From: a virus
Lineage: Duplodnaviria; Caudoviricetes
Length of the DNA stretch: 64,000 bases
Strand: one strand, 5' to 3'
Virus record (IMG/VR): IMGVR_UViG_3300032223_000402
Coordinates: 2,218 to 66,217 of that record
Notes under the pieces: model-generated
The model's database searches: none
What the model was told of the DNA's origin: nothing
What the model saw: the letters and a program-made list of their open reading frames with translations, nothing else
Position numbers and translations under genes: made by a program
Part shown: positions 1 through 64,000 of the stretch, one piece after another
How positions within the stretch are numbered: position 1 is the first letter of the stretch
Layout: the number at the start of each line of letters is the position of its first letter

Positions 1-1
1 A

Positions 2-787
2 AAATTACCTAGTCAGGGTAAGTTTTATCCTCCGGGTACGCTAGATGTCAGCAGCAACGAAGAATATCCTGTATATGCGATGACTGCCAAAGACGAGCTG
101 ATGTTTAAAACTCCTGATGCGTTATTGTCTGGACAAAGCAGTGTAGAGGTTATCAAGAGCTGTATTCCAGCAATCAAAGATCCTTGGATGATGCCTAGCA
201 TCGACGTCGACTTTGCACTGATTGCCATACGTGTTGCTACCTATGGCGATAAAATGGAAATTGGTACTAAGTGTCCTGGCTGCGAAACTGAAAATGACTA
301 TGATGTTAACTTAACTAATTGGCTAGGAATGTTTAGTCAGTTTGTCTACAATGATACTGTGGTGATCGATCCGTTGATCATCAATCTCAGACCTTACACC
401 TATAAAGAACTGTCAAGAACTCAGATCAAAACACTTGAACAGCAAAAGATCTTTGCTATCATCAATGATGAAAAAATGGATGATGAGCAGAAAGTTGAAC
501 AGTTTGGCAAAAGTTTTATCAAGATTACAGAACTAACTGTTGATGTTATCAGCGATTGTATTTCTAAAATTGAAACACCTAACGGTGCTACCACTGACAA
601 AAAACAGATCAAAGAGTTTATCAATAACTGTAGTAAAGATGTGTTTGACAGAATATCAGATCATCTTAAAATAATGAAAGAGCAAATTGAATTAAAAGCT
701 CAGCACGTTCACTGTGAGGAGTGTGGCCAGGATTACGAAGTTCCAGTCACAATGGATCAGTCAAATTTTTTCGACGTAAAATCTTAA
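2..787 (+). CDS. T4 gp26-like baseplate hub assembly protein (5' end outside window)
   Basis: The frame is open from position 2 (KLPSQGKFYP...VYAMTAKDE), so the ATG at 80 is internal. LPS motif, D..F.LIAIR..TYG and two CxxC pairs (CPGC, CEEC) are typical of gp26-like proteins. Confidence 0.75.
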   Translation, partial: KLPSQGKFYPPGTLDVSSNEEYPVYAMTAKDELMFKTPDALLSGQSSVEVIKSCIPAIKDPWMMPSIDVDFALIAIRVATYGDKMEIGTKCPGCETENDYDVNLTNWLGMFSQFVYNDTVVIDPLIINLRPYTYKELSRTQIKTLEQQKIFAIINDEKMDDEQKVEQFGKSFIKITELTVDVISDCISKIETPNGATTDKKQIKEFINNCSKDVFDRISDHLKIMKEQIELKAQHVHCEECGQDYEVPVTMDQSNFFDVKS

Positions 788-999
788 ACTTATCTCTGCC
801 GGAGATTTTACAAGAGTCGGAAAGGTTAGACAAAGAGGCGAGATCAATCAAGAAAGACTGTCTAAAACTCTGCTGGTATATGCGGGGTATTAGTTATGCT
901 GAAGTTATGAATATGAGCTACGAAGAACGCGAGCTCATAGGTGAGATAGTCAAAGAAAATCTAGAAACAACTAAAAAATCTGGACTGCCGTTCTTTTAA
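721..999 (+). CDS. gp51-like baseplate assembly/chaperone domain, probably expressed as a -1 frameshift extension of the gp26-like ORF
   Basis: LCWYMRGISYAEVMNMSYEERELI resembles gp51/tail-chaperone GT-type segments. It lies in the -1 frame and overlaps the upstream ORF end at a slippery site (763-772). It has no well-placed start of its own. Confidence 0.6.
   Translation: MWPGLRSSSHNGSVKFFRRKILNLSLPEILQESERLDKEARSIKKDCLKLCWYMRGISYAEVMNMSYEERELIGEIVKENLETTKKSGLPFF
763..772 (+). promoter_or_regulatory. Putative -1 programmed ribosomal frameshift site (A AAT TTT overlapping T TTT TTC)
   Basis: Two overlapping X XXY YYZ heptamers in frame with the gp26-like ORF, a few codons before its stop. 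The -1 frame stays open to 999. Confidence 0.6.
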
Positions 1000-1385
1000 T
1001 GGAACTGTTCTTGGAAATCCAGCATAGCACGTTTTTGCTGTGCGTTTAGTTCTTGTCCGCGCAGCCCTGCTTCCAACGCTGAAACCAAAATATCTTTATT
1101 GATATGGTTAGCTGGCTTCATTGATCCATTTTTAACCTGTGCTGTGATTTTTTTGAGATTGTTAACGTCTGCTGGTAACAGTCTATCACCGTTTGCAACA
1201 GCACCAACAACATCACGTCCTAATGCCCAGCTAAAGGGATTTTGAACTAGATTAGGATCAACAGCTTTCTCTGTGTCTTTGAACCAAGTAGTTGGACTAA
1301 ACAAATTCTTAGCCGCTGTTCTAGCTTTGTCAAAATGTTGAGGATCGCTAGTATCAACCTTACCAAGGACTTCATTGATACGCAT
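996..1385 (-). CDS. Hypothetical protein, possible head-internal protein
   Basis: Likely start is the ATG at 1385 (MRINEVLG), just after the stop of the upstream gene. N-terminus resembles that of its neighbour (MKITEL). Confidence 0.65.
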   Translation of the reverse strand: MRINEVLGKVDTSDPQHFDKARTAAKNLFSPTTWFKDTEKAVDPNLVQNPFSWALGRDVVGAVANGDRLLPADVNNLKKITAQVKNGSMKPANHINKDILVSALEAGLRGQELNAQQKRAMLDFQEQFH

Positions 1386-1386
1386 A

Positions 1387-2424
1387 TTAGTACTTTCTAA
1401 AGATGCTGAATGTACCGTTGCGTACACCTTCAGCTACCATACGTTGTTTGGAACTGTGGATCTTAGAAGCTAGTTTCTCAGAAAGGTTAGTGCCTACTCT
1501 AATAATACTGTCGTTTGCTTGTGGAAGCAGTCTGTCACGTTCTGCATCAATCTCAGCCTGCGATGCCTGCGGAGCAGGAGCCGCTGCGGTTTTCTTATTG
1601 CGTGTACGTTTTGGCTTAGTTACTGGTTCACCAGCAGGTGCTGTTGTAGTTGCTGCATCTGCAGGTGCTGCTGTTGTAGCAGGAGGTGCTTCAGGAGCAG
1701 GTGCTGCGTCTGCTGCTGGAGCTGTATTTGTTTTGCTTACAGGAGCATTAGCCATTGTGTTTGGCTCTTTGCCTTGTAGAGTGTTTGCCATTGAACCAAA
1801 TGCGCCTGCGCCTGCATCACCAGCTGCTGCATCAGGTGCTGGTTTAGCTGCTTTGTCAGTCTGTGCTTTCTTGGCCATAACTGCATCTAGATTCTTTTTA
1901 ACGCTGTTTAGGTCACGTGTTCTTAGTTGTGGTAACAGTTTGTTAATCTGACCAACTGTTACCTTTGCTTGTTTTTCTTCAGCTGCTGCTTTTGCAGGAT
2001 CAGCAGCAGGAGCTGTTGTATTACCTGGCGCTGCATTTTGAGTCGTGTTTACATTTACGTTAGTTGGAGTAGGGTTACCGCCATTACCGCCCATACTGTT
2101 ACCAGTACCATTAGGGCCAGCTGCTCCGCCAGCACCACCTTGTCCTTGACCGTTGGCTGCACCTTGAGCTGCGTCTGCTGGTTGTTCTGCATCAGCGGCA
2201 TCTGGATATGGATCAGCATCGCCAGCAACTGTGGCTTTACCTGTGGCGTATCCTTTCTTAAATGCTCGGCCCATTCCGGCAACACCACCAGCTACAGCAC
2301 CAACTCCGTGTGCTACTCCACCAGCTAGTTTGCCGACTCCAGTGCCAAGAGCACCTAAAGGGCCTTCTTCAAGATGTTGCATTTCTTGAATTTCTGATTC
2401 AGTTAATAATTCTGTTATTTTCAT
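1387..2424 (-). CDS. Ala/Pro/Gly-rich low-complexity protein, possible head-internal/ejected protein
   Basis: 345-aa ORF with AGGA SD and an upstream TAAATA late-promoter-like motif. N-terminus MKITELLTESEIQE...LEEG. Confidence 0.75.
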   Translation of the reverse strand: MKITELLTESEIQEMQHLEEGPLGALGTGVGKLAGGVAHGVGAVAGGVAGMGRAFKKGYATGKATVAGDADPYPDAADAEQPADAAQGAANGQGQGGAGGAAGPNGTGNSMGGNGGNPTPTNVNVNTTQNAAPGNTTAPAADPAKAAAEEKQAKVTVGQINKLLPQLRTRDLNSVKKNLDAVMAKKAQTDKAAKPAPDAAAGDAGAGAFGSMANTLQGKEPNTMANAPVSKTNTAPAADAAPAPEAPPATTAAPADAATTTAPAGEPVTKPKRTRNKKTAAAPAPQASQAEIDAERDRLLPQANDSIIRVGTNLSEKLASKIHSSKQRMVAEGVRNGTFSIFRKY

Positions 2425-2456
2425 TTTTATAGATTCCTAAACACGCTCAAGTATTT

Positions 2457-2463
2457 TATTTAT
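2457..2463 (-). promoter_or_regulatory. Late promoter-like motif ATAAATA
   Basis: Matches the core of the T4 gp55-dependent TATAAATA, about 32 nt upstream of the ATG at 2424. The same TAAATA core recurs before many structural genes. Confidence 0.55.
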
Positions 2464-2469
2464 CGGAGT

Positions 2470-2562
2470 AATGAGCTAAAGCTCATTTGCGTTTTCGCTA
2501 TCGCTCAACGCATTTTTTCTTTCTTGAACTTATTTAAGATGAATAATAAATGCGAAGCATTT
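2470..2562. repeat. Cluster of three inverted repeats/hairpins
   Basis: AATGAGC-TAAA-GCTCATT (2470-2487); TGCGTT..GC-TATC-GC..AACGCA (2488-2512); AAATGC-GAA-GCATTT (2548-2562). Confidence 0.75.
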
Positions 2563-2564
2563 TT

Positions 2565-2929
2565 TTAGCATTATCTAGATTGTTCAGTCACACTTCGCCC
2601 TTGCGGGCGAAATAGATGTACATTATCTGAGTTGCACAGTACACTCTAGCGTTACAGCGGTTACAGAGGCGGTCATCCGGTACCTCGAGCTGCGTCTTCA
2701 TATGACGGCGGCCTACAAATCAACGCTAACTGACTTGCAGACGTGGGGTTTTTCTCCCCTCATTTTGCCTTTTATATTATTCAAATAACCAAATCGCAGG
2801 TCTTACAAGCGATCATCATCCAATCGGGTAGTGGTTAAGCACCTTTGCGGCAAGGTTTTCCGTCCCTGTGTACACGAAGACCAGGTTTAGAGCGCACGAA
2901 ATTAGGCCTGCGCTAGCCAAAAAACCGCT
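2565..2929 (-). ncRNA. Putative large structured non-coding RNA, family not recognised
   Basis: No ORF in the track. At least 7 stems, including TTCGCCC-GCAA-GGGCGAA (GNRA loop on the minus strand) and a 10-bp stem with 2 G-U pairs only on the minus strand. Predicted pseudoknot (2723-2728 with 2647-2652) and a long-range 7-bp helix. Boundaries approximate. Confidence 0.6.
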
Positions 2930-3364
2930 TTATTTTGCCTTTTTGTGTTCTTCTAGACGCTGTCTAAGTATATTTGAACCGCCAACTCTGACGTTTATAA
3001 TGCCATTATAGTAGTCATCTGACTCTAAAACTCTGCGTTCAAACTGCTCTCTAGCCTCTAAATACGACATTTCTGCCTTGGATTTGCAAAGGTAAAGTAT
3101 TTCTCTTGTGAAGTTTTCCGGACCTAATGCTTGGACGTCTGCGTTTAACCTATCAGATGAACCATAGTAATCGCGCCAATCGCTTTCTACTGTGCTTCTT
3201 CTTTTAAGTTTTTTGCCTTTGAGTGGAGGTTTAGTACGTTTAAATTGTGCTAATTTCTTGCCTATGTACTTCTGTCCGGTGGTGTTATTCGTGATGATAT
3301 AAACAAAGCCAATGTAGCCTTCTGGAATTTCGTTTAATATTTGATTTTGATACGTCCATTGCAC
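2930..3364 (-). CDS. Stand-alone GIY-YIG nuclease
   Basis: GFVYIITN...KYIGKK, YYGSS, E..Q and YYN motifs of GIY-YIG. 144 aa with no separate C-terminal DNA-binding domain. GTG start. Confidence 0.85.
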   Translation of the reverse strand: MQWTYQNQILNEIPEGYIGFVYIITNNTTGQKYIGKKLAQFKRTKPPLKGKKLKRRSTVESDWRDYYGSSDRLNADVQALGPENFTREILYLCKSKAEMSYLEAREQFERRVLESDDYYNGIINVRVGGSNILRQRLEEHKKAK

Positions 3365-3595
3365 TCACTTAGTTACCTTGGGTGGTCTACCCAACTTGCC
3401 TTTTCTGGCTAACTTGCGTTCTTCGCGCTTTTCTTGTATCTCAACTCGCCTTTTACTTGCCTGATTGCGTATTTCTGAAAGCCAAAATCGTGCTTTGATA
3501 CCTGCCTCGTCAGAGCCTTTGTATTCAAATCGTTCCTGCCATTTAAAGTATTCCTGAAAAGCAGCGATCATTTCATCGTGACTTTCTGTACTCAT
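3365..3595 (-). CDS. Small basic Hc1-like DNA-binding protein with AT-hook-like C-terminus
   Basis: F..KG...AG.KAR..L.E......R.E pattern like histone-like Hc1 phage homologs. C-terminal KLGRPPK. Confidence 0.55.
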   Translation of the reverse strand: MSTESHDEMIAAFQEYFKWQERFEYKGSDEAGIKARFWLSEIRNQASKRRVEIQEKREERKLARKGKLGRPPKVTK

Positions 3596-4140
3596 TGTAG
3601 ATTAGGACCTGTGTAGAATTTTGTTAGAGTTATTCGTTGACCTTGCGTTACAGGAGTGACCCTATGTACAATCCAACTAGGAAATACTAAGATAGTTCCT
3701 GGAACACCAAACTCAACGATCTCTTTTGAGCCGTTTAAAAATAATTCAAACTTGCCGCCTGTGTAATTGCCTTCTGATAGATTTAGTAGTGCTGTTAGTT
3801 TTATGTCAAATGGACGATTCTTTACGCCGTCCTTGTGCCAATCGTATTCGCCTTGGTTGCTTTCATCGTAGGTATTATAGTTTAACACTTCGTAGTGTGA
3901 GGTTTCAAATAAATTAAAGCCAAAGTATTCTTTATTAAGGTCTAGTACTGTGTTATGAAATTTTTCTAGTAGATGTTGAGCCTGAAAATAGTTAAAACAT
4001 TTAACTGATGCTGTTTTTGTTATAACATCAGCTGGTTGATCACCAACTCCGATATCAGGTAACCCTTTGATCAGAGTTCTCAGTGTTGATAATTCTGAGG
4101 ATGAATAACGTCCTCTTAGATAAACATAGTCACTGTTCAA
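3592..4140 (-). CDS. 2OG-Fe(II) oxygenase (prolyl-hydroxylase-like)
   Basis: YDWHKD (HxD), GG.F, FPS..VHRVTPVT.G.R motifs. Confidence 0.85.
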   Translation of the reverse strand: MNSDYVYLRGRYSSSELSTLRTLIKGLPDIGVGDQPADVITKTASVKCFNYFQAQHLLEKFHNTVLDLNKEYFGFNLFETSHYEVLNYNTYDESNQGEYDWHKDGVKNRPFDIKLTALLNLSEGNYTGGKFELFLNGSKEIVEFGVPGTILVFPSWIVHRVTPVTQGQRITLTKFYTGPNLQ

Positions 4141-4757
4141 GGTTCTTTCCCGAGAAATACATTGCCTGACACTGATATGCGAGTTTCATCGCTGCCAAAG
4201 AACGGATAAACACAATGTCTTAGCAGACTAGGGAACATCATAGTTTCACCTATGCTGTGTTTGTTAACACCCATAGTTGCACCTTGTGTTCTACCTAGTA
4301 TATCTGTATAGGTAAACTCTAATTGACCTGAGAATCTGTCTTTTGTTTCGTCAACACAGTCAGGGATACGTAGCCAAATAGTGTAACTTAGCACACCTCC
4401 GTGCATATGGTTAGGAATAAACTCTCCAGCCTTTTGAAAATTGATCCACGGACGCTCACAATAGTATTGTGGAGGAATCTTAGGAGCATCAAACGTTGCA
4501 AGATACTGACAGGTTTCTCTATATCGTACTGTACAGGCTAGGATATATTCTTTTAGATCTTTTTCAGTATCTGTAGTAAATCGATAATGCTTAGGAACAC
4601 CAGGTGATGAAAGGCCAGACATAGTTTCTTCGGCAGAATCTACATCCTTTTCTATTTGTTCTACTTCTGCTAACATTTTAATCAACAAATCTTTAGGAAC
4701 CCTTGCCCTGAGCAGGTTCATATTTGTCAATGCTACGTTAACACTTTCGATATTCAC
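4137..4757 (-). CDS. Putative 2OG-Fe(II) oxygenase
   Basis: WINFQ..GEF.PNHMH, FPS.L.HCVYPF and RISVSGN motifs typical of phage 2OG oxygenases. Confidence 0.8.
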   Translation of the reverse strand: MNIESVNVALTNMNLLRARVPKDLLIKMLAEVEQIEKDVDSAEETMSGLSSPGVPKHYRFTTDTEKDLKEYILACTVRYRETCQYLATFDAPKIPPQYYCERPWINFQKAGEFIPNHMHGGVLSYTIWLRIPDCVDETKDRFSGQLEFTYTDILGRTQGATMGVNKHSIGETMMFPSLLRHCVYPFFGSDETRISVSGNVFLGKEP

Positions 4758-6532
4758 GCTACAATCTCCACATCATTGCTGTAACTTGTAAAGCCGTTTT
4801 CTTTGATAACCTTAAGCACGTGATTTACACGACTTGTTAGGTCATCTCTATGTGAAATTAAGAATACATTCTTATCGCGTTCACGAGTCATCTTCTTAAG
4901 CACAGCAATACTAGACTCAACTCCGCTGGCGTCCATACCCGAATCAACTAATTCGTCAATGAATAACAGATTAATACTGTGGTATAGGTTCTCCCATACA
5001 TCGCGGAATGCCCACGACATACTGAGTATCAATCGGTTACGTTCACCACGTGACAGATTATCAAAGTCTAGGTCCTGCCCTAGCTGTGTAATAATAACAC
5101 TTAGGTCGTTTTGAAACTCAACAATGTGCGGCAAGCCGATCTTGTCAAGATAATAAGTTAGACGTTGATTTAAGAACGCTAGGTTTTGATCAATAATACG
5201 TTTGCGTACAAAACTATCTTTGTTTGTTAGTAGTTTGTACAGGAATTCTTGATGCTCTTTAACACGTACCAAGGTATTAACAGCTTCCCAGTCAATTTCC
5301 TGTACGGCTGTGCTACGTAGTTCTTCGATTTGTTCCTGATAAGGATTTGTTTCGCCTTCTTTGAGCATTAAATCCTTTTCAAGACTTTCGATTGTGTTCT
5401 TGTGATTCAGTGCTTGCTCTAATGTATCATAGAATACCTTAGGCATCACACCTAGCTCGCCAATTTCTTTAACAGCATCAGTTAGTTCTATCCACTGTGT
5501 ATTAGTCGCCAAGGCCTGTAATGCAGCTTCTTGTAGAGATTTCTTTTTGCTTTCTAATACTTCCTCGTGTTTGCTATCGTGTAGATCCTGACCGCAGGCA
5601 TAACACTTGTGATCTTCTAGATCTTTGATCTCTTTCTTTAGCTTTTCAACTTGCTTTTCTTCACGAGCCATATCTGCTTCTGCACGAGCAATGGTTTTGT
5701 TTAGATCTGCAAGATCTTTTTGTTTGTTATTGTATTCTGTAAGTGCTCTATGATTGGCAATTTCAGCTTCTGCGTCAATGTGACTCAAATGATCGATACT
5801 TTTTAAAATGTTCTCGACGTTTTTTTCTTTTGTATCATCCCACATTTTCTGTTTGCGCTCTAATGCTTCGATGCTTTGCTGAATGCGTTCGTTGCTGATT
5901 TTGATAGTTTCAATACGAGTGTTTTCTGTTTGAATATTGTCTTTGCTTTGTCGTATTTGTTCTTTGAGTGCTTCTGCTTTTTCACTTAGTAGTGTAATAC
6001 CCAACAACTGTTCGATGATATTGCGCTGATCGGCAGCCTTCATCGATAAGAATGGTTCAGTATAGGTGTTTAATGCCACAAGATGTTTGAACATCTCGTG
6101 ACTCATACTAATCATTTCTTCAATGGCTTTTTGTGTTTCACGGCTGTCGCCTTGACTTTCATCAAGATCTGAAAGCTCTTGTTCTTGACCATTGATGCTA
6201 AACTTCAATACGTTGGGTTTACGCCCACGCTCGATGTGATATTCCTGCCCATCTTTTTCAAATGTAACAGTAACCAGCATTCCTTTGCTGTTAATTTTGT
6301 TGATAAGATTATCACGTTTGATATTAGTTAGGGCCTGCCCGTAGATTGCATAGCTAAGACCGTTGATGATAGTAGTCTTACCTGTGCCGTTACGAGCGCC
6401 ACTGTCATCTCCTCCTAGATCTAGATTTTCACCTAAGACGAGAGTAAGCTGACCTTTATCAAAGTCGATGGCCTGGGTTTGATTGCCCACGCTCATAAAA
6501 TTACGTACAGTTAGGTTTTTTATCTTTATCAT
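4754..6532 (-). CDS. gp46-like recombination ATPase (Rad50/SbcC family)
   Basis: Walker A NGTGKT, coiled coil with CYAC zinc hook, LSRGE signature, LFIDE Walker B, ISH. Confidence 0.95.
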   Translation of the reverse strand: MIKIKNLTVRNFMSVGNQTQAIDFDKGQLTLVLGENLDLGGDDSGARNGTGKTTIINGLSYAIYGQALTNIKRDNLINKINSKGMLVTVTFEKDGQEYHIERGRKPNVLKFSINGQEQELSDLDESQGDSRETQKAIEEMISMSHEMFKHLVALNTYTEPFLSMKAADQRNIIEQLLGITLLSEKAEALKEQIRQSKDNIQTENTRIETIKISNERIQQSIEALERKQKMWDDTKEKNVENILKSIDHLSHIDAEAEIANHRALTEYNNKQKDLADLNKTIARAEADMAREEKQVEKLKKEIKDLEDHKCYACGQDLHDSKHEEVLESKKKSLQEAALQALATNTQWIELTDAVKEIGELGVMPKVFYDTLEQALNHKNTIESLEKDLMLKEGETNPYQEQIEELRSTAVQEIDWEAVNTLVRVKEHQEFLYKLLTNKDSFVRKRIIDQNLAFLNQRLTYYLDKIGLPHIVEFQNDLSVIITQLGQDLDFDNLSRGERNRLILSMSWAFRDVWENLYHSINLLFIDELVDSGMDASGVESSIAVLKKMTRERDKNVFLISHRDDLTSRVNHVLKVIKENGFTSYSNDVEIVA

Positions 6533-7539
6533 AGTTCTTTGTAAATCTCCAATAACATCCCTTTGTCGTAGCTGTCGCTTTCAATAGCATTGATCTGATT
6601 CATTACGATAGTGTCAACACTTTCAAAATTAATGTCTAACGGCACAGCATTAGATTCTATTTCTACCTTTTCTGGAATTAACATCAGTTCACGCAGATTA
6701 TACTGCGGAATAAACTGTTCCTTAATAAAATTAGCTTCTTCAAACGTGATAGGCAAATCAATTGTCACACGGCAATGCATCTTTTCACGCAACAACTTTT
6801 CTGGACTGTCAATGATTTGACTTAGTTTATAGGTTCTAAATGTAGGTTGACCTGGCCAAGTGTGATATTCAGGCTTGCCTCCCCACTCTAAGATCATCAT
6901 TCCTCGATCATCATCGCCCGCATCTGCATAGTTATGTGGAAACGCATTACCGATATAGGTAATGTTGCCTTTGCTTTGACGTTTATGGAAGTGACCGCTG
7001 AATACATATTCTTGATTTGTGAAATGATCACCTTGCAACTGTCCGTGATCTGGCATTTGCACCATTGCATTCATATAAAACAATGGCAATTCAAAGTGAC
7101 CAAATATGTAACGACTCTTTAGTTTAGGTACAGTTTTCCATTCTTCTCCAACTAACCAAGGCATAATAGTTACATCGCCTTCTGTTAGTGTTTCTTTGAT
7201 TGGAACTACGTTTGGAAACAACCGCATAAACTCAACAGAGTTGATTTCACGTTTGTCTTTATAGAATAAGTCGTGATTGCCTAGAATGAAATATACTTTT
7301 TCAAATGATTGGCTCAGACGCTCTAAATTACTGACTGTGTAGTTCATTGTACTAACATCGGTGGTTGAACGATTATGGTGCCAGTCGCCTAGAAAGATAC
7401 AGGTTTCTGCACCTTGGGCTTTTGCATTTTCACAGAACCAAGTTACAAACTCCTCGCAGTCTTGGTTGTGAGTTCTACTACCGGATTTTAGTCCGAAATG
7501 TATATCGGTAAAACACGCTGCTTTTTTAAATAATGACAT
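6529..7539 (-). CDS. gp47-like recombination nuclease (Mre11/SbcD family)
   Basis: Metallophosphoesterase motifs DIH, GDW, GNHD, GHF, GHFH. Translationally coupled to the gp46-like gene. Confidence 0.95.
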   Translation of the reverse strand: MSLFKKAACFTDIHFGLKSGSRTHNQDCEEFVTWFCENAKAQGAETCIFLGDWHHNRSTTDVSTMNYTVSNLERLSQSFEKVYFILGNHDLFYKDKREINSVEFMRLFPNVVPIKETLTEGDVTIMPWLVGEEWKTVPKLKSRYIFGHFELPLFYMNAMVQMPDHGQLQGDHFTNQEYVFSGHFHKRQSKGNITYIGNAFPHNYADAGDDDRGMMILEWGGKPEYHTWPGQPTFRTYKLSQIIDSPEKLLREKMHCRVTIDLPITFEEANFIKEQFIPQYNLRELMLIPEKVEIESNAVPLDINFESVDTIVMNQINAIESDSYDKGMLLEIYKEL

Positions 7540-7555
7540 TTTGATCTCCTTTAAT

Positions 7556-7585
7556 ATTGTACTACATTTACAACACTAAGGTCAA
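7556..7585 (-). promoter_or_regulatory. Sigma70-type promoter for the gp47-gp46 operon
   Basis: TTGACC-N18-TACAAT on the minus strand, followed by an AGGAG SD (7546-7550). Confidence 0.6.
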
Positions 7586-8439
7586 TCGAAACTTTCTCCA
7601 TCCCCGCCTGTAACCGGTAGTGAAGGACCAGCAACAGTTGGGCTCGAACCTGAATTTTGTCTAGTCCAACTTGGAGTCATACCATTCATTTCAAGGATGT
7701 CGTCTCTAATATTTTGATTACGCTTTTCAATGTTAATGATCCGTACAAAGCTGTTAGTAACGGCAGCAGTATAATAAGCGAAAGGATTATCAGACTTGCT
7801 TTCATCGAACTGAAGCCCGATTTGAGTAAGCTGAAGAATGGCCTGTCCCCGCATTTCATCATTATAGGTATATCCTCTAACGTTACCTCTGGTAGCATAT
7901 CGTTCGCATAATTTGATAAACATACGAGCTAAATTATCTGTCATCTGTCCGTGGTCTTTGCTGAAGTATCCATTTGATAATCCGCCTTTCCAATGACTTT
8001 TCCCAACGCAGATCAAGTTACCTTGATCGTCATATTTCCAATGTTGGAACGGAGGAAAATTAACTTTGTCGTGACTGTCAGCGGTATTTTTAAGAGTCTT
8101 TTTACGACCAGGAGCAAGAGGAATGTGTTCAAAAGTCATAACACGGAATACTACATCGTGTTTGGCAACTTTTTTATAATCTATTTCAAAGTCCTTTGCT
8201 GGCAGCTTTTTACCGCCCGCTAGCACAGCAGTTTCGTGTGCTTGTTTTGACATCTTAGCAGCACGGTTTCTTTTGGCTTCTGCAACAGTACGTACATTCA
8301 GCTTATCTAGGCTAGTAATAATTAAATCGTAATCTGAATATTCTGGTGCTAAGAAACTACAATATGTATTTTTACTTCTGTGGATCTCTTTAAGAAGATC
8401 TTTGTTGGTTAGGTACTTTATTTTTGGTATAATGGTCAT
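7582..8439 (-). CDS. gp55-like late transcription sigma factor
   Basis: N-terminal YLTNKDLL. C-terminal GYTYNDEM...FDESKSDNPFAYYT matches gp55 family motifs. Adjacent to gp47/gp46 as in T4. Confidence 0.85.
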   Translation of the reverse strand: MTIIPKIKYLTNKDLLKEIHRSKNTYCSFLAPEYSDYDLIITSLDKLNVRTVAEAKRNRAAKMSKQAHETAVLAGGKKLPAKDFEIDYKKVAKHDVVFRVMTFEHIPLAPGRKKTLKNTADSHDKVNFPPFQHWKYDDQGNLICVGKSHWKGGLSNGYFSKDHGQMTDNLARMFIKLCERYATRGNVRGYTYNDEMRGQAILQLTQIGLQFDESKSDNPFAYYTAAVTNSFVRIINIEKRNQNIRDDILEMNGMTPSWTRQNSGSSPTVAGPSLPVTGGDGESFD

Positions 8440-8488
8440 TGGTTATGGGTTCTCCTACTACTTATTATAATAGCACATTTTGTTTAGA

Positions 8489-8495
8489 ATAAATA
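8489..8495 (+). promoter_or_regulatory. Late promoter-like motif ATAAATA heading the baseplate module
   Basis: TAAATA core 27 nt upstream of the ATG at 8523, followed by an AAGGA SD. Confidence 0.55.
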
Positions 8496-8522
8496 GAGTA
8501 TCGACAAGGAAAATCACTCAAA

Positions 8523-9656
8523 ATGGCCGGACTTTCATTAAATCCTTTATCACAGTTGGTTAATCAAGCCAGCTCGTCTATCCAAGCATCTATTGCCTCT
8601 GCGCAAAGTCAAGCACCTGCGATAGGAGACGCTCTAGGTAAACTTAACCTTGACAACGTTGTTAACCAAGCATCAGGCGGCCTAGGTAGCGGCCTAAACG
8701 GTCTAACTGGAAACATAACATCGGGACTTGGAAATCTAACCACCTTAGCCGGTACTTCGATCCCCGGTGCAAGCGCATTTGGTGGAATAGCCAGTACCGT
8801 ACAGTCTAGCGTTGGCGGAGCAATTAATAGTTTACAGTCTGTGGCAGCAAACACCAGTAACATTACTTCAGATATTTCTGGTAGCATCGGAAAATTAACT
8901 GGCGGTAACTTAGCAGGTGGCTTAATGAGTATTGCTGGATCGATATCTTCAGCAGCAGGAATGCTAAACAATTTGCTTAGCCTTACTAGAGGAAAAAATC
9001 TACCCGCAGGCGGTGAACTAGCTCTTAAACAAAGCCCTGCAATTAAGTTGAATCCAAATAATCCCAATGATTGGCGAGTAAGAATCAATGCCAATTGGCC
9101 GATCTTCCAAGGCAATGCGTGGTTTGCATTATTAGATAGATCCGGTGGCGTAGTTTGGCCCTACACACCTACAATCACAGTTTCAACAAAAGCAGAATAC
9201 ACAACAGTTCAGCCAACACATAGTAACTATAACTATATGTCATACAAAAACAGCACAGTTGATGACATTCAAATTTCAGGCGAATTTAGCTGTGAAACTG
9301 AAACAGATGCGGCTTATTGGATTGCTGCAACAATGTTCTTTAAGACAGCTACAAAAATGTTTTTTGGTTCAGGAGACAACGCAGGTAACCCTCCCATTGT
9401 TTGTAACTTGTCTGGTTACGGTTCTCATATTTTTGACAATGTTCCGGTAGTTATTAAATCATTTTCTGTAGATCTTAAAGATGATGTCAACTATATTAAC
9501 TGCGGCATTAATGGTGCCAATACCTGGGTTCCAACTTCTAGCACAATCACAGTTACAGTAACTCCGGTTTACAATAGAAGACGTTTGCGCCAATTCAACT
9601 TAAATGACTACGCCAAAGGCCGCGTAGCCGGTTCACCGGGTGTAGGATACATCTAA
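8523..9656 (+). CDS. Baseplate/tail-tube initiator-like protein (gp48/gp54-type) with Gly/Ser-rich N-terminus
   Basis: C-terminal half has a tube-fold pattern (WPYTP.I, GNPP.VC.L.GYG...F.NVPVVI.SF). First gene of the baseplate module. Confidence 0.6.
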   Translation: MAGLSLNPLSQLVNQASSSIQASIASAQSQAPAIGDALGKLNLDNVVNQASGGLGSGLNGLTGNITSGLGNLTTLAGTSIPGASAFGGIASTVQSSVGGAINSLQSVAANTSNITSDISGSIGKLTGGNLAGGLMSIAGSISSAAGMLNNLLSLTRGKNLPAGGELALKQSPAIKLNPNNPNDWRVRINANWPIFQGNAWFALLDRSGGVVWPYTPTITVSTKAEYTTVQPTHSNYNYMSYKNSTVDDIQISGEFSCETETDAAYWIAATMFFKTATKMFFGSGDNAGNPPIVCNLSGYGSHIFDNVPVVIKSFSVDLKDDVNYINCGINGANTWVPTSSTITVTVTPVYNRRRLRQFNLNDYAKGRVAGSPGVGYI

Positions 9657-9657
9657 T

Positions 9658-9960
9658 ATGGCATCACGATACGCAAAATCTAGTCCTTGGTCTTCAACCC
9701 TAGAAAATAATTTTAATCTTGAGTTGTTAGAAATTAGACCAGTACCTGCAGAAGCAGATGATTTTCTGTACACTATTGAAAACCATTACAAGCATCGTCC
9801 TGATTTGTTGTCTTATGATTTGTACGGAACACCGAAACTTTGGTGGGTATTCGTTCAACGCAATATGAGCGTTATTAGAGACCCAATTTATGATTTTGAA
9901 CCAGGTGTTCAGATTTATATCCCTAAAAGATCTAACTTAGAAAAATTTCTAGGATTGTAA
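9658..9960 (+). CDS. gp53-like baseplate wedge (LysM-like) protein
   Basis: RPDLLSYDLYG.P.LWWVF...N and G..IYIP pattern. Confidence 0.8.
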   Translation: MASRYAKSSPWSSTLENNFNLELLEIRPVPAEADDFLYTIENHYKHRPDLLSYDLYGTPKLWWVFVQRNMSVIRDPIYDFEPGVQIYIPKRSNLEKFLGL

Positions 9961-9961
9961 A

Positions 9962-12331
9962 ATGTCAATTAGAGATCTAGGAATTATAAACAATCTAATA
10001 ACCAAACCAGATGGGACTGGAGTACTCAATGGATTACTATCCACAGCATCGGTCACGGGCGTTGTTGAAAGAGTTACGGGTTTAAATCCTGCAAGAGCAA
10101 TAGATACAATCACCAACGGAGTTAGCTCGGTATTTACAGCACCTAATAAAACAGCGACTTCTGGTGGTAAAAATCTAACAGGTATTATTTTTAATCCTTT
10201 AGAGCAGTTTGCATCTTATACTCCGTTATGGACGATGGCCTGCCTTACTCCGCAACAATTCAATAATCCAGTGTCATACCGCAATAGTCCTGCTGCTCTA
10301 CAACACGTGGTATTTGCCTCAGCAGGCCGATATGACAGTCAGCGTGTGCAGACATTGTATGGTACTCCTGAATATTATGTTAATAATTTTACGATGCAAT
10401 CTGTGGTTGCTTCGTCTGAAAAAGTTGGCAATAGTAATGCCGTTAAATTTAATTTTGAAATCTATGAACCTTATAGTATGGGAATACTATTACAGAGTTT
10501 AGAAGTTGCCGCTAAGAAAGCAGGATATGTAAACTACCTGCAAAATGCACCATATGTTCTTAGATTAGACATTCAAGGATATGACGAAGATGGAAAAATA
10601 TATACCACAGTTAAACCTAAATTCTGGACACTAAAACTAACCAGTTGTAAATTTTCTGTAACTGAGTCAGGCAGTACCTATAAGGTAGAAGCTATTCCTT
10701 ATAATCATCACGGATTCAGTGATGCAATTAACGTTGCCTATAACGATGTTGCCATTGCAGCTTCAACAACTAAAACAGGACAATTTGACGCCGGCACGGT
10801 TGGAGATTTATTGGTCACAGGAGAAAAGAGTCTAATTAGGTTTCTCAACGATAACGAAGAAAAATTAAAAAAAGAAAAATTAATAACCTATCCTGACATC
10901 TATGAAATTCAATTTCCAACAGAGTCAAATGAATTTTATACAAACAATCCTCCATTGACAACGCCTCCTAAAGCCACTGTAGATCCTAACGCCGCTCCGC
11001 CGAAAGAAGCAGTTGCCGGAGCTTCCCTTGGAATAGAAACAGCAAACTTTGGTAGAAATGCTATCTCAACAAGCGACCTTGGATTTACTCAAAGTCAAGG
11101 TGGTAATTTCCGATTTAAGAAAAATGACGAGAGAGATCCCAAAACTGGAAAAGTTAAACGTGACAATATGACCATTGATCCTAAGACACGTAACTTCCAG
11201 TTTGCACAAGGACAGAGTCTTACAGCAATTATAAATCAGGTTATTGTAAGTTCTGATTATGCGATTGCGGCCTTAGATCCAAACAATAAACAGAATGGTT
11301 TTATCAAATGGTTTAAATTAGATGTACAAGTACAGCTTCAGGCAGATAAATTTGATCCGCTAACCGGTGACTATGCGATGAAGATAATTTATCGTGTAGT
11401 TCCTTTCTTAGTACACGAAAGTATTTTTGAACCGCCTACCTCAGCCTCTGCAGGTTACAACGAATTAGAAAAGAAAATTAAAAAAGCCTATAATTATATC
11501 TACACTGGTAAGAACGTTGATATATTAAAATTTGATATTGAAATTAACAATTTGTTTTACTCAGGTGTAAATCCCAGCAACGAATCTAAAACAGGAACAG
11601 CTGGTGATCCTAATCAACAAGGTGTACAAAATAATCCGCAGACAAAAGTCTCTGCCGGTAAAGGCGATCAATCTAAAGAAGCATTAACTGCTAATCTTGG
11701 AAGATCAAGACCTCGTCGAGATCCTGAATTATTAAAAAGCACAGTTGGTGGTAGTACAGCCGGAAGTACAGAAAGACAGGTTGCAAAAAACTTTCAAGAA
11801 TCTATTCTTAAAGGCACAAGTGCTGATATGTTTACGTTATCTCTCGAAATATTAGGAGATACGTACTGGATGATAGATAGCGGAATGTCTAACTATTTTT
11901 CTAAACCAGTAAGTCCAGGTGCACTGATTACCGAAGACGGTACAATGAATTATGAAGGTACTGATGTTTACATTTACATCAGTTTTAAGACACCAGTTGA
12001 CCTAAACGAAAATACTGGCCTATATGATTTTCCAGCAGATGCATCTATTGAAAGTCCGTTCAGCGGAATCTATCGCGTGGTAATGTGTGATAATATGTTC
12101 AATGACGGCCTTTTCAAACAAAAATTAAAATGTGTGAGAATGCCAGCACAGCCACAAGATTTCAACGGCAAGGCACTAACACAAGAAAAACAAAACTCTG
12201 TAAACAGAGTGTTGGAAGGTAAGGTACCAGATGCTAAATCTCCAGAGGACGCTCCGCAAGACACTGGTCCTACTACAAAAGCAGAAGCAGTAGCATCTAA
12301 TAATAATAACAATGGATGGGGTGAAGGTTAA
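9962..12331 (+). CDS. Putative baseplate hub protein (gp27/gpD-like)
   Basis: Position between the gp53- and gp5-like genes. C-terminal LEILGD and FSGIY.V...N.F..G.FKQ.L pattern. Confidence 0.55.
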   Translation: MSIRDLGIINNLITKPDGTGVLNGLLSTASVTGVVERVTGLNPARAIDTITNGVSSVFTAPNKTATSGGKNLTGIIFNPLEQFASYTPLWTMACLTPQQFNNPVSYRNSPAALQHVVFASAGRYDSQRVQTLYGTPEYYVNNFTMQSVVASSEKVGNSNAVKFNFEIYEPYSMGILLQSLEVAAKKAGYVNYLQNAPYVLRLDIQGYDEDGKIYTTVKPKFWTLKLTSCKFSVTESGSTYKVEAIPYNHHGFSDAINVAYNDVAIAASTTKTGQFDAGTVGDLLVTGEKSLIRFLNDNEEKLKKEKLITYPDIYEIQFPTESNEFYTNNPPLTTPPKATVDPNAAPPKEAVAGASLGIETANFGRNAISTSDLGFTQSQGGNFRFKKNDERDPKTGKVKRDNMTIDPKTRNFQFAQGQSLTAIINQVIVSSDYAIAALDPNNKQNGFIKWFKLDVQVQLQADKFDPLTGDYAMKIIYRVVPFLVHESIFEPPTSASAGYNELEKKIKKAYNYIYTGKNVDILKFDIEINNLFYSGVNPSNESKTGTAGDPNQQGVQNNPQTKVSAGKGDQSKEALTANLGRSRPRRDPELLKSTVGGSTAGSTERQVAKNFQESILKGTSADMFTLSLEILGDTYWMIDSGMSNYFSKPVSPGALITEDGTMNYEGTDVYIYISFKTPVDLNENTGLYDFPADASIESPFSGIYRVVMCDNMFNDGLFKQKLKCVRMPAQPQDFNGKALTQEKQNSVNRVLEGKVPDAKSPEDAPQDTGPTTKAEAVASNNNNNGWGEG

Positions 12332-13914
12332 TGGCAGAATATTCAAGACCGACGGACGACTTAATAAAACACTCCGATATGGGCTCTGGGCTGTATACAG
12401 CCAGAGTAGTAAGTCATCTTGATCCTAGTTTTATGGGAGATCTCGAAGTCACTTTGTTAAGAGAGCAAGGCAATACTGTAGGCGACGACAGTCAGACTTT
12501 TGTTGTTCGCTTTGCCAGTCCTTTCTTTGGCTATACTGGTTTTGAGTATATGGGACAAAACAAAGCCGATTTCAACGACACACAAAAATCTTACGGTATG
12601 TGGTTTGTTCCGCCTGATGTAGGAGTTACAGTTTTAGTTTCGTTTGTCAACGGTGACCCAGGACAAGGTTATTGGTTTGCTTGTATTCCTCCTAGATTTG
12701 CTAATCAAATGGTGCCAGCGATTGCAGGAACAACGCAGGTAGAATTAACCACAGAAGACAATAAAAAGTTTAATACTAAGATGCCGTTGCCAACCGGCGA
12801 GATGAATAAAAAGATCAATGCAGATCCGGGCGATAAAGGCGAAAGTAGCATTGACACTGATAAGATTAAAAAAGCAGTACATCCTATTGCAGATGCATTT
12901 CTTAGACAGGGACTATTAGAAGATGATGTCCGTGGTGTAACTACAACATCGGCAAGACGAGAAGTGCCTAGTATGGTATTTGGTATTAGCACTCCTGGGC
13001 CATTAGATCGTCGTCCTGGTGCAAAGAAAGGTTCACAAGGCAAAGACAAAGATCAAACACCAACACCGGTTCCAGTTAGTAGACTAGGCGGAACAACATT
13101 GGTAATGGATGACGGCGATGATCGCTATCAACGTAAAACCCCAGCAAAGACAGGGCCGGTTGAATATGTTGATTCTTTAGAAAATAAACCAACCACAAGC
13201 GGTCAACCTGATATTCCATACAATGAATATTTCCGTGTTCGCACAAGAACAGGTCATCAGATCCTGATGCACAACAGTGAAGATTTAATCTACATTGCCA
13301 ATGCTCAAGGAACCGCTTGGGTAGAATTAACTGCTAACGGTAAGATTGATATCTATGCTGCTGATAGTATTAGTATCCACACCGAAGCAGATTTAAACAT
13401 ACGTGCTGATCGTGACATTAATATGGAAGCTGGCCGTAACATTAATATGAAAACTGAAACGGGTCGTTGGCACGCTGAAGTAGCCACCGACTTAGAATTT
13501 TTAGTCAATGCAGAAGCAAAGATTACAGTAGGTCAAAATTTCCAGTTATTAGTTGGACAGGCTACAAAAATTTCCAGCAACACAAATTGCGAAATTAACA
13601 GCAACAATGATAATTTATTCAGTGCAGGAAACAATACAAATATTGGTAGCGGCGGTAATCATATCGAGTCTGCAACTAAGATCTATATGAATAGCATTGC
13701 CGCAACTCCTGCAACAGTCGCTGATTTCGTACAGCCTTTGGAATTAAGACCGAACGCATCGACTTCAATAGAAGTTGGTTGGAATCCTAAAAAATATCAG
13801 GCTGGGGTAATGAAAAGCATTATGAAACGCATACCGATGCACGAGCCTTGGTTGCTTCACGAAAATATGGCTCCGCAATTAATGACACCTGAAGAAACAG
13901 ATAGAGAGGTATAA
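12331..13914 (+). CDS. gp5/Vgr-like baseplate central spike
   Basis: N-terminal OB-fold (ARVV...DP..MG.L.V; GMWFVPPDVG..VLV.F.NGD), RTRTGH, and beta-helix repeats near the C-terminus. No lysozyme domain seen. Confidence 0.8.
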   Translation: MAEYSRPTDDLIKHSDMGSGLYTARVVSHLDPSFMGDLEVTLLREQGNTVGDDSQTFVVRFASPFFGYTGFEYMGQNKADFNDTQKSYGMWFVPPDVGVTVLVSFVNGDPGQGYWFACIPPRFANQMVPAIAGTTQVELTTEDNKKFNTKMPLPTGEMNKKINADPGDKGESSIDTDKIKKAVHPIADAFLRQGLLEDDVRGVTTTSARREVPSMVFGISTPGPLDRRPGAKKGSQGKDKDQTPTPVPVSRLGGTTLVMDDGDDRYQRKTPAKTGPVEYVDSLENKPTTSGQPDIPYNEYFRVRTRTGHQILMHNSEDLIYIANAQGTAWVELTANGKIDIYAADSISIHTEADLNIRADRDINMEAGRNINMKTETGRWHAEVATDLEFLVNAEAKITVGQNFQLLVGQATKISSNTNCEINSNNDNLFSAGNNTNIGSGGNHIESATKIYMNSIAATPATVADFVQPLELRPNASTSIEVGWNPKKYQAGVMKSIMKRIPMHEPWLLHENMAPQLMTPEETDREV

Positions 13915-13915
13915 T

Positions 13916-14362
13916 ATGGCTGTACTAAAAAGACTTTACAACACTAAAACTGTAGCTACTAACAAAGCATCTGTTGGTTCACAGGGAAATAATTCCTTTA
14001 CCTATAGAGGATTTAATTCACAAGAATCTGCAACTAATTACAAGCTCTATGATATGGATCTAGTCAAGCAAGATATTATGAATCATTTCCATATCCGCAA
14101 AGGAGAAAAATTAGAAAATCCAGATTTTGGTACAGTTATCTGGGATATGCTGTTTGAACCTTTCACAGAAGATGTTAAAAGAATTATTTCCAAGGACGTA
14201 GAAGATATTATTAACTATGATCCGAGAATCGCAGTAAACGCTGTAACCGTAGACACCACAGAGCAGGGCATTAGAATACAAGCGGACCTAGTGTATATTC
14301 CGTTTAATATTAATGAACGTATGACCTTTGACTTTGATAAAGCCAACTCTATCATTAAGTAA
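13916..14362 (+). CDS. gp25-like baseplate wedge subunit
   Basis: KGEK..NPDFG...W..LFEP and I.YDPRI motifs. Confidence 0.9.
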   Translation: MAVLKRLYNTKTVATNKASVGSQGNNSFTYRGFNSQESATNYKLYDMDLVKQDIMNHFHIRKGEKLENPDFGTVIWDMLFEPFTEDVKRIISKDVEDIINYDPRIAVNAVTVDTTEQGIRIQADLVYIPFNINERMTFDFDKANSIIK

Positions 14363-14380
14363 GCGGTTAATTTTATATGG

Positions 14381-14386
14381 TAAATA
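14381..14386 (+). promoter_or_regulatory. Late promoter-like TAAATA
   Basis: Intergenic, upstream of the gp6-like gene, with an AGGA SD. Confidence 0.5.
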
Positions 14387-14403
14387 TGCTATAGGAACGA
14401 AAA

Positions 14404-17400
14404 ATGACCACAACGACTAGACAGAATAACCTAATTTTAAATCAAGATTGGAAGAGAATATATCAGACATTTAGAAATGCTGACTTTAAATCTTACGATT
14501 TTGAAAATCTACGCAGGGTTATTATCACATATCTGCGCCAGAACTATCCTGAAGATTTCAATGATTACATTGACAGTTCTGAATATCTAGCGTTGATCGA
14601 TGCAGTGGCATTCATTGGTCAAAGTCTTGCGTTCCGTGTCGATCTAGCATCAAGAGAAAACTTCATTGAGTTAGCAGAACGTAAAGAAAGCGTACTACGA
14701 ATTGCTCGTATGTTGAGCTATAACGCCAAACGAAATATTGCTGCCCAAGGACTTTTGAAGTTTACCACTGTAACAACTACAGAATCTTTGCTAGACGGCA
14801 ACGGAAAAAATCTTGCTAACCAGATCATACAATGGAATGACCCAACAAACTCAAACTGGTTAGAGCAGTTTATTATTGTGTTAAACGCCGCAATGGCAGA
14901 TAATACAGAATTTGGTCGCAGTCAAGGTACTGCAACAGTTCAAGGCATTCCTACAGAACAATATCGATTCCGCACAACATCAACAGATGTTCCTATTTTT
15001 ACCTATGACAAAACAGTATCAGGTAGAGGTATGCAATTTGAAATAGTTAGTACTACTTTCAACGGTCAAAACTATTTCTATGAAGAAGCACCTTTCCCAG
15101 GAAACCAACTAGGCTTTGTTTATAAGAATGATGGTAAAGGCCCAGGCAGCGCAAACACTGGTTTTTATCTGATGTTTAAGCAAGGCAGTCTAGAGCTTGC
15201 AGATTTTAATATTGATGTACCAACAACTAATGAAACAATCAGCGTCGGCGCACAAAACATCAACAACGATGATGTTTGGTTGTATAGCTTAGATTCAGTT
15301 GGCACACAAACTGATCAGTGGACACAGGTAGCTAATTTAATCGGCAACAACATTGTTTACAACAGTGTGTCACAAAATATTAGAAATATTTTTTCAATTG
15401 TTACAAAAGAAAATGACACAGTAGATTTAACATTTGCTGATGGTGTCTACGGTAACTTGCCACAAGGTAACTTCCGTTTTTACTACAGAGTCAGCAATGG
15501 TCTTTCTTATACAATATATCCAAATGAAATGAAGGGTATTAATATTTCTGTTCCTTATTATAACAAGGCAGGGATACAACAAACAATTACTATCGGTCTT
15601 GGACTGCAATACACAGTTAGTTCATCGGCTGCTAGTGAAACAATTGATTCTATTAGAACAAACGCACCTGCTGTTTATTATACACAAAACAGAATGGTAA
15701 CTGGTGAAGATTATAATCTTGCACCGTTGGGTACCAGTCAAGATATCTTAAAAGTAAAATCAATTAACAGAACGTCTAGTGGAATTTCAAGAAACTTTGA
15801 AATTATCGACGCTAGCGGAAAATACAGTTCTGTTAATGTATTTGCCAATGACGGTTACATCTATAAAGAGTATGTAGAAAAGACTTTGTCTTTTAAAGAC
15901 TTTAACAACAGAATCGATATTTTAAATTTCTTGGTCCAAGGCGGCACGAGCGGTTATAGTATATTCCAAGACACTGATGTGTTTAATTTTTACCTAACAA
16001 AATATGACAAAATTTTGTTTGATACCGCATCTGCAAACTTTAGATGGAAACAGATAACCACAGGTACAAATATTACCACAGGTTATTTTTATAACTCAAC
16101 AGATAATAGTTTGCGAAAAGTTGGTTCATACTCTACTAACAGTTTGAAATATGCAGTTCCTGGGGCTCTAATGAAATTTGTTCCACCGACTGGGAAAGCC
16201 TTTAGAAAAGGAAAATTAGTTACAGCAAATCCCTCAGATCCTTTGCAGACTTCATATATCTGGACTGAAGTTGTTAAGGTAGTAGGCGACGGCACAAACG
16301 CAGGCCGTGGCACGCTACCTTCAGGATTGGGACCAGTGACATTTAACACCACAGTTCCGGATGGATCAGTCGCTGCTAGGATCGTTCCAAAATGGGCTGA
16401 GAATCTTACTGATGCACTAGCACAAGAAACTGCCATCCAAGTCTATGAAGGTTTAAATTTTGGTCTTCGCTATGATGTTACTACAACATCTTGGAAAATT
16501 ATTACAACACCTAACTTGGATTTAGTAAGTCCTTTTAGTCTAGGTAAATCAGGCGACTCAACAAATTTAAATTTAGACTCGTCTTGGATGATAGCATTTA
16601 TTAAACAACCAGAACAGTATGAAATTAGAATTAGGTCAATGGCCTATGTATTTGGTAGTGTGATGCAGAATAGATTTTACTATGACGATACTCAGTCATT
16701 TTATAACAGCCAAACAGGAACAGTGGTCAAAGACCAAGTTAAGATTTTAAGTATCAATACTAGCAGTGATTTAATTTCGGCGTTGGGCGTCGATATCCCC
16801 TTCCAGATCGACGATAGTATAAAGTTTGATGACGGGTATGAAAGCACCAGCGAGATTAAACTAGCGTTCTTTGACAGTGATGAAAACGGCGTTATCGATA
16901 ACCCTCAGGCATTTGAAGATATCGTCGGAGAAGATGCGCTTAATAGATATTTGTTCTTTAAACAGTCAGTTGATACTTCTGGTGCAACATATTATCAATT
17001 AGTTGACAACAGTAACGATATGATTTTAATTCGTTCAAGCGAACTATCTATCAGTGTAACAGACTATGAAGATGGCCAGCTGATATATTTTTACGATATT
17101 TTAGAAGATAGAGTTAAAAAGGTCAATAGAACTACTAATACTTTAGAATTAGATTCTTCATACAAGGCAAATATCGGACGTGATAATCTCAAATTCCAGT
17201 ATCTACACAATGCCGATGCTGAGAGAAGAATTGATCCAAGCTCTAGCAATATTATTGATTTATTTTTATTAACTAGATCTTATGATACTTCATATAGAAA
17301 CTGGTTAGCTGGAGCATTGACAGTGGAGCCTACTCCGCCGGATAATGATGGATTAAGAGATGTATTCGGTGGCAAGCTGTCTTTGATTAAAACAGTTAGT

Positions 17401-17826
17401 GATGAAGTTGTATATCACCCTGTTAGATACAAAGTATTATTTGGTGCTAAAGCCGATATAAAATTACAGGCACAGTTTAAGGTAGTTAAAAATCCTAACA
17501 AATCCGTAAACGACAACGATATTAAAGTTAGAATTATAAATGCTATTAACACATTCTTTGATGTAAACAATTGGGATTTTGGTGATAGATTTTATCTCAG
17601 CGAATTAACAACTTACATTTTGAATACAACTGCCCCTGATATCAGCAACCTTGTAATTCTTCCAAGACAGATATCCCAGGTATTCGGTAGTTTGTTTGAA
17701 ATACAAAGTGCTCCGGATGAAATTTTCGTAAGCGGTGCAACAGTAGATGATGTTGAAATTGTTACAGCAATTACAGCAGCAGAGATTCGAGCTTCAACAA
17801 GTTCAGTAGTTAACACAACGGCATAA
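14404..17826 (+). CDS. gp6-like baseplate wedge subunit
   Basis: DF.SYDFE.LR, E.F...A..KESV...A..L.Y, FADG..G..P and E....IR..AP......QNR.VT..DY motifs. Confidence 0.85.
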   Translation: MTTTTRQNNLILNQDWKRIYQTFRNADFKSYDFENLRRVIITYLRQNYPEDFNDYIDSSEYLALIDAVAFIGQSLAFRVDLASRENFIELAERKESVLRIARMLSYNAKRNIAAQGLLKFTTVTTTESLLDGNGKNLANQIIQWNDPTNSNWLEQFIIVLNAAMADNTEFGRSQGTATVQGIPTEQYRFRTTSTDVPIFTYDKTVSGRGMQFEIVSTTFNGQNYFYEEAPFPGNQLGFVYKNDGKGPGSANTGFYLMFKQGSLELADFNIDVPTTNETISVGAQNINNDDVWLYSLDSVGTQTDQWTQVANLIGNNIVYNSVSQNIRNIFSIVTKENDTVDLTFADGVYGNLPQGNFRFYYRVSNGLSYTIYPNEMKGINISVPYYNKAGIQQTITIGLGLQYTVSSSAASETIDSIRTNAPAVYYTQNRMVTGEDYNLAPLGTSQDILKVKSINRTSSGISRNFEIIDASGKYSSVNVFANDGYIYKEYVEKTLSFKDFNNRIDILNFLVQGGTSGYSIFQDTDVFNFYLTKYDKILFDTASANFRWKQITTGTNITTGYFYNSTDNSLRKVGSYSTNSLKYAVPGALMKFVPPTGKAFRKGKLVTANPSDPLQTSYIWTEVVKVVGDGTNAGRGTLPSGLGPVTFNTTVPDGSVAARIVPKWAENLTDALAQETAIQVYEGLNFGLRYDVTTTSWKIITTPNLDLVSPFSLGKSGDSTNLNLDSSWMIAFIKQPEQYEIRIRSMAYVFGSVMQNRFYYDDTQSFYNSQTGTVVKDQVKILSINTSSDLISALGVDIPFQIDDSIKFDDGYESTSEIKLAFFDSDENGVIDNPQAFEDIVGEDALNRYLFFKQSVDTSGATYYQLVDNSNDMILIRSSELSISVTDYEDGQLIYFYDILEDRVKKVNRTTNTLELDSSYKANIGRDNLKFQYLHNADAERRIDPSSSNIIDLFLLTRSYDTSYRNWLAGALTVEPTPPDNDGLRDVFGGKLSLIKTVSDEVVYHPVRYKVLFGAKADIKLQAQFKVVKNPNKSVNDNDIKVRIINAINTFFDVNNWDFGDRFYLSELTTYILNTTAPDISNLVILPRQISQVFGSLFEIQSAPDEIFVSGATVDDVEIVTAITAAEIRASTSSVVNTTA

Positions 17827-17831
17827 GAAAT

Positions 17832-20800
17832 ATGGCAAAGTCAATTTACCCACAAAGTCAATTACCAATTAGAAGATCAGTAGAGTTATTGCCAACAGTA
17901 TTCCAAACTGGTGCTAATTCTAAATTTACATCTGCGGTCATTGATCCTTTGATACAACCTGGTGTCTTACAGAAAACTGTAGGATATATTGGTCGTAGAT
18001 ATGGAAAAACTTATAGGGGTAGTGATATCTATCTCGATACTGATAATACTCTGCGTAGCAGGTATCAGTTAGAGCCTGGCGTTACATTTAAAGAAAATCA
18101 AAAGATATTAGATTTTTATGACTATCTTGATTTTAAAAATCAAATAAAGTTTTTTGGCAATGATATTGACAGAGATGATTTTGTAACAAGCCAACAACAT
18201 TATTCTTGGAACCCGCCGATTGATTGGGACAAGTTTATTAATTTCCGTGAATATTACTGGGAACCAAACGGTCCACCACCTGTGCCTGTTTACGGGCAAT
18301 CGGGAAAAATTACCAGCAGCTATAAAGTTATGCTGGGAACACAATCGTCTTTTGTGATTACTCCAGACGGTGCTACTAATAATCCTACACTAACATTTTA
18401 TAGAGGCCAAACCTACAAATTTAAAATTAATGCCCCTGGACAAGGATTTGTAATTAGAACAAATTATGACACAGGATCATTACGCTATCTCCCAGCCCAA
18501 GGATACGCCGCCGGATCGGTGGTGTATTTTGATAATAAACTTTGGAGAGCCAAAGTAACCATCTCCCCAGGCGATGGTAGCACTATTGATATTAACACAC
18601 AAGACTGGGAACCGTTGGGCCTAGCTGACCATACAACAGTATTAGATTACAACCAAGGTGTAACCAACAACGGGATTGAAAACGGAACATTGACATTTAA
18701 AGTTCCTTTTGATGCTCCAGATGTTTTATTTTATCAAAGCAAAGTTGATCCAGATAGATTTGGTCAAATTGTTATTACCAATGTTATTGAGAACTCAAAA
18801 ATAGATATCAATAAAGAAGTTATTGGAAAATTAGAGTTTACCAGCAGCAACGGTATAGTCTTCACTAACGGATTAATTATAGAATTTAAAGGGCAGGTGA
18901 CTCCGTCGATGTACGCCAACGACAGTTGGTTGATAGAAGGTGTTGGCAGCGGAATTACATTGACACGCTATCTTGATTTAATTGTTCCTGTATTGACTAA
19001 AGATACTCCGGAAGTATTATTCGACAATGAAGGATTTGACACACAGCCTTTTGATGATGCAACAGCATATCCTTCGCAGTTAGACTATATTACTATTGCA
19101 AGAAACAGCAAGGACTCTAATCCTTGGTCTAGATATAATCGTTGGTTTCATAGAAGTGTTTTAGATTATGCACACGGGATTCGTGGGACTGATTATGAAG
19201 CTCCAGAAAGTGCAAGAGCAAAGCGACCAATTATTGAATTTCAACCAAACATTCAATTGTTTAATCACGGCGCTGAATCAAAGATAACAGTTGATTACAT
19301 CGATACCTATACCTCTGATGTGTTTTCAAATATTGAAGGCAGTACTGGATATAACGTAGACGGTGAATTCTTATTCGAAGGAGCGAGATTATTAGTTATA
19401 GCAGACACCGATAGCCTAGCTAACAATAAAATTTACACTGTTCATTTTGTTACATTTAACGGCAATACGCAAATTAATCTTAAAGAAGCAAGCGACGGAG
19501 AATCTTTAGCAGGGCAGGGTGTTCTTGTTAGACGAGGAATAGCGAATGCAGGGCTGATGTACCACTTCACAGGATCAGAATGGGTAGTTAGCCAAAAGAA
19601 ATCAACAGTTAACCAGCCTCCGTTATTTGATGCTTTTGATGATTCAGAAGTTAGTTTTTCTGATTCTACAACGTATCCAATTTCTACATTCGCTGGAAGC
19701 ACATTGTTAGAATATAAAGTAGGAACCAGTATTGTTGATCAGCAGCTAGGATTTAGTTTAAGCTATCTTAACATCGACAATATTGGTGATATACAGTTTA
19801 ATTGGACTTGGGATACAGATTCTTTCTATTATACAGAATCACAAAAAGTTAACACTAAAAAAATATCAACTGGTTATTACAAACAAAACGGATCGCTAGC
19901 TAATGGATGGATTGCAACAGATTTAACATACATTCAACCGCTGATTGACAGCGTTGTTACTCCGTCAGCTACTAATGTTGTAACATTAACAACTTTAGAT
20001 TGGGAATCTGTAACCGACAACAGTAAATTAATCATTAATTTTTATCTTAACGGTGAAAAATTAATCAACAATCCTTATACACGTGATCGAGGAACATTTA
20101 CATTCCAGAATAGTTTTGCAGTTAATGATGTTGTTTCTGTAAAAATTATCACCGACGTTGAACACGTCACAGGTTATTTTGAAATTCCTTCCGGATTAGA
20201 AAAGAATCCGATGAATGATTCGCTGGCAACCTTTACATTTGGCCAAGCAGCGGATCACGTTATTTCTGCATTAGAATTTAATGATAACTTTACTGGATCT
20301 TTGCCGGGCAGTTCTAATCTTCGAGACATTGTCGACTATCAACAACACGCCAAGCGATTTTTAAAACACGCTGGACTTAATCCTGTGTCTATTGCATTAT
20401 TGTGCGACAAGACAAACAACATAATTAAATCTTTACAATATGCAAAATCTCAATATACAGAATTTAAAAATAATTTCTTGGCTAGATCAACTGAAATAGA
20501 TTTTGTAAAATCTATTCCTGATTTTGTTGATAACATCCTTGAAGAACTTACAAGAATAAAAACAGTCGACACCCCATTCTCTGATTCAGATATGATCGGG
20601 TCAGGAGCCTTTAACACTATCAGTTACACTGTTGAAGATACCGGTATCAAGACATTTGCTTTATCTCAAGCATTTAGTCTCAATGAATTAAGCAGAAGAG
20701 CAGTTTATGTTTACATTAACAGTCGTCAGCTGTTGAATACTTTAGAGTATGAATTTAATCCGACATTTGGTTTTGTTATTATTAAAAATGATTTGTTGGA

Positions 20801-23800
20801 AGGTGATAAAATTGAAATAAGAGAATACATTTCCACGGCTCATTGTTTTGTTCCACCAACACCAACATCTCTCGGGCTATACAAAAAATATACTCCGATG
20901 ATATTTGTAGATGATACTTATCGCGAACCTAAAACAGTTATTCAAGGACACGACGGTAGCCTTACTGTTACCTACGGTGATTACAGAGATGATTTATTAT
21001 TAGAATTAGAATATCGTATCTATAACAACATTAAACAACAATATGATCCGGCAATTTTTGATAACGATGCGATTCTTGGCGGTTACTACGGTAATGCGTT
21101 ATACACCAAATCACAACTTGATCAAATTGTTGAGCAAGAATTTTTAAGATGGGTTAAGAATACAAATATTGATTATACTAATAACAATTATTTTATTGAC
21201 ACCGAACCATTTACCTACACCTATAGCAATATGTCTGATCCATCAGGTACACAGAATCTACCAGGCTATTGGAGAGGTGTGTATCAGTGGGCATTTGATA
21301 CCGACAGACCGCATCGTTGTCCTTGGGAAATGTTAGGATTCAGCGAAAAACCAGACTGGTGGGATATACAATATGGATCAGCACCGTACACCAGTGGAAA
21401 CTTGTTGCTATGGGAAGATTTAGAAGCAGGTATAATTCGCCAAGGTCCCCGAGCAGGTACCTATGACAGATACAAACGACCAGGATTAGTAAATTATATT
21501 CCGGTAGACATCGAAGGTAACATAGTCAATCCATTAGATTCTGGGTTTGCAGGAAACTTTGTTTTAATCAATAACAGAGGTCCGTTTAAGTTAGGAGACA
21601 TCGGACCAGTTGAATATGCTTGGAGATCAAGTTCTGAATGGCCATTTGCTGTGGCTATTGCATTATGTTTAATGAAACCTTTTGAATTTATCACAGACAG
21701 CTTTGATAGATCTAGAATTAAATTAAACAACCTAGGACAAACAGTTAATGTTGACACAGGACTGTTTATAACGTTAGAAGATTTAGTAATTCCACGCCCC
21801 GGCGTTGATCTAGCATCAGGGTTGGTACAATATCTAGTAAGCTATGCACAATCTAAAGGATTATCTCTTGATGTTATTGAAAGCAAAATCAAAGGACTAG
21901 ATGTTAACTTGTCAACAAGACTAAGCGGCTTTGTTGACAAAGCACAACAGAAATATCTATTAGATAGCAAAAATCCAAAATCGACCAGTGGTAGCATTTA
22001 TATCCCTGCTGAAAACTACGATATTATTTTTAATACCAGCGCACCGATCGCAACAGTTTCATACAGTGGAGTTATTGTAGAAAAGAGTGAAACTGGGTGG
22101 GTAATAACAGGCTATGACGATATACATCCCTACTTCAATACATTTGAAGCACAAGAAAGCCAGGCCGATCCGCTGTTGTCGATAGGCGGAATAAGTGAAA
22201 ACTTTGTTGAATGGGCCGCCGGTACAGATTTTGCCAACGGCATCATTGCAAGATATAACAATACATATTACCGTTCTTTAAGTACGCATCAAGATCTAGA
22301 CGCCAACGGGCTGAGCAATGCAACTCTATGGAAGAAGCTACCAAAACTTCCATTAGTGGGAGCGGTAGAAGCATATAAGAGAAGAGCATTTAATACTTTT
22401 GAAATTACAAAAGTTGGCTACGGAACAAACTTTACAACAATTCAAGGAGTTGTAGATTTCTTGTTAGGATATGAAGCCTATCTAAAATCTCAAGGATTCT
22501 TGTTTGAAAATTATGATCCAGATAATCAGGTAAGTCAAGACTGGACTACTAGTTGTAAAGAATTTATGTTCTGGACAAAACATAATTGGGCGGTAGGCTC
22601 TATTATTTCGTTGAGCCCTTCATCATTAAAAATCGACATTCAAACTCCTGTTGGGGTTGCTGACAACCTATTAGATGGATTCTACGATTATCAGGTATTG
22701 AAGAGTGACGGAAAACCTTTACAACCTCAGTATATAAATGTTAATCGTGAATTCCAAGAAATCACTGTTGAAACAACAAATACCACTGACGGGATTTATT
22801 TCCTTAGATTGTATTATGTTCTAAAAGAACACGTTGCTGTGTTTGATGATAGAACAGTCTTCAACGATGTAATCTACGATAAAGCAACAGGATATCGCCA
22901 ACAGAGGATTAAATCTCAAGGTTTTAGAACTACCGATTGGTACGGTGACTATACAAGTCCTGGTTTCTTATTTGACAACGTTGATATAGCTGTCTGGGAG
23001 CCATTTACAGATTACAAGTTGGGAGACATTGTTGCTTATAAATCTTACTACTGGACCAGTATGCAGAACCAGATGGGCCAAGAAGTCTTTGATTATACAA
23101 TGTGGACCAAGTTAGACAGTGTTCCTGAAAAACAGTTGGTGTCAAATTTTGATTATAAGATCAATCAATTTGACGACTACTTTAACGTTGCCTCTGAGGG
23201 CATCGGTAACACACAGCGCGATCTTGCAAGACATACAGTGGGATATCAAACACGAGATTATCTACAAAACCTTGCACAAGATCCTATAACACAATTTCAG
23301 CTATATCAAGGATTTATTAGAGAAAAAGGCACAGCAAACGCCATACATAAGGTCTTTGATAAACTAAGTCGATATGATGGAGACAGTGTCGTATTAGATG
23401 AAGAATGGGCATTTAGAGTTGGTCGAGTTGGTGGATATGACCAACTAAGTCAAATTGAAATTCAGTTGTCTAAATCCAATTTCTTAATTAATCCGCAGCC
23501 AATAGTAGCAGTTAACTCTGTTCCTAGTTACAGCAGCGACAAATATTATAGGGTTCCAGAATCGGCATTTACCTTTGCACCGATACCGTATACAACAGAT
23601 ATACATCCGCTGTCGTTAGAAGCTGAACCAACTCAGGTTGCAGGTTATGTAAAATTAGATCAGACAGATTATGCTGTAGGAACAGCAGATGACATCTTGA
23701 ATTTAGATATTTCTACAGTTTTAGAAAATGCAAACATTTGGTTAACTTTTAATGTCCCATCTTGGACTGTGTGGAGATTAAATGCTTCTACAGTATTCAC

Positions 23801-26800
23801 AGTAACCGGAGTATCTAAATCAGGGACTAGTGTAACAGTTACTTTAACAAGACCGCATAGTATTAATATCGGTGATGTTGTTGGATTTAGAAATATTACA
23901 AACTTAACAGGATTCTTTAAAGTTTCAGCTGTTGATACGTTAACAATTACCGTAACTGTTTCAGCGTCCGCCGAGACTCCTGTTCTAGGAACCGATGTTT
24001 ATCAAATCAATTTGTTTACTCCTGTACGTTTTTCAAATTATGGAACAGTTGATCAAGAAGCTGCTGCACTATTAGCAGAAGGATCAAAACTTTGGCTAGA
24101 CGACAACGGTAACGGTCTATGGGAAGTTATTGAAAAATACAAGCAATACACCTCAACAAAGATTGTTGAGTTTGGAACAACTACACCGCTACGTGCTGGT
24201 TCTAAAGTAATCTATAACGATTCCACAAAAGAAATTATTGTAGGTATCCCAGAATCTGGAATCGTTGTAGCATATATTGAATCAACTGCAGGCCTGATTC
24301 CAAAACAAATTATTCTTCCGCCTGATGCATTTAAGACACAGGCAAATGGTTCCTTTGGGTCGTCGATTGCAATTAGCCCAGATAACAAATGGATGGCGAT
24401 TGGCTCTCCCCTAGCAAGCGGAATACACAGCAACTTTAGAGGATTGTTTGTGCCTACAAACAATTATTTCATCGACGATATCGTATTGTATGATGGTGAT
24501 CTATGGCAGGCTGTTAGTGACACACGCGGTGACGGCAGCACAATTAATATCTATACTCAAGATTGGGTACCAGCAACAGTAAACCTTGCAGCAGGATCTG
24601 CGTTAGGTGATGGTTTCTATCATCAAGGTATGGTTACATTGTACGAGTGGTCAAACCAACAATGGGAAATTAGAGAAACGTATGCCAGCCCACGTCCCGC
24701 AGCTAACGAAATGTTTGGCTCAAACATTTCTCTGTCTAGCGATGGTTTAAATTATAAAATGGCAGTTTCTGCGCTCGGAGCAGTTGATAACACTGGTAGG
24801 GTTTATATCTATTCAGGTACCCCTACAACTACTATTGATCTAACAGGAGCAACAGTTACAGTTACTGAATGGACACACCAATCAGGACAATATATGTTGC
24901 CTCAACAGGCAGCATTAATCGACGACGGTTCAACAAAAGTTCCAACTATTGCCAATAATCAATTGGTTGAAATTTTAAAAATCAACGATCAATATGGTTA
25001 CAGTGTTGCATTGAATATGTCTGGCACTGTGTTAGCAGTTGGTGCACCTAACAGTGATGGACAATATTTTGCAAACTATAGAGGAATATGGAGACCGGAT
25101 CACAACTACTCAGGCGGTGATGTTGTACAATACGGGCCATTATACTATACATTAGATATTAACTCTGCTGGTAGCACCGGCGACGTGCCAGACGTTGGAA
25201 GCCCTTGGGTGTCAATGGGAGACAGTACACAGCAACATTCTGGTAAGGTATTTTTATATCAATTAGTTAATGGTGCTTATGTCCTAAAACAAACAATTGA
25301 CAATGCTACATTGAATAGTATTAGTGACATATCCGACTCGACAGAAACGATCGGTTCTGGTGATAAGTTTGGTTTTGCAGTTGCGTTGGATTATTCAGGA
25401 ACATCATTAGTTGTAACCAGTCCAATGGCAAATTTAAATCTTGAATATAAAGGCGCTGCCTATGTATTCAGAACAGATGATCTAACAACATTTAAATTTA
25501 GATTAAAACAAAAACTTAGAAACTTTGAAAGTTATGCCGACGAATATTTTGGTCAAAGCGTAGATATTACAAGCAACACTGAAAAAATTATTGTTAGCTC
25601 AAAAAATACTCCTGCGAACGGTTCAGGCGATGCCGGAGCGGTTTATGTATTTGAAAGAAAATCTGATTATTATTTCTTGACAGAAAAGTTAATCGATACT
25701 CTATCACCTTTTGAATCTTTTGGTTACAGCGTTAGCTGTCAAGGTTCTGCGATAGCCGTTGGTTCTCCAGATTACTCTACCACAGGTATGGTAAGACTGT
25801 TTAGAAAAGATCCAACTACAAATTCTTGGAATACACTTGCTTCTCAAAGTCCTGTGGTAGACTACACAAAATTAAGAAGTATTGCATTATATGATGCTGT
25901 TAAAGATATTAAATTAGAAGACCTTGATATCATTGATCCAGCTAAACTTAAAATCTTAGATGATGCAGAACAAGAGATATCTTTTAAGACGCCGTTTGAC
26001 CCTGCAATATACTCAGTAGGCACTGATAATCAAATAGTGATTCCGGAGCAAGAGTGGACCAAAGAAAATGTTGGAAAACTATGGTGGAATATTTCTACAG
26101 TTAAGTGGAATTACTACGAGCAAGGTGATGCTCCTTATAGAATAGCAAACTGGAGTTCGTTGGCAGCAGGCTCAAGCGTAGATGTATACGAATGGGTTGA
26201 AACTGTGTTGCTTCCAAGCGAGTGGGCTGCATTGGCAGATACCAACGATGGCATTGCTAACGGTATTTCTGGTCAACCATTGTATCCCAATGACAATGTT
26301 TATGCTGTAAAAGTTTTATACAATTCATCGACAGGGTTGCCAACTAATACATTATATTATTACTGGGTAAAGAGCAGCGTGTTAGTTCCTGCAAATACTC
26401 CAGGTAGAAGAATTCCAGCATCAACAGTTGCATCTTATATTAAAAATCCAGCAGGTTCTGGAAAACCGTTTGCGGCAATAATTTCTTCTGATACAGTATT
26501 ACTGTACAATATCTTGTCAATTTTAAAATCTGATACCGCATTATTAAACATTGAATATCGCAAAGACGACAGCAATCTTAATGCTATCCATAATGAGTAT
26601 CAGTTAATTGTAGAAGGCGATGCAAGAGGTCTTATTGCTAAATCCTTAGAAACTAAATGGATTGATAGTCTTGTTGGTTATGATAGTGTTGGTAACCGCG
26701 TTCCTGATCCTTCATTGCCTGCAAGACAACGCCACGGTATTTCTTTTAGACCAAGACAAAGTATGTTTATTGATCGAGTAGCAGCTCTTAAGATAACCAT

Positions 26801-29800
26801 ATTCAACATCAACAACTATTTGTTGTTGGTCCCTTACACTGATGTTGCAGATTTTACGTATCTATACGCAGTTGATCCAGTACCAAACGCTTTGCTATCT
26901 CTATATGATGTGTCAATTGATACCTACGAAGAATTAACAACAGTTGGTACTATTCGTGTTAAACCGGCAGTGTTAAGCGTTAACATTGTTAACAGTGAAG
27001 TTGATACGATTGATATTGTATCGGCAGGGTTTGGATATAAAGTTGCGCCTCCGATCGTAATCGACGGCGACGGCTCGGGTGCGACAGCTACATTGACTAT
27101 TGACAATCAAGGCAGAGTAACCTCTGTAACGGTTGTTACTAGAGGTAAAAAATACACAGTGGCTAATGCTATTGTTCGTCCTTTCTCTGTATTGGTAAAT
27201 CAAGATGGTACAGCAAACGGCATCTGGAGCATCTATGCCTGGGATTCAGTTAAACAGACATTCTACAGAAGTCGTTCTCAAGACTACGACACTACTCGTT
27301 ATTGGTCGTACATCGATTGGTGGGCAGTAGATTCAAAACCAGTAGTGCCAGTAAGGCTCTATGACGAAACATCAAGAATCGTTAAAGAAATTCAAAATAT
27401 CTCAGATGAACCAAGCATCTCTGTAAAGATAGGTGATTTAATTCGAGTTAAAGAATACGCCAACGGCGGTTGGGCTGTGTTCTTAAAAGTAGCCGACGGC
27501 GGAACATTTGCAGACAATTATCAACAAGTCGGCCGAGAAAAAGGTACGATTCAGATCAGCGATGCGTTCTATAATACTTCTACTTCAGGAATTGGATATG
27601 ACAATACACGTTCATATGACACTGGGTCATATGACGTTGAAAATGCCAAAGAATTAAGAAATATTCTGCAGGCAACTAAAGAAAATGCCTATAATCTAGG
27701 TCTAGGAAACATCTGGAACAACTTGTTCTTTATATCCATACGATCAGTTTTAACAGAACAAAAATATGTTGATTGGTTGTTTAAAACAAGTTTATTAAAA
27801 GCAACACACAATGTTGGTGCTTTTGAACAAAAACTAAACTATAAGAACGACAATCTCGAAAGTTTCCAAGATTATATCAACGAAGTTAAACCATACAGAA
27901 CAACTGTAAGAGAATACATCAGTCGATACGATACTGTCGAGCAGTACGGTTCTGCGGTAGCTGATTTTGATATTCCGCCTGCATTCTCAACAGTGGAAGG
28001 TAAGGTAGCAGCCATTACCTCTACAGACGAGCGTCTTGGATCTTATCCTTGGAAATACTGGACTGATAATCATACATATTCTCTAACAGATATCCAAATT
28101 TCTTATGCTGGTACAGACTACACATCGCCACCGACTGTGGTAATTGATGGTGACGGTACTGGAGCAACAGCACAAGCCTACATATCCAATGGGGCGGTTT
28201 CTGGAATAGTAGTTCTTAATGTGGGTTCGGGTTATACCAAGGCTACAGTTACACTGGTCGGAGGTAACGGAAATAGTGCAAATATTGCCAAAGCTGTTGC
28301 TATCTTAGGCGATACAAAAGCCAGAACATTTAATATGACAATGAAGTTTGATAGGGTGTCAAAAGAAGGGTTGTTTAAATCGTTCTCACACAGTCAAACA
28401 TTCACAGCCTCGGGTAATTCTGCAGTATTTAATTTAGAATATGCCCCGACAAGAGATAAATCTAAAATTAAAATTTTAAAAAATAGTCAGGTTGTCTATA
28501 AAGACGAATACTCTATTAGTTTGTTTAAGACCAACGAAGACGGATATAATATTTTAAAAGGTAAAATTATATTTGCTACAGCACCGGCTAAAGGCGATGC
28601 AATTACAGTATCCTATGAAAAGAATGACGAATTATTAGATGCTGTTAATAGAATAACAAAATATTACCTAACAGATCCAACATCAGATAATGCAGTAGGT
28701 ATGGCAGGTAACGAACTCAATCAGCTAATGACCGGTTTTGATTTTGGTGGAGTACAAGTACAAGGCACAACGTTTGAAGTCACTGGCGGATGGGATGCGC
28801 TTCCTTGGTTTACAGACAGCTGGGATAGCGTTCAATCAGCAGCCGATATTTATTATGTTTCAGATGGCAGCACCACTGAATATATCTTTGACAAAGCTCC
28901 GGCAAGCGGACAGGTTATAACGATCTACATAAAACGTGTAGGGCAAGCAAATGCTATTAGGATTGATGATCCGTTATACAACATTGCCGGAGATTCAGCA
29001 ATGGTTACAAATCCTAATGCTGTGATTCCAACGTTTGTTGGTGACGGTTCTACAAGAGTTATTCCTATTGGAATTTATGTCCACACAGATGCTGGAGACA
29101 TATTGATCTTTAGACCAGAAGACAGTGACGGTTCTGTAACAATTAATGATCCTAATATTGTCGATACTAATCTCAGCGGAGGCACATTGGCAGCAATGGC
29201 AGGTGCATATACTACGGCTAACGGTGTTGCCGCTGAAGAAATTGTTATTGAAGGCGGCGAGTTTATCAGCCCAGAACAAGTTTCTGCAACTGAAGAAAAT
29301 GTTCCAGGCCAAGTACTTGATAGTGTTTCGATCAAAGTATTCCAGAGTTCATTGAGCGGGCCGAGTCCGATCCAAGCGAGAACTATTGTAAGCGATGGAG
29401 TAACTAGAACCTATGATATTGGAATTCAGGTTTTAGAATATTCATCGGTTCTTGCTTATGTTAATAAGTCTCTCAAAATATTAGGTACAGATTACAACAT
29501 TCAATTAGCTAGCCATCAGATAACATTTAATACTGCACCAACAGCAGGTAACGTAATTGAGATTGTTGCTGTTGGAATCGGCGGCCACGCTCTGTTAGAT
29601 TATCAACAGTTTATCGCCGACGGTGAAACTAATTTATTCTTAACCAATGCTGTTTATATAGATACAAAATCAGTGTTTGTTAGTGTTAACGGTGTTTATC
29701 AAGATACTGGGTTTATCAATAGCACCGGAGTTGTTGATTCGACTAACAGAACATTGATTCAATTTGGTACTACTCCTAATGTCAACGATATTATTGAGAT

Positions 29801-31403
29801 AATAGCATTAGGATCTAACACAGCATCGGTATTAGACGGATCGTCGATTGTAAAAGTAAATCAACAGATCTTTATATTTGATGGTAGCACACGTTTTTAT
29901 AATCTAGATAATTCTGTAATTCCAGATCCATTATCAGCTGGCCCAGTAAAACAAAGTGAAAGCAATTTTAAAAACATCGTCAGTTCCTCAGCAGCATCTT
30001 CGATGGTTGTTGAAATCAACGGGAGGGCGTTAAAAGGTCCCGATACAACTTACTTTGTTTATGACGGAATTCAAAATCAGTTTGTGTTAGGTGTAGATCC
30101 TTTTGTACCACCAGGAGCAATCTTAACCAGCAACATTAAATGTTATATTAACGGTCGTTTGTCTCAATTTATTCAAGACTATGTTTATGACGGTAGTGCT
30201 AAGACAATTACTTTCGCTAAAACATCTTTGACTGTCGGTGATATAATTAAAATTGAAACAGACTTTTTGTCTGAATACAGAATTGAAGGAACACAACTAC
30301 ACATTTTAAGTAATGTGGGCCTCGGTGAATTAATTAATGCAACAATTAAAGTTACCTGGTTTAACGAATATCCTTCTATGAATTTAATCTCAGATGAATT
30401 CACAGGCGGTAAAGTTCAGTATCAGCTAGCTCACTTACCGTTGTCCTCAAGCTATGTTTGGGTTTATAAAAACGGAAACAGACTGACACAAGATCAAGAC
30501 TATTATGTTGTTGTTGAACGAGGTGTTGTTTACTTAAAAGTGGCTTCAACTAACTCTGACACAATTAAGATCTTGTTATTTGGTTCTGGAATATATAGAT
30601 TACCAAGCGGTTTTGAAATTTACAAAGATATGCTAAACGTATATCATTTCAAACGTTATTCCATCACCGACGATATTAAGTTGACTAAAGATCTTAATTA
30701 TTACGATCAGACAATCACAGTAAGTGATGCTTCTAGTTTATCAGATCCTATTCCGACAAGAAATATTCCAGGAATGATTCTAATAAACAACGAAAAGATC
30801 GAATATATGTCAAAACAAGGTAACGTATTAAGTCAGCTACGCCGTGGAAGTGTAGGAACGTCAATTGCTACATTACACCTTGCTGGTAGTTTTATAGTAG
30901 ATGAAGGGCCAACAGAAACGTTGCCGTATAACGAAACACAAGATAGACAAGACTTTACAAGTAACGGTACTCCGGACGATTCGACTATTGGATCTGCACA
31001 AACCATTGGACCTCTAGATTTTACACCTGCTCAAGGAAAACGTTCTGCTTGGCACAGAGATACTATCCCAACAGGATTTGGGCCCTGTGATCAGATTGAA
31101 GTATTCGTGGGCGGTCGTCGTTTGCGTAAAGATCCAGTTGATGTTTACAGCGAAGAATTAGGATCTCACAGTCCATCTGCTGATAAAACGCTTGAGGCAG
31201 AATTTTCCGTTGACGGATTAACACCTTATATTCGTCTAACAACCACAGTTCCTGCTGGAACTAGAATCACAATTATTAGGAGATCTGGTAAAATTTGGTA
31301 TGAAAGAGGCAATACAACCGCCAGCAAGGGCGTTACATTGCTAGAAAACAATACAGCTATATCTAATTTCATAGCTCAACGTACATCGAAATTGCCAGAA
31401 TAA
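17832..31403 (+). CDS. Giant 4523-aa virion structural protein (baseplate wedge/gp7-position, multi-domain)
   Basis: Uninterrupted ORF after gp6. Contains FG-GAP-like propeller repeats, several CBM5/12-like W/Y modules, two G.GY..PP.V.IDGDG.GATA modules and C-terminal DG.T..F beta-sandwich repeats. Confidence 0.8.
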   Translation: MAKSIYPQSQLPIRRSVELLPTVFQTGANSKFTSAVIDPLIQPGVLQKTVGYIGRRYGKTYRGSDIYLDTDNTLRSRYQLEPGVTFKENQKILDFYDYLDFKNQIKFFGNDIDRDDFVTSQQHYSWNPPIDWDKFINFREYYWEPNGPPPVPVYGQSGKITSSYKVMLGTQSSFVITPDGATNNPTLTFYRGQTYKFKINAPGQGFVIRTNYDTGSLRYLPAQGYAAGSVVYFDNKLWRAKVTISPGDGSTIDINTQDWEPLGLADHTTVLDYNQGVTNNGIENGTLTFKVPFDAPDVLFYQSKVDPDRFGQIVITNVIENSKIDINKEVIGKLEFTSSNGIVFTNGLIIEFKGQVTPSMYANDSWLIEGVGSGITLTRYLDLIVPVLTKDTPEVLFDNEGFDTQPFDDATAYPSQLDYITIARNSKDSNPWSRYNRWFHRSVLDYAHGIRGTDYEAPESARAKRPIIEFQPNIQLFNHGAESKITVDYIDTYTSDVFSNIEGSTGYNVDGEFLFEGARLLVIADTDSLANNKIYTVHFVTFNGNTQINLKEASDGESLAGQGVLVRRGIANAGLMYHFTGSEWVVSQKKSTVNQPPLFDAFDDSEVSFSDSTTYPISTFAGSTLLEYKVGTSIVDQQLGFSLSYLNIDNIGDIQFNWTWDTDSFYYTESQKVNTKKISTGYYKQNGSLANGWIATDLTYIQPLIDSVVTPSATNVVTLTTLDWESVTDNSKLIINFYLNGEKLINNPYTRDRGTFTFQNSFAVNDVVSVKIITDVEHVTGYFEIPSGLEKNPMNDSLATFTFGQAADHVISALEFNDNFTGSLPGSSNLRDIVDYQQHAKRFLKHAGLNPVSIALLCDKTNNIIKSLQYAKSQYTEFKNNFLARSTEIDFVKSIPDFVDNILEELTRIKTVDTPFSDSDMIGSGAFNTISYTVEDTGIKTFALSQAFSLNELSRRAVYVYINSRQLLNTLEYEFNPTFGFVIIKNDLLEGDKIEIREYISTAHCFVPPTPTSLGLYKKYTPMIFVDDTYREPKTVIQGHDGSLTVTYGDYRDDLLLELEYRIYNNIKQQYDPAIFDNDAILGGYYGNALYTKSQLDQIVEQEFLRWVKNTNIDYTNNNYFIDTEPFTYTYSNMSDPSGTQNLPGYWRGVYQWAFDTDRPHRCPWEMLGFSEKPDWWDIQYGSAPYTSGNLLLWEDLEAGIIRQGPRAGTYDRYKRPGLVNYIPVDIEGNIVNPLDSGFAGNFVLINNRGPFKLGDIGPVEYAWRSSSEWPFAVAIALCLMKPFEFITDSFDRSRIKLNNLGQTVNVDTGLFITLEDLVIPRPGVDLASGLVQYLVSYAQSKGLSLDVIESKIKGLDVNLSTRLSGFVDKAQQKYLLDSKNPKSTSGSIYIPAENYDIIFNTSAPIATVSYSGVIVEKSETGWVITGYDDIHPYFNTFEAQESQADPLLSIGGISENFVEWAAGTDFANGIIARYNNTYYRSLSTHQDLDANGLSNATLWKKLPKLPLVGAVEAYKRRAFNTFEITKVGYGTNFTTIQGVVDFLLGYEAYLKSQGFLFENYDPDNQVSQDWTTSCKEFMFWTKHNWAVGSIISLSPSSLKIDIQTPVGVADNLLDGFYDYQVLKSDGKPLQPQYINVNREFQEITVETTNTTDGIYFLRLYYVLKEHVAVFDDRTVFNDVIYDKATGYRQQRIKSQGFRTTDWYGDYTSPGFLFDNVDIAVWEPFTDYKLGDIVAYKSYYWTSMQNQMGQEVFDYTMWTKLDSVPEKQLVSNFDYKINQFDDYFNVASEGIGNTQRDLARHTVGYQTRDYLQNLAQDPITQFQLYQGFIREKGTANAIHKVFDKLSRYDGDSVVLDEEWAFRVGRVGGYDQLSQIEIQLSKSNFLINPQPIVAVNSVPSYSSDKYYRVPESAFTFAPIPYTTDIHPLSLEAEPTQVAGYVKLDQTDYAVGTADDILNLDISTVLENANIWLTFNVPSWTVWRLNASTVFTVTGVSKSGTSVTVTLTRPHSINIGDVVGFRNITNLTGFFKVSAVDTLTITVTVSASAETPVLGTDVYQINLFTPVRFSNYGTVDQEAAALLAEGSKLWLDDNGNGLWEVIEKYKQYTSTKIVEFGTTTPLRAGSKVIYNDSTKEIIVGIPESGIVVAYIESTAGLIPKQIILPPDAFKTQANGSFGSSIAISPDNKWMAIGSPLASGIHSNFRGLFVPTNNYFIDDIVLYDGDLWQAVSDTRGDGSTINIYTQDWVPATVNLAAGSALGDGFYHQGMVTLYEWSNQQWEIRETYASPRPAANEMFGSNISLSSDGLNYKMAVSALGAVDNTGRVYIYSGTPTTTIDLTGATVTVTEWTHQSGQYMLPQQAALIDDGSTKVPTIANNQLVEILKINDQYGYSVALNMSGTVLAVGAPNSDGQYFANYRGIWRPDHNYSGGDVVQYGPLYYTLDINSAGSTGDVPDVGSPWVSMGDSTQQHSGKVFLYQLVNGAYVLKQTIDNATLNSISDISDSTETIGSGDKFGFAVALDYSGTSLVVTSPMANLNLEYKGAAYVFRTDDLTTFKFRLKQKLRNFESYADEYFGQSVDITSNTEKIIVSSKNTPANGSGDAGAVYVFERKSDYYFLTEKLIDTLSPFESFGYSVSCQGSAIAVGSPDYSTTGMVRLFRKDPTTNSWNTLASQSPVVDYTKLRSIALYDAVKDIKLEDLDIIDPAKLKILDDAEQEISFKTPFDPAIYSVGTDNQIVIPEQEWTKENVGKLWWNISTVKWNYYEQGDAPYRIANWSSLAAGSSVDVYEWVETVLLPSEWAALADTNDGIANGISGQPLYPNDNVYAVKVLYNSSTGLPTNTLYYYWVKSSVLVPANTPGRRIPASTVASYIKNPAGSGKPFAAIISSDTVLLYNILSILKSDTALLNIEYRKDDSNLNAIHNEYQLIVEGDARGLIAKSLETKWIDSLVGYDSVGNRVPDPSLPARQRHGISFRPRQSMFIDRVAALKITIFNINNYLLLVPYTDVADFTYLYAVDPVPNALLSLYDVSIDTYEELTTVGTIRVKPAVLSVNIVNSEVDTIDIVSAGFGYKVAPPIVIDGDGSGATATLTIDNQGRVTSVTVVTRGKKYTVANAIVRPFSVLVNQDGTANGIWSIYAWDSVKQTFYRSRSQDYDTTRYWSYIDWWAVDSKPVVPVRLYDETSRIVKEIQNISDEPSISVKIGDLIRVKEYANGGWAVFLKVADGGTFADNYQQVGREKGTIQISDAFYNTSTSGIGYDNTRSYDTGSYDVENAKELRNILQATKENAYNLGLGNIWNNLFFISIRSVLTEQKYVDWLFKTSLLKATHNVGAFEQKLNYKNDNLESFQDYINEVKPYRTTVREYISRYDTVEQYGSAVADFDIPPAFSTVEGKVAAITSTDERLGSYPWKYWTDNHTYSLTDIQISYAGTDYTSPPTVVIDGDGTGATAQAYISNGAVSGIVVLNVGSGYTKATVTLVGGNGNSANIAKAVAILGDTKARTFNMTMKFDRVSKEGLFKSFSHSQTFTASGNSAVFNLEYAPTRDKSKIKILKNSQVVYKDEYSISLFKTNEDGYNILKGKIIFATAPAKGDAITVSYEKNDELLDAVNRITKYYLTDPTSDNAVGMAGNELNQLMTGFDFGGVQVQGTTFEVTGGWDALPWFTDSWDSVQSAADIYYVSDGSTTEYIFDKAPASGQVITIYIKRVGQANAIRIDDPLYNIAGDSAMVTNPNAVIPTFVGDGSTRVIPIGIYVHTDAGDILIFRPEDSDGSVTINDPNIVDTNLSGGTLAAMAGAYTTANGVAAEEIVIEGGEFISPEQVSATEENVPGQVLDSVSIKVFQSSLSGPSPIQARTIVSDGVTRTYDIGIQVLEYSSVLAYVNKSLKILGTDYNIQLASHQITFNTAPTAGNVIEIVAVGIGGHALLDYQQFIADGETNLFLTNAVYIDTKSVFVSVNGVYQDTGFINSTGVVDSTNRTLIQFGTTPNVNDIIEIIALGSNTASVLDGSSIVKVNQQIFIFDGSTRFYNLDNSVIPDPLSAGPVKQSESNFKNIVSSSAASSMVVEINGRALKGPDTTYFVYDGIQNQFVLGVDPFVPPGAILTSNIKCYINGRLSQFIQDYVYDGSAKTITFAKTSLTVGDIIKIETDFLSEYRIEGTQLHILSNVGLGELINATIKVTWFNEYPSMNLISDEFTGGKVQYQLAHLPLSSSYVWVYKNGNRLTQDQDYYVVVERGVVYLKVASTNSDTIKILLFGSGIYRLPSGFEIYKDMLNVYHFKRYSITDDIKLTKDLNYYDQTITVSDASSLSDPIPTRNIPGMILINNEKIEYMSKQGNVLSQLRRGSVGTSIATLHLAGSFIVDEGPTETLPYNETQDRQDFTSNGTPDDSTIGSAQTIGPLDFTPAQGKRSAWHRDTIPTGFGPCDQIEVFVGGRRLRKDPVDVYSEELGSHSPSADKTLEAEFSVDGLTPYIRLTTTVPAGTRITIIRRSGKIWYERGNTTASKGVTLLENNTAISNFIAQRTSKLPE

Positions 31404-31410
31404 ATACACT

Positions 31411-32070
31411 ATGGAGTCCAAAGAGAATAATATGTCAGATAATCAAAAACCAGAAAAAGAACAGCAACCTAACGAAGTAGGAGGCTTCCACTTTGAAGGG
31501 CACATTAAAATATTTGATCCTCAAAACGGAGAAGTTTTTGTTGATAAACGCAACGCTATTCACTATGAAAATATGAGTGTAGCGATGGTTAACAGCCTTT
31601 CAAATCAGGGCTATGGTTACATATCTCAAATGGACTTTGGTAATGGTGGCACAACTGTTGATCCTACAGGATTAATTACATACCTTACACCAAACACTGT
31701 CGGTGTAAACACCAGTTTATATAACAAAACTTACAGCAAACTTGTAGATCAAAACTCAATCGCCAATACAGATTCTGTAAGAAATAAGATGGAAATTCGT
31801 CATATCAGCGGAGCGACCTACAGTGATATTTTAGTTAGTTGCCTACTTGACTATGGTGAGCCAACAGATCAGCAGGCCTTTGATAATAGTGTTGACCTAA
31901 GCGGAACCTTTGTGTTCGATGAGTTAGGGCTAAGATCCTATGAGCCAGGCGGAACTGGCAAATTGTTAACTCACGTAGTTTTCCACCCAGTACAAAAATC
32001 ACTGAATAGATTATTACAGATTGATTATACAATCCGTATACAGAGTTTAACTGGTTTCACTGGAGTCTAA
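31411..32070 (+). CDS. Putative baseplate structural protein
   Basis: Located between the giant protein and the fibres. GHIKI, FDELGL, FHPVQKS.NR...IDY.IR pattern. The start may be the ATG at 31432. TAAATA at 31401-31406. Confidence 0.6.
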   Translation: MESKENNMSDNQKPEKEQQPNEVGGFHFEGHIKIFDPQNGEVFVDKRNAIHYENMSVAMVNSLSNQGYGYISQMDFGNGGTTVDPTGLITYLTPNTVGVNTSLYNKTYSKLVDQNSIANTDSVRNKMEIRHISGATYSDILVSCLLDYGEPTDQQAFDNSVDLSGTFVFDELGLRSYEPGGTGKLLTHVVFHPVQKSLNRLLQIDYTIRIQSLTGFTGV

Positions 32071-32073
32071 TAA

Positions 32074-34209
32074 ATGCCATATACCGTAAATTTTACAGAT
32101 AAAAATAACAAGACTCCTATCACAGTATTTGATAACACCTCAAGTACTGATACAAGTTTAACATTCCCAGGCCGCAACGTTACTGGGTATGGTCAGATTA
32201 TCGCAGAAAACTTTCTTCATCTACTAGAAAACTTTTCTAGCGCAACAGCACCGGTTGCTCCAACTGAAGGCCAACTTTGGTACGATACATCTACTGGTAC
32301 AATGCAACTATGGGACGGAACTTCTTGGAAAGCAGCTTCAAACATTCAAAAAGGTCCTACAACTCCTGATGTCGAAACATCAAAGATTGGAGAACTATGG
32401 GTTGACACTACTAATCAACAGCTAAGAATTTTCACAGGAACACGCTGGATTTTAGTTGGTCCGAACGAAAGTAGTATTGACGGCCTAAGATACGGCCCAG
32501 CAGTTGAAAGAATTGCTGACTCGGATAACAACTTAAAAAATATTTTATCTTTTTACGTAGCTGACGTTCCGGTTATTGTTGTAAGTAAAGACAGTTTTAC
32601 TCCTAAAATTTCCATCACTGGTTTTGCAAATGGTATTAAAGCAGGTGTAAACATTACATCACCATTGAATGATACAGAAGCATTGACCTTTGGTGGCGGA
32701 TTCTTACCAAAGTTATACGGAACAGCAACATCTGCAGATTCATTGAACGTTGCAAACGTGGCAATTTCCGCTGGTAAGTTTTTAAGATCAGACATTATCA
32801 ACACCACTGACTATGCTTTTAACGTTAGAAGCAACAGTGGTATTACATTAGGTGTAGACGGAACATTTACTATTTCTAATACAGCTAATTCTGCAACAAT
32901 TTATAATTCGCAAGCAGGTAGCAGTTTAAATTTACAAACAAATAAAAACGGTATTCCTAACACGGTATTGAGTATTAGAGATACCAACGTAGGTATTAAT
33001 ATTGTAACTCCTGCAGAAGCACTAGACGTAGATGGAAATATCGGACTTACAGGTTCGTTGATTATTTCTAATACCACCGACAGTTCAAACTTTGGCAACG
33101 GTAGTATTAGAACCGCAGGCGGCGCAGCAATTTCTAAGAGTCTGCTAGTTGGAAACAACTTATCTGTAGCAGGCACAACTCAAGTAGCAATAGTACAGCC
33201 GTCGGTGACAGATATCTATGACAACGGTACTGCTACAAAGAGATGGAAAACTATAAGAGCTAAAACTGTTGTCGCTGATGAAATCCAGGGTGTATTGAGT
33301 GGAAGCATTACGGGTAATGCAGGAACTGCCACAAGTTTAAAAACAGCCACTGTCTTTAAATTAGACGGTGACGTTATTTCACCAAATGTCACATTTGATG
33401 GTCAGGTTGGAGGTCAGGTAAAAACATTTGCCACTCAGCTGACAGCAAATATCATTGCTAGTAAAAATGAACCGTCGCCCAATGTTTCTAAATTAGAAGA
33501 TTTGGTGTTAACATATAGACCAAGTCTTGCTGGTATCGGTGGTAATTCTGGGTTATTGAAGCAGACTAGAAATACATTTATCGGAGACTTAGGAGTTCCT
33601 ATTGGCGGTATTATGCCGTTTGCAGGATCAACAGCTCCGTACGGTTATCTACTATGTGATGGATCAGAAGTTGAGATTGTGAAATATCAATTATTATATG
33701 ACGTAATTGGTGCAACATATAACGGTTCAACAGCGTTAGTAGGTATCGGTACTTTTAGATTACCAGACTTGAGAGGACGTTTTGCACTAGGCCGTGATAA
33801 TATGGACAATGCTCAAACAGTTCCAAATGTAGACGGCGGCTTTACAGATGCGGGCGGTGGAACAGCAAGTCGTGTTCCAGACATCAAAGCACAGTCGATC
33901 GGTGGCGGTGCTGGTCAAAGTTCAGTTAAATTATCTCTGGCAAATTTACCAGATCACGAACACAGTTTAGCAGTTAACGGTATACAATACTCTGCGGTTA
34001 GAGTTGACACTGCGATTAATTCTCCAGGTGTAACAGGATTAGGCCCAACAGCACCAGGACAAGCACAATACCTAAATGAATCAGGCGGCGTTAAGTTACC
34101 TGCTGCCGACTTCCAACTAAACGAAGCAGTGGGTATTATGAATCCATATCTAACGGTAAACTACATTATTAGATCTGGTCCTCCAGCGTTTACTACTACA
34201 ACAGGTTAA
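32074..34209 (+). CDS. Tail fibre with tail-collar domain
   Basis: Shared N-terminal anchor (GRN..GYG...ENF..LLENF, GQLWYD). C-terminal collar PIGGIMPFAG..AP.GYLLCDG...F.LPDLRGRF. Confidence 0.85.
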   Translation: MPYTVNFTDKNNKTPITVFDNTSSTDTSLTFPGRNVTGYGQIIAENFLHLLENFSSATAPVAPTEGQLWYDTSTGTMQLWDGTSWKAASNIQKGPTTPDVETSKIGELWVDTTNQQLRIFTGTRWILVGPNESSIDGLRYGPAVERIADSDNNLKNILSFYVADVPVIVVSKDSFTPKISITGFANGIKAGVNITSPLNDTEALTFGGGFLPKLYGTATSADSLNVANVAISAGKFLRSDIINTTDYAFNVRSNSGITLGVDGTFTISNTANSATIYNSQAGSSLNLQTNKNGIPNTVLSIRDTNVGINIVTPAEALDVDGNIGLTGSLIISNTTDSSNFGNGSIRTAGGAAISKSLLVGNNLSVAGTTQVAIVQPSVTDIYDNGTATKRWKTIRAKTVVADEIQGVLSGSITGNAGTATSLKTATVFKLDGDVISPNVTFDGQVGGQVKTFATQLTANIIASKNEPSPNVSKLEDLVLTYRPSLAGIGGNSGLLKQTRNTFIGDLGVPIGGIMPFAGSTAPYGYLLCDGSEVEIVKYQLLYDVIGATYNGSTALVGIGTFRLPDLRGRFALGRDNMDNAQTVPNVDGGFTDAGGGTASRVPDIKAQSIGGGAGQSSVKLSLANLPDHEHSLAVNGIQYSAVRVDTAINSPGVTGLGPTAPGQAQYLNESGGVKLPAADFQLNEAVGIMNPYLTVNYIIRSGPPAFTTTTG

Positions 34210-34222
34210 TTAGGGCAACAAA

Positions 34223-36103
34223 ATGGCATATCAAATTAATAAAACAGATGGAACAGTGGTAGCTACAGTTGCTGACGGGCAAGTTGACCAACTATCAACT
34301 GACATAACTTTAATCGGAAAAAACTACAGCGGTTTTGGAACTTATCTCAACGATAACTTTGTTGCATTATTAGAAAATTTTGCAAACACATCGAGACCGG
34401 CGCATCCATTACGTGGTCAGATTTGGTACGATACTTCGGAAAGCAAACTTAAAGTTTATACCGGAACAGGATTTGTGCCTGTTAGTTCAGCAACTATTTC
34501 AAGTACGCAACCAACTACATTAGGCGTTGGCGACCTATGGTTTAATAACGTCGACAAACAGTTATTCTTCTTTGACGGCACAGGTACAATTTTATTAGCA
34601 CCGGCATATTCAGTTAGTCAAGGCACCAGCGGATTAAAAGTAGAAAGTATTTTAGATACATTGAATCAAACTCGTGTTATTACTAGCTTATATAATAACG
34701 GTATCTTATTAGGAATTTTCAGTAAGGATACTTTTACTCCAAAAAATGCTATCACTGGATTTTCAGGTAGCATTACTCCAGGATTTAACGCAGGTACACT
34801 AAGCGGATTGAAGTTTAATGTAACAGCAACCAATTCAGAAAATTTAAACTCAGTCCCTGCTGCTAACTATGTTAGAACTGATACTGCAAACAATATGCAA
34901 GGCCAGTTAAAAATTACAACAGACCTGGGTTTAATTGTAGGCAGTGCCGACCAAGGAACTTTCCGTGTTACCAGCGGTGACGTATTGCTATCAAACTCTG
35001 CATCAAACAGAGATTTGTATCTTAATGTGTTCAAAGATACTTCACCAGAAACTGGTCTTCGCATAACATCTGGAACTAGAACTATTGATTTGTACCCAAA
35101 CAGAGCAGACAGCCAAGTAAATGTAGGCGGAAGTTTAACAGTAACCGGAAATTTAACAGTCAATGGTACAACAACCACAGTTAATTCTTCTACAGTGACC
35201 GTAGAAGATAAAAATATTGTACTAGCAAAGCAAACAGGAGTAACTCCTACAGATGCAAATGCAGCCACTGGCGGAGTTATATTACAAGGTGCATCAAGCC
35301 ACGTTTTCCTCTGGAGTGATGTAACTAAAAATGCCACAACAACTAGTGATCAAGCAACTGCCGATGGATACAATGATGCACTACCAAAATTATACAGTCA
35401 GGCCTGGAACAGTTCAGAACATATTAATCTTGCTGCTGGAAAATATTTTGCCATTGATGGCGTACCGGTTATTACTGGAAATTCTTTAGGACTTAATATT
35501 ACAAGTATTCCGGGGGTCACATCGTTCGGTACACAATCAGTTGTTAATATTGGACCCGATGTAGCCCATCCGTATATTAGGTTAACATCTAATAGAATTT
35601 CTACAGTTCAAACAAATCAAGATTTAGAAATTGCGCCTAACGGCACAGGCAACATTGTATTAATTGATTCCCCGCAGATTAAAGGTCTAGGAGATCCGAG
35701 CCTTGCTCAAGATGCCGCAACTAAAGAATATGTAGACAACGAAGTTCAATCGAGAACATTGGTATTCAGTATTGACCTTTCAGACGCCAAGGATAACTCA
35801 TACATCATAACAAACTTATTAAACAATATCGCACCAGTTTCAGAATTTAGAAACGGTGCGGTTGCTAGGGTATTATGTAACTTATTGAGTTCTTCTTCAA
35901 CAACACTAGATTTGAATCCGTTGATATCGCAGAGCGTTTCAACATTTAGCACACCAAGCGGTACTGCGCCAGCAGTTACTAACGTTGCTATTAACACTGC
36001 TACAGTATCTGCCGGTTCAATCTCAACCACACGTATTATTAAACAATTCCAGATTATCGCAAATCTTTGGACGTTTGTTTCAGATACTGTGTTACCGCCA
36101 TAA
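34223..36103 (+). CDS. Tail fibre paralog
   Basis: Same N-terminal anchor. GNLTVNGTTTTVNS..V.VEDKNI.L and DAATKEYVD fibre motifs. Confidence 0.8.
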   Translation: MAYQINKTDGTVVATVADGQVDQLSTDITLIGKNYSGFGTYLNDNFVALLENFANTSRPAHPLRGQIWYDTSESKLKVYTGTGFVPVSSATISSTQPTTLGVGDLWFNNVDKQLFFFDGTGTILLAPAYSVSQGTSGLKVESILDTLNQTRVITSLYNNGILLGIFSKDTFTPKNAITGFSGSITPGFNAGTLSGLKFNVTATNSENLNSVPAANYVRTDTANNMQGQLKITTDLGLIVGSADQGTFRVTSGDVLLSNSASNRDLYLNVFKDTSPETGLRITSGTRTIDLYPNRADSQVNVGGSLTVTGNLTVNGTTTTVNSSTVTVEDKNIVLAKQTGVTPTDANAATGGVILQGASSHVFLWSDVTKNATTTSDQATADGYNDALPKLYSQAWNSSEHINLAAGKYFAIDGVPVITGNSLGLNITSIPGVTSFGTQSVVNIGPDVAHPYIRLTSNRISTVQTNQDLEIAPNGTGNIVLIDSPQIKGLGDPSLAQDAATKEYVDNEVQSRTLVFSIDLSDAKDNSYIITNLLNNIAPVSEFRNGAVARVLCNLLSSSSTTLDLNPLISQSVSTFSTPSGTAPAVTNVAINTATVSAGSISTTRIIKQFQIIANLWTFVSDTVLPP

Positions 36104-36125
36104 TGAAACCAGGAGCGATTAAGCT

Positions 36126-38312
36126 ATGTCATATGTAATTAATAGATACAACGGGTCGGAGTTAGTAGTCTTACAAGACGGAACACTCGACACCACTACT
36201 AGCTTAGGCTTGGTAGGGCGTAACTACGTTGGCTATGGCACACAACAAAACGAAAACTTTTTATACCTGTTAGAAAATTTTGCTAACAGTGCTCCTCCAG
36301 CGAGACCAATCTCTGGACAAACTTGGTTTGATACTGATAATAATTCTTTAAACGTCTATGACGGTGAAAAGTGGCATCCTGTTAGCACTAATGTTTCTGA
36401 TACTGCACCAGCAAATCCTACCGCTGGTGCTATTTGGTTAAAAACCCCAGTTAATCAACTTTATGTTTACAACGGAGATGCTTGGGCATTTATAGGTCCA
36501 GAAGCAGTAGAAGGATTTGGAATCACTAGACCAAGATCTACTACATTAATCGATTCTACTAGTGTTGCACGTCCGGTTATACTGTTCACAGTAAATGACG
36601 TTATAATTGCTATTGCTTCTGCGGTAGCCTTCACGATTGATCCTTCCAACGGCATACTTGGATTTAGTAACTTAGTTGCAGGTATTACTATTTCACAACT
36701 AGTATCAATTCAAGGCGACATACACGGCGTTGCAGATAGAGCATTACAGTTAGAATATGCAAGAACAATCAATGGTGTACAATTTAACGGTACACAAAAT
36801 ATCAACATTTCAGCATCAACTCCAAATTTATTAAAGAAAGGCAGTTACATAACCGGTAGTGATTTCAATGGTTCTACTGAAGTTACTTTTGCGGTTGATG
36901 CAACACCGTTAAACACAATAGGTAAAATCGTTGCACGTAACAGTCAAGGTGGATTTGCCGCTGGAACGATTACAGCAGATTTGGTTGGAAATGTTACCGG
37001 TAATATAACCGGTACGACAGGAACATTCAGTATTGTTACAGCCAACGAATTCCGCGGTGCGACTCTAACAGGTAATGCGTATTCGGCAAGCAAATTACAA
37101 ACAGGTCGCAATATCAATGGTGTATTTTTTGACGGCACTGAAGATATTACTGTTACCGCTGAAGCACGTACATTAACTGGTGATACAATTAACCCAGGTG
37201 TTACTTATTCGAGTCTTACACAATTAGGATATCTTGAGGCAGTATCAGTTCAAGGGTCTGGCGGTATTTCTGTTGGCAACGGCATAACCACTGCCGCAAA
37301 AATCAGTGTTAACGGAAGTACTCCTACAATTACAGGTTATTCAAATCTAGCAATTAGTGTAGCTGACGGAAACGTATTAGGCGGCTATGCTACACTTAAT
37401 TTATTGTCTAGCGATGCTGCTCTTACTGCCGGCGGAGAAAAGAAAACCACATTAACGCCTGAGCTTGATTTAGTATGGGATCTTGGTATACCGTCAAAGC
37501 GTTTTAACAAAGTATATTCTCAAAATTTCTACGGTGATTTAACCGGCAATGCATCGTCATCGACTACATCTGTAACTGCAACAAATATTGCAGGCGGCAG
37601 CGGCGGCGCGGTCCCGTATCAAACAGCATCAGGTACTACTACGCTGTTGCCACCGGGCAACGCAGGACAAACTCTACAATCTGCAGGATCAGGAAATCCT
37701 CCATTTTGGGGAACAAGCTTCATCCACGGTATGATTATGCAGTGGTACGGAGCATCAAATGCTGTTCCAGAAGGCTGGCACGTATGTGATGGCACATACG
37801 GAACTCCAGATTTAAGGAATAAATTCGTAGTTGGTGCAGGCGGCACATACACAATGGGCGCCGCAGGCGGTTCTACAACAGCAACAAACTCATCAACTAT
37901 TTCGATTAATGGCACAACTTCTACAGCAGGTAGTCACAATCACGGAGGTGTTACAGGTGATACATCATTAACGGCTAATCAACTACCTGCTCACCAACAT
38001 AATTTTACAGATGTTTACGCTATTGTTGGAGATTACGGATTAGGCGGCAGTACAGCAAGTACACGTGATAGAAACGGAACGTACATATATCCTAGCTTCT
38101 ATGCTGGTAATGCCAGCGATGGAGACCAAGATAACGGTGCTTACGGATTCCCAAGCGTGACCGAAGCAACAGGGCAAAATCAAGGGCACCATCACAGTAT
38201 AGGAACAGATGGAGCTCACAATCATACGGTTACAGTAACAGCAGCAAGCGGAGTTATTTCTGTTGACGCTGTTCCGCCATATGTTGCGCTGTTCTATATA
38301 ATGAAACTCTAA
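36126..38312 (+). CDS. Tail fibre with collar domain and His-repeat tip
   Basis: Same anchor. ARTINGV.F.GT repeats, GMIMQW.G....P.GW..CDG..GTPDLR.KF, and H.H motifs as in gp12/gp37-type tips. Confidence 0.85.
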   Translation: MSYVINRYNGSELVVLQDGTLDTTTSLGLVGRNYVGYGTQQNENFLYLLENFANSAPPARPISGQTWFDTDNNSLNVYDGEKWHPVSTNVSDTAPANPTAGAIWLKTPVNQLYVYNGDAWAFIGPEAVEGFGITRPRSTTLIDSTSVARPVILFTVNDVIIAIASAVAFTIDPSNGILGFSNLVAGITISQLVSIQGDIHGVADRALQLEYARTINGVQFNGTQNINISASTPNLLKKGSYITGSDFNGSTEVTFAVDATPLNTIGKIVARNSQGGFAAGTITADLVGNVTGNITGTTGTFSIVTANEFRGATLTGNAYSASKLQTGRNINGVFFDGTEDITVTAEARTLTGDTINPGVTYSSLTQLGYLEAVSVQGSGGISVGNGITTAAKISVNGSTPTITGYSNLAISVADGNVLGGYATLNLLSSDAALTAGGEKKTTLTPELDLVWDLGIPSKRFNKVYSQNFYGDLTGNASSSTTSVTATNIAGGSGGAVPYQTASGTTTLLPPGNAGQTLQSAGSGNPPFWGTSFIHGMIMQWYGASNAVPEGWHVCDGTYGTPDLRNKFVVGAGGTYTMGAAGGSTTATNSSTISINGTTSTAGSHNHGGVTGDTSLTANQLPAHQHNFTDVYAIVGDYGLGGSTASTRDRNGTYIYPSFYAGNASDGDQDNGAYGFPSVTEATGQNQGHHHSIGTDGAHNHTVTVTAASGVISVDAVPPYVALFYIMKL

Positions 38313-38318
38313 TAAATA
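38313..38318 (+). promoter_or_regulatory. Late promoter-like TAAATA
   Basis: Intergenic, upstream of 38344, with a GGAG SD. Confidence 0.5.
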
Positions 38319-38343
38319 CAATGATTAAGGTGGAGCAAGCCAT

Positions 38344-40137
38344 ATGGCATATACAATAAACAAATTTAACGGTACTTTTTTAGTAACAGTACAAGACGGA
38401 ACAGTAGACACAACTACAGATCTTAGCTTAGTTGGTAAAAACTATGCAGGCTATGGTGCTATTGAAAACGAAAATCTTGTGTATATGCTAGAAAACTTTG
38501 CTAATACAAATCCTCCACCTAAAGCACTCAGCGGTCAAATCTGGTACGACAGCGGTAACAAAAAATTAAGATTTTATGATGGTACACGTTTCCGTGTAGC
38601 AGGCGGCGCCGAGCCAAGTTCATCGGCTCCATCTGGATTAACTGTTGGCGATTTCTGGTTTGATACCAGCGCCAAGCAGTTGTACACCTGGACTGGTACA
38701 GATTATGTATTGATTGGTCCACTAGCCAGCCCTGATTTAGGTGCATCTTCAGTGATTTCGCAGGTAGTTAAGGATGTATCAGGAACAAATCAAACTATTC
38801 TAAAAATGCAGGCCGGCGGCAAAGTAATGGCCGTTGTAAGTCAATATGCGTTTGAACTTGATACATCAGTCAATCCTATTCAAGATTTCAGATATATCAA
38901 GAAAGGTATAACTTTAGTTAAATCAAACAGCGATGGTATTTCTACAGACGATAATTATTTCTGGGGTACAGCATCTGCTGCAACTGGGTTGGTCGCCAAC
39001 GGCGAATTTGTATCAGCTGCAAACTTTGTACAAAAAGGTGCTATTACTTTTGACCAAGAAATTAAATTTAAAAATCCAGGTTTAACTGTAGGTGATAATA
39101 GTGATCTACGTTTATATATCGACAGCCTAGACGGTGCTGTTTTAGAAAACAGACGTGGACTACCAATTACAGTACGTATTGATGTATCAGATGTTGATCA
39201 GCGTAAAGTTGCGATATTTGATGAAAACGGAGTTACTCCGGGCGACGACAATACCTACACATTAGGATCATCTAGTCTACGATGGGGTGATATTTACGGT
39301 GTTGACATCTATACAACGACTTTACACGGTAACGTTACAGGTAATGTTACAGGTAGTGTAACAGGCAATGTTATCGCCAGTGATGCAACAGTATTGGTAA
39401 ATGCATCATCAAAACAAATTGGTTATGACGGTGCTACAATCCGTGGTAACTTAGTTGGTACAGTATCAGGAAGTGTTACTGGTACAGCAACTAATGCCTA
39501 TACACTTACTAACTTTGTTCCATCAATATCAGTACCTAGTACTAGTGATAAAACTTCAGTTCCGGTACGTGATACTTCAGGTAATATCGCAGCAACACAA
39601 TTTATCGGAACTGCAAACCAAGCAGATCGTATGAAAATTAACGATGCGGCTGCAGATACCGATCCGACCTACCGTTCTGCAAAGACATCTGCAACACCAA
39701 ATACGATTGCTGCTAGAACAAGCAGCGGAAATCTTGTTGCTGTATTGTTTGACGGCACAGCAACAGCAGCTCGTTATGCTGACTTGGCAGAAAAATATCT
39801 AGCTGATCAAGAATACGAACCTGGCACAGTTGTTACAGTTGGTGGCGAAAAAGAAGTAACAGAATGTCAAAATGGTCAACGTGCTATAGGAGTAGTAAGT
39901 ACTAATCCTGCATATATGATGAACAAAGATTTGGTCGGAGGAACATATATTGCGCTTAAAGGTCGCGTTCCTTGTAAAGTAAGTGGCACAGTAACCAAAG
40001 GTGATCAACTAGTTGCTTATAAATTTGGTACAGCTAGATCCTACGGAGGAGATGGAGATACAGGTTTAACATTTGCCATAGCTCTTGAATCTAGTGACGA
40101 CGAAGGCGTTAAAGTTATTGAAGTATTGGTGTTGTAA
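38344..40137 (+). CDS. Tail fibre with C-terminal intramolecular-chaperone/autocleavage-like domain
   Basis: Same anchor. GNVTG repeats. C-terminal ARYADLAEKY...GVVSTNPAY.MN...IAL.GRVPCKV. Confidence 0.8.
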   Translation: MAYTINKFNGTFLVTVQDGTVDTTTDLSLVGKNYAGYGAIENENLVYMLENFANTNPPPKALSGQIWYDSGNKKLRFYDGTRFRVAGGAEPSSSAPSGLTVGDFWFDTSAKQLYTWTGTDYVLIGPLASPDLGASSVISQVVKDVSGTNQTILKMQAGGKVMAVVSQYAFELDTSVNPIQDFRYIKKGITLVKSNSDGISTDDNYFWGTASAATGLVANGEFVSAANFVQKGAITFDQEIKFKNPGLTVGDNSDLRLYIDSLDGAVLENRRGLPITVRIDVSDVDQRKVAIFDENGVTPGDDNTYTLGSSSLRWGDIYGVDIYTTTLHGNVTGNVTGSVTGNVIASDATVLVNASSKQIGYDGATIRGNLVGTVSGSVTGTATNAYTLTNFVPSISVPSTSDKTSVPVRDTSGNIAATQFIGTANQADRMKINDAAADTDPTYRSAKTSATPNTIAARTSSGNLVAVLFDGTATAARYADLAEKYLADQEYEPGTVVTVGGEKEVTECQNGQRAIGVVSTNPAYMMNKDLVGGTYIALKGRVPCKVSGTVTKGDQLVAYKFGTARSYGGDGDTGLTFAIALESSDDEGVKVIEVLVL

Positions 40138-40139
40138 TT

Positions 40140-41069
40140 ATGACAGGCGCCGTTGGTACAAACATTGCTGCTGTTGATTACAACAACATACGATCTAAAG
40201 TTATTTTACTTTTAGGTACTGGTTCTGCAGATAAAGGATACGGACAAACCATTCTCAGTTCAGCTGTGTTTGGCGGTAATGCAGTTACCAAAGATTCGTG
40301 GGATGCGTTGAGATACGATCTTATGAATATCAAATATCACCAAGACGGTGTTATTCCACCGCTGGTACAAATACAAAAAACAGATCCAATCCGTTATGGT
40401 CCAGGAAATCCTAATACAGACTATGACACAGTTGCCGATCAAGCCACTCTTAATAGATTTTATATAGCATCTTCTCAAGCAATAGTTTCAACAGCAGCAT
40501 CTGGACAGTTATCTACAAGTTGGAGCACCCAAGCCCAGTGTACTTTAACAGCAACATTTGATAATGCAAACAAAGCTAGATATTTTTTCAACACAGGTAG
40601 CAAACTACGAATCACATCAAGTAGAACGGGCGGTGCTGCAACCGCACAAAACGGTGCGTGGACATCATTATTATCGTCAGTTGGAACAGTGGCCTTTGGC
40701 GGAGACCCGATTAATACTTTAAATTTTTATCGCCTAACTAACGTATATCAACAATTATTTCAATTGTCTTCAAGTACACCATATTCAAATAACAATTATT
40801 TGATAGAGGTCAAATCAAATGTTGCTGATAATTCCACAGGAACAGCCACGCAGATATTTGTTCGTGTAACTTGGTCAGACGGCTATGTTGATCCAGACAC
40901 ATTACAAAATCCAGGATCATATCCTGCAAGTAACGCACCGGATGATGTAGTTGATGGATATTTGAACCTCACAGTCGAAGAGTTTAAGGCTTCAGGAACA
41001 ACTTTTCCTAGCGGTAATTTTATCGTAACAAGTCCTAGTTATTCGTTATCATCAATTGCTGCAACTTAA
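40140..41069 (+). CDS. Virion structural/fibre-associated protein
   Basis: DYN..R.KV..LG.GS...GYGQT and ARYFFN.G domain, paralogous to the C-terminal half of the next ORF. Confidence 0.65.
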   Translation: MTGAVGTNIAAVDYNNIRSKVILLLGTGSADKGYGQTILSSAVFGGNAVTKDSWDALRYDLMNIKYHQDGVIPPLVQIQKTDPIRYGPGNPNTDYDTVADQATLNRFYIASSQAIVSTAASGQLSTSWSTQAQCTLTATFDNANKARYFFNTGSKLRITSSRTGGAATAQNGAWTSLLSSVGTVAFGGDPINTLNFYRLTNVYQQLFQLSSSTPYSNNNYLIEVKSNVADNSTGTATQIFVRVTWSDGYVDPDTLQNPGSYPASNAPDDVVDGYLNLTVEEFKASGTTFPSGNFIVTSPSYSLSSIAAT

Positions 41070-41103
41070 CTGTGTTAAATAACAGCCTACATAGAGTTTA
41101 ATA

Positions 41104-43056
41104 ATGGCACTAAACACACTAACTTTTACATCTAGCACAACTTGGACGGTTCCTAACGGCGTTTCGTTAATGGAGACCGTATTTGTTGTTGGCGGTGGTG
41201 GATCTGGCGGCGCATATAGTGGTGGCGGCGGCGCAGGCGGCCAAGTTATTTGGACTACGAACGTAGCAGTAGGAGCCACAGTAGGTATTACAATTGGTGG
41301 TAGCAACCAAGCGTCATCATTTGGTTCAATAACTGCCGCTAGTGGAGGCGCTGGTGGTAACACTGGTAACGGCGGAACTACTTCTCAAAGCATCAAAGGA
41401 GTAGGAGCAACTTATTACGGCGGTGCTGTCTATGGATATACTCCACCTAATCAAGGAACAAGATACTCCGGCGGAGGCGGTGCCGGCGCAGGATCAAACG
41501 GATATACATCTGGTCCATTCCCAGGAGCAGGCGGCGATGGGTATCGCTGGCCAGTAACCGGGAACTACTACGGAGGTGGTGGTGGGGGTGGCGGAGACTC
41601 TACAGTTAACAATCAGACCGGTAATGCTAACAGTCTAGGTGGACTTGGTGGTGGCGGAGCAGGCAGCGTAAACGGCGGTGGTGCTAGTGGAGCAGCTAAT
41701 ACCGGTGGTGGCGGTGGTGGTGGCAATCGAGGAAGTGGTGGCGGAGCAGGTGGCACTGGAATTATTATTGTTCAATACTACGATCCAAGTTATTTTTTAA
41801 CCACAAGCCAACCGGGCATTGCCGAAGGCGAAACTATTACAGTTACGTTGAAAACAATGAACGTAGCTAATAATGCAGTTTTACAATATTCTTTATCTGG
41901 TAGTGGCATCACCGCAGGTGATTTTGCCAGCAATTCTCTTACAGGTAACTTTACAGTAACAAGTACAGACGGCGGTGCAACTGGTACAGCAACCACAACA
42001 ATTACGTTGGTAAACGATAGCACCACTGAAGGTAATGAAGTAGTAACATTAGCATTATCAAATGGATTTGCGTCGACAAGTTTTATTGTTGGCGATGCAT
42101 CAAGGGGCGGATTTACTAATATTACTTCTAAGACTATTTCTCAAGCAGACTATAACACTACTAGAAATAAAGTTGTTTCTGTTCTTGGAGTTGGTTCTGG
42201 AAATTTTGGATATGGACAAACTGTACTAAGCACCGCTGTTGCAGAAGGCAATACAGTTTCTATCAACGAATGGGGTAAACTTAGATACGATATCATAAAT
42301 GCCTGGATCCATCTATATGGTACAGCACCAACACTATCAACAGTAGCACTAGGAAATACTGTAGTCGGCAATGCGTTTACAGCACCGTATGGTCAATATG
42401 ACACTTATTCAAACGTTTTAGTATCGAATAGAATGGATTCTCCGGTCGCCAGTCAGTATATTACAAGAAGTGCCCCTCCTGCACCAAGAACTGAAGTCTG
42501 GAACACGAGTTATGGAACTCCGTGGGTTTCGAGATTAAGCGCATTGATCAGTGTTTCTTGGAGCAACGCCGACGCCGCAAGATATTTCTTTAATGCCGGC
42601 GGAGAGATTAGATTCAACTCCGGCCGCAGCGGCGGTAGCGGTACTCCACAAAATAACGCCTGGACACAGATTTTAATCAATGCCGGTATGGTGAGATTTG
42701 GCGGGGCATTCCCGGGACCACTCAATGGCAGCGGCGTTAATTTCTATACTCTTACAAGCACGTTCCAAACATATTTTAGCGTTGATACTTCAAATCCTTA
42801 TTCTGCAAACGTATTCCGTATTTCTGCTAGAACTCCGGGAGTTACAAACACCTTGGGTACAGCATCTGCTATGGAATTTTTAGTTGAATGGGTTGACAAT
42901 CACGTAGGCACATCAGGTGGCCCAGATGCTGCTGATGGCACAATTTCACTGTATGCCACTACCTTAGAAGCAACAGGTATTTTACAACCATCCGGCACTG
43001 GTAATTTTGTTATTGAAGGCCCAGTGATTAGTATGGGTGCTGTTATCCCAGGTTAA
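41104..43056 (+). CDS. Glycine-rich fibre/adhesin-like structural protein
   Basis: N-terminal VGGGG.GG...GGGG.G glycine-rich domain, an Ig/Calx-beta-like segment (NDSTTEGNEV), then a paralog of the 40140 protein. TAAATA at 41076-41081. Confidence 0.7.
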   Translation: MALNTLTFTSSTTWTVPNGVSLMETVFVVGGGGSGGAYSGGGGAGGQVIWTTNVAVGATVGITIGGSNQASSFGSITAASGGAGGNTGNGGTTSQSIKGVGATYYGGAVYGYTPPNQGTRYSGGGGAGAGSNGYTSGPFPGAGGDGYRWPVTGNYYGGGGGGGGDSTVNNQTGNANSLGGLGGGGAGSVNGGGASGAANTGGGGGGGNRGSGGGAGGTGIIIVQYYDPSYFLTTSQPGIAEGETITVTLKTMNVANNAVLQYSLSGSGITAGDFASNSLTGNFTVTSTDGGATGTATTTITLVNDSTTEGNEVVTLALSNGFASTSFIVGDASRGGFTNITSKTISQADYNTTRNKVVSVLGVGSGNFGYGQTVLSTAVAEGNTVSINEWGKLRYDIINAWIHLYGTAPTLSTVALGNTVVGNAFTAPYGQYDTYSNVLVSNRMDSPVASQYITRSAPPAPRTEVWNTSYGTPWVSRLSALISVSWSNADAARYFFNAGGEIRFNSGRSGGSGTPQNNAWTQILINAGMVRFGGAFPGPLNGSGVNFYTLTSTFQTYFSVDTSNPYSANVFRISARTPGVTNTLGTASAMEFLVEWVDNHVGTSGGPDAADGTISLYATTLEATGILQPSGTGNFVIEGPVISMGAVIPG

Positions 43057-43057
43057 A

Positions 43058-43115
43058 ATATTTCTCCCCCTAAACTAGCACGGTAAATAATGTGCTATGT
43101 TAATTGGGAGATAAT
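43058..43115 (+). promoter_or_regulatory. RBS-sequestering hairpin with late promoter TAAATA in its loop
   Basis: TCTCCC pairs with GGGAGA (the SD). TAGCAC (43076-43081) pairs with GTGCTA (43092-43097). TAAATA at 43084-43089. Confidence 0.6.
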
Positions 43116-43466
43116 ATGGAAGACCAACTTCAAAAAGCCTTAGACTTTTCTAACTATAGACAGTCTTTTGCAATCCAACGTAAGACACTCAAAGAAAAAA
43201 TTGAAGCCAAACTAACCTATGGGTTTAATGGCGGCATTTTTAAAATCAATAGAGAGCTTGTAAGTTTTGTTCAAACACTTTTGGACAAAGAAAGACGATC
43301 TGGAGTAGTGTTATTGGATCAAAACGATAATCCGGTTATCGTAGACGATTTAGAAAAATTTCAAGAAGAAATACTCACTCGATATTTTGAGGTTACTAAC
43401 GAGTATTTTGAACAATACCAAAATCTTAAAAAAAGTAGAACAGTTGAAAAATTGTTAGACCTATGA
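43116..43466 (+). CDS. Hypothetical protein, first gene of the modification cluster
   Basis: ATG at 43116 with a GGGAG SD. Overlaps the next gene (ATGA). Confidence 0.7.
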   Translation: MEDQLQKALDFSNYRQSFAIQRKTLKEKIEAKLTYGFNGGIFKINRELVSFVQTLLDKERRSGVVLLDQNDNPVIVDDLEKFQEEILTRYFEVTNEYFEQYQNLKKSRTVEKLLDL

Positions 43467-44326
43467 CTCGCGGCGCCTTAATTTTCGCTCATAATAATCG
43501 AGACATTGACTATGCGTTGATGTCTGTGATATCAGGCGGCCTAGCAAAAAAGAATCTAGGTATTCCTGTGTCGTTGGTTACTGATAAAACAACTATTGAT
43601 TGGATGGTCGAATCGAGCATCTATAATACAGCAACTAAAGTCTTTGATAGTATAATTGAAGTTGAAAAACCTGTGTCAAATAATCAACGTAGATTGTTTG
43701 ACGGAGTTACAAATAAAGTAGTTCCTTTTGTAAATTCTAATAGAGCCAATGCCTATGATCTAACTCCCTATGATCATACATTGTTATTAGATAGTGATTT
43801 TTTAATATTTTCTGACAGGCTCAATGAGTATTGGGAAATAGATGAAGATGTTTTAATTGCAGAAGCAATGAATGATGTCTATGGACCAACAAGAGTAGGA
43901 TATCACGATAGATATATTTCAGATACCGGAATCCATATGTTTTGGGCAACTACAGTGATGTTTAAGAAAACAGATTACAGTAGAGAATTTTTTAATCTCG
44001 TGAATTTTGTTAGAGAAAATTATCAGTACTACGGAGATCTTTTTAGATTCGATACGCAACAATATAGAAATGACATTGCTTTTAGTGTTGCAAAACATAT
44101 TATGTCTGGATTTGAAACTGATAAAAAAGTAAGTTTGCCGGCAGTGCTAACAACTATAGACAAAGATATTTTACACAGTGTTGATGCTAACGGTAAGTTA
44201 ACATTTTTAGTAACACCTATGTTAGATTCAAAATTTTGTGCGGCTACAATTAAAGGTTTAGATATACACATAATGAACAAACAAAGTCTAGTAAGAAATG
44301 CAGATGAATTATTGGAGTTGTTATGA
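43463..44326 (+). CDS. GT-A fold glycosyltransferase-like protein
   Basis: N-terminal GALIFA..N...DY, then TPYD.TLLLDSD (DxD) and RND.AFS. Confidence 0.65.
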   Translation: MTRGALIFAHNNRDIDYALMSVISGGLAKKNLGIPVSLVTDKTTIDWMVESSIYNTATKVFDSIIEVEKPVSNNQRRLFDGVTNKVVPFVNSNRANAYDLTPYDHTLLLDSDFLIFSDRLNEYWEIDEDVLIAEAMNDVYGPTRVGYHDRYISDTGIHMFWATTVMFKKTDYSREFFNLVNFVRENYQYYGDLFRFDTQQYRNDIAFSVAKHIMSGFETDKKVSLPAVLTTIDKDILHSVDANGKLTFLVTPMLDSKFCAATIKGLDIHIMNKQSLVRNADELLELL

Positions 44327-45162
44327 GTTTTGGATATTTAATTTTTGTTTCAACATCAACTGAAGCTGATTACGCACAATTAGCATACGCATTGGCGTTA
44401 AGTATTAAGAATACACAGCGTCCTGGCTATGACCAAGTAGCATTAGTAATTGATGATCCTCATCAGATCACAAGATTTAATTCTACCTGGGTATTCGACC
44501 ACGTGATTCCTTGGGACAAAGAAACTTACTGGGACGGTCGTAGCTGGATGGATCAGCTGAGCCCATTTGACAACACCGTCTGCCTAGATGCAGATATGTT
44601 GTTCCTTAGAGATTACAGTCATTGGGCAGAATATTTTATAGAAAATTCTGAATTATATGTCGCCAACAAGAGTTATACCTATCGAGGGGAGCTTGTAACG
44701 TCGGACGAATATAGAAAAACATTCATAAAAAATAACTTACCTAATCTATATAGTTTTTATACATTCTTTAAAAAAGACAGTGAGCTTGCAAAAGAGTTTT
44801 TTACTCTTGGTAGATACATTCTTAAAAATCCGCAGGAGTTTTCTAATTCGTTTCTTACGGCACACAAACCAAAAGTTATAGGAACTGATGAAGCATTTGC
44901 GTTGTCTGCTAAAATTTTAGATATCAGTGACGATATATCTTATCCTTTAGATTTTCCTAAAGTTGTTCATATGAAACCGATGGTTCAAAATTGGCCGTGG
45001 CCTGCAGATTTAGTTTCAGATCACGTAGGATTTTATCTCAACAAAAAAGGGCAACTGAAGATAGGTAACTATCAACAAACAGACATTGTTCATTATGTCG
45101 AGAAAGAAAAGATCAATACAGAGATGATTAATATCTTGGAGGAAATAGCGTGGAAGAAATAA
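44323..45162 (+). CDS. GT-A fold glycosyltransferase-like protein (paralog of the preceding gene)
   Basis: GYLIF...DY...AYALALSI, SPFD.TVCLDADM (DxD), VHMK, HY. Confidence 0.7.
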   Translation: MSFGYLIFVSTSTEADYAQLAYALALSIKNTQRPGYDQVALVIDDPHQITRFNSTWVFDHVIPWDKETYWDGRSWMDQLSPFDNTVCLDADMLFLRDYSHWAEYFIENSELYVANKSYTYRGELVTSDEYRKTFIKNNLPNLYSFYTFFKKDSELAKEFFTLGRYILKNPQEFSNSFLTAHKPKVIGTDEAFALSAKILDISDDISYPLDFPKVVHMKPMVQNWPWPADLVSDHVGFYLNKKGQLKIGNYQQTDIVHYVEKEKINTEMINILEEIAWKK

Positions 45163-45779
45163 TTGATTTTGACAAATGGTTAGAGAATTATACTCCTCCC
45201 GAGATAGTCTATGTTGCTGTGTTCAATCCTGACACAGGCCAAGTAACCAGCGTAGGTCCGTCATATGCCTTTGAGACAGTTGAACATAAACTGCCTATTG
45301 ATTCTGAAATCGCCGAAATGATTCTCGAAGGCAAAATCAAGATCCATACCTGCGTTGTGGATATTCAGGCAGGCACATTAGAAATTGCAGAAATTAAATC
45401 TGTTTTTAAAATTGATGATGTACTACATAGGATTATCAGCAAAGAGTGGACAGATATTGAAAAGCCCGATATCTACATTACTTACGATAGAAGTAAAAAA
45501 TCTATGAAGTTCGAATTGACTGAAGAATTCGGCGGAACATATAAACTAGCAGAAAAGTTTCAGCCTGTAAAATCTCGCAAGATACATTGGGACGGCGATA
45601 CACTAATGAACTTTTTAGTCACAGAATACAACGATCCTAACATATTAAATGAAATGATTTCGTTTAAAATTTCTGATCTTATTGGTCAGGCAAAAATAAT
45701 TAGAAGTTTAGATCTAGAAGAGAAGTTCAGCGTTTATACTAGACGCATTTTTAAAAATTACATTATAGAGGAAAAATGA
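45150..45779 (+). CDS. Hypothetical protein
   Basis: 209-aa ORF overlapping both neighbours, with a GGAGG SD. Confidence 0.65.
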   Translation: MEEIIDFDKWLENYTPPEIVYVAVFNPDTGQVTSVGPSYAFETVEHKLPIDSEIAEMILEGKIKIHTCVVDIQAGTLEIAEIKSVFKIDDVLHRIISKEWTDIEKPDIYITYDRSKKSMKFELTEEFGGTYKLAEKFQPVKSRKIHWDGDTLMNFLVTEYNDPNILNEMISFKISDLIGQAKIIRSLDLEEKFSVYTRRIFKNYIIEEK

Positions 45780-46687
45780 AAGTCGTTGAATTTGATGTAG
45801 TATTCTTAAGCTACGATGAACCAAACGCAGATTTACATTACGCAGATCTCTGCAACAAAGTGCCCTGGGCCAAACGTGTACACGGAGTCAAAGGCAGCGA
45901 CCACGCACATAAAGCAGCAGCCGAACTAAGTGACACAGACTGGTTCGTTACTGTAGATGCGGACAACATAGTTGATCCAGACTTTTTCAATTTAGAACTA
46001 GATATGAGCGATCCTAAAATCCAGGTCTATGGATGGTGTGGTCGCAATAGTATTAACGGTTTACGTTATGGTAACGGCGGATTAAAAATCTGGAAGAAAG
46101 ATTTTGTTCTTAATATGCAGACACACGAAAACGCAGCCAGCAATCGTGCGCAGGTAGATTTCTGTTGGGAAGATGGATATAAAAACTTTCCACGCATCTA
46201 CAGTGAAAGTATTATTACAGGATCGCCATTCCAGGCCTGGAGAGCAGGATTCCGCGAAGGTGTTAAAATGACGTTACTTGACGGCGTCAAAGTTCCACCT
46301 CAGGAAATCAAAGAACGTATTTGGTGGCACAATATTCATAGACTACGTATGTGGTCAACTGTCGGCGCACACGAGGAAAATGGATCGTATGCAGTATACG
46401 GTGCTAGGTTAGGAACCTGGTTAGCAAATTGCACAGAATGGAATTATGTAGAAGTTAGAGATTTTGAAATTCTTAGAGGTATATGGAATCAATATGGTCG
46501 CCCATACGAGGAAGTTATTAGCGAAGGTCTTGAAGATGCCATAACAGATTTAGGGGAAAAAATTAAACTACAGTTAGGGTTGGATTGGCCGTTCCTCGAT
46601 GCTGCTCAAAGCAAATACACATTAGACCTATACGATGAAACAATCAATCTAGGCCTCACTTATTATAGAATGCCTGAAAATGTATGA
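45776..46687 (+). CDS. GT-A-like glycosyltransferase
   Basis: DVVFLSYDEP, GVKG...AH..AA, VDADN (DxD), YGNGG, AWRAGFRE. Confidence 0.65.
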   Translation: MKVVEFDVVFLSYDEPNADLHYADLCNKVPWAKRVHGVKGSDHAHKAAAELSDTDWFVTVDADNIVDPDFFNLELDMSDPKIQVYGWCGRNSINGLRYGNGGLKIWKKDFVLNMQTHENAASNRAQVDFCWEDGYKNFPRIYSESIITGSPFQAWRAGFREGVKMTLLDGVKVPPQEIKERIWWHNIHRLRMWSTVGAHEENGSYAVYGARLGTWLANCTEWNYVEVRDFEILRGIWNQYGRPYEEVISEGLEDAITDLGEKIKLQLGLDWPFLDAAQSKYTLDLYDETINLGLTYYRMPENV

Positions 46688-47720
46688 TATATTTTATGTT
46701 GGCAAAGGAGCGATTAGTAATACTGCTTGGGAAGAGTTCAAAGGCAGATATCCTAACGCACAAAAATTAGAAAACGTAAAATCTTTTGAAGAAGTAAAAC
46801 TCAGAGCTTTTACAAAAATGTTCTGGGTAGTTTGGGATTATGTATTAGTTAATCCTGAATTTAATTTAGACTATCGAGTTCCTAAATGGGATGAAGAATA
46901 CGTACACGTATTTAAAAACGGAAACTTCTACGATGGTATTTGTATATTTCCAAAAAATATTAGAATCTTACAGCGTGAATGGGATTATAGATTTTTTACA
47001 AACAAAAAAGAAATAGACGTTGTAGCAAGCTACCCTAGAAAATTCGATGTTGTATTCCTAAGTTACAATGAACCATCGGCAGAAATTAACTTTTCAAAAT
47101 TGCTAGGACATCTCAATGGCAATCGTACTCATTGGGTGCAAGGAGTTAAAGGTATACATCAAGCACATATAGAAGCAGCACGTAGAGTTTCGACAGATAT
47201 GTTTTATGTTGTTGATGCTGATGCGGATATAGTTGATACTTTTAATTTCGATTATCAAATTCCACATTATGATTTCAATGCCAAAAGTACAGTACACGTT
47301 TGGCAAAGCCAAAATCCAGTTAACAACTTGACTTACGGTTACGGTGGTGTTAAACTATTACCAACGAAGCTGACTTTAGATATGGACCTATCCAAGCCGG
47401 ATATGACAACTAGCATATCGAAGTTATTTAAATCTATGCCAGAAGTTTCAAATGTAACTCGCTTTAACACAGATCCATTTAGTACCTGGAGATCAGCTTT
47501 TAGAGAATGTTGTAAATTAGCTAGTCGTGTTATTGATAGACAAGATGATCTAGAAACAACTGAACGACTAGATGTTTGGTGTAATACTTCTACTGATGCT
47601 TATGCACAGAACGGTGCAATAATGGGTAGAGATTACGGGCTCGATAACAAAACAAATTTAGAAGCATTAAAACTAATCAACGACTTTGATTGGTTAAAGG
47701 AAAGATTTAATGGACGATAA
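46680..47720 (+). CDS. GT-A-like glycosyltransferase (paralog of the preceding gene)
   Basis: DVVFLSYNEP, GVKG...AH..AA, VDADA, YGYGG, WRSAFRE. The N-terminal part is a degenerate copy. Confidence 0.65.
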   Translation: MYDIFYVGKGAISNTAWEEFKGRYPNAQKLENVKSFEEVKLRAFTKMFWVVWDYVLVNPEFNLDYRVPKWDEEYVHVFKNGNFYDGICIFPKNIRILQREWDYRFFTNKKEIDVVASYPRKFDVVFLSYNEPSAEINFSKLLGHLNGNRTHWVQGVKGIHQAHIEAARRVSTDMFYVVDADADIVDTFNFDYQIPHYDFNAKSTVHVWQSQNPVNNLTYGYGGVKLLPTKLTLDMDLSKPDMTTSISKLFKSMPEVSNVTRFNTDPFSTWRSAFRECCKLASRVIDRQDDLETTERLDVWCNTSTDAYAQNGAIMGRDYGLDNKTNLEALKLINDFDWLKERFNGR

Positions 47721-49074
47721 GGCAAGGATACAAAAATTCATTCCTATAATGAATGAAATCTCGCCTACCTTTTGTCTGGCTAAATGGCATCACACTACCA
47801 TTTATCTGCAAACAGGCGAAACACATAGTTGTTACCATCCAGCACCGCATAAAATTCCTTTAGATGAAATAGCGGTTGATCCTAGTGCATTACACAACAC
47901 CAAAGAAAAAATTAACCAACGTGCAGAAATGATGGAGGGAAAGAAACCGTCAGGCTGTCAATATTGTTGGAACATCGAAGCATTAGGCGAAGAATATATC
48001 AGTGACCGCAAAGAACGCAATGCTAGTATCTATACAGAAGAAAGACTAGGAGCTATTAAAGAGAATCCGCTAGCTCCAGTAAATCCACAATACATTGAAA
48101 TTAGTTTTGGCAATGAATGTAATTTTAAATGCGGATATTGCCATCCTAAACACAGCAGTGCATACTACAAAGAGATCAAAGATTTTGGTCCTTATACAAT
48201 GGTTAAGAATCATCGCAACGATATTGATTGGTTCACTACCTATGAAGAAGAAACTAATCCTTATGTAGAAGCTTGGTGGCGCTGGTGGCCTGAAGTCAGC
48301 AAAACTTTAACGATATTAAGAATTACAGGCGGTGAGCCGCTGTTGCAGCAATCAACCTGGAGACTGCTAGATGACTTATATAATAATCCTAAACCTAATC
48401 TTGAGCTTAATATTAATAGCAACCTCGGCGCCAAGCCGATTATGGTTGAAAGACTGGTGGAAAAAGTAAACAAATTACTAAGTGAAAATAAGATCAAAGA
48501 TTTTAAATTGTTTACCAGTATTGATACTTGGGGTAAGCCTGCTGAATATATTCGCACAGGACTAGACATTGCTGTATGGGAGCAAAACCTAGACACATAT
48601 CTAACTAAAACTTCATTGCCTGTTACGTTTATGATTACGTTTAATATCTTATCTGTAACAACTTTCCAAAGCCTGCTAGAAAAGATATTAGAATGGCGTG
48701 TAAAATACAACGGAGACGCTCAGAATAAATGGCAGCGTATTCGATTTGATACTCCATTTTTAAAAGAGCCGTTGCAGTACGATATGAATATTCTGCCCAA
48801 AGACGAGTTTATGAAGTATATGAAAACCCATCTAGACTTCATTCTAGCCAATTTAGACGATAAAAACCGCAGTAAATTCAACGACTTAGAGTACGCAAAA
48901 TTTGAAAGAGTCGTAAAGTATATGGAAACGACTCAGTATACTAACGAGAAGCTTAAAGAGGGGCGTAGAGACTTCTTTAATTGGTTTACTGAGTATGACC
49001 GCAGACGCGGCACTGATTTCGTCCAAACATTCCCAGAATTGGAAAATTTCTATTATGACTGCCGCATCGTCTAA
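47710..49074 (+). CDS. Radical SAM protein with N-terminal Cys-rich (twitch-like) domain
   Basis: CNFKCGYC, ITGGEP, YIR.G. Extra C...W..SC.H and C.YCW ligands. Confidence 0.9.
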   Translation: MDDKARIQKFIPIMNEISPTFCLAKWHHTTIYLQTGETHSCYHPAPHKIPLDEIAVDPSALHNTKEKINQRAEMMEGKKPSGCQYCWNIEALGEEYISDRKERNASIYTEERLGAIKENPLAPVNPQYIEISFGNECNFKCGYCHPKHSSAYYKEIKDFGPYTMVKNHRNDIDWFTTYEEETNPYVEAWWRWWPEVSKTLTILRITGGEPLLQQSTWRLLDDLYNNPKPNLELNINSNLGAKPIMVERLVEKVNKLLSENKIKDFKLFTSIDTWGKPAEYIRTGLDIAVWEQNLDTYLTKTSLPVTFMITFNILSVTTFQSLLEKILEWRVKYNGDAQNKWQRIRFDTPFLKEPLQYDMNILPKDEFMKYMKTHLDFILANLDDKNRSKFNDLEYAKFERVVKYMETTQYTNEKLKEGRRDFFNWFTEYDRRRGTDFVQTFPELENFYYDCRIV

Positions 49075-50239
49075 GACTTTCTGCATACTTCCTTGGGTGC
49101 ATTTTTACGCTAACCCTGATGGCAGTGTGTTGCCCTGCTGTATTGGCGATCATCATAAACCCCTAGGAAATGTACGATCTAACACTATAGAAGAAATTTG
49201 GAACAGCGACAAATATAAATCAATGCGTTTAAAAATGCTGAACGGCGAACGCTGTGACGAATGTTCTGCTTGCTATCAAAGCGAAGACAACGGAATTAAA
49301 AGCGCAAGGCAGCACCAAAACATAGAGTTTCAAGATTACAACAAATTAGCATATTTTACAAATCCTGATGGATCTGTAAACTCGATGGATCTAAAATATC
49401 TTGACATACGCTGGAGTAATATCTGTAACTTCAAATGTCGTAGTTGTTCTAGTACCTATTCAAGTAGTTGGGCCACAGAAGATAATAAAAACGGGTATAA
49501 CAAGCCTGTGTTTATTTTGTCAGGCGGCGATAATAATGATCAATTATTTTCACAGATAAAACCGCATCTAGCTAATATTAGAGAGTTTTATTTTGCAGGT
49601 GGTGAGCCGTTGCTCACAGACAAGCATTACGAGATATTAGACTATCTAATCGAAATCGGTAACACAGACGTTAAACTGCGTTACAACACAAATCTCAGTA
49701 ACCTGCAATATAAAGATAAGTCGATCATAGATTATTGGAATCAGTTTACACGAGTTGAAGTGTATGCTAGTTTAGACAGTTGGGGCGATCGTGCAGAATA
49801 TATTCGTGAAGGCACAGTCTGGGAAGATATAGAAGCCAATGTTTCAAAAATAAGACTAGAAGCTCCTAATGTTAAACTAGGAGTAAGCTCGGTTATATCA
49901 GCATTCAACGTTGCTACACTGATTCCTTTTATAGATAAAATAACAGATATGATGGGTAATCATCTTAATTTAAATTTCTATAATTTAATCAATCCCCATT
50001 ATTACAGCACATCAATAATACCTGCCGATCTCAGAAAAGAAATTATTTTAAAATTAGAAAGAACTCGTTATAACAATTCAATTAATCGACAGATTGACAA
50101 TGTTATTTCTCATTTGAAAAATACAGAATACAGCAATGAGTTGAGATTAGAATTTTTAAATGTCACGGATCATTATGACGATATTCGCAATAGACATTTT
50201 GTCGAAACATTTCCGGAACTAGCGGAGTTATATTCTTGA
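49055..50239 (+). CDS. Radical SAM/SPASM-twitch protein
   Basis: CNFKCRSC, FAGGEP. N-terminal CILPW...PCC...C..C. Likely start is the ATG at 49055. Confidence 0.9.
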   Translation: MTAASSKTFCILPWVHFYANPDGSVLPCCIGDHHKPLGNVRSNTIEEIWNSDKYKSMRLKMLNGERCDECSACYQSEDNGIKSARQHQNIEFQDYNKLAYFTNPDGSVNSMDLKYLDIRWSNICNFKCRSCSSTYSSSWATEDNKNGYNKPVFILSGGDNNDQLFSQIKPHLANIREFYFAGGEPLLTDKHYEILDYLIEIGNTDVKLRYNTNLSNLQYKDKSIIDYWNQFTRVEVYASLDSWGDRAEYIREGTVWEDIEANVSKIRLEAPNVKLGVSSVISAFNVATLIPFIDKITDMMGNHLNLNFYNLINPHYYSTSIIPADLRKEIILKLERTRYNNSINRQIDNVISHLKNTEYSNELRLEFLNVTDHYDDIRNRHFVETFPELAELYS

Positions 50240-51471
50240 AATCATATTTTGACAATTTAAACACCTATGATTCTAATATGATAGAGTTTACGTCAAGCGG
50301 CGATAATTCTTTTTGGATAGTATCTCCTGGCTCAATAATTAAAAAAAGACTAGTGGAATACGGGTTTGAAATAGACACAGTTGCTAACATCAGTAGCCCT
50401 GGCTGTTATTTTATCGATGTTAATGCAGATCCTCAATGGTGGTCTGGTGTACTAAAAGACAACGGTATCCCTAAGGATCATATTATTGATCTAATTCCTG
50501 AACATATAAAAAATCTTGTAAGAAAAAGACTCTTGAGAATTATCATTGCTGCGGATAAAGAAGGAGGGGTGTTTGTCACTGATGATTGGGACTGCTATCA
50601 AGCGACCACTGATTCGGTTGAGCGTTCTTTATTACCTCCGGGCTCAGTTTTAATTTTACACGGCAATATGAAAGCCGAGGAACAATATCATCAATGGTTA
50701 GACAACACAAACAACCCAAAGCTGTTTGAAGTGATGTATTCGAATACATTCTTAAAAGTTTTCTTTGATGAAAGGATTCCGCAGACTCCTGTAATAACAC
50801 AGGCAATATCGAATCTCAATGTAAAAGATTACAACAGTCTTAACCGTGTTTTTAGACCGCATCGTGGTGCGCATCTGTACAAGTTAGTTAAAGATAATAT
50901 TTTAAAAAATGGATTAGTTAGTGCTAATGAAGTATTTCGAGATGAGGCAGCAGTTGAATTATCAGGCAGTACCAGCGATGATTATTATACAGTAATGTCC
51001 AGCAACTATCCTAAGTTTATTGACGGTGACTGGTCGAATGAAAATGCAGGCCCGCAATACAATATTGACATTTACAAAAATAGTTTATTATCTTTTATAA
51101 CCGAAACTAAATTCAACGAGCCGAGTGTGTTCCCGACAGAAAAAATTTATAAACCGTTGGCACTAGGGCATCCAGTCATATTGTTAGCTGCGGCCGGCAC
51201 ACTCGCGGCACTACGTAAGATGGGATTTAGAACCGACTGGTGCGATATAGATCCCAGTTACAACGATATAGAAGATGATGCAGAACGACTACAGGCAACA
51301 CACAGTGAATTATTAAAATGGGTTAAGCTGCCAACGCAGGAAAAAATTGAACGTATTAACAATTCAATGCCTACCATAGAACATAATTTTCTTTTATCTA
51401 GAACCAGTAATTTTCATAAAGAATCTTTGTCTGAAGCATTAAATAGATCCGAGAGGTATTTCAATGATTGA
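50236..51471 (+). CDS. Putative glycosyltransferase-like protein (GT10-like C-terminal motif)
   Basis: LNR..RPHR and ITET.....FPTEKIYKP...GHP...L..LR..GF, shared with ORFs 52252 and 55558. Confidence 0.5.
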   Translation: MKSYFDNLNTYDSNMIEFTSSGDNSFWIVSPGSIIKKRLVEYGFEIDTVANISSPGCYFIDVNADPQWWSGVLKDNGIPKDHIIDLIPEHIKNLVRKRLLRIIIAADKEGGVFVTDDWDCYQATTDSVERSLLPPGSVLILHGNMKAEEQYHQWLDNTNNPKLFEVMYSNTFLKVFFDERIPQTPVITQAISNLNVKDYNSLNRVFRPHRGAHLYKLVKDNILKNGLVSANEVFRDEAAVELSGSTSDDYYTVMSSNYPKFIDGDWSNENAGPQYNIDIYKNSLLSFITETKFNEPSVFPTEKIYKPLALGHPVILLAAAGTLAALRKMGFRTDWCDIDPSYNDIEDDAERLQATHSELLKWVKLPTQEKIERINNSMPTIEHNFLLSRTSNFHKESLSEALNRSERYFND

Positions 51472-52252
51472 TTTTAAAAAGTATAAAAGATTCTTTGCTT
51501 TTGGTTGCAGTATGACTGACTATTGGTGGCCGACCTGGGCAGATATACTTGGAATGCAGTTTGAAGAATATTATAATTTTGGTAGAAGCGGTGCCGGTAA
51601 TACTTTTATCGCATTACAAATTGCCGAAGCACACAAGAGACACAAATTTCAAGAGGACGATCTGGTCATAGTTATGTGGACCAGCATCACAAGAGAAGAT
51701 CGTTATGTTAACCGCTATTGGCAAACACCTGGAAATATCTATACACAAGACTACTATGATTCGGAGTATATCAGAAAATATTCTGATGTAAGAGGGTATT
51801 TAATTAGAGATCTTGGTCTAATATCATTAGTGTCAGAAACATTAAAGTCTGCACACTGCGATTTTCATATGTTGAATATGAGTCCATTTGTTAAAGAACC
51901 TTCGCACTATGGTGATTATAATGCCAACGATCCGACAGCGGGTCTTGAAGACGTGGTCGAATTATATAAAGATACTATCGGAGATATACTTCCAGATTTG
52001 CTGACAACATCCTGCAACGGAAAATGGCCGCAGGTGCCTATCTCTCACAGTAAACATCAAAAAACTGATTATCACCCGACTACAGCAACACACCTACATT
52101 ATCTTAAATCTGTATTTGAAGGAATTGACATTCCTGAAAAAACACTTAATTGGGTTGATTACCACGAAGATAAGATTAGATCTTCTAAACAAATCACTGA
52201 TTTAGATTCAATAAAGTGGAAACTAACTAGAAAAAATCAGCGGCCACTATAA
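51464..52252 (+). CDS. SGNH/GDSL-like hydrolase or acyltransferase
   Basis: FAFGCSMT (block I), N.G.SGAGN, DYHP (block V). Confidence 0.65.
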   Translation: MIDFKKYKRFFAFGCSMTDYWWPTWADILGMQFEEYYNFGRSGAGNTFIALQIAEAHKRHKFQEDDLVIVMWTSITREDRYVNRYWQTPGNIYTQDYYDSEYIRKYSDVRGYLIRDLGLISLVSETLKSAHCDFHMLNMSPFVKEPSHYGDYNANDPTAGLEDVVELYKDTIGDILPDLLTTSCNGKWPQVPISHSKHQKTDYHPTTATHLHYLKSVFEGIDIPEKTLNWVDYHEDKIRSSKQITDLDSIKWKLTRKNQRPL

Positions 52253-53409
52253 TGCCTTGCGTTAATAATCCTAGTCCTTATCTAATCACATACGATCCTT
52301 CTAATCCTCGATTAGAAATGACTTCGTCTCGAGCCACATTTGTTCGCCGTAACGAAACATTTGATTATTGGTATTGCCAATTTAGCTGCCATAACAGTTT
52401 TAAGTGTTTTGATATATTTCAATTGATGACAGCTGATGAAATCCAACGTGTTAAACAAGGCACATTGTTTATAGTATTAGACAACGGCCTAGAACCTTTC
52501 TTGAAATCTGCAGATGGGATTTACCACAATATTGTAATGCGAGGTATTCCTGCATCACAGATAATTTTTATGAGTTCTGTTCCTACAATGATAGACTACG
52601 TTAACAAGCTATCAAGACAACTAGGACAAGATCCAATTCGTGTAGAATGGTATAGCCTGTTTGAAGAAGCGATGTGGGACATAATAACACACCAATTAAC
52701 AACGCCACTAGACACATTGACAAAAAAACAGTATAATAAAAAATACATCAATTTTAATCGACGTTGGAGATTACATCGTCCTTTGATGTTGACTTTATTA
52801 AAGGATAAAAATCTAATAGATCAAGGATACGTGAGTTTTGGAAAGAGTGATTTCCCTCAAGACACTTGGCCTAGTAGATGGAATGAAATGCAAAGATACT
52901 ATTCTGGCAATCGAGACATACTTGATATATTAGAAAGAAACGCAGATATACAAGATATGGATCCCTTGTATCTTGATACAGAAGATCTTGTAACTAATCG
53001 TGCAGAGCAAACTGATTCTACAGACAAGTATTACCTCGATACTTACTTTAGCTTAGTCAATGAAACAACATATCATACTCGACCTGGGTATGATGGTGTT
53101 CCGTTCTGGAGCGAAAAGATTTTTAAATGTATTGCGATGAAGCATCCTTTTGTAGTTGCAACAGCACCGAATAGTTTGCAATATCTAAAACAGCTAGGAT
53201 ATAAAACCTTTGAAGGCATCATCGACGAAAGTTACGATCTTGAACTTGATGACGGAAAACGTATGATCAAGATAGTCAACGAAACTGAACGTCTCTGTAA
53301 TCTGCAAGACACGGCATTAGAAAACTTTTTAACGCTGGCCAAATCTATCTGCGAATACAACTATAACGTACTAAAAAACAAAACAGAATTCATCAAGGCA
53401 ATGAACTAA
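52252..53409 (+). CDS. Putative glycosyltransferase-like protein (GT10-like motif)
   Basis: FNRRWR.HR and VNET...FWSEKIFK....HPF.....L..LK.LGYKTF...IDESYD. Confidence 0.5.
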   Translation: MPCVNNPSPYLITYDPSNPRLEMTSSRATFVRRNETFDYWYCQFSCHNSFKCFDIFQLMTADEIQRVKQGTLFIVLDNGLEPFLKSADGIYHNIVMRGIPASQIIFMSSVPTMIDYVNKLSRQLGQDPIRVEWYSLFEEAMWDIITHQLTTPLDTLTKKQYNKKYINFNRRWRLHRPLMLTLLKDKNLIDQGYVSFGKSDFPQDTWPSRWNEMQRYYSGNRDILDILERNADIQDMDPLYLDTEDLVTNRAEQTDSTDKYYLDTYFSLVNETTYHTRPGYDGVPFWSEKIFKCIAMKHPFVVATAPNSLQYLKQLGYKTFEGIIDESYDLELDDGKRMIKIVNETERLCNLQDTALENFLTLAKSICEYNYNVLKNKTEFIKAMN

Positions 53410-55595
53410 TGGGATTTAATTTTAAAAAATTCAAACACAAGTCAGAGCCAAGAGAAAAGCCTGCAGATCTAGAAGATCGCCACAAGGCAATGCTAGCGGC
53501 TATCGCTCCCTATGCCAAAGCCAGCGTTCAAAAGAATGTTACTGATGTTACAATTGATTACGCCAGCAGAAAAACTAAATTGATATTGGTTTTAATGCCG
53601 GAGTGGTCTGCACGTTTCCCGCCATTCAATCTTGCACGTCTAAGTGCAGTAGCCAAGGAAGCAGGATATCAAACTCGCATATTAGATATCAATGCTAAAT
53701 GCTATAGAGAATACAAACTGAACATCAGGCCAGCAAACACACTTAATTTTACTCTATGGAATCCAGCAAGTAGTTGGAGGTGGGTAGGTGAAAATTATTA
53801 TAAATTTGTTCATCCGTTGTTTGAAGAAAAATACAGAGAGTACATCAATAATATCGTTGAGTATGCTCCTGACGTTATAGGATTTTCGATGTATCAGTTC
53901 AGCGAAGAACCAACTAAATGGATAATAGCTGAACTCAAGAAGCATTTACCAGATGCAAAAATAGTTATTGGTGGTAGTAATGTGCAACACGGATGGTTTC
54001 GTGTTGAAAATTATTACAACTATGTTGTTAATGGCGAAGGCGAACAAAATATTTTAAAAATACTAGACGAAGTTGAGCAAGGAATTCATCATTCAATTAC
54101 ACAATATCTAACACAGCCTGAAGAACAACGCATTAATCTAAACAACTTGCCAATGCCTGATTATTCTAGCATTGACTTTAACGATTATGAAATACCCAAC
54201 GGTGCGTTAAGCGAATTAAGTCGCGGTTGTACAGCTAAGTGTACATTCTGTGAAGAAACACATTTTTGGAAGTATCGCCAACGTCAAGCAGTAGATGCAC
54301 TATCTGAGATAGAATATTTGTATTATAACAAAGGCACAGATATTATTTGGTTTATCGATAGTCTAGTCAACGGTAATTTAAAAGAACTACGTGCTTTTGC
54401 CAAAGGAGTTGTTGCCAAAGGTTTAAAAATCAAATGGACCGGATATGCGAGATGTGATGGTCGTATGGACCTAGACTATCTAAAAGATCTAGCAGACAGC
54501 GGATGTATTGCTCTTAACTACGGCTGCGAAAGCGGAAGTCAAAAAGTTCTAGACGACATTGACAAAGGTGTTACTGTAGCTGAGATGGAACAAAACTTCC
54601 GTGACGGCAAGCGAGTCGGTATCTACGCAGCAACAAATTGGATTGTAGGATTTCCTACAGAAACATATCAGGACTTTGCAGATACAATGACATTCTTGTG
54701 GCGTATGCGTAACGAGAATATCAATAACATCGGCACAGGTATGGGCTTTGGTCTAGGACCAGAAACCATTGCAGGACAGAATCCAGATAGGTTTAATCTT
54801 TCAGGACAGAAATATCTAGGATTTTGGATCACAAAAGATTTTAAACTCGGTGGCAGTCACGTATTAACTCGTGTAAAGAGTTTTAACATACTTGTTGATA
54901 ACCTTGCACCTGATCAATATATCGATTATCCTGTGCGCCCTGACCTTGCCAAGTATCATTATGATCTAACTTTTAATAATGACAATACACGTAAAGACCT
55001 AGCGTATGAAAAGTACGATTACAACATTATCAAAACAGATATTAACCCCTATGCTGATAGTCTTGTAAACGAAATATGGCCTGTGCTGCGTACTCTGTGG
55101 AGAGCTAGAGGCGGATACAGTATAACTATCAGGTTCAGTCCTGAACTAGACACAGCGGAGTTTGGCGGCCACTTCGGCACAGGACAATATTGGGCAGACT
55201 ATCATTTTGTTGTTGATGATGCAGGTAGTTGGTCAGCTGATTTTAAAATTAAATTCAATCAGATACACGATACAAAGAATGATCCTCGTGAAGCACACAG
55301 GCACGGTCCTTTCTTTGCTCAGGAGTTTAGTCGTATGCAAGGAAATGCTGCTAAACGTGCTAGAAAATTAGCCAAGCCAGTATGGGGTGAAGAAGGGCGC
55401 AGCCATAAAGACTTTGAAGAATTACTAAACGAAGAATTCTATCTAAATCAAACTACCGAATGGAGTTTTGATTGGGCTTGGAAAGGCACAGGTGACTGGA
55501 GTGATTATAAAGATTATGAAATTGCCGTGCCAACAGCAATAGAACAACCGATGATTTTTATAAAACCACAGAGTTTGAACGAAATTCCTTCATAA
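53409..55595 (+). CDS. Cobalamin-dependent (class B) radical SAM enzyme
   Basis: B12-binding region (PPFNLA.L, PDVIGFS, IVIGG, GEGE), SRGCTAKCTFC, GCESGSQKVL, IVGFPTET. Confidence 0.9.
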   Translation: MGFNFKKFKHKSEPREKPADLEDRHKAMLAAIAPYAKASVQKNVTDVTIDYASRKTKLILVLMPEWSARFPPFNLARLSAVAKEAGYQTRILDINAKCYREYKLNIRPANTLNFTLWNPASSWRWVGENYYKFVHPLFEEKYREYINNIVEYAPDVIGFSMYQFSEEPTKWIIAELKKHLPDAKIVIGGSNVQHGWFRVENYYNYVVNGEGEQNILKILDEVEQGIHHSITQYLTQPEEQRINLNNLPMPDYSSIDFNDYEIPNGALSELSRGCTAKCTFCEETHFWKYRQRQAVDALSEIEYLYYNKGTDIIWFIDSLVNGNLKELRAFAKGVVAKGLKIKWTGYARCDGRMDLDYLKDLADSGCIALNYGCESGSQKVLDDIDKGVTVAEMEQNFRDGKRVGIYAATNWIVGFPTETYQDFADTMTFLWRMRNENINNIGTGMGFGLGPETIAGQNPDRFNLSGQKYLGFWITKDFKLGGSHVLTRVKSFNILVDNLAPDQYIDYPVRPDLAKYHYDLTFNNDNTRKDLAYEKYDYNIIKTDINPYADSLVNEIWPVLRTLWRARGGYSITIRFSPELDTAEFGGHFGTGQYWADYHFVVDDAGSWSADFKIKFNQIHDTKNDPREAHRHGPFFAQEFSRMQGNAAKRARKLAKPVWGEEGRSHKDFEELLNEEFYLNQTTEWSFDWAWKGTGDWSDYKDYEIAVPTAIEQPMIFIKPQSLNEIPS

Positions 55596-56703
55596 CATTT
55601 CTGTTGTGTTCTAACACGTCCTGCATTTCTCTACGCATTAGTACTAGTTCATCTAAAGATTTACTGTTAATAAAATCAATAATTTCAAATATTTGCATCA
55701 TACGGTCGGTGTGATTTTCTATTTGATCGTAATCTTCATTCCACCATTGACTAAAAGTTTTAAATCCTAGTTTTTGTAAATACTCTAAGGTATATGGAGG
55801 TGCTACTAGTACGAATGGAATGCCTAGTGATAACGGTATTAAAGTTTTTTCACTAAAGTTAGCTGTTGGTTGTGCAAATCTGGTTTCAGTTATCACTGCA
55901 CAGAAACAATCAAGGTAACTTTCTAAAAAATTAAGACTAGCTCTTGGAGCATTGTGATTGGGAATATACACATCGGTTGGATTTGATACTTCCATACAGT
56001 AATCGAACTCAATACTAAAAATTTTAGATTCTAGGATCTTTGCACCTTCTTCTAATCTTGATTTAATTGTTTCGTCTATGTCGAACCAGACATTGTCTTT
56101 TAGATCTTCAAAAGTTGATTTCAAATGCCAGCTAAATGTTCCATCAAGTTTTGCCATCCAGCTCATTATAATATGCCGATGCGGAGTATAACGCCAATTA
56201 CCGCACCAAAACTTTTTAGTGATTTCTTTATCGATATTAATTCTATCATCGGTATAATCTTGTCTTAGAAAAAAATCTAGGCATTTTAAACTTAGACGAG
56301 GATAAGAAAGGCAACTCATATTATAATCGCCTGTATACACAGTAATGTCTAAGTTATATTTTTCTGCAAAGATTGAAATACTATCGAGCTCTATTGCACG
56401 TAGGTTAGTTTCGTTATCGCGGAATTCGCTATAGAAAGATCGATTAAAAAAATCTTTGTACAGAGACAGCGGTTCGTACAAATATATAGATAGTCCTCGC
56501 TTGCGTAAGCGATTTGCCTGCTTTTCAGTTAGCCTAAAGTTTTCTAATCTTTTTATTTTACCAGTACCACTAAAAATAAAAAATGGTTCAGTGACATCTC
56601 TTAAAAAAGACTTCTGTATTTTTTTATAAAGGAATCCTTCATTGTTCGGCGTATCGATAGGAAGGTTTTTCCAGAATAACTCGTGTACGTGATCGTCAGA
56701 CAT
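55558..56703 (-). CDS. Putative glycosyltransferase-like protein (GT10-like motif)
   Basis: NWRY.PHR and VITET.....NFSEKT..P...PFVL......LE.LQ.LGFKTF..WW.EDYD. Confidence 0.5.
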   Translation of the reverse strand: MSDDHVHELFWKNLPIDTPNNEGFLYKKIQKSFLRDVTEPFFIFSGTGKIKRLENFRLTEKQANRLRKRGLSIYLYEPLSLYKDFFNRSFYSEFRDNETNLRAIELDSISIFAEKYNLDITVYTGDYNMSCLSYPRLSLKCLDFFLRQDYTDDRINIDKEITKKFWCGNWRYTPHRHIIMSWMAKLDGTFSWHLKSTFEDLKDNVWFDIDETIKSRLEEGAKILESKIFSIEFDYCMEVSNPTDVYIPNHNAPRASLNFLESYLDCFCAVITETRFAQPTANFSEKTLIPLSLGIPFVLVAPPYTLEYLQKLGFKTFSQWWNEDYDQIENHTDRMMQIFEIIDFINSKSLDELVLMRREMQDVLEHNRNVMKEFRSNSVVL

Positions 56704-57193
56704 TTTTTATTCCCGTGATTTGTAAAGTGTAACGATCTAGCAATCCTATATTACTAGCAGCGTGAGAAGCATCGTTATTCCAAAGAACATAGTCGCCTTT
56801 TTTATAATCTACAACAGCAACGCCTTCTATTTCAAAATAGTGTCCGGGTTTCCAATCATCTAAGAATACAATAGCTCTCCACACGTCTTTTCTTTCTACA
56901 TTAAACACCTGACAATAACGTGAGAAATGATCTGCGTGTGTGGGCATAACAACGCCAGTAGTCATTCTATAGAAAACAAATCCGCAGTTATTTAGGCCTA
57001 TTTCGTTGGCAACATCATTACACCAATGCGGCATAGGATTTGTACTGTCGTACATCAGACCTGTAAAGTATTCATTAGTATAACCGGCAGCTCTCCATTC
57101 TGTTTCTTCTTCGTGAGTAAGCGGTTGTCTTATATAGTTGAAAGACTTAAATGAATCGTCCCACTGCGTGAGTATATGTCCTTTAGTCCACAT
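56696..57193 (-). CDS. Putative 2OG-Fe(II)/cupin oxygenase
   Basis: MPTHAD (HxD), distal H.A.N.G...RYTLQITG. Confidence 0.6.
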   Translation of the reverse strand: MWTKGHILTQWDDSFKSFNYIRQPLTHEEETEWRAAGYTNEYFTGLMYDSTNPMPHWCNDVANEIGLNNCGFVFYRMTTGVVMPTHADHFSRYCQVFNVERKDVWRAIVFLDDWKPGHYFEIEGVAVVDYKKGDYVLWNNDASHAASNIGLLDRYTLQITGIKNV

Positions 57194-58145
57194 TTCTTTC
57201 TAGATCCAAAGTAACACAATGAAAGCATCCGCCGAGCGTTCGGCTATGACGCATTGGTAGCATTGCACACTCTATTCCTTTTTCTTGTAATAGCTTTCTA
57301 AGATTATGTTGATGTTCTTCTAACACAACTAAAGTTGGCGATACACTTAATAAGTTTACATTAATCCAAGTTGATGCGTGGCAGTATCCTGGGTAGTGTC
57401 CGATATCTACAGGCTCAGGAGCCCAGATGACATCCCAGTTACGGAAGTACTCTGGTAGTTGGTCAATGCTTTTTATCCTACTAGGATTTAATAACATTAG
57501 GCCTTCTCGTAAAAATGCAACAGTGCTGTCGATGTGCATATAGCTATAGACATTTTCCAATGTATGTACTTTTGCTTTAACTATGTTATTCAAATAATCT
57601 GCTCCGGCTTTGTTGCCGCTGTTTGACACAAGGTATAGAAGATGGTTGTTGGCCTTGATAACATTCGCAGCATCAAACTTAGGATATGTTTCATTCAATG
57701 CTAGGATATCAGGATTGCCTACACAGAGTTCGTTATAAACATCATCACCTTGATAATTTGGAATTTCTACAATATATTTTAAATGTTCTGCATACGCTAG
57801 ATATTCTTTGTTTCTAGATTGTAAGCTCATTGGAGCAACAATAGATTCTCGTCCGTAGGTTAGCACAGTATCTCTAGGACAATAGTTATAATAATTTACA
57901 GTATTTCTTTGTGGCCTAACAACGTCTACTGAACATTTTGTTAAAAAATCTGCAAATGTTTCTAGGTCTTCGTTGGCTTCGTCAATGACTTGCTGAGGAT
58001 AGGGTCCTGATTTAATTGTAGATTCGTCCCCGACATCAGCATAATTTACTGTTCTAAGACTCTTATCTAACGTAGGGATCTGTGCATAGTCGGCAACGCC
58101 TACTACGATCTTTTTCAGTGTGCCCCATTCGTTTATTGTTGACAT
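57183..58145 (-). CDS. Amidinotransferase (glycine/inosamine-phosphate amidinotransferase family)
   Basis: NEW..L..IVVG, CPRD, FDAA, HID and GGCFHC.T.D catalytic motifs. Likely start is the ATG at 58145. Confidence 0.9.
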   Translation of the reverse strand: MSTINEWGTLKKIVVGVADYAQIPTLDKSLRTVNYADVGDESTIKSGPYPQQVIDEANEDLETFADFLTKCSVDVVRPQRNTVNYYNYCPRDTVLTYGRESIVAPMSLQSRNKEYLAYAEHLKYIVEIPNYQGDDVYNELCVGNPDILALNETYPKFDAANVIKANNHLLYLVSNSGNKAGADYLNNIVKAKVHTLENVYSYMHIDSTVAFLREGLMLLNPSRIKSIDQLPEYFRNWDVIWAPEPVDIGHYPGYCHASTWINVNLLSVSPTLVVLEEHQHNLRKLLQEKGIECAMLPMRHSRTLGGCFHCVTLDLERNVD

Positions 58146-58834
58146 ATAATTTCTTTTAAGTGCTTGGCCCAAGCAGTGTGTCCATCTTCGTTAGGATGTC
58201 CGCAATTGAGAAAATATTTTGTGTCTCTGAGTTCTTCTCGTTCAACACAGGCATATTGCCATTTATCACCTAGATATTTCTTGGCAAAATTTTCAGTGGT
58301 GATATTATCTTCGTGTAAAAATCCAAATTCAAAAATCGGAATTTTATATTTAAAATCTACCCCTTGCAGATTTGCTAGATATTCTAAAAAAGATTTATCA
58401 AGAAACTCTGAATGGTTACGTGCAGGTACATCTCCAAATACACTGAACATCATTACAGGAACGCCCATTCCTAACACTCGAGAAATTTGATATTCCCAAT
58501 TATCTAGTAAATCGTTTAACGAAGTATTTTCAAACCATTCATCTCGTTTTTTAGAAAGTTCGGGGTCGACGTAACTTAGAGAAAACTGCGTAGATCTAAA
58601 TAACTTAGATTCAAAGTATCTTGTAACACCGCTCCATCCTATAATACATAGATTTGGTTTATATTTCTTAACTAATCGTTGGGCAGTTTTAACAATGGTT
58701 TCGTTGTCTGATCCTGGATTGGCACCGACTATTACTTCAGCATTTAATAATCGTCCTAGCACATACGGCCAGGTAACTGCAGGATCGATATCCCAACCCT
58801 TGGTCCAGCTATCTCCCACACATAAGATTTTCAT
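58133..58834 (-). CDS. SGNH/GDSL-like hydrolase or acyltransferase
   Basis: CVGDSWT.G, PG..N and GHPN..GH..WA. Likely start is the ATG at 58834. Confidence 0.7.
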   Translation of the reverse strand: MKILCVGDSWTKGWDIDPAVTWPYVLGRLLNAEVIVGANPGSDNETIVKTAQRLVKKYKPNLCIIGWSGVTRYFESKLFRSTQFSLSYVDPELSKKRDEWFENTSLNDLLDNWEYQISRVLGMGVPVMMFSVFGDVPARNHSEFLDKSFLEYLANLQGVDFKYKIPIFEFGFLHEDNITTENFAKKYLGDKWQYACVEREELRDTKYFLNCGHPNEDGHTAWAKHLKEIICQQ

Positions 58835-59418
58835 TTGAATACAGCCATATCTGGTAAGTGCGGGTAGTCTTTGTATTCCCAAGTTCTAGGAATAGTCCTT
58901 GCAGCTTCTTCAAATTTTTCTAATCCTAGTTGAGCAGTCTCTGGAGTCATATAATAATGGTACCCAACAGTGTCTATATTTTGTTCAGCCCACGGTGTAT
59001 TTCGTTCTCTGCCATCGTAGACCATTTTTTTCAAAGCATTATAGATCTTTACGTCATCAGTTAGTATTGCCCCGCCGCGACCTAGATTTAGATGTTTTTT
59101 AAATTGAAAACTTAGGCACATCAGAGTCCCAGGTATGTAACCATTGCGTTGCCAAAACACCGCAGCATCGATTACATTAGTATTCCCTAGGCAATAATAA
59201 TCTTTCCAAAGGCGGTCTTCGAACTTCCATTTGATATTTAATTTTTCTAGTGTAAATGGAATTGATATATAGGTGTTACTTGGACAGGTGGCTGCAACAA
59301 CTTTTTGATGTCTTAGGCAAAGCTCTATTGCGTGTGTGCAACAATCAGTAGATACCGCATAAGGGGCACCAAAAAAATCTGCGATCTTATTTTCAAATTC
59401 TTCGACTATTTTAAACAT
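58831..59418 (-). CDS. Shortened DegT/DnrJ/EryC1/StrS-family PLP aminotransferase
   Basis: FE..IA...G..YAV....CT.A, IDAA, SFQ..KHL..G.GG motifs. Only 195 aa. Confidence 0.8.
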   Translation of the reverse strand: MFKIVEEFENKIADFFGAPYAVSTDCCTHAIELCLRHQKVVAATCPSNTYISIPFTLEKLNIKWKFEDRLWKDYYCLGNTNVIDAAVFWQRNGYIPGTLMCLSFQFKKHLNLGRGGAILTDDVKIYNALKKMVYDGRERNTPWAEQNIDTVGYHYYMTPETAQLGLEKFEEAARTIPRTWEYKDYPHLPDMAVFK

Positions 59419-59422
59419 ACCA

Positions 59423-59440
59423 TATTTATTGATATAAATA
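59423..59440. promoter_or_regulatory. Back-to-back late promoter-like motifs
   Basis: TAAATA on the minus strand (59423-59428) and a perfect TATAAATA on the plus strand (59433-59440), in a 52-bp divergent gap. Confidence 0.65.
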
Positions 59441-59470
59441 TCTGGTCAGTTTATTTTTCAAAGAGGTTAT

Positions 59471-60703
59471 ATGAAGATTGGTTTTATTGGTCTAGGTAAA
59501 TTAGGGTTTCCCTGCGCTGAAGCAATAGCAAACAAAGGTCACAATGTGACGGGATACGATGTTCGTACAGTCGATCCAACAATGCTAATAGCAATTAAAA
59601 AAACAATTAAAGAAGCGGTACAAGATAGAGAAATTGTTTTTATCGCAGTGCCAACACCGCACGATCCTGCCTATGATGGGCGCACACCAACTGCTCACTT
59701 GACACCAAAAGACTTTTCATATGACATAGTAAAACAATGCCTCGAAGAAGCCAACAAGCATATGAATAAGGGTCAGCTATTGGTTCTTATCTCTACAGTG
59801 TTACCTGGAACTGTAAGACGTGAATTTGTACAGTATGTTACCAATACTAGATTCATTTACAATCCTTATCTCATCGCTATGGGATCGGTGGCTTGGGATA
59901 TGGTCAATCCTGAAATGGTAATGATCGGAACCGAAGACGGAACCGAAACAGGCGATGCAAAACAGTTAGTAGACTTTTATAAAACCGTTATGGAAAACGA
60001 TCCTAGATATGTTATTGGTACTTGGGACGAATGTGAATGTATTAAAGTTTTTTATAATACATTTATCAGCGCAAAGATTGGTCTTGTTAATATGATACAA
60101 GATGTTGCTATCAAACAAGGTAATATAAATGTTGACGTAGTAACAGACGCATTGGCAAAATCAACAATGCGTATTATGGGACCTCAGTATATGAAGGCAG
60201 GTATGGGAGACGGCGGTGCTTGCCATCCTCGTGATAATATTGCATTACGTTATATGGCAGATAATCTTGATCTAGGTTATGATCTATTCGATGCTATTAT
60301 GAATGCTCGTGAAGTGCAGGCAAAAAATCTTGCCAAAGAATTAGTTAAACACGCCAAAGAAAATAAGATGAGTATCTTTATTCACGGTAAGGCTTATAAA
60401 CCAGATGTAGAATACTGTGACGGAAGTTATAGTTTGCTAGTCGGACACTATTGCACAGAACTAGGTTACCCTCCGATTTACATTGATCCGTTAACAGGCG
60501 ATGATATGGGAGGAGTCTACGGAGTTGTCTTACTGGCACATAACAAGAAAGTCACCTATGAGTACAGAGGCTTTGAAGAACTTCAAGGATTATATTGTAC
60601 AATAGAAAAAGGGTCAATCGTAATTGACCCTTGGAGAATGTTTGATCTAAACAACAAAGATTACAAAGTAATCCACTACGGTAACACTAGAGTATTGTCT
60701 TAG
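59471..60703 (+). CDS. UDP-glucose/GDP-mannose dehydrogenase family protein
   Basis: GFIGLGKLG Rossmann motif, AVPTP, STV.PG, E.IK...N, GG.C.PRD, G.AYKP. Confidence 0.93.
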   Translation: MKIGFIGLGKLGFPCAEAIANKGHNVTGYDVRTVDPTMLIAIKKTIKEAVQDREIVFIAVPTPHDPAYDGRTPTAHLTPKDFSYDIVKQCLEEANKHMNKGQLLVLISTVLPGTVRREFVQYVTNTRFIYNPYLIAMGSVAWDMVNPEMVMIGTEDGTETGDAKQLVDFYKTVMENDPRYVIGTWDECECIKVFYNTFISAKIGLVNMIQDVAIKQGNINVDVVTDALAKSTMRIMGPQYMKAGMGDGGACHPRDNIALRYMADNLDLGYDLFDAIMNAREVQAKNLAKELVKHAKENKMSIFIHGKAYKPDVEYCDGSYSLLVGHYCTELGYPPIYIDPLTGDDMGGVYGVVLLAHNKKVTYEYRGFEELQGLYCTIEKGSIVIDPWRMFDLNNKDYKVIHYGNTRVLS

Positions 60704-60992
60704 TCGAATCGGCGATATCCTTTTTCAACTTTTCAATATCTACTTTAAAATCCATTTTCTTAATATCTTCTTTATATTCCTGCATCGTTTCTAATAAACG
60801 ATCAGCAATAGAGTCAGGGTCAGCATCTCTAAGCTGTTCCTTGACATCTATTTGCCAAACTCGCCCATCAACAAACTCTATATGAACTTGCTCCAGATAA
60901 GCTACTGGCATTGTATTCATATACAGGTCTTCGAAAACTTCTGGCCACTCTTTGACTAGGTGTCGAGGTGGCCTAAATAACGGATTAGGCAC
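60687..60992 (-). CDS. Hypothetical protein
   Basis: 101-aa ORF in a tightly packed minus-strand run. Confidence 0.65.
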   Translation of the reverse strand: MPNPLFRPPRHLVKEWPEVFEDLYMNTMPVAYLEQVHIEFVDGRVWQIDVKEQLRDADPDSIADRLLETMQEYKEDIKKMDFKVDIEKLKKDIADSTKTIL

Positions 60993-61620
60993 TTGCTGAC
61001 TCTGCTACCTTTGCGGATTTTTTCTTTGGTGGATCTAATTCGTCTGCTTGTTTACGCAATCTTGCAGCTTCTTTATACATAGCGTCCGCTTGGCTACGAT
61101 AAGATTTTGCAATGTCTAAATCAGATAACACCCCGTCTTGTGGTGCTTGTGCTCTTGCCGGAGCTTCTTCGGTCTTTGTTTCAGCAACCGTTGGTGCCTG
61201 TTGTGCAGGAACACTGGTTGACGAGCCGCCCGATACGAAGTTGCACAGATCATCGATAGCACAGTTCTTTTGTTCAGCGATCAAAACATTCAATTGATCT
61301 AGCTGAATTTCTGTATTAGGTGATGGAGTCATAATCACAGTGTCTGTTGCTACTTTCTGCAAACGATTATCAGCCTGCATTGCACGTAGCATAGGACGCC
61401 CGTCTGGGAACGGACGAATGTGCATAATTTCTCCAAACTCAAATGCATCTTGAGCTTGATCAGTTTCCACTAACTGCATAATTGCATCGTGGTAAGCATC
61501 TGGCAATGTTGAGGTAGGCAACACTAACGCCGTATTTGCTTCACCTGGCAAAGTTCTAAACACTACTAGAACCTTAACTCCAGTATTTTTAATTTTACCT
61601 ATATGTTTAAGGCTACGCAT
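60985..61620 (-). CDS. Hypothetical protein
   Basis: 211-aa ORF with a GGAGG SD and a C-terminal coiled coil. Confidence 0.75.
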   Translation of the reverse strand: MRSLKHIGKIKNTGVKVLVVFRTLPGEANTALVLPTSTLPDAYHDAIMQLVETDQAQDAFEFGEIMHIRPFPDGRPMLRAMQADNRLQKVATDTVIMTPSPNTEIQLDQLNVLIAEQKNCAIDDLCNFVSGGSSTSVPAQQAPTVAETKTEEAPARAQAPQDGVLSDLDIAKSYRSQADAMYKEAARLRKQADELDPPKKKSAKVAESASA

Positions 61621-61845
61621 TTATGCCTCCTTTTTAGCAACCGCTTCTAAGAAAGCATTTAGTTTGTTGAATGTCTTACCAACTGCTTCTAATTCGTTTG
61701 CTTTGAACGCTCCTCTTGTACTAGCCACATCAATGATGCTTCTTAGTGCAGCCAAATCACTGATGTTCAGATCAGGTGCTGGTTGTTGTGCTTCTGCCGC
61801 AGGTGCTTCTTGTTCTGGGGCTTCGACTTTATTTTCTTCTGTCAT
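61621..61845 (-). CDS. Hypothetical protein
   Basis: AGGAG SD. L.ISDL.....IIDVA..RGAFKA.E...VG pattern seen in small phage proteins. Confidence 0.75.
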   Translation of the reverse strand: MTEENKVEAPEQEAPAAEAQQPAPDLNISDLAALRSIIDVASTRGAFKANELEAVGKTFNKLNAFLEAVAKKEA

Positions 61846-62118
61846 TTAGTTTCTCCTTAAATGTGGACAGGCTAACATAAAGTATGTTAGTTCTTTTTCA
61901 TCTTCAAATGCTGCAAATGTGACTGATTTTAAAGATCCAGTTTGATCGATAGTAGGATATCTCGCGATGCAGTATCTGCCCTTGAGCTTATTCTGTATCC
62001 AATCTTCTACGACTCCTTCAAACAACTCAGAATCGCTGATTTTAATTTTAGCGAAATGAACTGGCAGAAAACCCAGTTTTCTTTTCTTTAAAACGTCAAT
62101 AGGATTGAGATCAAACAT
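61846..62118 (-). CDS. Hypothetical protein
   Basis: 90-aa ORF with TATAAATA 7 nt upstream. Confidence 0.7.
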   Translation of the reverse strand: MFDLNPIDVLKKRKLGFLPVHFAKIKISDSELFEGVVEDWIQNKLKGRYCIARYPTIDQTGSLKSVTFAAFEDEKELTYFMLACPHLRRN

Positions 62119-62125
62119 AGTGTGA

Positions 62126-62133
62126 TATTTATA
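62126..62133 (-). promoter_or_regulatory. Late promoter TATAAATA
   Basis: Perfect T4 late consensus in an intergenic gap. Confidence 0.65.
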
Positions 62134-62144
62134 GGGTTGGGGGA

Positions 62145-62543
62145 TTAGGATGCGGATTCTTGGCTAAGTTTTTTTGCCAAGGCTTTGTTATACCCCATCT
62201 TACGGATATCTCCGGAAAACAGGTAAAGTTCAAATGCTGCTTTTTCTTTCATAACTGTAATAGATTTTTTTGTTATATGAAATGGGGAATCGATAAAATT
62301 ATCGAGCCATACTAAAATCTGTGGGGTCACTGAAAAGTCCTTAGGGAAGTCTACTTTATATGTTTTTATTTTAGCATACTTTTCTAAGAATTCCAATGCG
62401 TGATCAGTCAATCTTAATCCGCCTTGTTCCTTGTTTCTAATGTTCCACCACCATACTGCTCGATATTTCTTGATGGTGTCTTCATCAGCTTCGATGTTTG
62501 CTGCCTGTAAGAACACCTTTGTATAGGCATCCTTTTGGTCCAT
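62145..62543 (-). CDS. Hypothetical protein
   Basis: 132-aa ORF with WW.N.R....GGLRLT motif and an AAGG SD. Confidence 0.7.
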   Translation of the reverse strand: MDQKDAYTKVFLQAANIEADEDTIKKYRAVWWWNIRNKEQGGLRLTDHALEFLEKYAKIKTYKVDFPKDFSVTPQILVWLDNFIDSPFHITKKSITVMKEKAAFELYLFSGDIRKMGYNKALAKKLSQESAS

Positions 62544-62545
62544 TG

Positions 62546-62830
62546 TTATTCTACCTTCTCACCTTGCGTGAGTTTATAAACAGCAAAATCGGTTGTCTTA
62601 AATAACCTATTTAATTTCTTCGCCAAGTTGTAAGCGTGTCCGGGATTACTAAAAGAAACTTTCTTATATTTAGGTCCTGGATAACTAGCCACTAGGCTAC
62701 CGCTCTTTAAATTAAAAGGTTGATCCTTGTAAAATACTGCCCAGATAGCTTCGCTGTCAAGAATCTGTTCAATCTTGAAAGTTTCTTTGTTAGCATACTC
62801 TAACAGTATTTTGGGTTTTGGTCTACTCAT
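62546..62830 (-). CDS. Hypothetical protein
   Basis: 94-aa basic ORF (MSRPKP...GPKYKKVSFSNPGHA). Confidence 0.75.
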   Translation of the reverse strand: MSRPKPKILLEYANKETFKIEQILDSEAIWAVFYKDQPFNLKSGSLVASYPGPKYKKVSFSNPGHAYNLAKKLNRLFKTTDFAVYKLTQGEKVE

Positions 62831-62831
62831 A

Positions 62832-62865
62832 ATATACGTGTCCTAATTAACCACGTATATATTTA
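62832..62865 (-). promoter_or_regulatory. Translation-blocking hairpin overlapping a late promoter
   Basis: ATATACGTG-N11(containing AGGA)-CACGTATAT, 1 nt before the ATG. TAAATA (62860-62865) abuts the 5' arm. Confidence 0.6.
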
Positions 62866-63120
62866 TCCAGGACCGAAGCCGCCTCCATCGAACTTTACAT
62901 CGATTTGAGTGGTTGATTCTTTGATTTCTGCTAGTAATTGATGTATATCGCTAACTGTTTTGCCTAGTTTGGCAGTTAATATGGCTAATTCAGCAGTTAG
63001 CATTCTAGCTTCTTCAATAGAAATGCGAATATCCTTTTGTTGGCTCTTTTCAGCAGCGATTACTCGCTGTATGAGTTTTTCAACACTTGGCAGATTTGTT
63101 GGAATATTATTTTGAGACAT
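62863..63120 (-). CDS. Hypothetical protein
   Basis: 85-aa helical ORF ending in DGGGF. Confidence 0.7.
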   Translation of the reverse strand: MSQNNIPTNLPSVEKLIQRVIAAEKSQQKDIRISIEEARMLTAELAILTAKLGKTVSDIHQLLAEIKESTTQIDVKFDGGGFGPG

Positions 63121-63583
63121 TAGATAACACCGTTTTCATTTCTAACTCAGTCTTAAATGGACCTTTGTATGGATAACGTTGTAGTGTTATCATCTTAGGA
63201 CAGAATGATTTAACCCAACCTTTGTCAAACTTGATTACATAGTAACCGGCACAATACAAACTCTTCGAGTCGTCACTCTTAGTGAACAGTGGTAATTTTC
63301 TTTTAATGTCGAACATAGAATTTTTTGGAGCAGTACTGGATGGATATCCGTGTACTTCATTTGGTTCGGCATTGGTAGATTCTTTAACAATTTTAGCAAT
63401 GAAGAAATCTTTACCAAACTGATCAGTTAGACTCTTTTTAGTTTCATAAATCTTAACGCCTGTTTCATTGCTCAATACAAATCGATTGTCTTCATTCTTT
63501 CTTAGAGTAGCGAACTTCTCACCATCCTTTTCGACGATCCAGAATTTGTCTTTAATAATTGGTTTTGCGTGTAAGTCTGTCAT
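63107..63583 (-). CDS. Hypothetical protein
   Basis: 158-aa ORF with a GGAG SD. LPLFTK...SKS.YCAGYY...FCPK motif. Confidence 0.75.
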   Translation of the reverse strand: MTDLHAKPIIKDKFWIVEKDGEKFATLRKNEDNRFVLSNETGVKIYETKKSLTDQFGKDFFIAKIVKESTNAEPNEVHGYPSSTAPKNSMFDIKRKLPLFTKSDDSKSLYCAGYYVIKFDKGWVKSFCPKMITLQRYPYKGPFKTELEMKTVLSNVSK

Positions 63584-63999
63584 ATGGTTTCTCCAATATT
63601 TGTTTCAGCCATAATATATCTTGCATTCAGTGGCTCAGCATAGCTTTGAGCCTGATCAGCAATCTTTTTAAGATCATAAAGGTTGCAGAACTTAATCAAT
63701 CGAATACCAACTTGGCTGATATTCTTGTTTGCTCCTATAGCAGTGGTAATTGTCTCTGCTATGATCTTCTTAATGTCATCTGGTTGTGCTGACAAATCAA
63801 TCAGTTGACGATTGCGTTGATAGTCTTCTAAGACTCGATGTTCTTTGCCTTCGTGGTCAGCCCACTTCTGTAACATAAGATTGTTCCACGCATAGCCTTT
63901 GGCGTTACGATCTTCGAACGCTTCAGTAAGACCAACTTTGTTTTTAGAACCTTTAGTACGCACACCTGGATACGCCGAGAAGACATTATCACTGGTATC
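63580..63999 (-). CDS. RNase H / 5'-3' flap exonuclease (T4 rnh-like), 5' part outside window
   Basis: The frame is open to the window edge. DTSDNVFSAYPGVR (H3TH motif) and Y.RN..LIDL..QP. Confidence 0.85.
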   Translation of the reverse strand, partial: DTSDNVFSAYPGVRTKGSKNKVGLTEAFEDRNAKGYAWNNLMLQKWADHEGKEHRVLEDYQRNRQLIDLSAQPDDIKKIIAETITTAIGANKNISQVGIRLIKFCNLYDLKKIADQAQSYAEPLNARYIMAETNIGETI

Positions 64000-64000
64000 A

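What the first reader, a model, noticed from the sequence alone, without database searches (positions are those of the whole stretch)
2565..3364. Stand-alone GIY-YIG nuclease immediately followed by a ~360-nt pseudoknotted RNA-like element: candidate nuclease-RNA system
Seen in sequence: this is the only large non-coding gap in 64 kb, and it begins at the GIY-YIG stop codon on the same strand. Read on the minus strand it folds into consecutive stems: AGCGCA/TGCGCT (2891-2914), CCTG/CAGG (2865-2885), ACCTT/AAGGT (2841-2856), GATCGC/GCGATT (2792-2814), GGGG/CCCC (2745-2759), CTGCAAGTCA/TGATTTGTAG (2713-2740), GAGG-CGG/CCG-CCTC (2666-2686) and TTCGCCC-GCAA-GGGCGAA (2594-2611). The G-U wobbles and the GNRA loop work only on the minus strand. 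The loop UAGCGU (2728-2723) is complementary to ACGCUA (2652-2647), suggesting a pseudoknot. The 5' end AGCGGUU (2929-2923) can pair with AACCGCU (2662-2656). Established: homing GIY-YIG enzymes such as I-TevI carry separate DNA-binding domains, and some compact nucleases use a linked RNA (IscB/HEARO-omegaRNA). This 144-aa protein has only the nuclease core plus a very basic insert (KRTKPPLKGKKLKRR). Inference: this may be an undescribed RNP (RNA-scaffolded or RNA-guided nuclease), a ribozyme, or a primer/R-loop RNA. I do not recognise it as tRNA, tmRNA, RNase P or an intron.
Basis: partly seen in the sequence, partly recalled or inferred. Interest (0 to 1): 0.85.

Follow-up and report, generated by a model that had tools for sequence, protein, structure and literature searches.

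The report
Large phage RNA beside GIY-YIG nuclease
The gap after this small phage nuclease gene encodes a real, roughly 460-base folded RNA whose first third is an already catalogued RNA motif, and the evidence says the RNA works independently of the nuclease rather than guiding it.

Summary
2425-2929 is the only ORF-free gap of 150 nt or more in the window.

The element is only partly new. 2783-2918(-) is a full-length match to Rfam RF01718, Polynucleobacter-1 (102 bits). The rest is a conserved extension that I did not find in Rfam or in the papers searched:
- a 5' pseudoknot that starts 2 nt after the stop codon;
- a pseudoknotted second domain (96.7% of cells paired, 29 of 38 pairs compensatory);
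- a third domain with two boxes that are identical within each genome (126 of 132).

In these freshwater T4-like phages the nuclease gene sits upstream in 97 of 99 loci. Three results argue against a nuclease-RNA particle:
- The whole RNA also occurs in Burkholderiales genomes, and 0 of 4 of them carry this nuclease family.
- Two phage loci have other genes in the nuclease's place.
- The nuclease family is in 560 phage records, and 4 of 4 checked lack the RNA.
No guide-like unpaired variable segment was seen.

The best reading is an independent large RNA of unknown function, co-transcribed behind a Seg-type DNA endonuclease.

The parts
2930..3364 (-). 144-aa single-domain GIY-YIG nuclease gene (SegE-type). 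It has a GTG start directly after the stop codon of the preceding 76-aa ORF.
   Evidence: Pfam PF19835, profile 1-123 of 123, E 7e-37. PHROG 447 E 1e-40, and weaker 'homing endonuclease' PHROGs. In 45 homologues the invariant residues include G19, Y22, Y33, G35, E103 and N120, and R56, E88 and R105 are at least 90% conserved. AlphaFold model pLDDT 90.4; the best PDB fold match is the I-TevI catalytic domain, 1LN0, but it is weak (E 0.63).
2470..2929 (-). The whole conserved structured non-coding RNA region, about 460 nt in three domains plus 3' hairpins.
   Evidence: It is conserved end to end at 70-84% identity in related viral contigs. It is collinear with bacterial copies. There are 95 predicted pairs, 35 with compensatory changes.
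2924..2928 (-). 5' strand of a pseudoknot not in the Rfam model (GCGGU). It starts 2 nt after the stop codon and pairs with 2847-2851 in the loop of the third hairpin of domain 1.
   Evidence: Mutual information. Pair count: 85.4% paired against 72.2% shuffled, 0 of 500 shuffles as high, 4 of 4 pairs compensatory. Helix variants include GCGG/CCGC, GCAG/CTGC, TACAG/CTGTA, TCGCCAA/TTGGCGA and CTGCCA/TGGCAG. Bacterial copies have CTACCG/CGGTAG.
2783..2918 (-). Domain 1: Polynucleobacter-1 RNA motif (Rfam RF01718).
   Evidence: 102.4 bits against a gathering score of 37, model 1-141 of 141. Helices: 93.4% paired against 80.5% shuffled, 20 of 25 pairs compensatory, on MAFFT alignment A2.
2745..2759 (-). 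Hairpin H1 (GGGG/CCCC), at the start of domain 2.
   Evidence: 4 of 4 pairs compensatory, 99.5% paired.
2711..2742 (-). Hairpin H2: a 12-bp stem that varies in sequence but is always paired. Its loop (2723-2728) forms the pseudoknot.
   Evidence: 12 of 12 pairs compensatory.
2647..2652 (-). 3' strand of the domain-2 pseudoknot (ACGCUA). It pairs with 2723-2728.
   Evidence: 7 of 7 pairs compensatory in a helix that was not part of the aligning model. Many variants are visible by eye in A2.
2655..2707 (-). Core of domain 2: small hairpin H3 (2693-2707), closing helix H4 (2689-2692 with 2655-2658) and the near-invariant hairpin H5 (2666-2686).
   Evidence: H4 has 4 of 4 compensatory pairs. H5 is invariant or compensatory. 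There is a weak, sub-threshold resemblance to Rfam cow-rumen-2 (20.8 bits against a gathering score of 66, E 0.24).
2622..2633 (-). Box a (AACUCAGAUAAU), the first of two matched boxes in domain 3.
   Evidence: The 7-nt core equals that of box d in 126 of 132 distinct segments across 10 haplotypes. Shuffled mean 21.8, maximum 35. Identity-type mutual information.
2594..2611 (-). GC-rich hairpin between the two boxes. Its 5' strand (2608-2612) can pair alternatively with the H3 loop (2696-2700).
   Evidence: Covariation in the stem. The column of 2699 is complementary to the stem's 5' column and identical to its 3' column in three base combinations.
2570..2581 (-). Box d (AAUCUAGAUAAU), the second matched box.
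   Evidence: Bacterial copies keep the same rule (CUCAG.../UCUAG... in one genome, CUCGG.../UCUGG... in two others).
2489..2511 (-). Hairpin with the conserved loop GAGCG-NN-AGCGAAA. This is the block best conserved between phage and bacterial copies.
   Evidence: Stem covaries. nhmmer finds it in the bacterial loci. Shown in the alignment.
2470..2487 (-). Terminal hairpin. It is terminator-like in relatives, where a U-run follows.
   Evidence: Covariation. The pattern scan finds it on the + strand.
2457..2463 (-). Invariant ATAAATA just before the next gene (1387-2424). It resembles the T4 late-promoter core; that consensus is recalled, not tested here.
   Evidence: Invariant in 23 of 23 sequences.

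Best explanation
The gap encodes a large (about 460 nt) three-domain structured RNA, transcribed on the minus strand as the 3' continuation of the nuclease gene's transcript.

Domain 1 is the catalogued Polynucleobacter-1 motif. It is closed by a 5' pseudoknot that is not in the Rfam model and that starts 2 nt after the stop codon. Domain 2 is a compact pseudoknotted three-way junction with a near-invariant core. Domain 3 carries two boxes of about 12 nt, identical to each other within every genome, on either side of a GC hairpin. Three small hairpins follow, the last of which is terminator-like.

The RNA is a functional unit of its own. It is shared by a lineage of freshwater T4-like phages (nearest cultured relative by the nuclease: Methylophilales phage Melnitz) and by genomic islands of small-genome Burkholderiales. 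It does not need the GIY-YIG protein.

The GIY-YIG protein is a conserved, single-domain, Seg-type DNA endonuclease that acts on DNA. I infer that its position beside the RNA gene reflects a DNA-level relation of the kind described for SegB beside tRNA genes in T-even phages (preferred inheritance or amplification of a neighbouring RNA gene), or plain conserved gene order. I do not think it reflects a ribonucleoprotein.

What the RNA does is not shown. My inferred guess is a stable trans-acting scaffold or decoy RNA. Its two matched boxes would be twin binding sites for one sequence-specific partner. The competing pairings (H3 loop against the hairpin stem) suggest a conformational change on binding.
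For: SHOWN:
- Full-length RF01718 match.
- Strong covariation in domain 1, domain 2 with its pseudoknot and the 5' pseudoknot.
- Conservation and covariation through to about 2470.
- Box identity in 126 of 132 segments.
- No sigma-70-like promoter on the minus strand between 3700 and 2380, and the structure starts 2 nt after the stop codon. Together these imply co-transcription.
- In one RNA library, contigs of relatives bridge the stop codon (run X17, records 8 and 9). This is weak, because DNA carry-over is not excluded.

INDEPENDENCE OF THE RNA FROM THE NUCLEASE:
- RF01718 is over the cut-off in 3 of 151 sampled genomes of one order.
- The bacterial copies are collinear with the phage RNA over all three domains.
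- 0 of 4 of these genomes have PF19835 (positive control).
- In bacteria the upstream neighbour is a divergent DUF6641 gene, and the two downstream ORFs compared are unrelated to each other.
- L320 and L222 have other genes upstream of the RNA.
- Seven of 20 unusual GIY loci lack domain 1 at the gathering score. L070-type loci replace domains 1 and 2 with another conserved sequence but keep domain 3.
- The nuclease family is in 560 phage records, and 4 of 4 checked lack the RNA.

THE NUCLEASE IS MAINTAINED:
- 92 distinct proteins from 97 matches, almost all (90 of 92) within 139-148 aa, with catalytic motifs conserved.

PRECEDENT:
- SegB is enriched next to tRNA genes and amplifies them (PMC13096335; I read the abstract and section 10).
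- T4 SegB sits in and targets the tRNA region (PMC2988022, passages).
Against: - The adjacency is very tight: 97 of 99 loci, and 90 at a fixed distance. It persists while the small flanking ORFs vary. That is more than I would expect from neutral gene order.
- One of the two exceptions carries a different nuclease (PDDEXK_15) in the same place. This fits a 'nuclease plus RNA' pairing as well as it fits a homing hot spot.
- The protein lacks the C-terminal DNA-binding domain of the characterised Seg enzymes, so how it finds a DNA site is unexplained.
- No experiment or read-level data show a discrete stable RNA. The contigs laid cannot show ends or abundance.
- The bacterial sample is small: three clear copies and one weak one. 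Two of the clear copies lie on contigs of 2.9 kb and 1.1 kb, which could be misbinned.
- The scaffold or decoy function is a guess. The matched boxes have no identified partner.
Confidence: 0.7

Rival explanations
1. Nuclease-RNA particle. The single-domain GIY-YIG protein binds the downstream RNA, which scaffolds or directs it. This would compensate for its missing DNA-binding domain.
For: - Adjacency in 97 of 99 loci, with a fixed spacing in 90.
- The protein is a nuclease core with a basic beta-hairpin and no DNA-binding domain.
- The RNA starts 2 nt after the stop codon, so the two are made from one transcript.
- Another nuclease family occupies the same slot in L320.
Against: - The RNA is present in 4 bacterial genomes with 0 of 4 carrying the family, and behind a non-nuclease ORF in L222.
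- The family is widespread without the RNA (560 records; 4 of 4 checked lack it).
- GIY loci exist that lack domain 1, or domains 1 and 2.
- There is no unpaired hypervariable guide-like segment; variable positions are compensated within the RNA.
- RNA and nuclease similarity are uncoupled.
Confidence: 0.08
2. Homing hot spot. The nuclease genes (GIY-YIG, and PDDEXK in L320) are selfish free-standing endonucleases. Their recognition site lies in the highly conserved DNA of the RNA gene, so they are copied in next to it and drag it along by co-conversion. The RNA has no functional tie to them.
For: - Two unrelated nuclease families sit in the same slot.
- GIY identity departs from that of flanking genes in some loci: L312 and L319 have GIY 84-89% with gp46 55-63%, and L308 has GIY 55% with gp46 75%.
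- PADLOC and PHROG label relatives as homing endonucleases.
- T4 Seg enzymes cut in the neighbouring gene (Table 1 of PMC2988022, passage seen).
Against: - The gene is nearly fixed rather than sporadic (97 of 99).
- It is intact in nearly all matches: 97 matches gave 92 distinct proteins, 90 of them within 139-148 aa.
- Overall it diverges in step with gp46 (r = 0.82).
- It lacks the DNA-binding domain that gives Seg enzymes their site preference.
- No nuclease-free 'empty site' allele with the RNA directly behind gp46 was seen.
Confidence: 0.2
3. Cis-acting regulatory RNA (riboswitch or attenuator), as proposed for Polynucleobacter-1 in 2010. A ligand or factor bound by domains 1 and 2 would change the pairing of domain 3 and so control read-through into the downstream gene.
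For: - Weinberg et al. 2010 list the motif as a likely cis-regulator and a possible switch (table passage in PMC2864571).
- There are mutually exclusive pairings, both supported by covariation (H3 loop against the stem of hairpin 2594-2611).
- In bacteria and in this window an ORF follows on the same strand.
Against: - Downstream genes are unrelated between loci (BLASTP E 2.4 between the two bacterial ORFs; p345 is found in few phage loci).
- In many phage loci the next gene is the convergent gp26-like gene, so nothing lies downstream to regulate.
- In the window a terminator-like hairpin and a separate late-promoter-like ATAAATA lie between the RNA and the next ORF.
- At about 460 nt with three domains it is much larger than the riboswitches I recall.
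Confidence: 0.12
4. Self-processing ribozyme. The near-invariant pseudoknotted core of domain 2, or domain 1, cleaves the transcript to free the RNA from the nuclease mRNA.
For: - About 26 nt of the core are near-invariant, although that stretch was my selection anchor.
- The pseudoknotted architecture begins right at the stop codon.
- Some mechanism is needed to release the RNA from a read-through transcript.
Against: - No Rfam ribozyme family matches even at E = 10 over 2380-3000.
- In the one RNA run laid that covers this junction, contigs bridge it.
- Nothing here tests catalysis.
Confidence: 0.05

Closest known systems
Polynucleobacter-1 RNA motif (Rfam RF01718; Weinberg et al. 2010, PMC2864571)
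   Same: Positions 2783-2918(-) are a full-length member above the threshold. The habitat matches (Burkholderiales, fresh water or estuary). The helices match and covary.
   Different: The Rfam model covers 141 positions. Here, and in the bacterial copies, it is only the first third of a collinear RNA of about 460 nt. There is an extra 5' pseudoknot, a second pseudoknotted domain and a third domain with matched boxes. Most copies seen here are in T4-like phage contigs, behind a protein gene. I could not see the 2010 supplement, which may describe more.
SegB (a GIY-YIG homing endonuclease) beside tRNA genes in T-even and other myoviruses (PMC2988022; PMC13096335)
   Same: A Seg-type GIY-YIG gene sits directly beside genes for structured RNA in T4-like phages. 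The authors suggest that enzyme has been 'domesticated'. It acts on DNA and promotes inheritance or amplification of the RNA genes.
   Different: This protein has 144 aa and lacks the C-terminal DNA-binding domain. Its neighbour is not a tRNA (0 tRNAs in the window). No cleavage, homing or amplification is shown here.
IscB or TnpB with omega RNA (the OMEGA systems; HEARO RNA, RF02033)
   Same: A compact nuclease gene is directly followed by a large structured RNA on the same strand.
   Different: The nuclease fold differs (GIY-YIG, not RuvC/HNH). There is no Rfam HEARO match. No variable guide segment and no transposon ends were noted. The RNA and the protein occur apart. The features of OMEGA systems are recalled; I saw only the listing and abstract start of PMC13565253.
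cow-rumen-2 RNA motif (Rfam RF02947)
   Same: Domain 2 shares, in the same order, a hairpin with a UUAGC loop, a GCCGCC linker, a GGAUGACC hairpin and GUAA (alignment).
   Different: The score is 20.8 bits against a gathering score of 66, E 0.24 on a 621-nt search. This is not a member by Rfam's criterion. Homology is possible but unproven.
Group I intron with an internal GIY-YIG gene (I-TevI type)
   Same: A GIY-YIG gene lies next to a complex structured RNA in a T4-like phage.
   Different: No group I intron match even at E = 10. The ORFs on both sides are complete and the upstream ORF abuts the nuclease gene. The bacterial copies lie in intergenic DNA.

Membership tests
Polynucleobacter-1 RNA (RF01718) | Score at or above Rfam's gathering threshold over the full model | tested here: met
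   102.4 bits against 37, model 1-141 of 141, not truncated.
Polynucleobacter-1 RNA (RF01718) | Model helices kept by compensatory changes in relatives | tested here: met
   25 pairs: 93.4% paired against 80.5% shuffled, 20 compensatory. P3 was left out because the MAFFT columns were inconsistent.
GIY-YIG nuclease superfamily (SegE-type domain, PF19835) | Profile match over the whole domain, and conserved GIY / YIG / Arg / Glu / Asn positions | tested here: met
   E 7e-37, profile 1-123 of 123. In 45 homologues G19, Y22, Y33, G35, E103 and N120 are invariant, and R56, E88 and R105 are at least 90% conserved. Assigning these to catalytic roles rests on recalled I-TevI motifs.
Free-standing Seg-type homing endonuclease | Two-domain build: an N-terminal GIY-YIG domain plus a C-terminal DNA-binding domain | tested here: not met
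   Only 21 residues follow the Pfam domain. The model is one compact domain plus one C-terminal helix.
Free-standing Seg-type homing endonuclease | Sporadic presence among close relatives, and a history that differs from the flanking genes | tested here: inconclusive
   Present in 97 of 99 loci, so not sporadic. But a few loci show GIY identity far from gp46 identity. No trees were built.
Free-standing Seg-type homing endonuclease | Cuts the nuclease-less allele in or near the neighbouring gene, and is preferentially inherited | not testable with these tools
   Needs enzyme assays and mixed infections.
RNA-guided nuclease systems (IscB/TnpB with omega RNA) | Obligate co-occurrence of the nuclease and its RNA | tested here: not met
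   The RNA occurs without the family in 4 of 4 bacterial genomes and in 2 phage loci. The family occurs without the RNA in 4 of 4 cultured-phage loci.
RNA-guided nuclease systems (IscB/TnpB with omega RNA) | An unpaired, hypervariable guide segment at one end of a conserved scaffold | tested here: not met
   In 89-99 aligned sequences the variable stretches are stems and pseudoknot strands with internal partners. The rest are short A-rich linkers. This was judged by eye, not by a dedicated scan.
cow-rumen-2 RNA (RF02947) | Score at or above the gathering threshold | tested here: not met
   20.8 bits against 66.
Group I intron | Match to the intron core, and interruption of a host gene | tested here: not met
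   No match at E <= 10 in 2380-3000. The flanking ORFs are complete.
tRNA / tmRNA | ARAGORN detection | tested here: not met
   0 genes in the window.

The most novel reading that the evidence does not exclude
The element is a new class of large (about 460 nt), modular, doubly pseudoknotted RNA shared between T4-like phages and islands in their likely hosts. One bacterial copy lies 1.5 kb from a Zorya ZorD gene and beside an integrase. The phage copy would act as a mimic or decoy of the host RNA in a defence/counter-defence contest. A neighbouring Seg-type nuclease would keep it in place and spread or amplify it. The two always-identical boxes would be twin docking sites for a partner that co-evolves with each genome. 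A weaker variant of this reading is that the nuclease itself is that partner.
Probability: 0.12. Interest if true: 0.8.

Novelty: new variant of a known kind. Interest (0 to 1): 0.55.

Why it matters
Large bacterial and phage RNAs with complex folds are few. From recall, those studied have mostly turned out to be ribozymes, ribonucleoprotein scaffolds or self-assembling particles.

This analysis suggests that a motif catalogued in 2010 as a 141-nt putative cis-regulator is the first domain of a three-domain RNA of about 460 nt. I found the two extra pseudoknots by covariation. Most copies fetched here are in abundant freshwater T4-like phages. One unusual property stands out: two boxes stay identical to each other within each genome while changing between genomes. 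That gives a concrete handle for finding the RNA's partner, and a clean test case for why Seg-type nucleases sit beside structured-RNA genes.

It also removes a tempting false lead, a GIY-YIG 'RNA-guided nuclease'.

Tried and rejected
1. Long-range pairing of GACGG (domain 1) with CCGUC (domain 2), proposed by RNAalifold. Rejected: in the 89-sequence alignment the domain-1 side varies without compensation, while a local hairpin (CGUY...RACG) fits, with GTT always paired to AAC.

2. It is no better than shuffles, although it appears in the single-sequence minimum-energy fold.

3. A partner for the two boxes.
- A scan for full complements (G-U allowed) within -300 to +520 nt found only the U-rich 3' tail of domain 1, in 38 of 116 sequences. 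This pairing is wobble-rich and would not force the boxes to be identical.
- The box is not clearly enriched elsewhere in the window. The 12-mer with 1 mismatch gave 6 hits against 4.67 expected. The 7-mer gave 24 hits against 16.0 expected, with 2 of 100 shuffles as high.
- This remains unexplained.

4. The boxes as sigma-70 promoters. The scan found none on the minus strand.

5. DUF6641 as the RNA's partner. It is the divergent upstream neighbour at all three bacterial RNA loci that have enough flanking sequence. But 0 of 20 other DUF6641 loci have RF01718 at E <= 1 (one further locus, L356, was not scanned), and the phage record has no DUF6641 (that record is only 19% complete).

6. The genome contigs pattern scan returned 120 loci. 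Bacterial copies were found instead with the genome search.

7. A blastn search of the 1-kb region against cultured phages found no match.

8. An alignment-free test of the 5' pseudoknot was only mildly discriminating: mean longest complement 4.52 in the same sequence against 3.63 between sequences.

9. Metatranscriptome contigs cover the nuclease ORF and the RNA in relatives. They cannot show RNA ends, strand or level, and uncovered stretches mean nothing.

10. My domain-2 model does not detect the bacterial copies, even with filters off. Their homology rests on RF01718, nhmmer blocks and collinear alignment.

11. phmmer of the nuclease against PDB sequences gave no hit at E <= 1. The fold search gave only a weak top hit to I-TevI.

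Supplementary files of papers were not consulted; the supplement of PMC2864571 may hold a fuller description of Polynucleobacter-1.

Papers and what I saw of them:
- PMC2864571: one table passage.
- PMC11701678: one passage.
- PMC13096335: abstract and section 10.
- PMC2988022: passages.
- All others: search listings only.

The statement that the extension is not in print rests on searches and on Rfam 15 only.
Full report
WHAT THE WINDOW IS. The window is most of a 66-kb IMG/VR viral contig, which CheckV estimates at 19% complete. It carries T4-type genes. By my reading of the translations, the ORFs at 4754-6532 and 6529-7539 are gp46/gp47-like and the ORF at 7582-8439 is gp55-like. The ORF 2930-3364(-) is a full-length SegE-type GIY-YIG domain (PF19835, E 7e-37). 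The closest cultured relative of this protein is in Methylophilales phage Melnitz (64% identity, Kyanoviridae). The coded runs that share part of the stretch are mostly labelled freshwater or lake metagenomes (small shares, so this is a hint only).

CHECKING THE OBSERVATION. With ORFs of 70 aa or more, 2425-2929 is the only uncovered stretch of 150 nt or more in 64 kb. A search of the window against Rfam gives one hit above threshold: Polynucleobacter-1, RF01718, at 2783-2918 on the minus strand, 102.4 bits, covering the whole model. ARAGORN finds no tRNA or tmRNA. The minus strand folds better than shuffles (z = -2.42). The plus strand does not (z = -0.76).

RELATIVES. blastn showed that 72 loci, two of them fetched, share all or part of the 505-nt gap. 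These loci include nuclease genes only 50-62% identical to the window's, so the RNA sample is diverse.

DOMAIN 1 AND A FURTHER 5' PSEUDOKNOT.
- On a MAFFT alignment of 89 sequences less than 93% identical (A2), five Rfam helices give 93.4% standard pairs against 80.5% in shuffles. Twenty of 25 pairs have compensatory changes.
- Mutual information then showed that the four bases after the stop codon (GCGG, 2928-2925) covary with CCGC (2850-2847) in the loop of the third hairpin.
- The pair count for this helix is 85.4% against 72.2% (0 of 500 shuffles as high), with 4 of 4 pairs compensatory. This is despite imperfect MAFFT columns.
- Very different helices occur, such as TCGCCAA/TTGGCGA and CTGCCA/TGGCAG. 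The bacterial copies use CTACCG/CGGTAG.
- The folded RNA therefore begins 2 nt after the stop codon. No sigma-70-like promoter lies on the minus strand upstream. The RNA must be made by read-through from the nuclease gene.

DOMAIN 2.
- I built a covariance model from 23 sequences (A3 and R1) and aligned 99 matches to it.
- The proposed structure comprises hairpin H1, the 12-bp hairpin H2, small hairpin H3, closing helix H4 and the near-invariant hairpin H5.
- The whole gives 96.7% standard pairs in 3665 cells against 79.1% in shuffles and 29-51% when partners are slid by 1-3 columns. Twenty-nine of 38 pairs are compensatory, including 7 of 7 in the pseudoknot.
- This domain has only a weak, sub-threshold resemblance to Rfam cow-rumen-2.

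DOMAIN 3 AND THE 3' END.
- Conservation continues to about 2470. It covers a GC hairpin (2594-2611), a small hairpin (2550-2560), a hairpin with the loop GAGCG-NN-AGCGAAA (2489-2511) and a terminal hairpin (2470-2487). All of these have covarying stems.
- An invariant ATAAATA follows, just before the next gene.
- Two features remain unexplained.
- (i) A box of about 12 nt occurs on each side of the GC hairpin (2633-2622 and 2581-2570). The 7-nt cores are identical to each other in 126 of 132 distinct segments, although ten different versions exist among genomes. The shuffled expectation is 21.8. The bacterial copies obey the same rule.
- (ii) The H3 loop can pair with the 5' strand of the GC hairpin. 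One position is complementary to that strand, and identical to the hairpin's own 3' strand, in three base combinations. Two exclusive pairings are therefore both under selection.

IS THE RNA TIED TO THE NUCLEASE? In the phage lineage, yes, in position.
- Of 119 loci, 99 have at least 720 nt upstream. Of these, 97 have a GIY-YIG match of at least 120 aa, and in 90 it ends 215-300 nt before the anchor motif.
- The wider context is gp47, gp46, variable small ORFs, GIY-YIG, the RNA, a variable stretch, and then a convergent gp26-like gene.
- The nuclease is intact in nearly all of these: 92 distinct proteins, 90 of them within 139-148 aa, with conserved motifs.

Several results separate the two.
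- (a) RF01718 is over the cut-off in 3 of 151 sampled genomes of one bacterial order, with a fourth weak hit. These copies are collinear with the phage RNA over all three domains. None of the four genomes has a PF19835 match, while the same search finds the window's own gene.
- (b) There, the upstream neighbour is a divergent DUF6641 gene. The two downstream ORFs compared, from two genomes, are unrelated to each other. One copy lies near an integrase and a Zorya ZorD gene.
- (c) In L320 the slot is filled by a PDDEXK_15 nuclease, and in L222 by an unrelated 175-aa ORF.
- (d) Seven of 20 unusual GIY loci have no domain 1 at the gathering score. A group of loci (L062, L069-L073, L078, L080) has a different conserved sequence of about 330 nt in place of domains 1 and 2 but keeps domain 3, with its own matched box version.
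- (e) The protein family is in 560 cultured-phage records. In Melnitz it sits after the ribonucleotide reductase genes. At four loci examined neither RF01718 nor my domain-2 model matches beside the nuclease gene; the model's one hit at E <= 0.01 lies inside the S-SRM01 nuclease ORF and looks spurious.
- (f) Identity of RNA domain 2 to the window's copy correlates poorly with nuclease identity (r = 0.31), whereas gp46 and nuclease identity correlate at 0.82.

THE PROTEIN. The AlphaFold model built on 45 homologues is confident (pLDDT 90.4). It shows one compact domain, with the basic segment as a beta-hairpin and a C-terminal helix. The best PDB fold match is the I-TevI catalytic domain, but it is weak (E 0.63). 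phmmer against PDB sequences finds nothing. The basic 'insert' lies inside the Pfam domain and is present, usually longer, in the homologues.

EXPRESSION. Six RNA runs hold 8-9% of the sampled words. In the four I laid, contigs of relatives cover the nuclease ORF in all four and parts of the RNA in two (X16, X17). In one run, two contigs bridge the stop codon. Because these are contigs from RNA libraries, they show presence at most. They do not show ends, level or strand.

INTERPRETATION.
- What is shown: a large, modular, doubly pseudoknotted RNA whose first domain is a known motif. It is co-transcribed behind a maintained single-domain GIY-YIG gene in one phage lineage, and it is also present without that gene in bacteria.
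- What I infer: the RNA has its own function, and the nuclease relates to it at the DNA level or merely by gene order. The nearest precedent is SegB, which lies among T4 tRNA genes, targets that region and promotes its inheritance (PMC2988022, passages). SegB was recently shown to be enriched near tRNA genes and to amplify them as an anti-defence measure (PMC13096335, abstract and section 10).
- The scaffold or decoy role for the RNA, and the idea that the twin boxes bind one partner, are guesses that rest only on the anatomy.

NOVELTY. Domain 1 is known. I found no description of the extension, the two additional pseudoknots, the matched boxes or the phage context in Rfam 15 or in full-text searches. 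The 2010 supplement was not visible to me. I rate the element a new variant of a known kind.

Noticed in passing
L070:3436-3770 (also L062, L069, L071-L073, L078, L080): In these relatives the nuclease gene is followed by a different conserved non-coding sequence of about 330 nt, with long invariant blocks. It has no Rfam match at E <= 1 and takes the place of domains 1 and 2. Domain 3 follows as usual, with both boxes reading ACATGAA. This is possibly a second, unrelated structured RNA module.
   Followed up: partly
L320:401-922(-): A PDDEXK_15 'phage putative endonuclease' (PF24608, E 4e-26) sits between gp46 and the RNA, exactly where the GIY-YIG gene lies elsewhere. In L222 the slot holds a 175-aa ORF with no Pfam match.
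   Followed up: partly
L208 (G051:C4:64000-81000), about 5900-14300: The clearest bacterial copy of the RNA lies in an island. The order is a tyrosine recombinase (PF00589), a 224-aa ORF of unknown function, the RNA, a divergent DUF6641 gene, and 1.5 kb further a ZorD-type SNF2/Mrr protein (PADLOC ZorD, 1280 bits).
   Followed up: partly
Genome-search loci L333-L356: DUF6641 is a multi-copy family in small-genome members of this order: 14 of 401 genomes, up to 4 copies each. Only 3 of the 24 loci are next to the RNA.
   Followed up: partly
window 2828 and 2818 (-): Two pyrimidines in domain 1 (in ACUAYCC and GGAYGA) covary in a non-Watson-Crick way. U with C occurs 55 times and C with U 35 times out of 90, and they are never the same base. 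This suggests a tertiary contact or a shared third partner.
   Followed up: no
window 2696-2700 with 2608-2612 (-): The loop of hairpin H3 is complementary to the 5' strand of the GC hairpin's stem. One position covaries in three combinations. This pairing excludes the lower part of the hairpin, so it is a possible conformational switch.
   Followed up: partly
window 3364-3367: The nuclease ORF starts with GTG immediately after the TGA stop of the preceding 76-aa ORF (TGAGTG). This suggests translational coupling. Homologues align from residue 1 or 3.
   Followed up: no
window 1387-2424 (-): The gene after the RNA encodes a 345-aa protein rich in Ala, Gly, Pro and Thr, of low complexity and with no Pfam or PHROG match. 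It is preceded by the invariant ATAAATA. It is found in only a minority of related loci.
   Followed up: no
window 3592-4757 (-): Two adjacent 2OG-Fe(II) oxygenase genes (PF13640 and PF13759) lie between gp46 and the small ORF upstream of the nuclease gene. In most relatives they are absent from this position.
   Followed up: no
phage records: Many GenBank records label homologues of this GIY-YIG protein 'NAD synthetase'. The label also appears on PHROG 447 and looks like a propagated misannotation.
   Followed up: no

Follow-up and report, generated by a model that had tools for sequence, protein, structure and literature searches.

Streptomycin biosynthesis has a streptidine branch in which the DegT-family aminotransferase StsC is paired with StrB1, the L-arginine:inosamine-phosphate amidinotransferase of Streptomyces griseus, and aminoglycoside pathways also contain B12 radical SAM methyltransferases and carbamoyltransferases. 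Amination is found in nucleotide-sugar metabolism as well: GDP-perosamine is made by GMD and Per, UDP-Ara4N by Ugd, ArnA and ArnB, and the amination route to UDP-GlcNAc3NA consists of WbpA, WbpB and WbpE. To our knowledge, none of these three pathways continues to a guanidine. DNA, too, is a substrate of PLP and radical SAM enzymes, in thymidine hypermodification.

The closest phage systems are described in two papers, each of which is drawn on here in excerpt. The 'host recognition cluster' of pelagimyophages and cyanomyophages is a hypervariable island in the structural region that holds tail fibres, glycosyltransferases, radical SAM cassettes and a UDP-glucose 6-dehydrogenase, and its genes are interpreted as host O-chain modifiers (Zaragoza-Solas et al. 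2020, PMC7029224); the word aminotransferase does not occur in this paper, which is also not one of 47 papers in which both 'amidinotransferase' and 'phage' appear. In Synechococcus phage S-SCSM2R, ORF305/306/309 are listed as 'antibiotic synthesis genes' (AHBA synthase, radical SAM maturase and inosamine amidinotransferase), with no pathway proposed in the excerpted part of that paper (PMC12801897).

Here we analyse a 64,000-nucleotide stretch of DNA (the window) from an uncultured, marine, T4-like phage, in which an amidinotransferase (AmT) and a half-size DegT-family protein (mini-DegT) are encoded in a sugar-enzyme block behind the tail-fibre genes, the same layout as that of the published host recognition cluster, in which this island lies. 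We propose, with a probability of roughly 0.55, that AmT and mini-DegT make up a cassette, conserved among phages, by which a keto group on a sugar would become first an amino and then a guanidino group, the sugar being part of a glycan that the phage builds.

Results

The longest AmT reading frame (57183..58172, minus strand) begins at a TTG at 58172; the likely start is the ATG at 58145, which gives 320 aa, and the closest relatives are 317-320 aa long and cover 96-97% of the query. No Pfam match was found at E<=0.01. In phmmer searches against solved structures, AmT is a full-length StrB1-like amidinotransferase: StrB1 (1bwd) is the best relative (E 1.2e-64, residues 8-326), and further matches are HsvA (4.2e-34), which we take to be a polyamine amidinotransferase, SxtG (4.8e-25) and AGAT (3.8e-24). 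At 221.9 bits versus 88.9 for glycine amidinotransferase, AmT is much closer to StrB1, from which the original prediction of a guanidino-sugar pathway had taken its analogy. The intact Asp/His/Cys motifs that it described are borne out, the catalytic columns aligning with 1bwd (PRD Asp, HID His and FHC Cys) and D101, D167, H213, D215, R232 and C319 being invariant in 20 phage-type sequences. At the level of sequence, the window's AmT is thus confirmed as real and its active site as intact. In a tree with 10 cellular relatives, with StrB1 left out, the AmTs of phages group in a separate clade (SH-aLRT 100).

Mini-DegT (58831..59418, minus strand; 195 aa) belongs by Pfam to the DegT/DnrJ/EryC1/StrS family (PF01041; E 6.6e-17, 62.2 bits, cut-off 19.8). 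The DegT assignment of the original prediction holds as to family. The PLP residues are present: 12 orthologues all keep D84 and K108, and K108 aligns with the Schiff-base Lys of WbpE, the best PDB sequence match. It is, however, a half-size form, the PLP domain only, without the C-terminal small domain. The model (pLDDT 91) has GDP-perosamine synthase as its best fold match (E 2.4e-10; TM 0.69 by query, 0.38 by target), and the fold matches listed, among them Per, BtrR, DesI, ArnB, PglE and WbpE, are all DegT-family PLP enzymes and nearly all sugar or cyclitol aminotransferases. In full-size DegT enzymes the small domain serves substrate binding, and mini-DegT, which lacks it, is here called a putative aminotransferase.

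All six genes of the original prediction are present at or beside the places given for them, the GT-like reading frame lying just outside its range. The tetranucleotide ATGA at 58831-58834 combines the stop codon of mini-DegT with the ATG of SGNH, the end of SGNH is in turn overlapped by the likely start of AmT (ATG 58145), and the cupin/AmT and GT/cupin reading frames overlap by 11 and 8 nt; judged from these overlaps, translational coupling of the mini-DegT, SGNH, AmT, cupin and GT-B genes is real. The SGNH/GDSL-like protein (58133..58882, minus strand; likely start ATG 58834) has a visible GDS block and a weak match to Lipase_GDSL_2 (E 0.0024; 18.9 bits, cut-off 32.9), and its orthologue in locus L003 weakly matches Lipase_GDSL_2, Lipase_GDSL and DUF6071. 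The small cupin (56696..57193, minus strand; 165 aa) is probably an Fe(II)/2-oxoglutarate oxygenase. The window's own copy has no family match; among orthologues, H86-x-D88...H144 is kept in 12 of 13 and R154, ten residues on, in 11 of 13, two match PF05118 at E 1.8e-4 and 5.2e-4, both below the cut-off, and that of S-SCSM2R is annotated as a 2OG-Fe(II) oxygenase. The last coupled gene (55558..56703, minus strand) encodes a putative GT10-like glycosyltransferase of 381 aa with a GT-B fold in its model (pLDDT 81), paralogous to 50236-51471 and 52252-53409 (E 1e-10 to 1e-13); E273, E285 and K286 are invariant, and one of 18 family members matches PF00852 (E 2.4e-4).

Divergently, on the plus strand, 59471..60703 encodes a UDP-glucose/GDP-mannose dehydrogenase-family nucleotide-sugar 6-dehydrogenase of 410 aa (UGDH), assigned by Pfam (N domain E 9.3e-18, central domain E 7e-16) and PHROG ('UDP-glucose dehydrogenase', E 5.5e-98); it scores 148.9 bits with TIGR03026, below the cut-off of 189.8, and its catalytic GGxC Cys aligns with 3vtf. 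The sequence TATAAATA (59433..59440, plus strand), which we take to be the T4-type late-promoter consensus, stands 31 nt upstream of the UGDH ATG; its count is not enriched (2 exact matches in the window versus 7.8 in shuffles), and it is by placement alone that it is suggestive of a late promoter. UGDH and an SDR alternate in one divergent position: they are never found together, and the AmT tree shows at least two switches between them. In L029/L036 a GDP-mannose 4,6-dehydratase (GMD; TIGR01472, E 6.3e-112) is directly upstream of AmT, yet no aminotransferase is recognisable in these loci. The SDR of nine further clusters best matches dTDP-glucose and LegB 4,6-dehydratases and carries the motif S-T-M-E-V-Y-G, presumably the T-x-E mark of 4-keto-forming SDRs. 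No known keto-sugar-forming enzyme was identified in this window. The original prediction had carried the caveat that UDP-glucose dehydrogenases give uronic acids, and this is softened by the precedent of WbpA, WbpB and WbpE; WbpE is the best PDB sequence match of mini-DegT.

A pair of radical SAM paralogues, both carrying a twitch domain at the N-terminus, is encoded at 47710..50239 (plus strand; 47710-49074 and 48995-50239); they score 327.8 and 402.4 bits with NF033640 (cut-off 170). The only PDB match of the twitch radical SAM below E 0.1 is BtrN (E 3.4e-4, twitch domain only), presumably a radical SAM alcohol-to-ketone dehydrogenase feeding a DegT-family aminotransferase. The remainder of the island is also on the plus strand. 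The two GT-B-like paralogues, 50236-51471 and 52252-53409, flank 51464-52252 (50236..53409 as a whole), which is grouped with viral DUF6071 clusters in the Atlas (features score 0.95-0.96, structure TM 0.61). A methyltransferase-like B12-binding radical SAM protein of 728 aa (53409..55595; Radical_SAM E 1.9e-16, B12-binding E 6.5e-9) has the PhpK and RiPP C-methyltransferase subfamilies as best NCBIfam matches, all far below cut-offs. Six further cluster genes (43104..47720), four of them without family assignment, include the paralogous pair 45776-46687 and 46680-47720, which match each other at E 7e-24 and Glycos_transf_2 at E 0.039 only, and may be GT-A. No transmembrane-like segment was found in any cluster protein.

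Co-occurrence was counted in 51 loci from IMG/VR, which reduce to 28 AmT clusters after dereplication, with neighbours taken within 10 kb. In these contigs, which are mutually related and were all retrieved with a single similarity query, mini-DegT and AmT lie on the same strand at most 2.6 kb apart in 48 of the 51 loci and 26 of the 28 clusters, adjacent or within one or two genes, with AmT divergence down to 54% identity; of the two clusters where mini-DegT is missing, one (L042) ends ~1 kb past AmT. Because the pairing holds in 26 of 28 clusters, the predicted core of DegT protein and amidinotransferase is not refuted. The predicted sugar context is also upheld: a glycosyltransferase-like gene is within 10 kb of AmT in 27 clusters, with up to five per locus and families that vary by lineage (phrog_2835 arrays in S-SCSM2R-type loci, the GT-B-like family in the window), and a 4-keto-forming-type SDR is nearby in 10, including the one true GDP-mannose dehydratase, which abuts AmT (L029/L036). 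The divergent unit as originally drawn is not conserved, UGDH being near AmT in 6/28 clusters and SGNH in 1/28. The cupin and the twitch radical SAMs are each found in 18 of the 28, the paralogous pair 45776-46687/46680-47720 in 15, the DUF6071-like gene (g51464) in 14 and the B12 radical SAM in five. Among 50,697 GenBank phage records, S-SCSM2R is the only match at E<=1e-20; its ORF309 shares 60% identity with the AmT of the window across 318 residues, and the phage also encodes a mini-DegT (E 6e-77) and a cupin (E 1e-22). Unlike in the window, the surrounding GT families differ and UGDH is not beside the cassette.

Discussion

How does the phage cassette compare with the known routes? Like StrB1 and StsC, it places a DegT-family gene beside an amidinotransferase that is homologous over its full length and keeps the Asp/His/Cys triad, and the order of the proposed chemistry is the same; unlike them, it is without cyclitol genes, its partner aminotransferase is a half-size protein of 195 aa, and it sits in a phage glycosyltransferase island, not in an actinomycete antibiotic cluster. 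It shares with the nucleotide-sugar amination pathways the best matches of mini-DegT (Per, ArnB, WbpE, PglE and DesI by fold, WbpE by sequence) and an adjoining GMD, 4,6-dehydratase-like SDR or UGDH-family enzyme, whereas the aminotransferases of those pathways are two-domain proteins of ~360-400 aa. In the pathway that we favour, a keto sugar would be supplied, depending on the phage, by a 4-keto-forming-type SDR or a GDP-mannose 4,6-dehydratase, and in this window probably by a uronic-acid route that joins the UGDH-family enzyme to oxidation by the BtrN-like twitch radical SAM. The PLP-dependent mini-DegT would transaminate the keto sugar, and AmT would turn the new amine into a guanidine at its Cys-His-Asp site, with the amidino group coming from arginine. 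Further decorations may come from the cupin oxygenase, from the SGNH/DUF6071 proteins and from the B12 radical SAM, and the soluble GT-B-like and GT-A-like enzymes would build the sugar into a glycan. The gene identities, catalytic residues, coupling and co-occurrence of the cassette are observed; the substrate would be either a free NDP-sugar or a glycan-bound sugar.

A true streptidine-like route, with inosamine or its phosphate as aminocyclitol acceptor and a free aminoglycoside-like small molecule as product, draws on StrB1 as best solved relative, on BtrR, the 2-deoxystreptamine-pathway aminotransferase, among the mini-DegT fold matches, on the BtrN match, on the B12 radical SAM here and on carbamoyltransferases near AmT in 6/28 clusters; it is also the 'antibiotic synthesis' reading given for S-SCSM2R in the excerpts of PMC12801897. 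We consider it quite unlikely, since no inositol/inosose synthase, cyclitol dehydrogenase or kinase is recognised among the cluster ORFs, the keto-sugar suppliers that can be recognised among relatives act on NDP-hexoses (GMD and 4,6-dehydratase-like SDRs), the cluster has no exporter, resistance gene or membrane protein, and the number of glycosyltransferase-like genes suits a pseudo-oligosaccharide less well than a glycan. The 80 cellular proteins closest to AmT are 34-41% identical to it, about as close as StrB1, none of them is accompanied by the phage partner genes (E<=1e-3), and the ten annotated loci have other contexts; therefore StrB1 likeness alone is no indicator of a cyclitol. No cyclitol gene backs the streptidine logic of the original prediction. 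Six of those ten loci adjoin NRPS-like AMP-binding genes; a carrier domain is present in five of the six, and SbnA-like PALP and/or cyclodeaminase-family genes occur in four, a context that points to amino-acid acceptors, and because of these neighbours the AmT branch may serve non-sugar amines.

If the phage AmT acted on such an amine (2,3-diaminopropionate, lysine, ornithine or a polyamine), the sugar genes would be incidental and mini-DegT would have a separate role or none. The LysE exporter beside two of the ten cellular relatives, the second-best PDB match to HsvA and the half size of mini-DegT would fit; this is nonetheless unlikely, given the close same-strand pairing across divergent AmTs, the coupling of the AmT region in the window, the invariant mini-DegT PLP residues and phage loci without any of the cellular partner genes. 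That the island modifies phage DNA, with glycosylated or guanidino-bearing bases, and not a glycan on protein or lipid, is highly improbable. PLP and radical SAM enzymes have their precedent in thymidine hypermodification, and by VIA the GT-B-like model comes closest to T4 DNA beta-glucosyltransferase (Z 9.2; alpha-glucosyltransferase, Z 8.2), but these scores are tied with FUT9 (8.9), exostosin (8.8) and protein O-GTs, no kinase or base-exchange enzyme is recognised, and the thymidylate-synthase/dCMP-hydroxymethylase family is found in 0/5 cassette-bearing records (the complete S-SCSM2R genome and four fragments, 21-47% complete).

What stands of the guanidino-sugar interpretation is the amidinotransferase, its DegT pairing and the sugar-gene context; the unit as drawn is not conserved, and its streptidine (cyclitol) flavour is unsupported. 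As the destination of the glycan, fibre or virion proteins of the phage itself seem more likely to us, whereas published work favours the host O-chain. If the proposed pathway is true, the cassette would equip a sugar with a positively charged guanidino group.

The amidinotransferase and the DegT-family protein

In phage islands whose remaining recognisable genes make, modify or transfer sugars, the gene for an amidinotransferase is coupled to, and inherited with, one for a PLP domain of the sugar-aminotransferase family. The amidinotransferase (AmT, 57183-58172(-)) was the strongest part of the original prediction and was borne out: it aligns along its whole length with StrB1 (1bwd, E 1.2e-64, 221.9 bits, residues 8-326), and more weakly with HsvA (5wpi, 4.2e-34, 121.6 bits), SxtG (6u1r, 4.8e-25, 91.8 bits) and the glycine amidinotransferase AGAT (1jdx, E 3.8e-24, 88.9 bits). 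The claim that its Asp/His/Cys motifs are intact also held, as the PRD, H-x-D and FHC columns align with those of StrB1, whose catalytic residues we take to be D108, H227 and C332, and residues D101, D167, H213, D215, R232 and C319 do not vary across 20 phage-type sequences. Pfam and NCBIfam returned at best a C-terminal arginine-deiminase fragment covering the last 55 residues (E 0.04-0.08). The automatic JGI name 'N-dimethylarginine dimethylaminohydrolase' was rejected because the full-length matches are transferases and the hydrolase models reach only those C-terminal residues. Judged by its sequence, AmT is an intact arginine-type amidinotransferase, predicted to use arginine as the donor that amidinates an amine and is left as ornithine, and its start is likely the ATG at 58145 rather than the TTG at 58172. 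A search of longer proteins for AmT fusions gave one 667-aa cellular-type protein (36% identity) with an extra part that matches no Pfam family; AmT was fused there neither to a DegT nor to a GT, which is weak evidence.

The predicted DegT aminotransferase is a genuine PF01041 family member (62.2 bits against a gathering threshold of 19.8; 60.3 bits for one orthologue), but it is only half-size. The 195-aa product of 58831-59418(-), here called mini-DegT, covers the large-domain profile positions only, and not the two-domain architecture of about 360-400 aa. Likewise, the fold matches of its structural model (pLDDT 91) are confined to the large PLP domain of GDP-perosamine synthase, BtrR, DesI, ArnB, PglE and WbpE, with TM scores of 0.65-0.73 by query and 0.33-0.41 by target. 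K108 aligns with the Schiff-base Lys of the WbpE SFFPSKP motif, and together with the upstream D84, presumably the PLP-pyridine Asp, it is invariant in 12 orthologues of equal length.

Genes that travel with the amidinotransferase

How constant is this pairing? Scanning IMG/VR yielded 52 loci, 51 with a whole AmT (L054, which has the first 38 residues only, does not enter the counts below); these were dereplicated at 90% AmT identity to 28 clusters, in which neighbours were counted within 10 kb. The co-occurrence expected from the original prediction was found for mini-DegT, which is present in 26 of the 28 clusters (48/51 loci), always on the same strand as AmT and at a gap of no more than 2.6 kb, but not for the UDP-glucose dehydrogenase-type gene (UGDH, 6/28) or the SGNH gene (1/28). 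Some glycosyltransferase-like gene occurs in 27 clusters, a member of the GT-B-like family in 19, the cupin and a twitch radical SAM gene in 18 each, a DUF6071-like homologue of 51464-52252(+) in 14, an SDR in 10, phrog_2835 glucosyltransferase arrays in eight, a carbamoyltransferase in six and a B12 radical SAM gene (53409-55595 in the window) in five. One of the two clusters that lack mini-DegT, L042, reaches its contig end about 1 kb past AmT. In the other, L029/L036, a true GDP-mannose 4,6-dehydratase (TIGR01472, E 6.3e-112) abuts AmT; no replacement aminotransferase was found in these two loci, and a 364-aa ORF of L029 had no PDB match and nothing useful in Pfam or PHROGs.

The remaining SDRs score best against dTDP-glucose and LegB 4,6-dehydratases and carry S-T-M-E-V-Y-G, which we take to be the T-x-E signature of those SDRs whose product is a 4-keto sugar. 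Within the 10-kb flanks of the 28 clusters UGDH never occurs together with SDR, and each of them is encoded divergently, immediately upstream of the mini-DegT operon. In an AmT tree of 29 phage rows and 10 of 80 cellular rows, the UGDH/SDR state changes at least twice, and the window together with L003, both with UGDH, is sister to the SDR-bearing locus L004 (SH-aLRT 100). We interpret this pattern as an interchangeable 'nucleotide-sugar oxidoreductase' slot, but it is only suggestive, given the relatedness of the loci and the 10-kb limit on the flanks.

Relatives of AmT form 6894 protein clusters at E<=1e-3, cellular ones included. Among 50,697 GenBank phage records the only close match is Synechococcus phage S-SCSM2R, whose AmT is 60% identical to that of the window. 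The same phage has a second, distant paralogue (L055:28354-29247, ORF266; 22% identity to the window AmT) that adjoins KdsA/KdsB and 2OG oxygenases and that the genome paper places in the virion proteome (PMC12801897). This was the one paper touching these genes in a literature search; it counts the homologues as 'antibiotic synthesis genes', three in all, without suggesting a pathway (PMC12801897).

Other genes of the cassette and island

The divergent gene at 59471-60703(+) had been called a UDP-sugar dehydrogenase. Membership of the UDP-glucose/GDP-mannose dehydrogenase family stands (PF03721, E 9.3e-18; PF00984, E 7e-16), with the catalytic Cys in a GGAC that aligns with the GGSC of 3vtf, but the protein falls below every curated equivalog cut-off that would point to a substrate: it scores 148.9 against 189.8 for TIGR03026, and the UDP-Glc, UDP-ManNAc and other equivalogs are far below theirs. 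No Pfam match to the C-terminal dehydrogenase domain was found in its product, which by these profile scores is a divergent member of the family. The element TATAAATA (59433-59440(+)) lies 31 nt upstream of the gene; it has only two exact copies in the window, and thus shows no overall enrichment there.

The minus-strand cassette genes overlap each other, including one ATGA junction, and all proteins of the cluster are computed to be soluble. The SGNH assignment for 58133-58882(-) has in its favor a GDS motif at residues 24-26, but the profile reaches only 18.9 bits against a cut-off of 32.9, and an orthologue likewise gave weak profile matches only. The slot between mini-DegT and AmT that it occupies in the window holds a DUF6071-like homologue of 51464-52252(+) in L004, L007 and L017. 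Since the L003 orthologue weakly matches both GDSL and DUF6071 models, the SGNH-like and DUF6071-like proteins may belong to one fold class. The 'oxygenase' at 56696-57193(-) is cupin-like and a candidate Fe(II)/2-oxoglutarate oxygenase: HxD...H, the putative facial triad, is present in 12 of 13 orthologues and an Arg that may bind 2OG in 11 of 13, but the window copy has no family match, and only two orthologues match PF05118, both below cut-off (E 1.8e-4 and 5.2e-4). The orthologue at L053:10967-11419 lacks the HxD...H residues and keeps the remaining fold signature, and may be an inactivated copy. In L019 a 597-aa ORF (2094-3887) directly after AmT fuses a small cupin to a member of the GT-B-like family.

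That family has three paralogues in the window, including the predicted glycosyltransferase-like gene at 55558-56703(-). All named top Foldseek/VIA matches of its model (pLDDT 81) are GT-B proteins, but at Z of only 9.2-7.5 (VIA: T4 beta-glucosyltransferase 9.2, FUT9 8.9, exostosin 8.8); one of 18 members matches the GT10 family PF00852 (E 2.4e-4), and the family profile found no match among PDB sequences. The ORFs at 47710-49074 and 48995-50239 encode two N-twitch radical SAM enzymes (NF033640, 328 and 402 bits, respectively), for which the sole PDB match is BtrN, in the twitch domain only (E 3.4e-4). A BlsE reading of a radical SAM protein in L009 (TIGR04466, E 2.8e-9) was dismissed, as other radical SAM models match that protein at least as well and the match is absent from the radical SAM proteins of the window.

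Genomic setting

The DNA of the window is part of the genome of a T4-like marine myovirus. Its 8.5-43 kb region encodes baseplate, wedge and tail fibres; the baseplate-wedge genes are separated there from those for the tail fibres by a giant ORF of 4523 aa (17832-31403(+); PHROG 'virion structural protein', 1019 bits) that is probably the VrlC-like protein bounding the host recognition cluster. After the tail-fibre region come about 20 tightly packed genes without structural annotation, the last of which are the AmT cassette. This is the same layout as in the 'host recognition cluster' published for pelagi- and cyanomyophages, in which tail fibres come with glycosyltransferases, radical SAM cassettes and a UDP-glucose dehydrogenase (PMC7029224). 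At the DNA level, the only relatives among the 50,697 GenBank records are cyanomyophages and Pelagibacter phage HTVC008M; their matches cover the dehydrogenase gene, and S-SCSM2R additionally matches the amidinotransferase. Distant from the glycan island, 2930-4757(-) carries a PHROG 'NAD synthetase'/homing-endonuclease-like ORF and two 2OG-Fe(II) oxygenase ORFs, next to gp46/gp47-type (SbcC/SbcD-like) nuclease genes. No RNA sequencing run was listed as carrying the sequence, and the sole run found may be the source sample.

Cellular relatives and the acceptor

A scan of 185,579 species genomes with an alignment query, where a single-protein query gave no relative, found AmT relatives encoded in 212 of 216 candidate stretches. 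The best 80 of the 212 are 34-41% identical to AmT, about as close as StrB1, which is the best PDB match but is equalled in score by these cellular relatives (best E 3.7e-68). None of the phage partner genes was found beside the best 80 at E<=1e-3, and in the tree all phage AmTs group together, separate from the 10 cellular relatives (SH-aLRT 100). Ten cellular loci were annotated (32 neighbour ORFs): six have a downstream NRPS-like AMP-binding protein, five of these with a carrier domain, and four of the six also have a nearby PALP enzyme and/or an ornithine-cyclodeaminase-family protein. The six (L058, L063, L133, L060, L074 and L071, at about 8-15.5 kb in each) come from Luminiphilus, Halioglobus, Hyphomicrobium, Planctomycetota and Pyrinomonadaceae, and may encode a pathway to a guanidino amino acid; their NRPS-like proteins are 1400-1700 aa long, the carrier being a PCP domain, and the PALP enzyme is described as SbnA-like. 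A LysE exporter is encoded at two actinomycete loci, in one case together with a GDSL protein and a carbamoyltransferase. In a Frankiaceae MAG (L056:11711-20515), an AmT relative and a LysE exporter adjoin a 2934-aa protein with Tc-toxin TcA domains, an adjacency only.

This branch of amidinotransferases therefore looks as if it also serves pathways resembling amino-acid ones, and the StrB1 match alone says nothing on cyclitol or sugar. A non-sugar acceptor for AmT would fit the cellular relatives, but it sits badly with the tight, conserved pairing with mini-DegT, and we consider it unlikely. Guanidino groups are known on cyclitols, as in streptidine, and the original prediction had a streptidine-like flavour. 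That part was not upheld: no companion cyclitol gene, neither an inositol dehydrogenase nor an inosamine kinase, was recognised among the cluster ORFs with Pfam, PHROGs and NCBIfam, several ORFs being without a family, and a true aminocyclitol or other small-molecule product is accordingly quite unlikely. Modification of DNA by the island is very improbable, and is weakened by a search of five records, including one complete genome, in which no thymidylate-synthase or hydroxymethylase homologue was found.

Proposed pathway and its destination

In the guanidino-sugar pathway that we propose, mini-DegT would convert a keto sugar into an amino sugar, AmT would convert the amino sugar into a guanidino sugar with arginine as donor, and the sugar would then be hydroxylated, (de)acylated and methylated, and transferred by the GT-like enzymes. 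The keto step is the weakest link in the window: no SDR is present in its cassette, and the candidates would be the two N-twitch radical SAM enzymes. The original prediction had cautioned that UDP-glucose dehydrogenases give uronic acids, a concern that is eased by the WbpA/WbpB/WbpE route, in which a UGDH-family and a DegT enzyme serve one pathway. The enzyme families and this type of phage island are both known; their combination predicts an undescribed sugar modification, and our literature search found no description of a guanidino-bearing viral glycan, or of a guanidino group on any sugar from nucleotide-sugar pathways.

Where would such a sugar go? Published work prefers modification of the host O-chain (PMC7029224). 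We lean towards the phage's own proteins because the cassette lies behind the fibres, a lipid-carrier or membrane component is absent, and the GT-B matches include protein glycosyltransferases. In its fullest form, to which we give a probability of about one in five, the reading is that large aquatic myoviruses, with soluble enzymes only, decorate proteins of their own tail fibres or virions with a guanidino-glycan that is permanently cationic: the 195-aa aminotransferase, having no substrate-capping domain, would act on a macromolecule-attached sugar, the StrB1-type enzyme would guanidinylate it, and the radical SAM enzymes would supply the keto group.

The cultured carrier S-SCSM2R, which grows on Synechococcus WH7803, makes the guanidino-sugar idea testable. 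If true, it would add a new sugar modification and a new minimal sugar-aminotransferase architecture, would assign a role to two paired genes that abound in phage metagenomes from aquatic habitats and are nearly absent from isolates (one record of 50,697), and would bear on what the 'host recognition cluster' does in pelagi- and cyanomyophages. A cationic guanidino-glycan on the phage's own virion would be aminoglycoside-like chemistry repurposed for host recognition.
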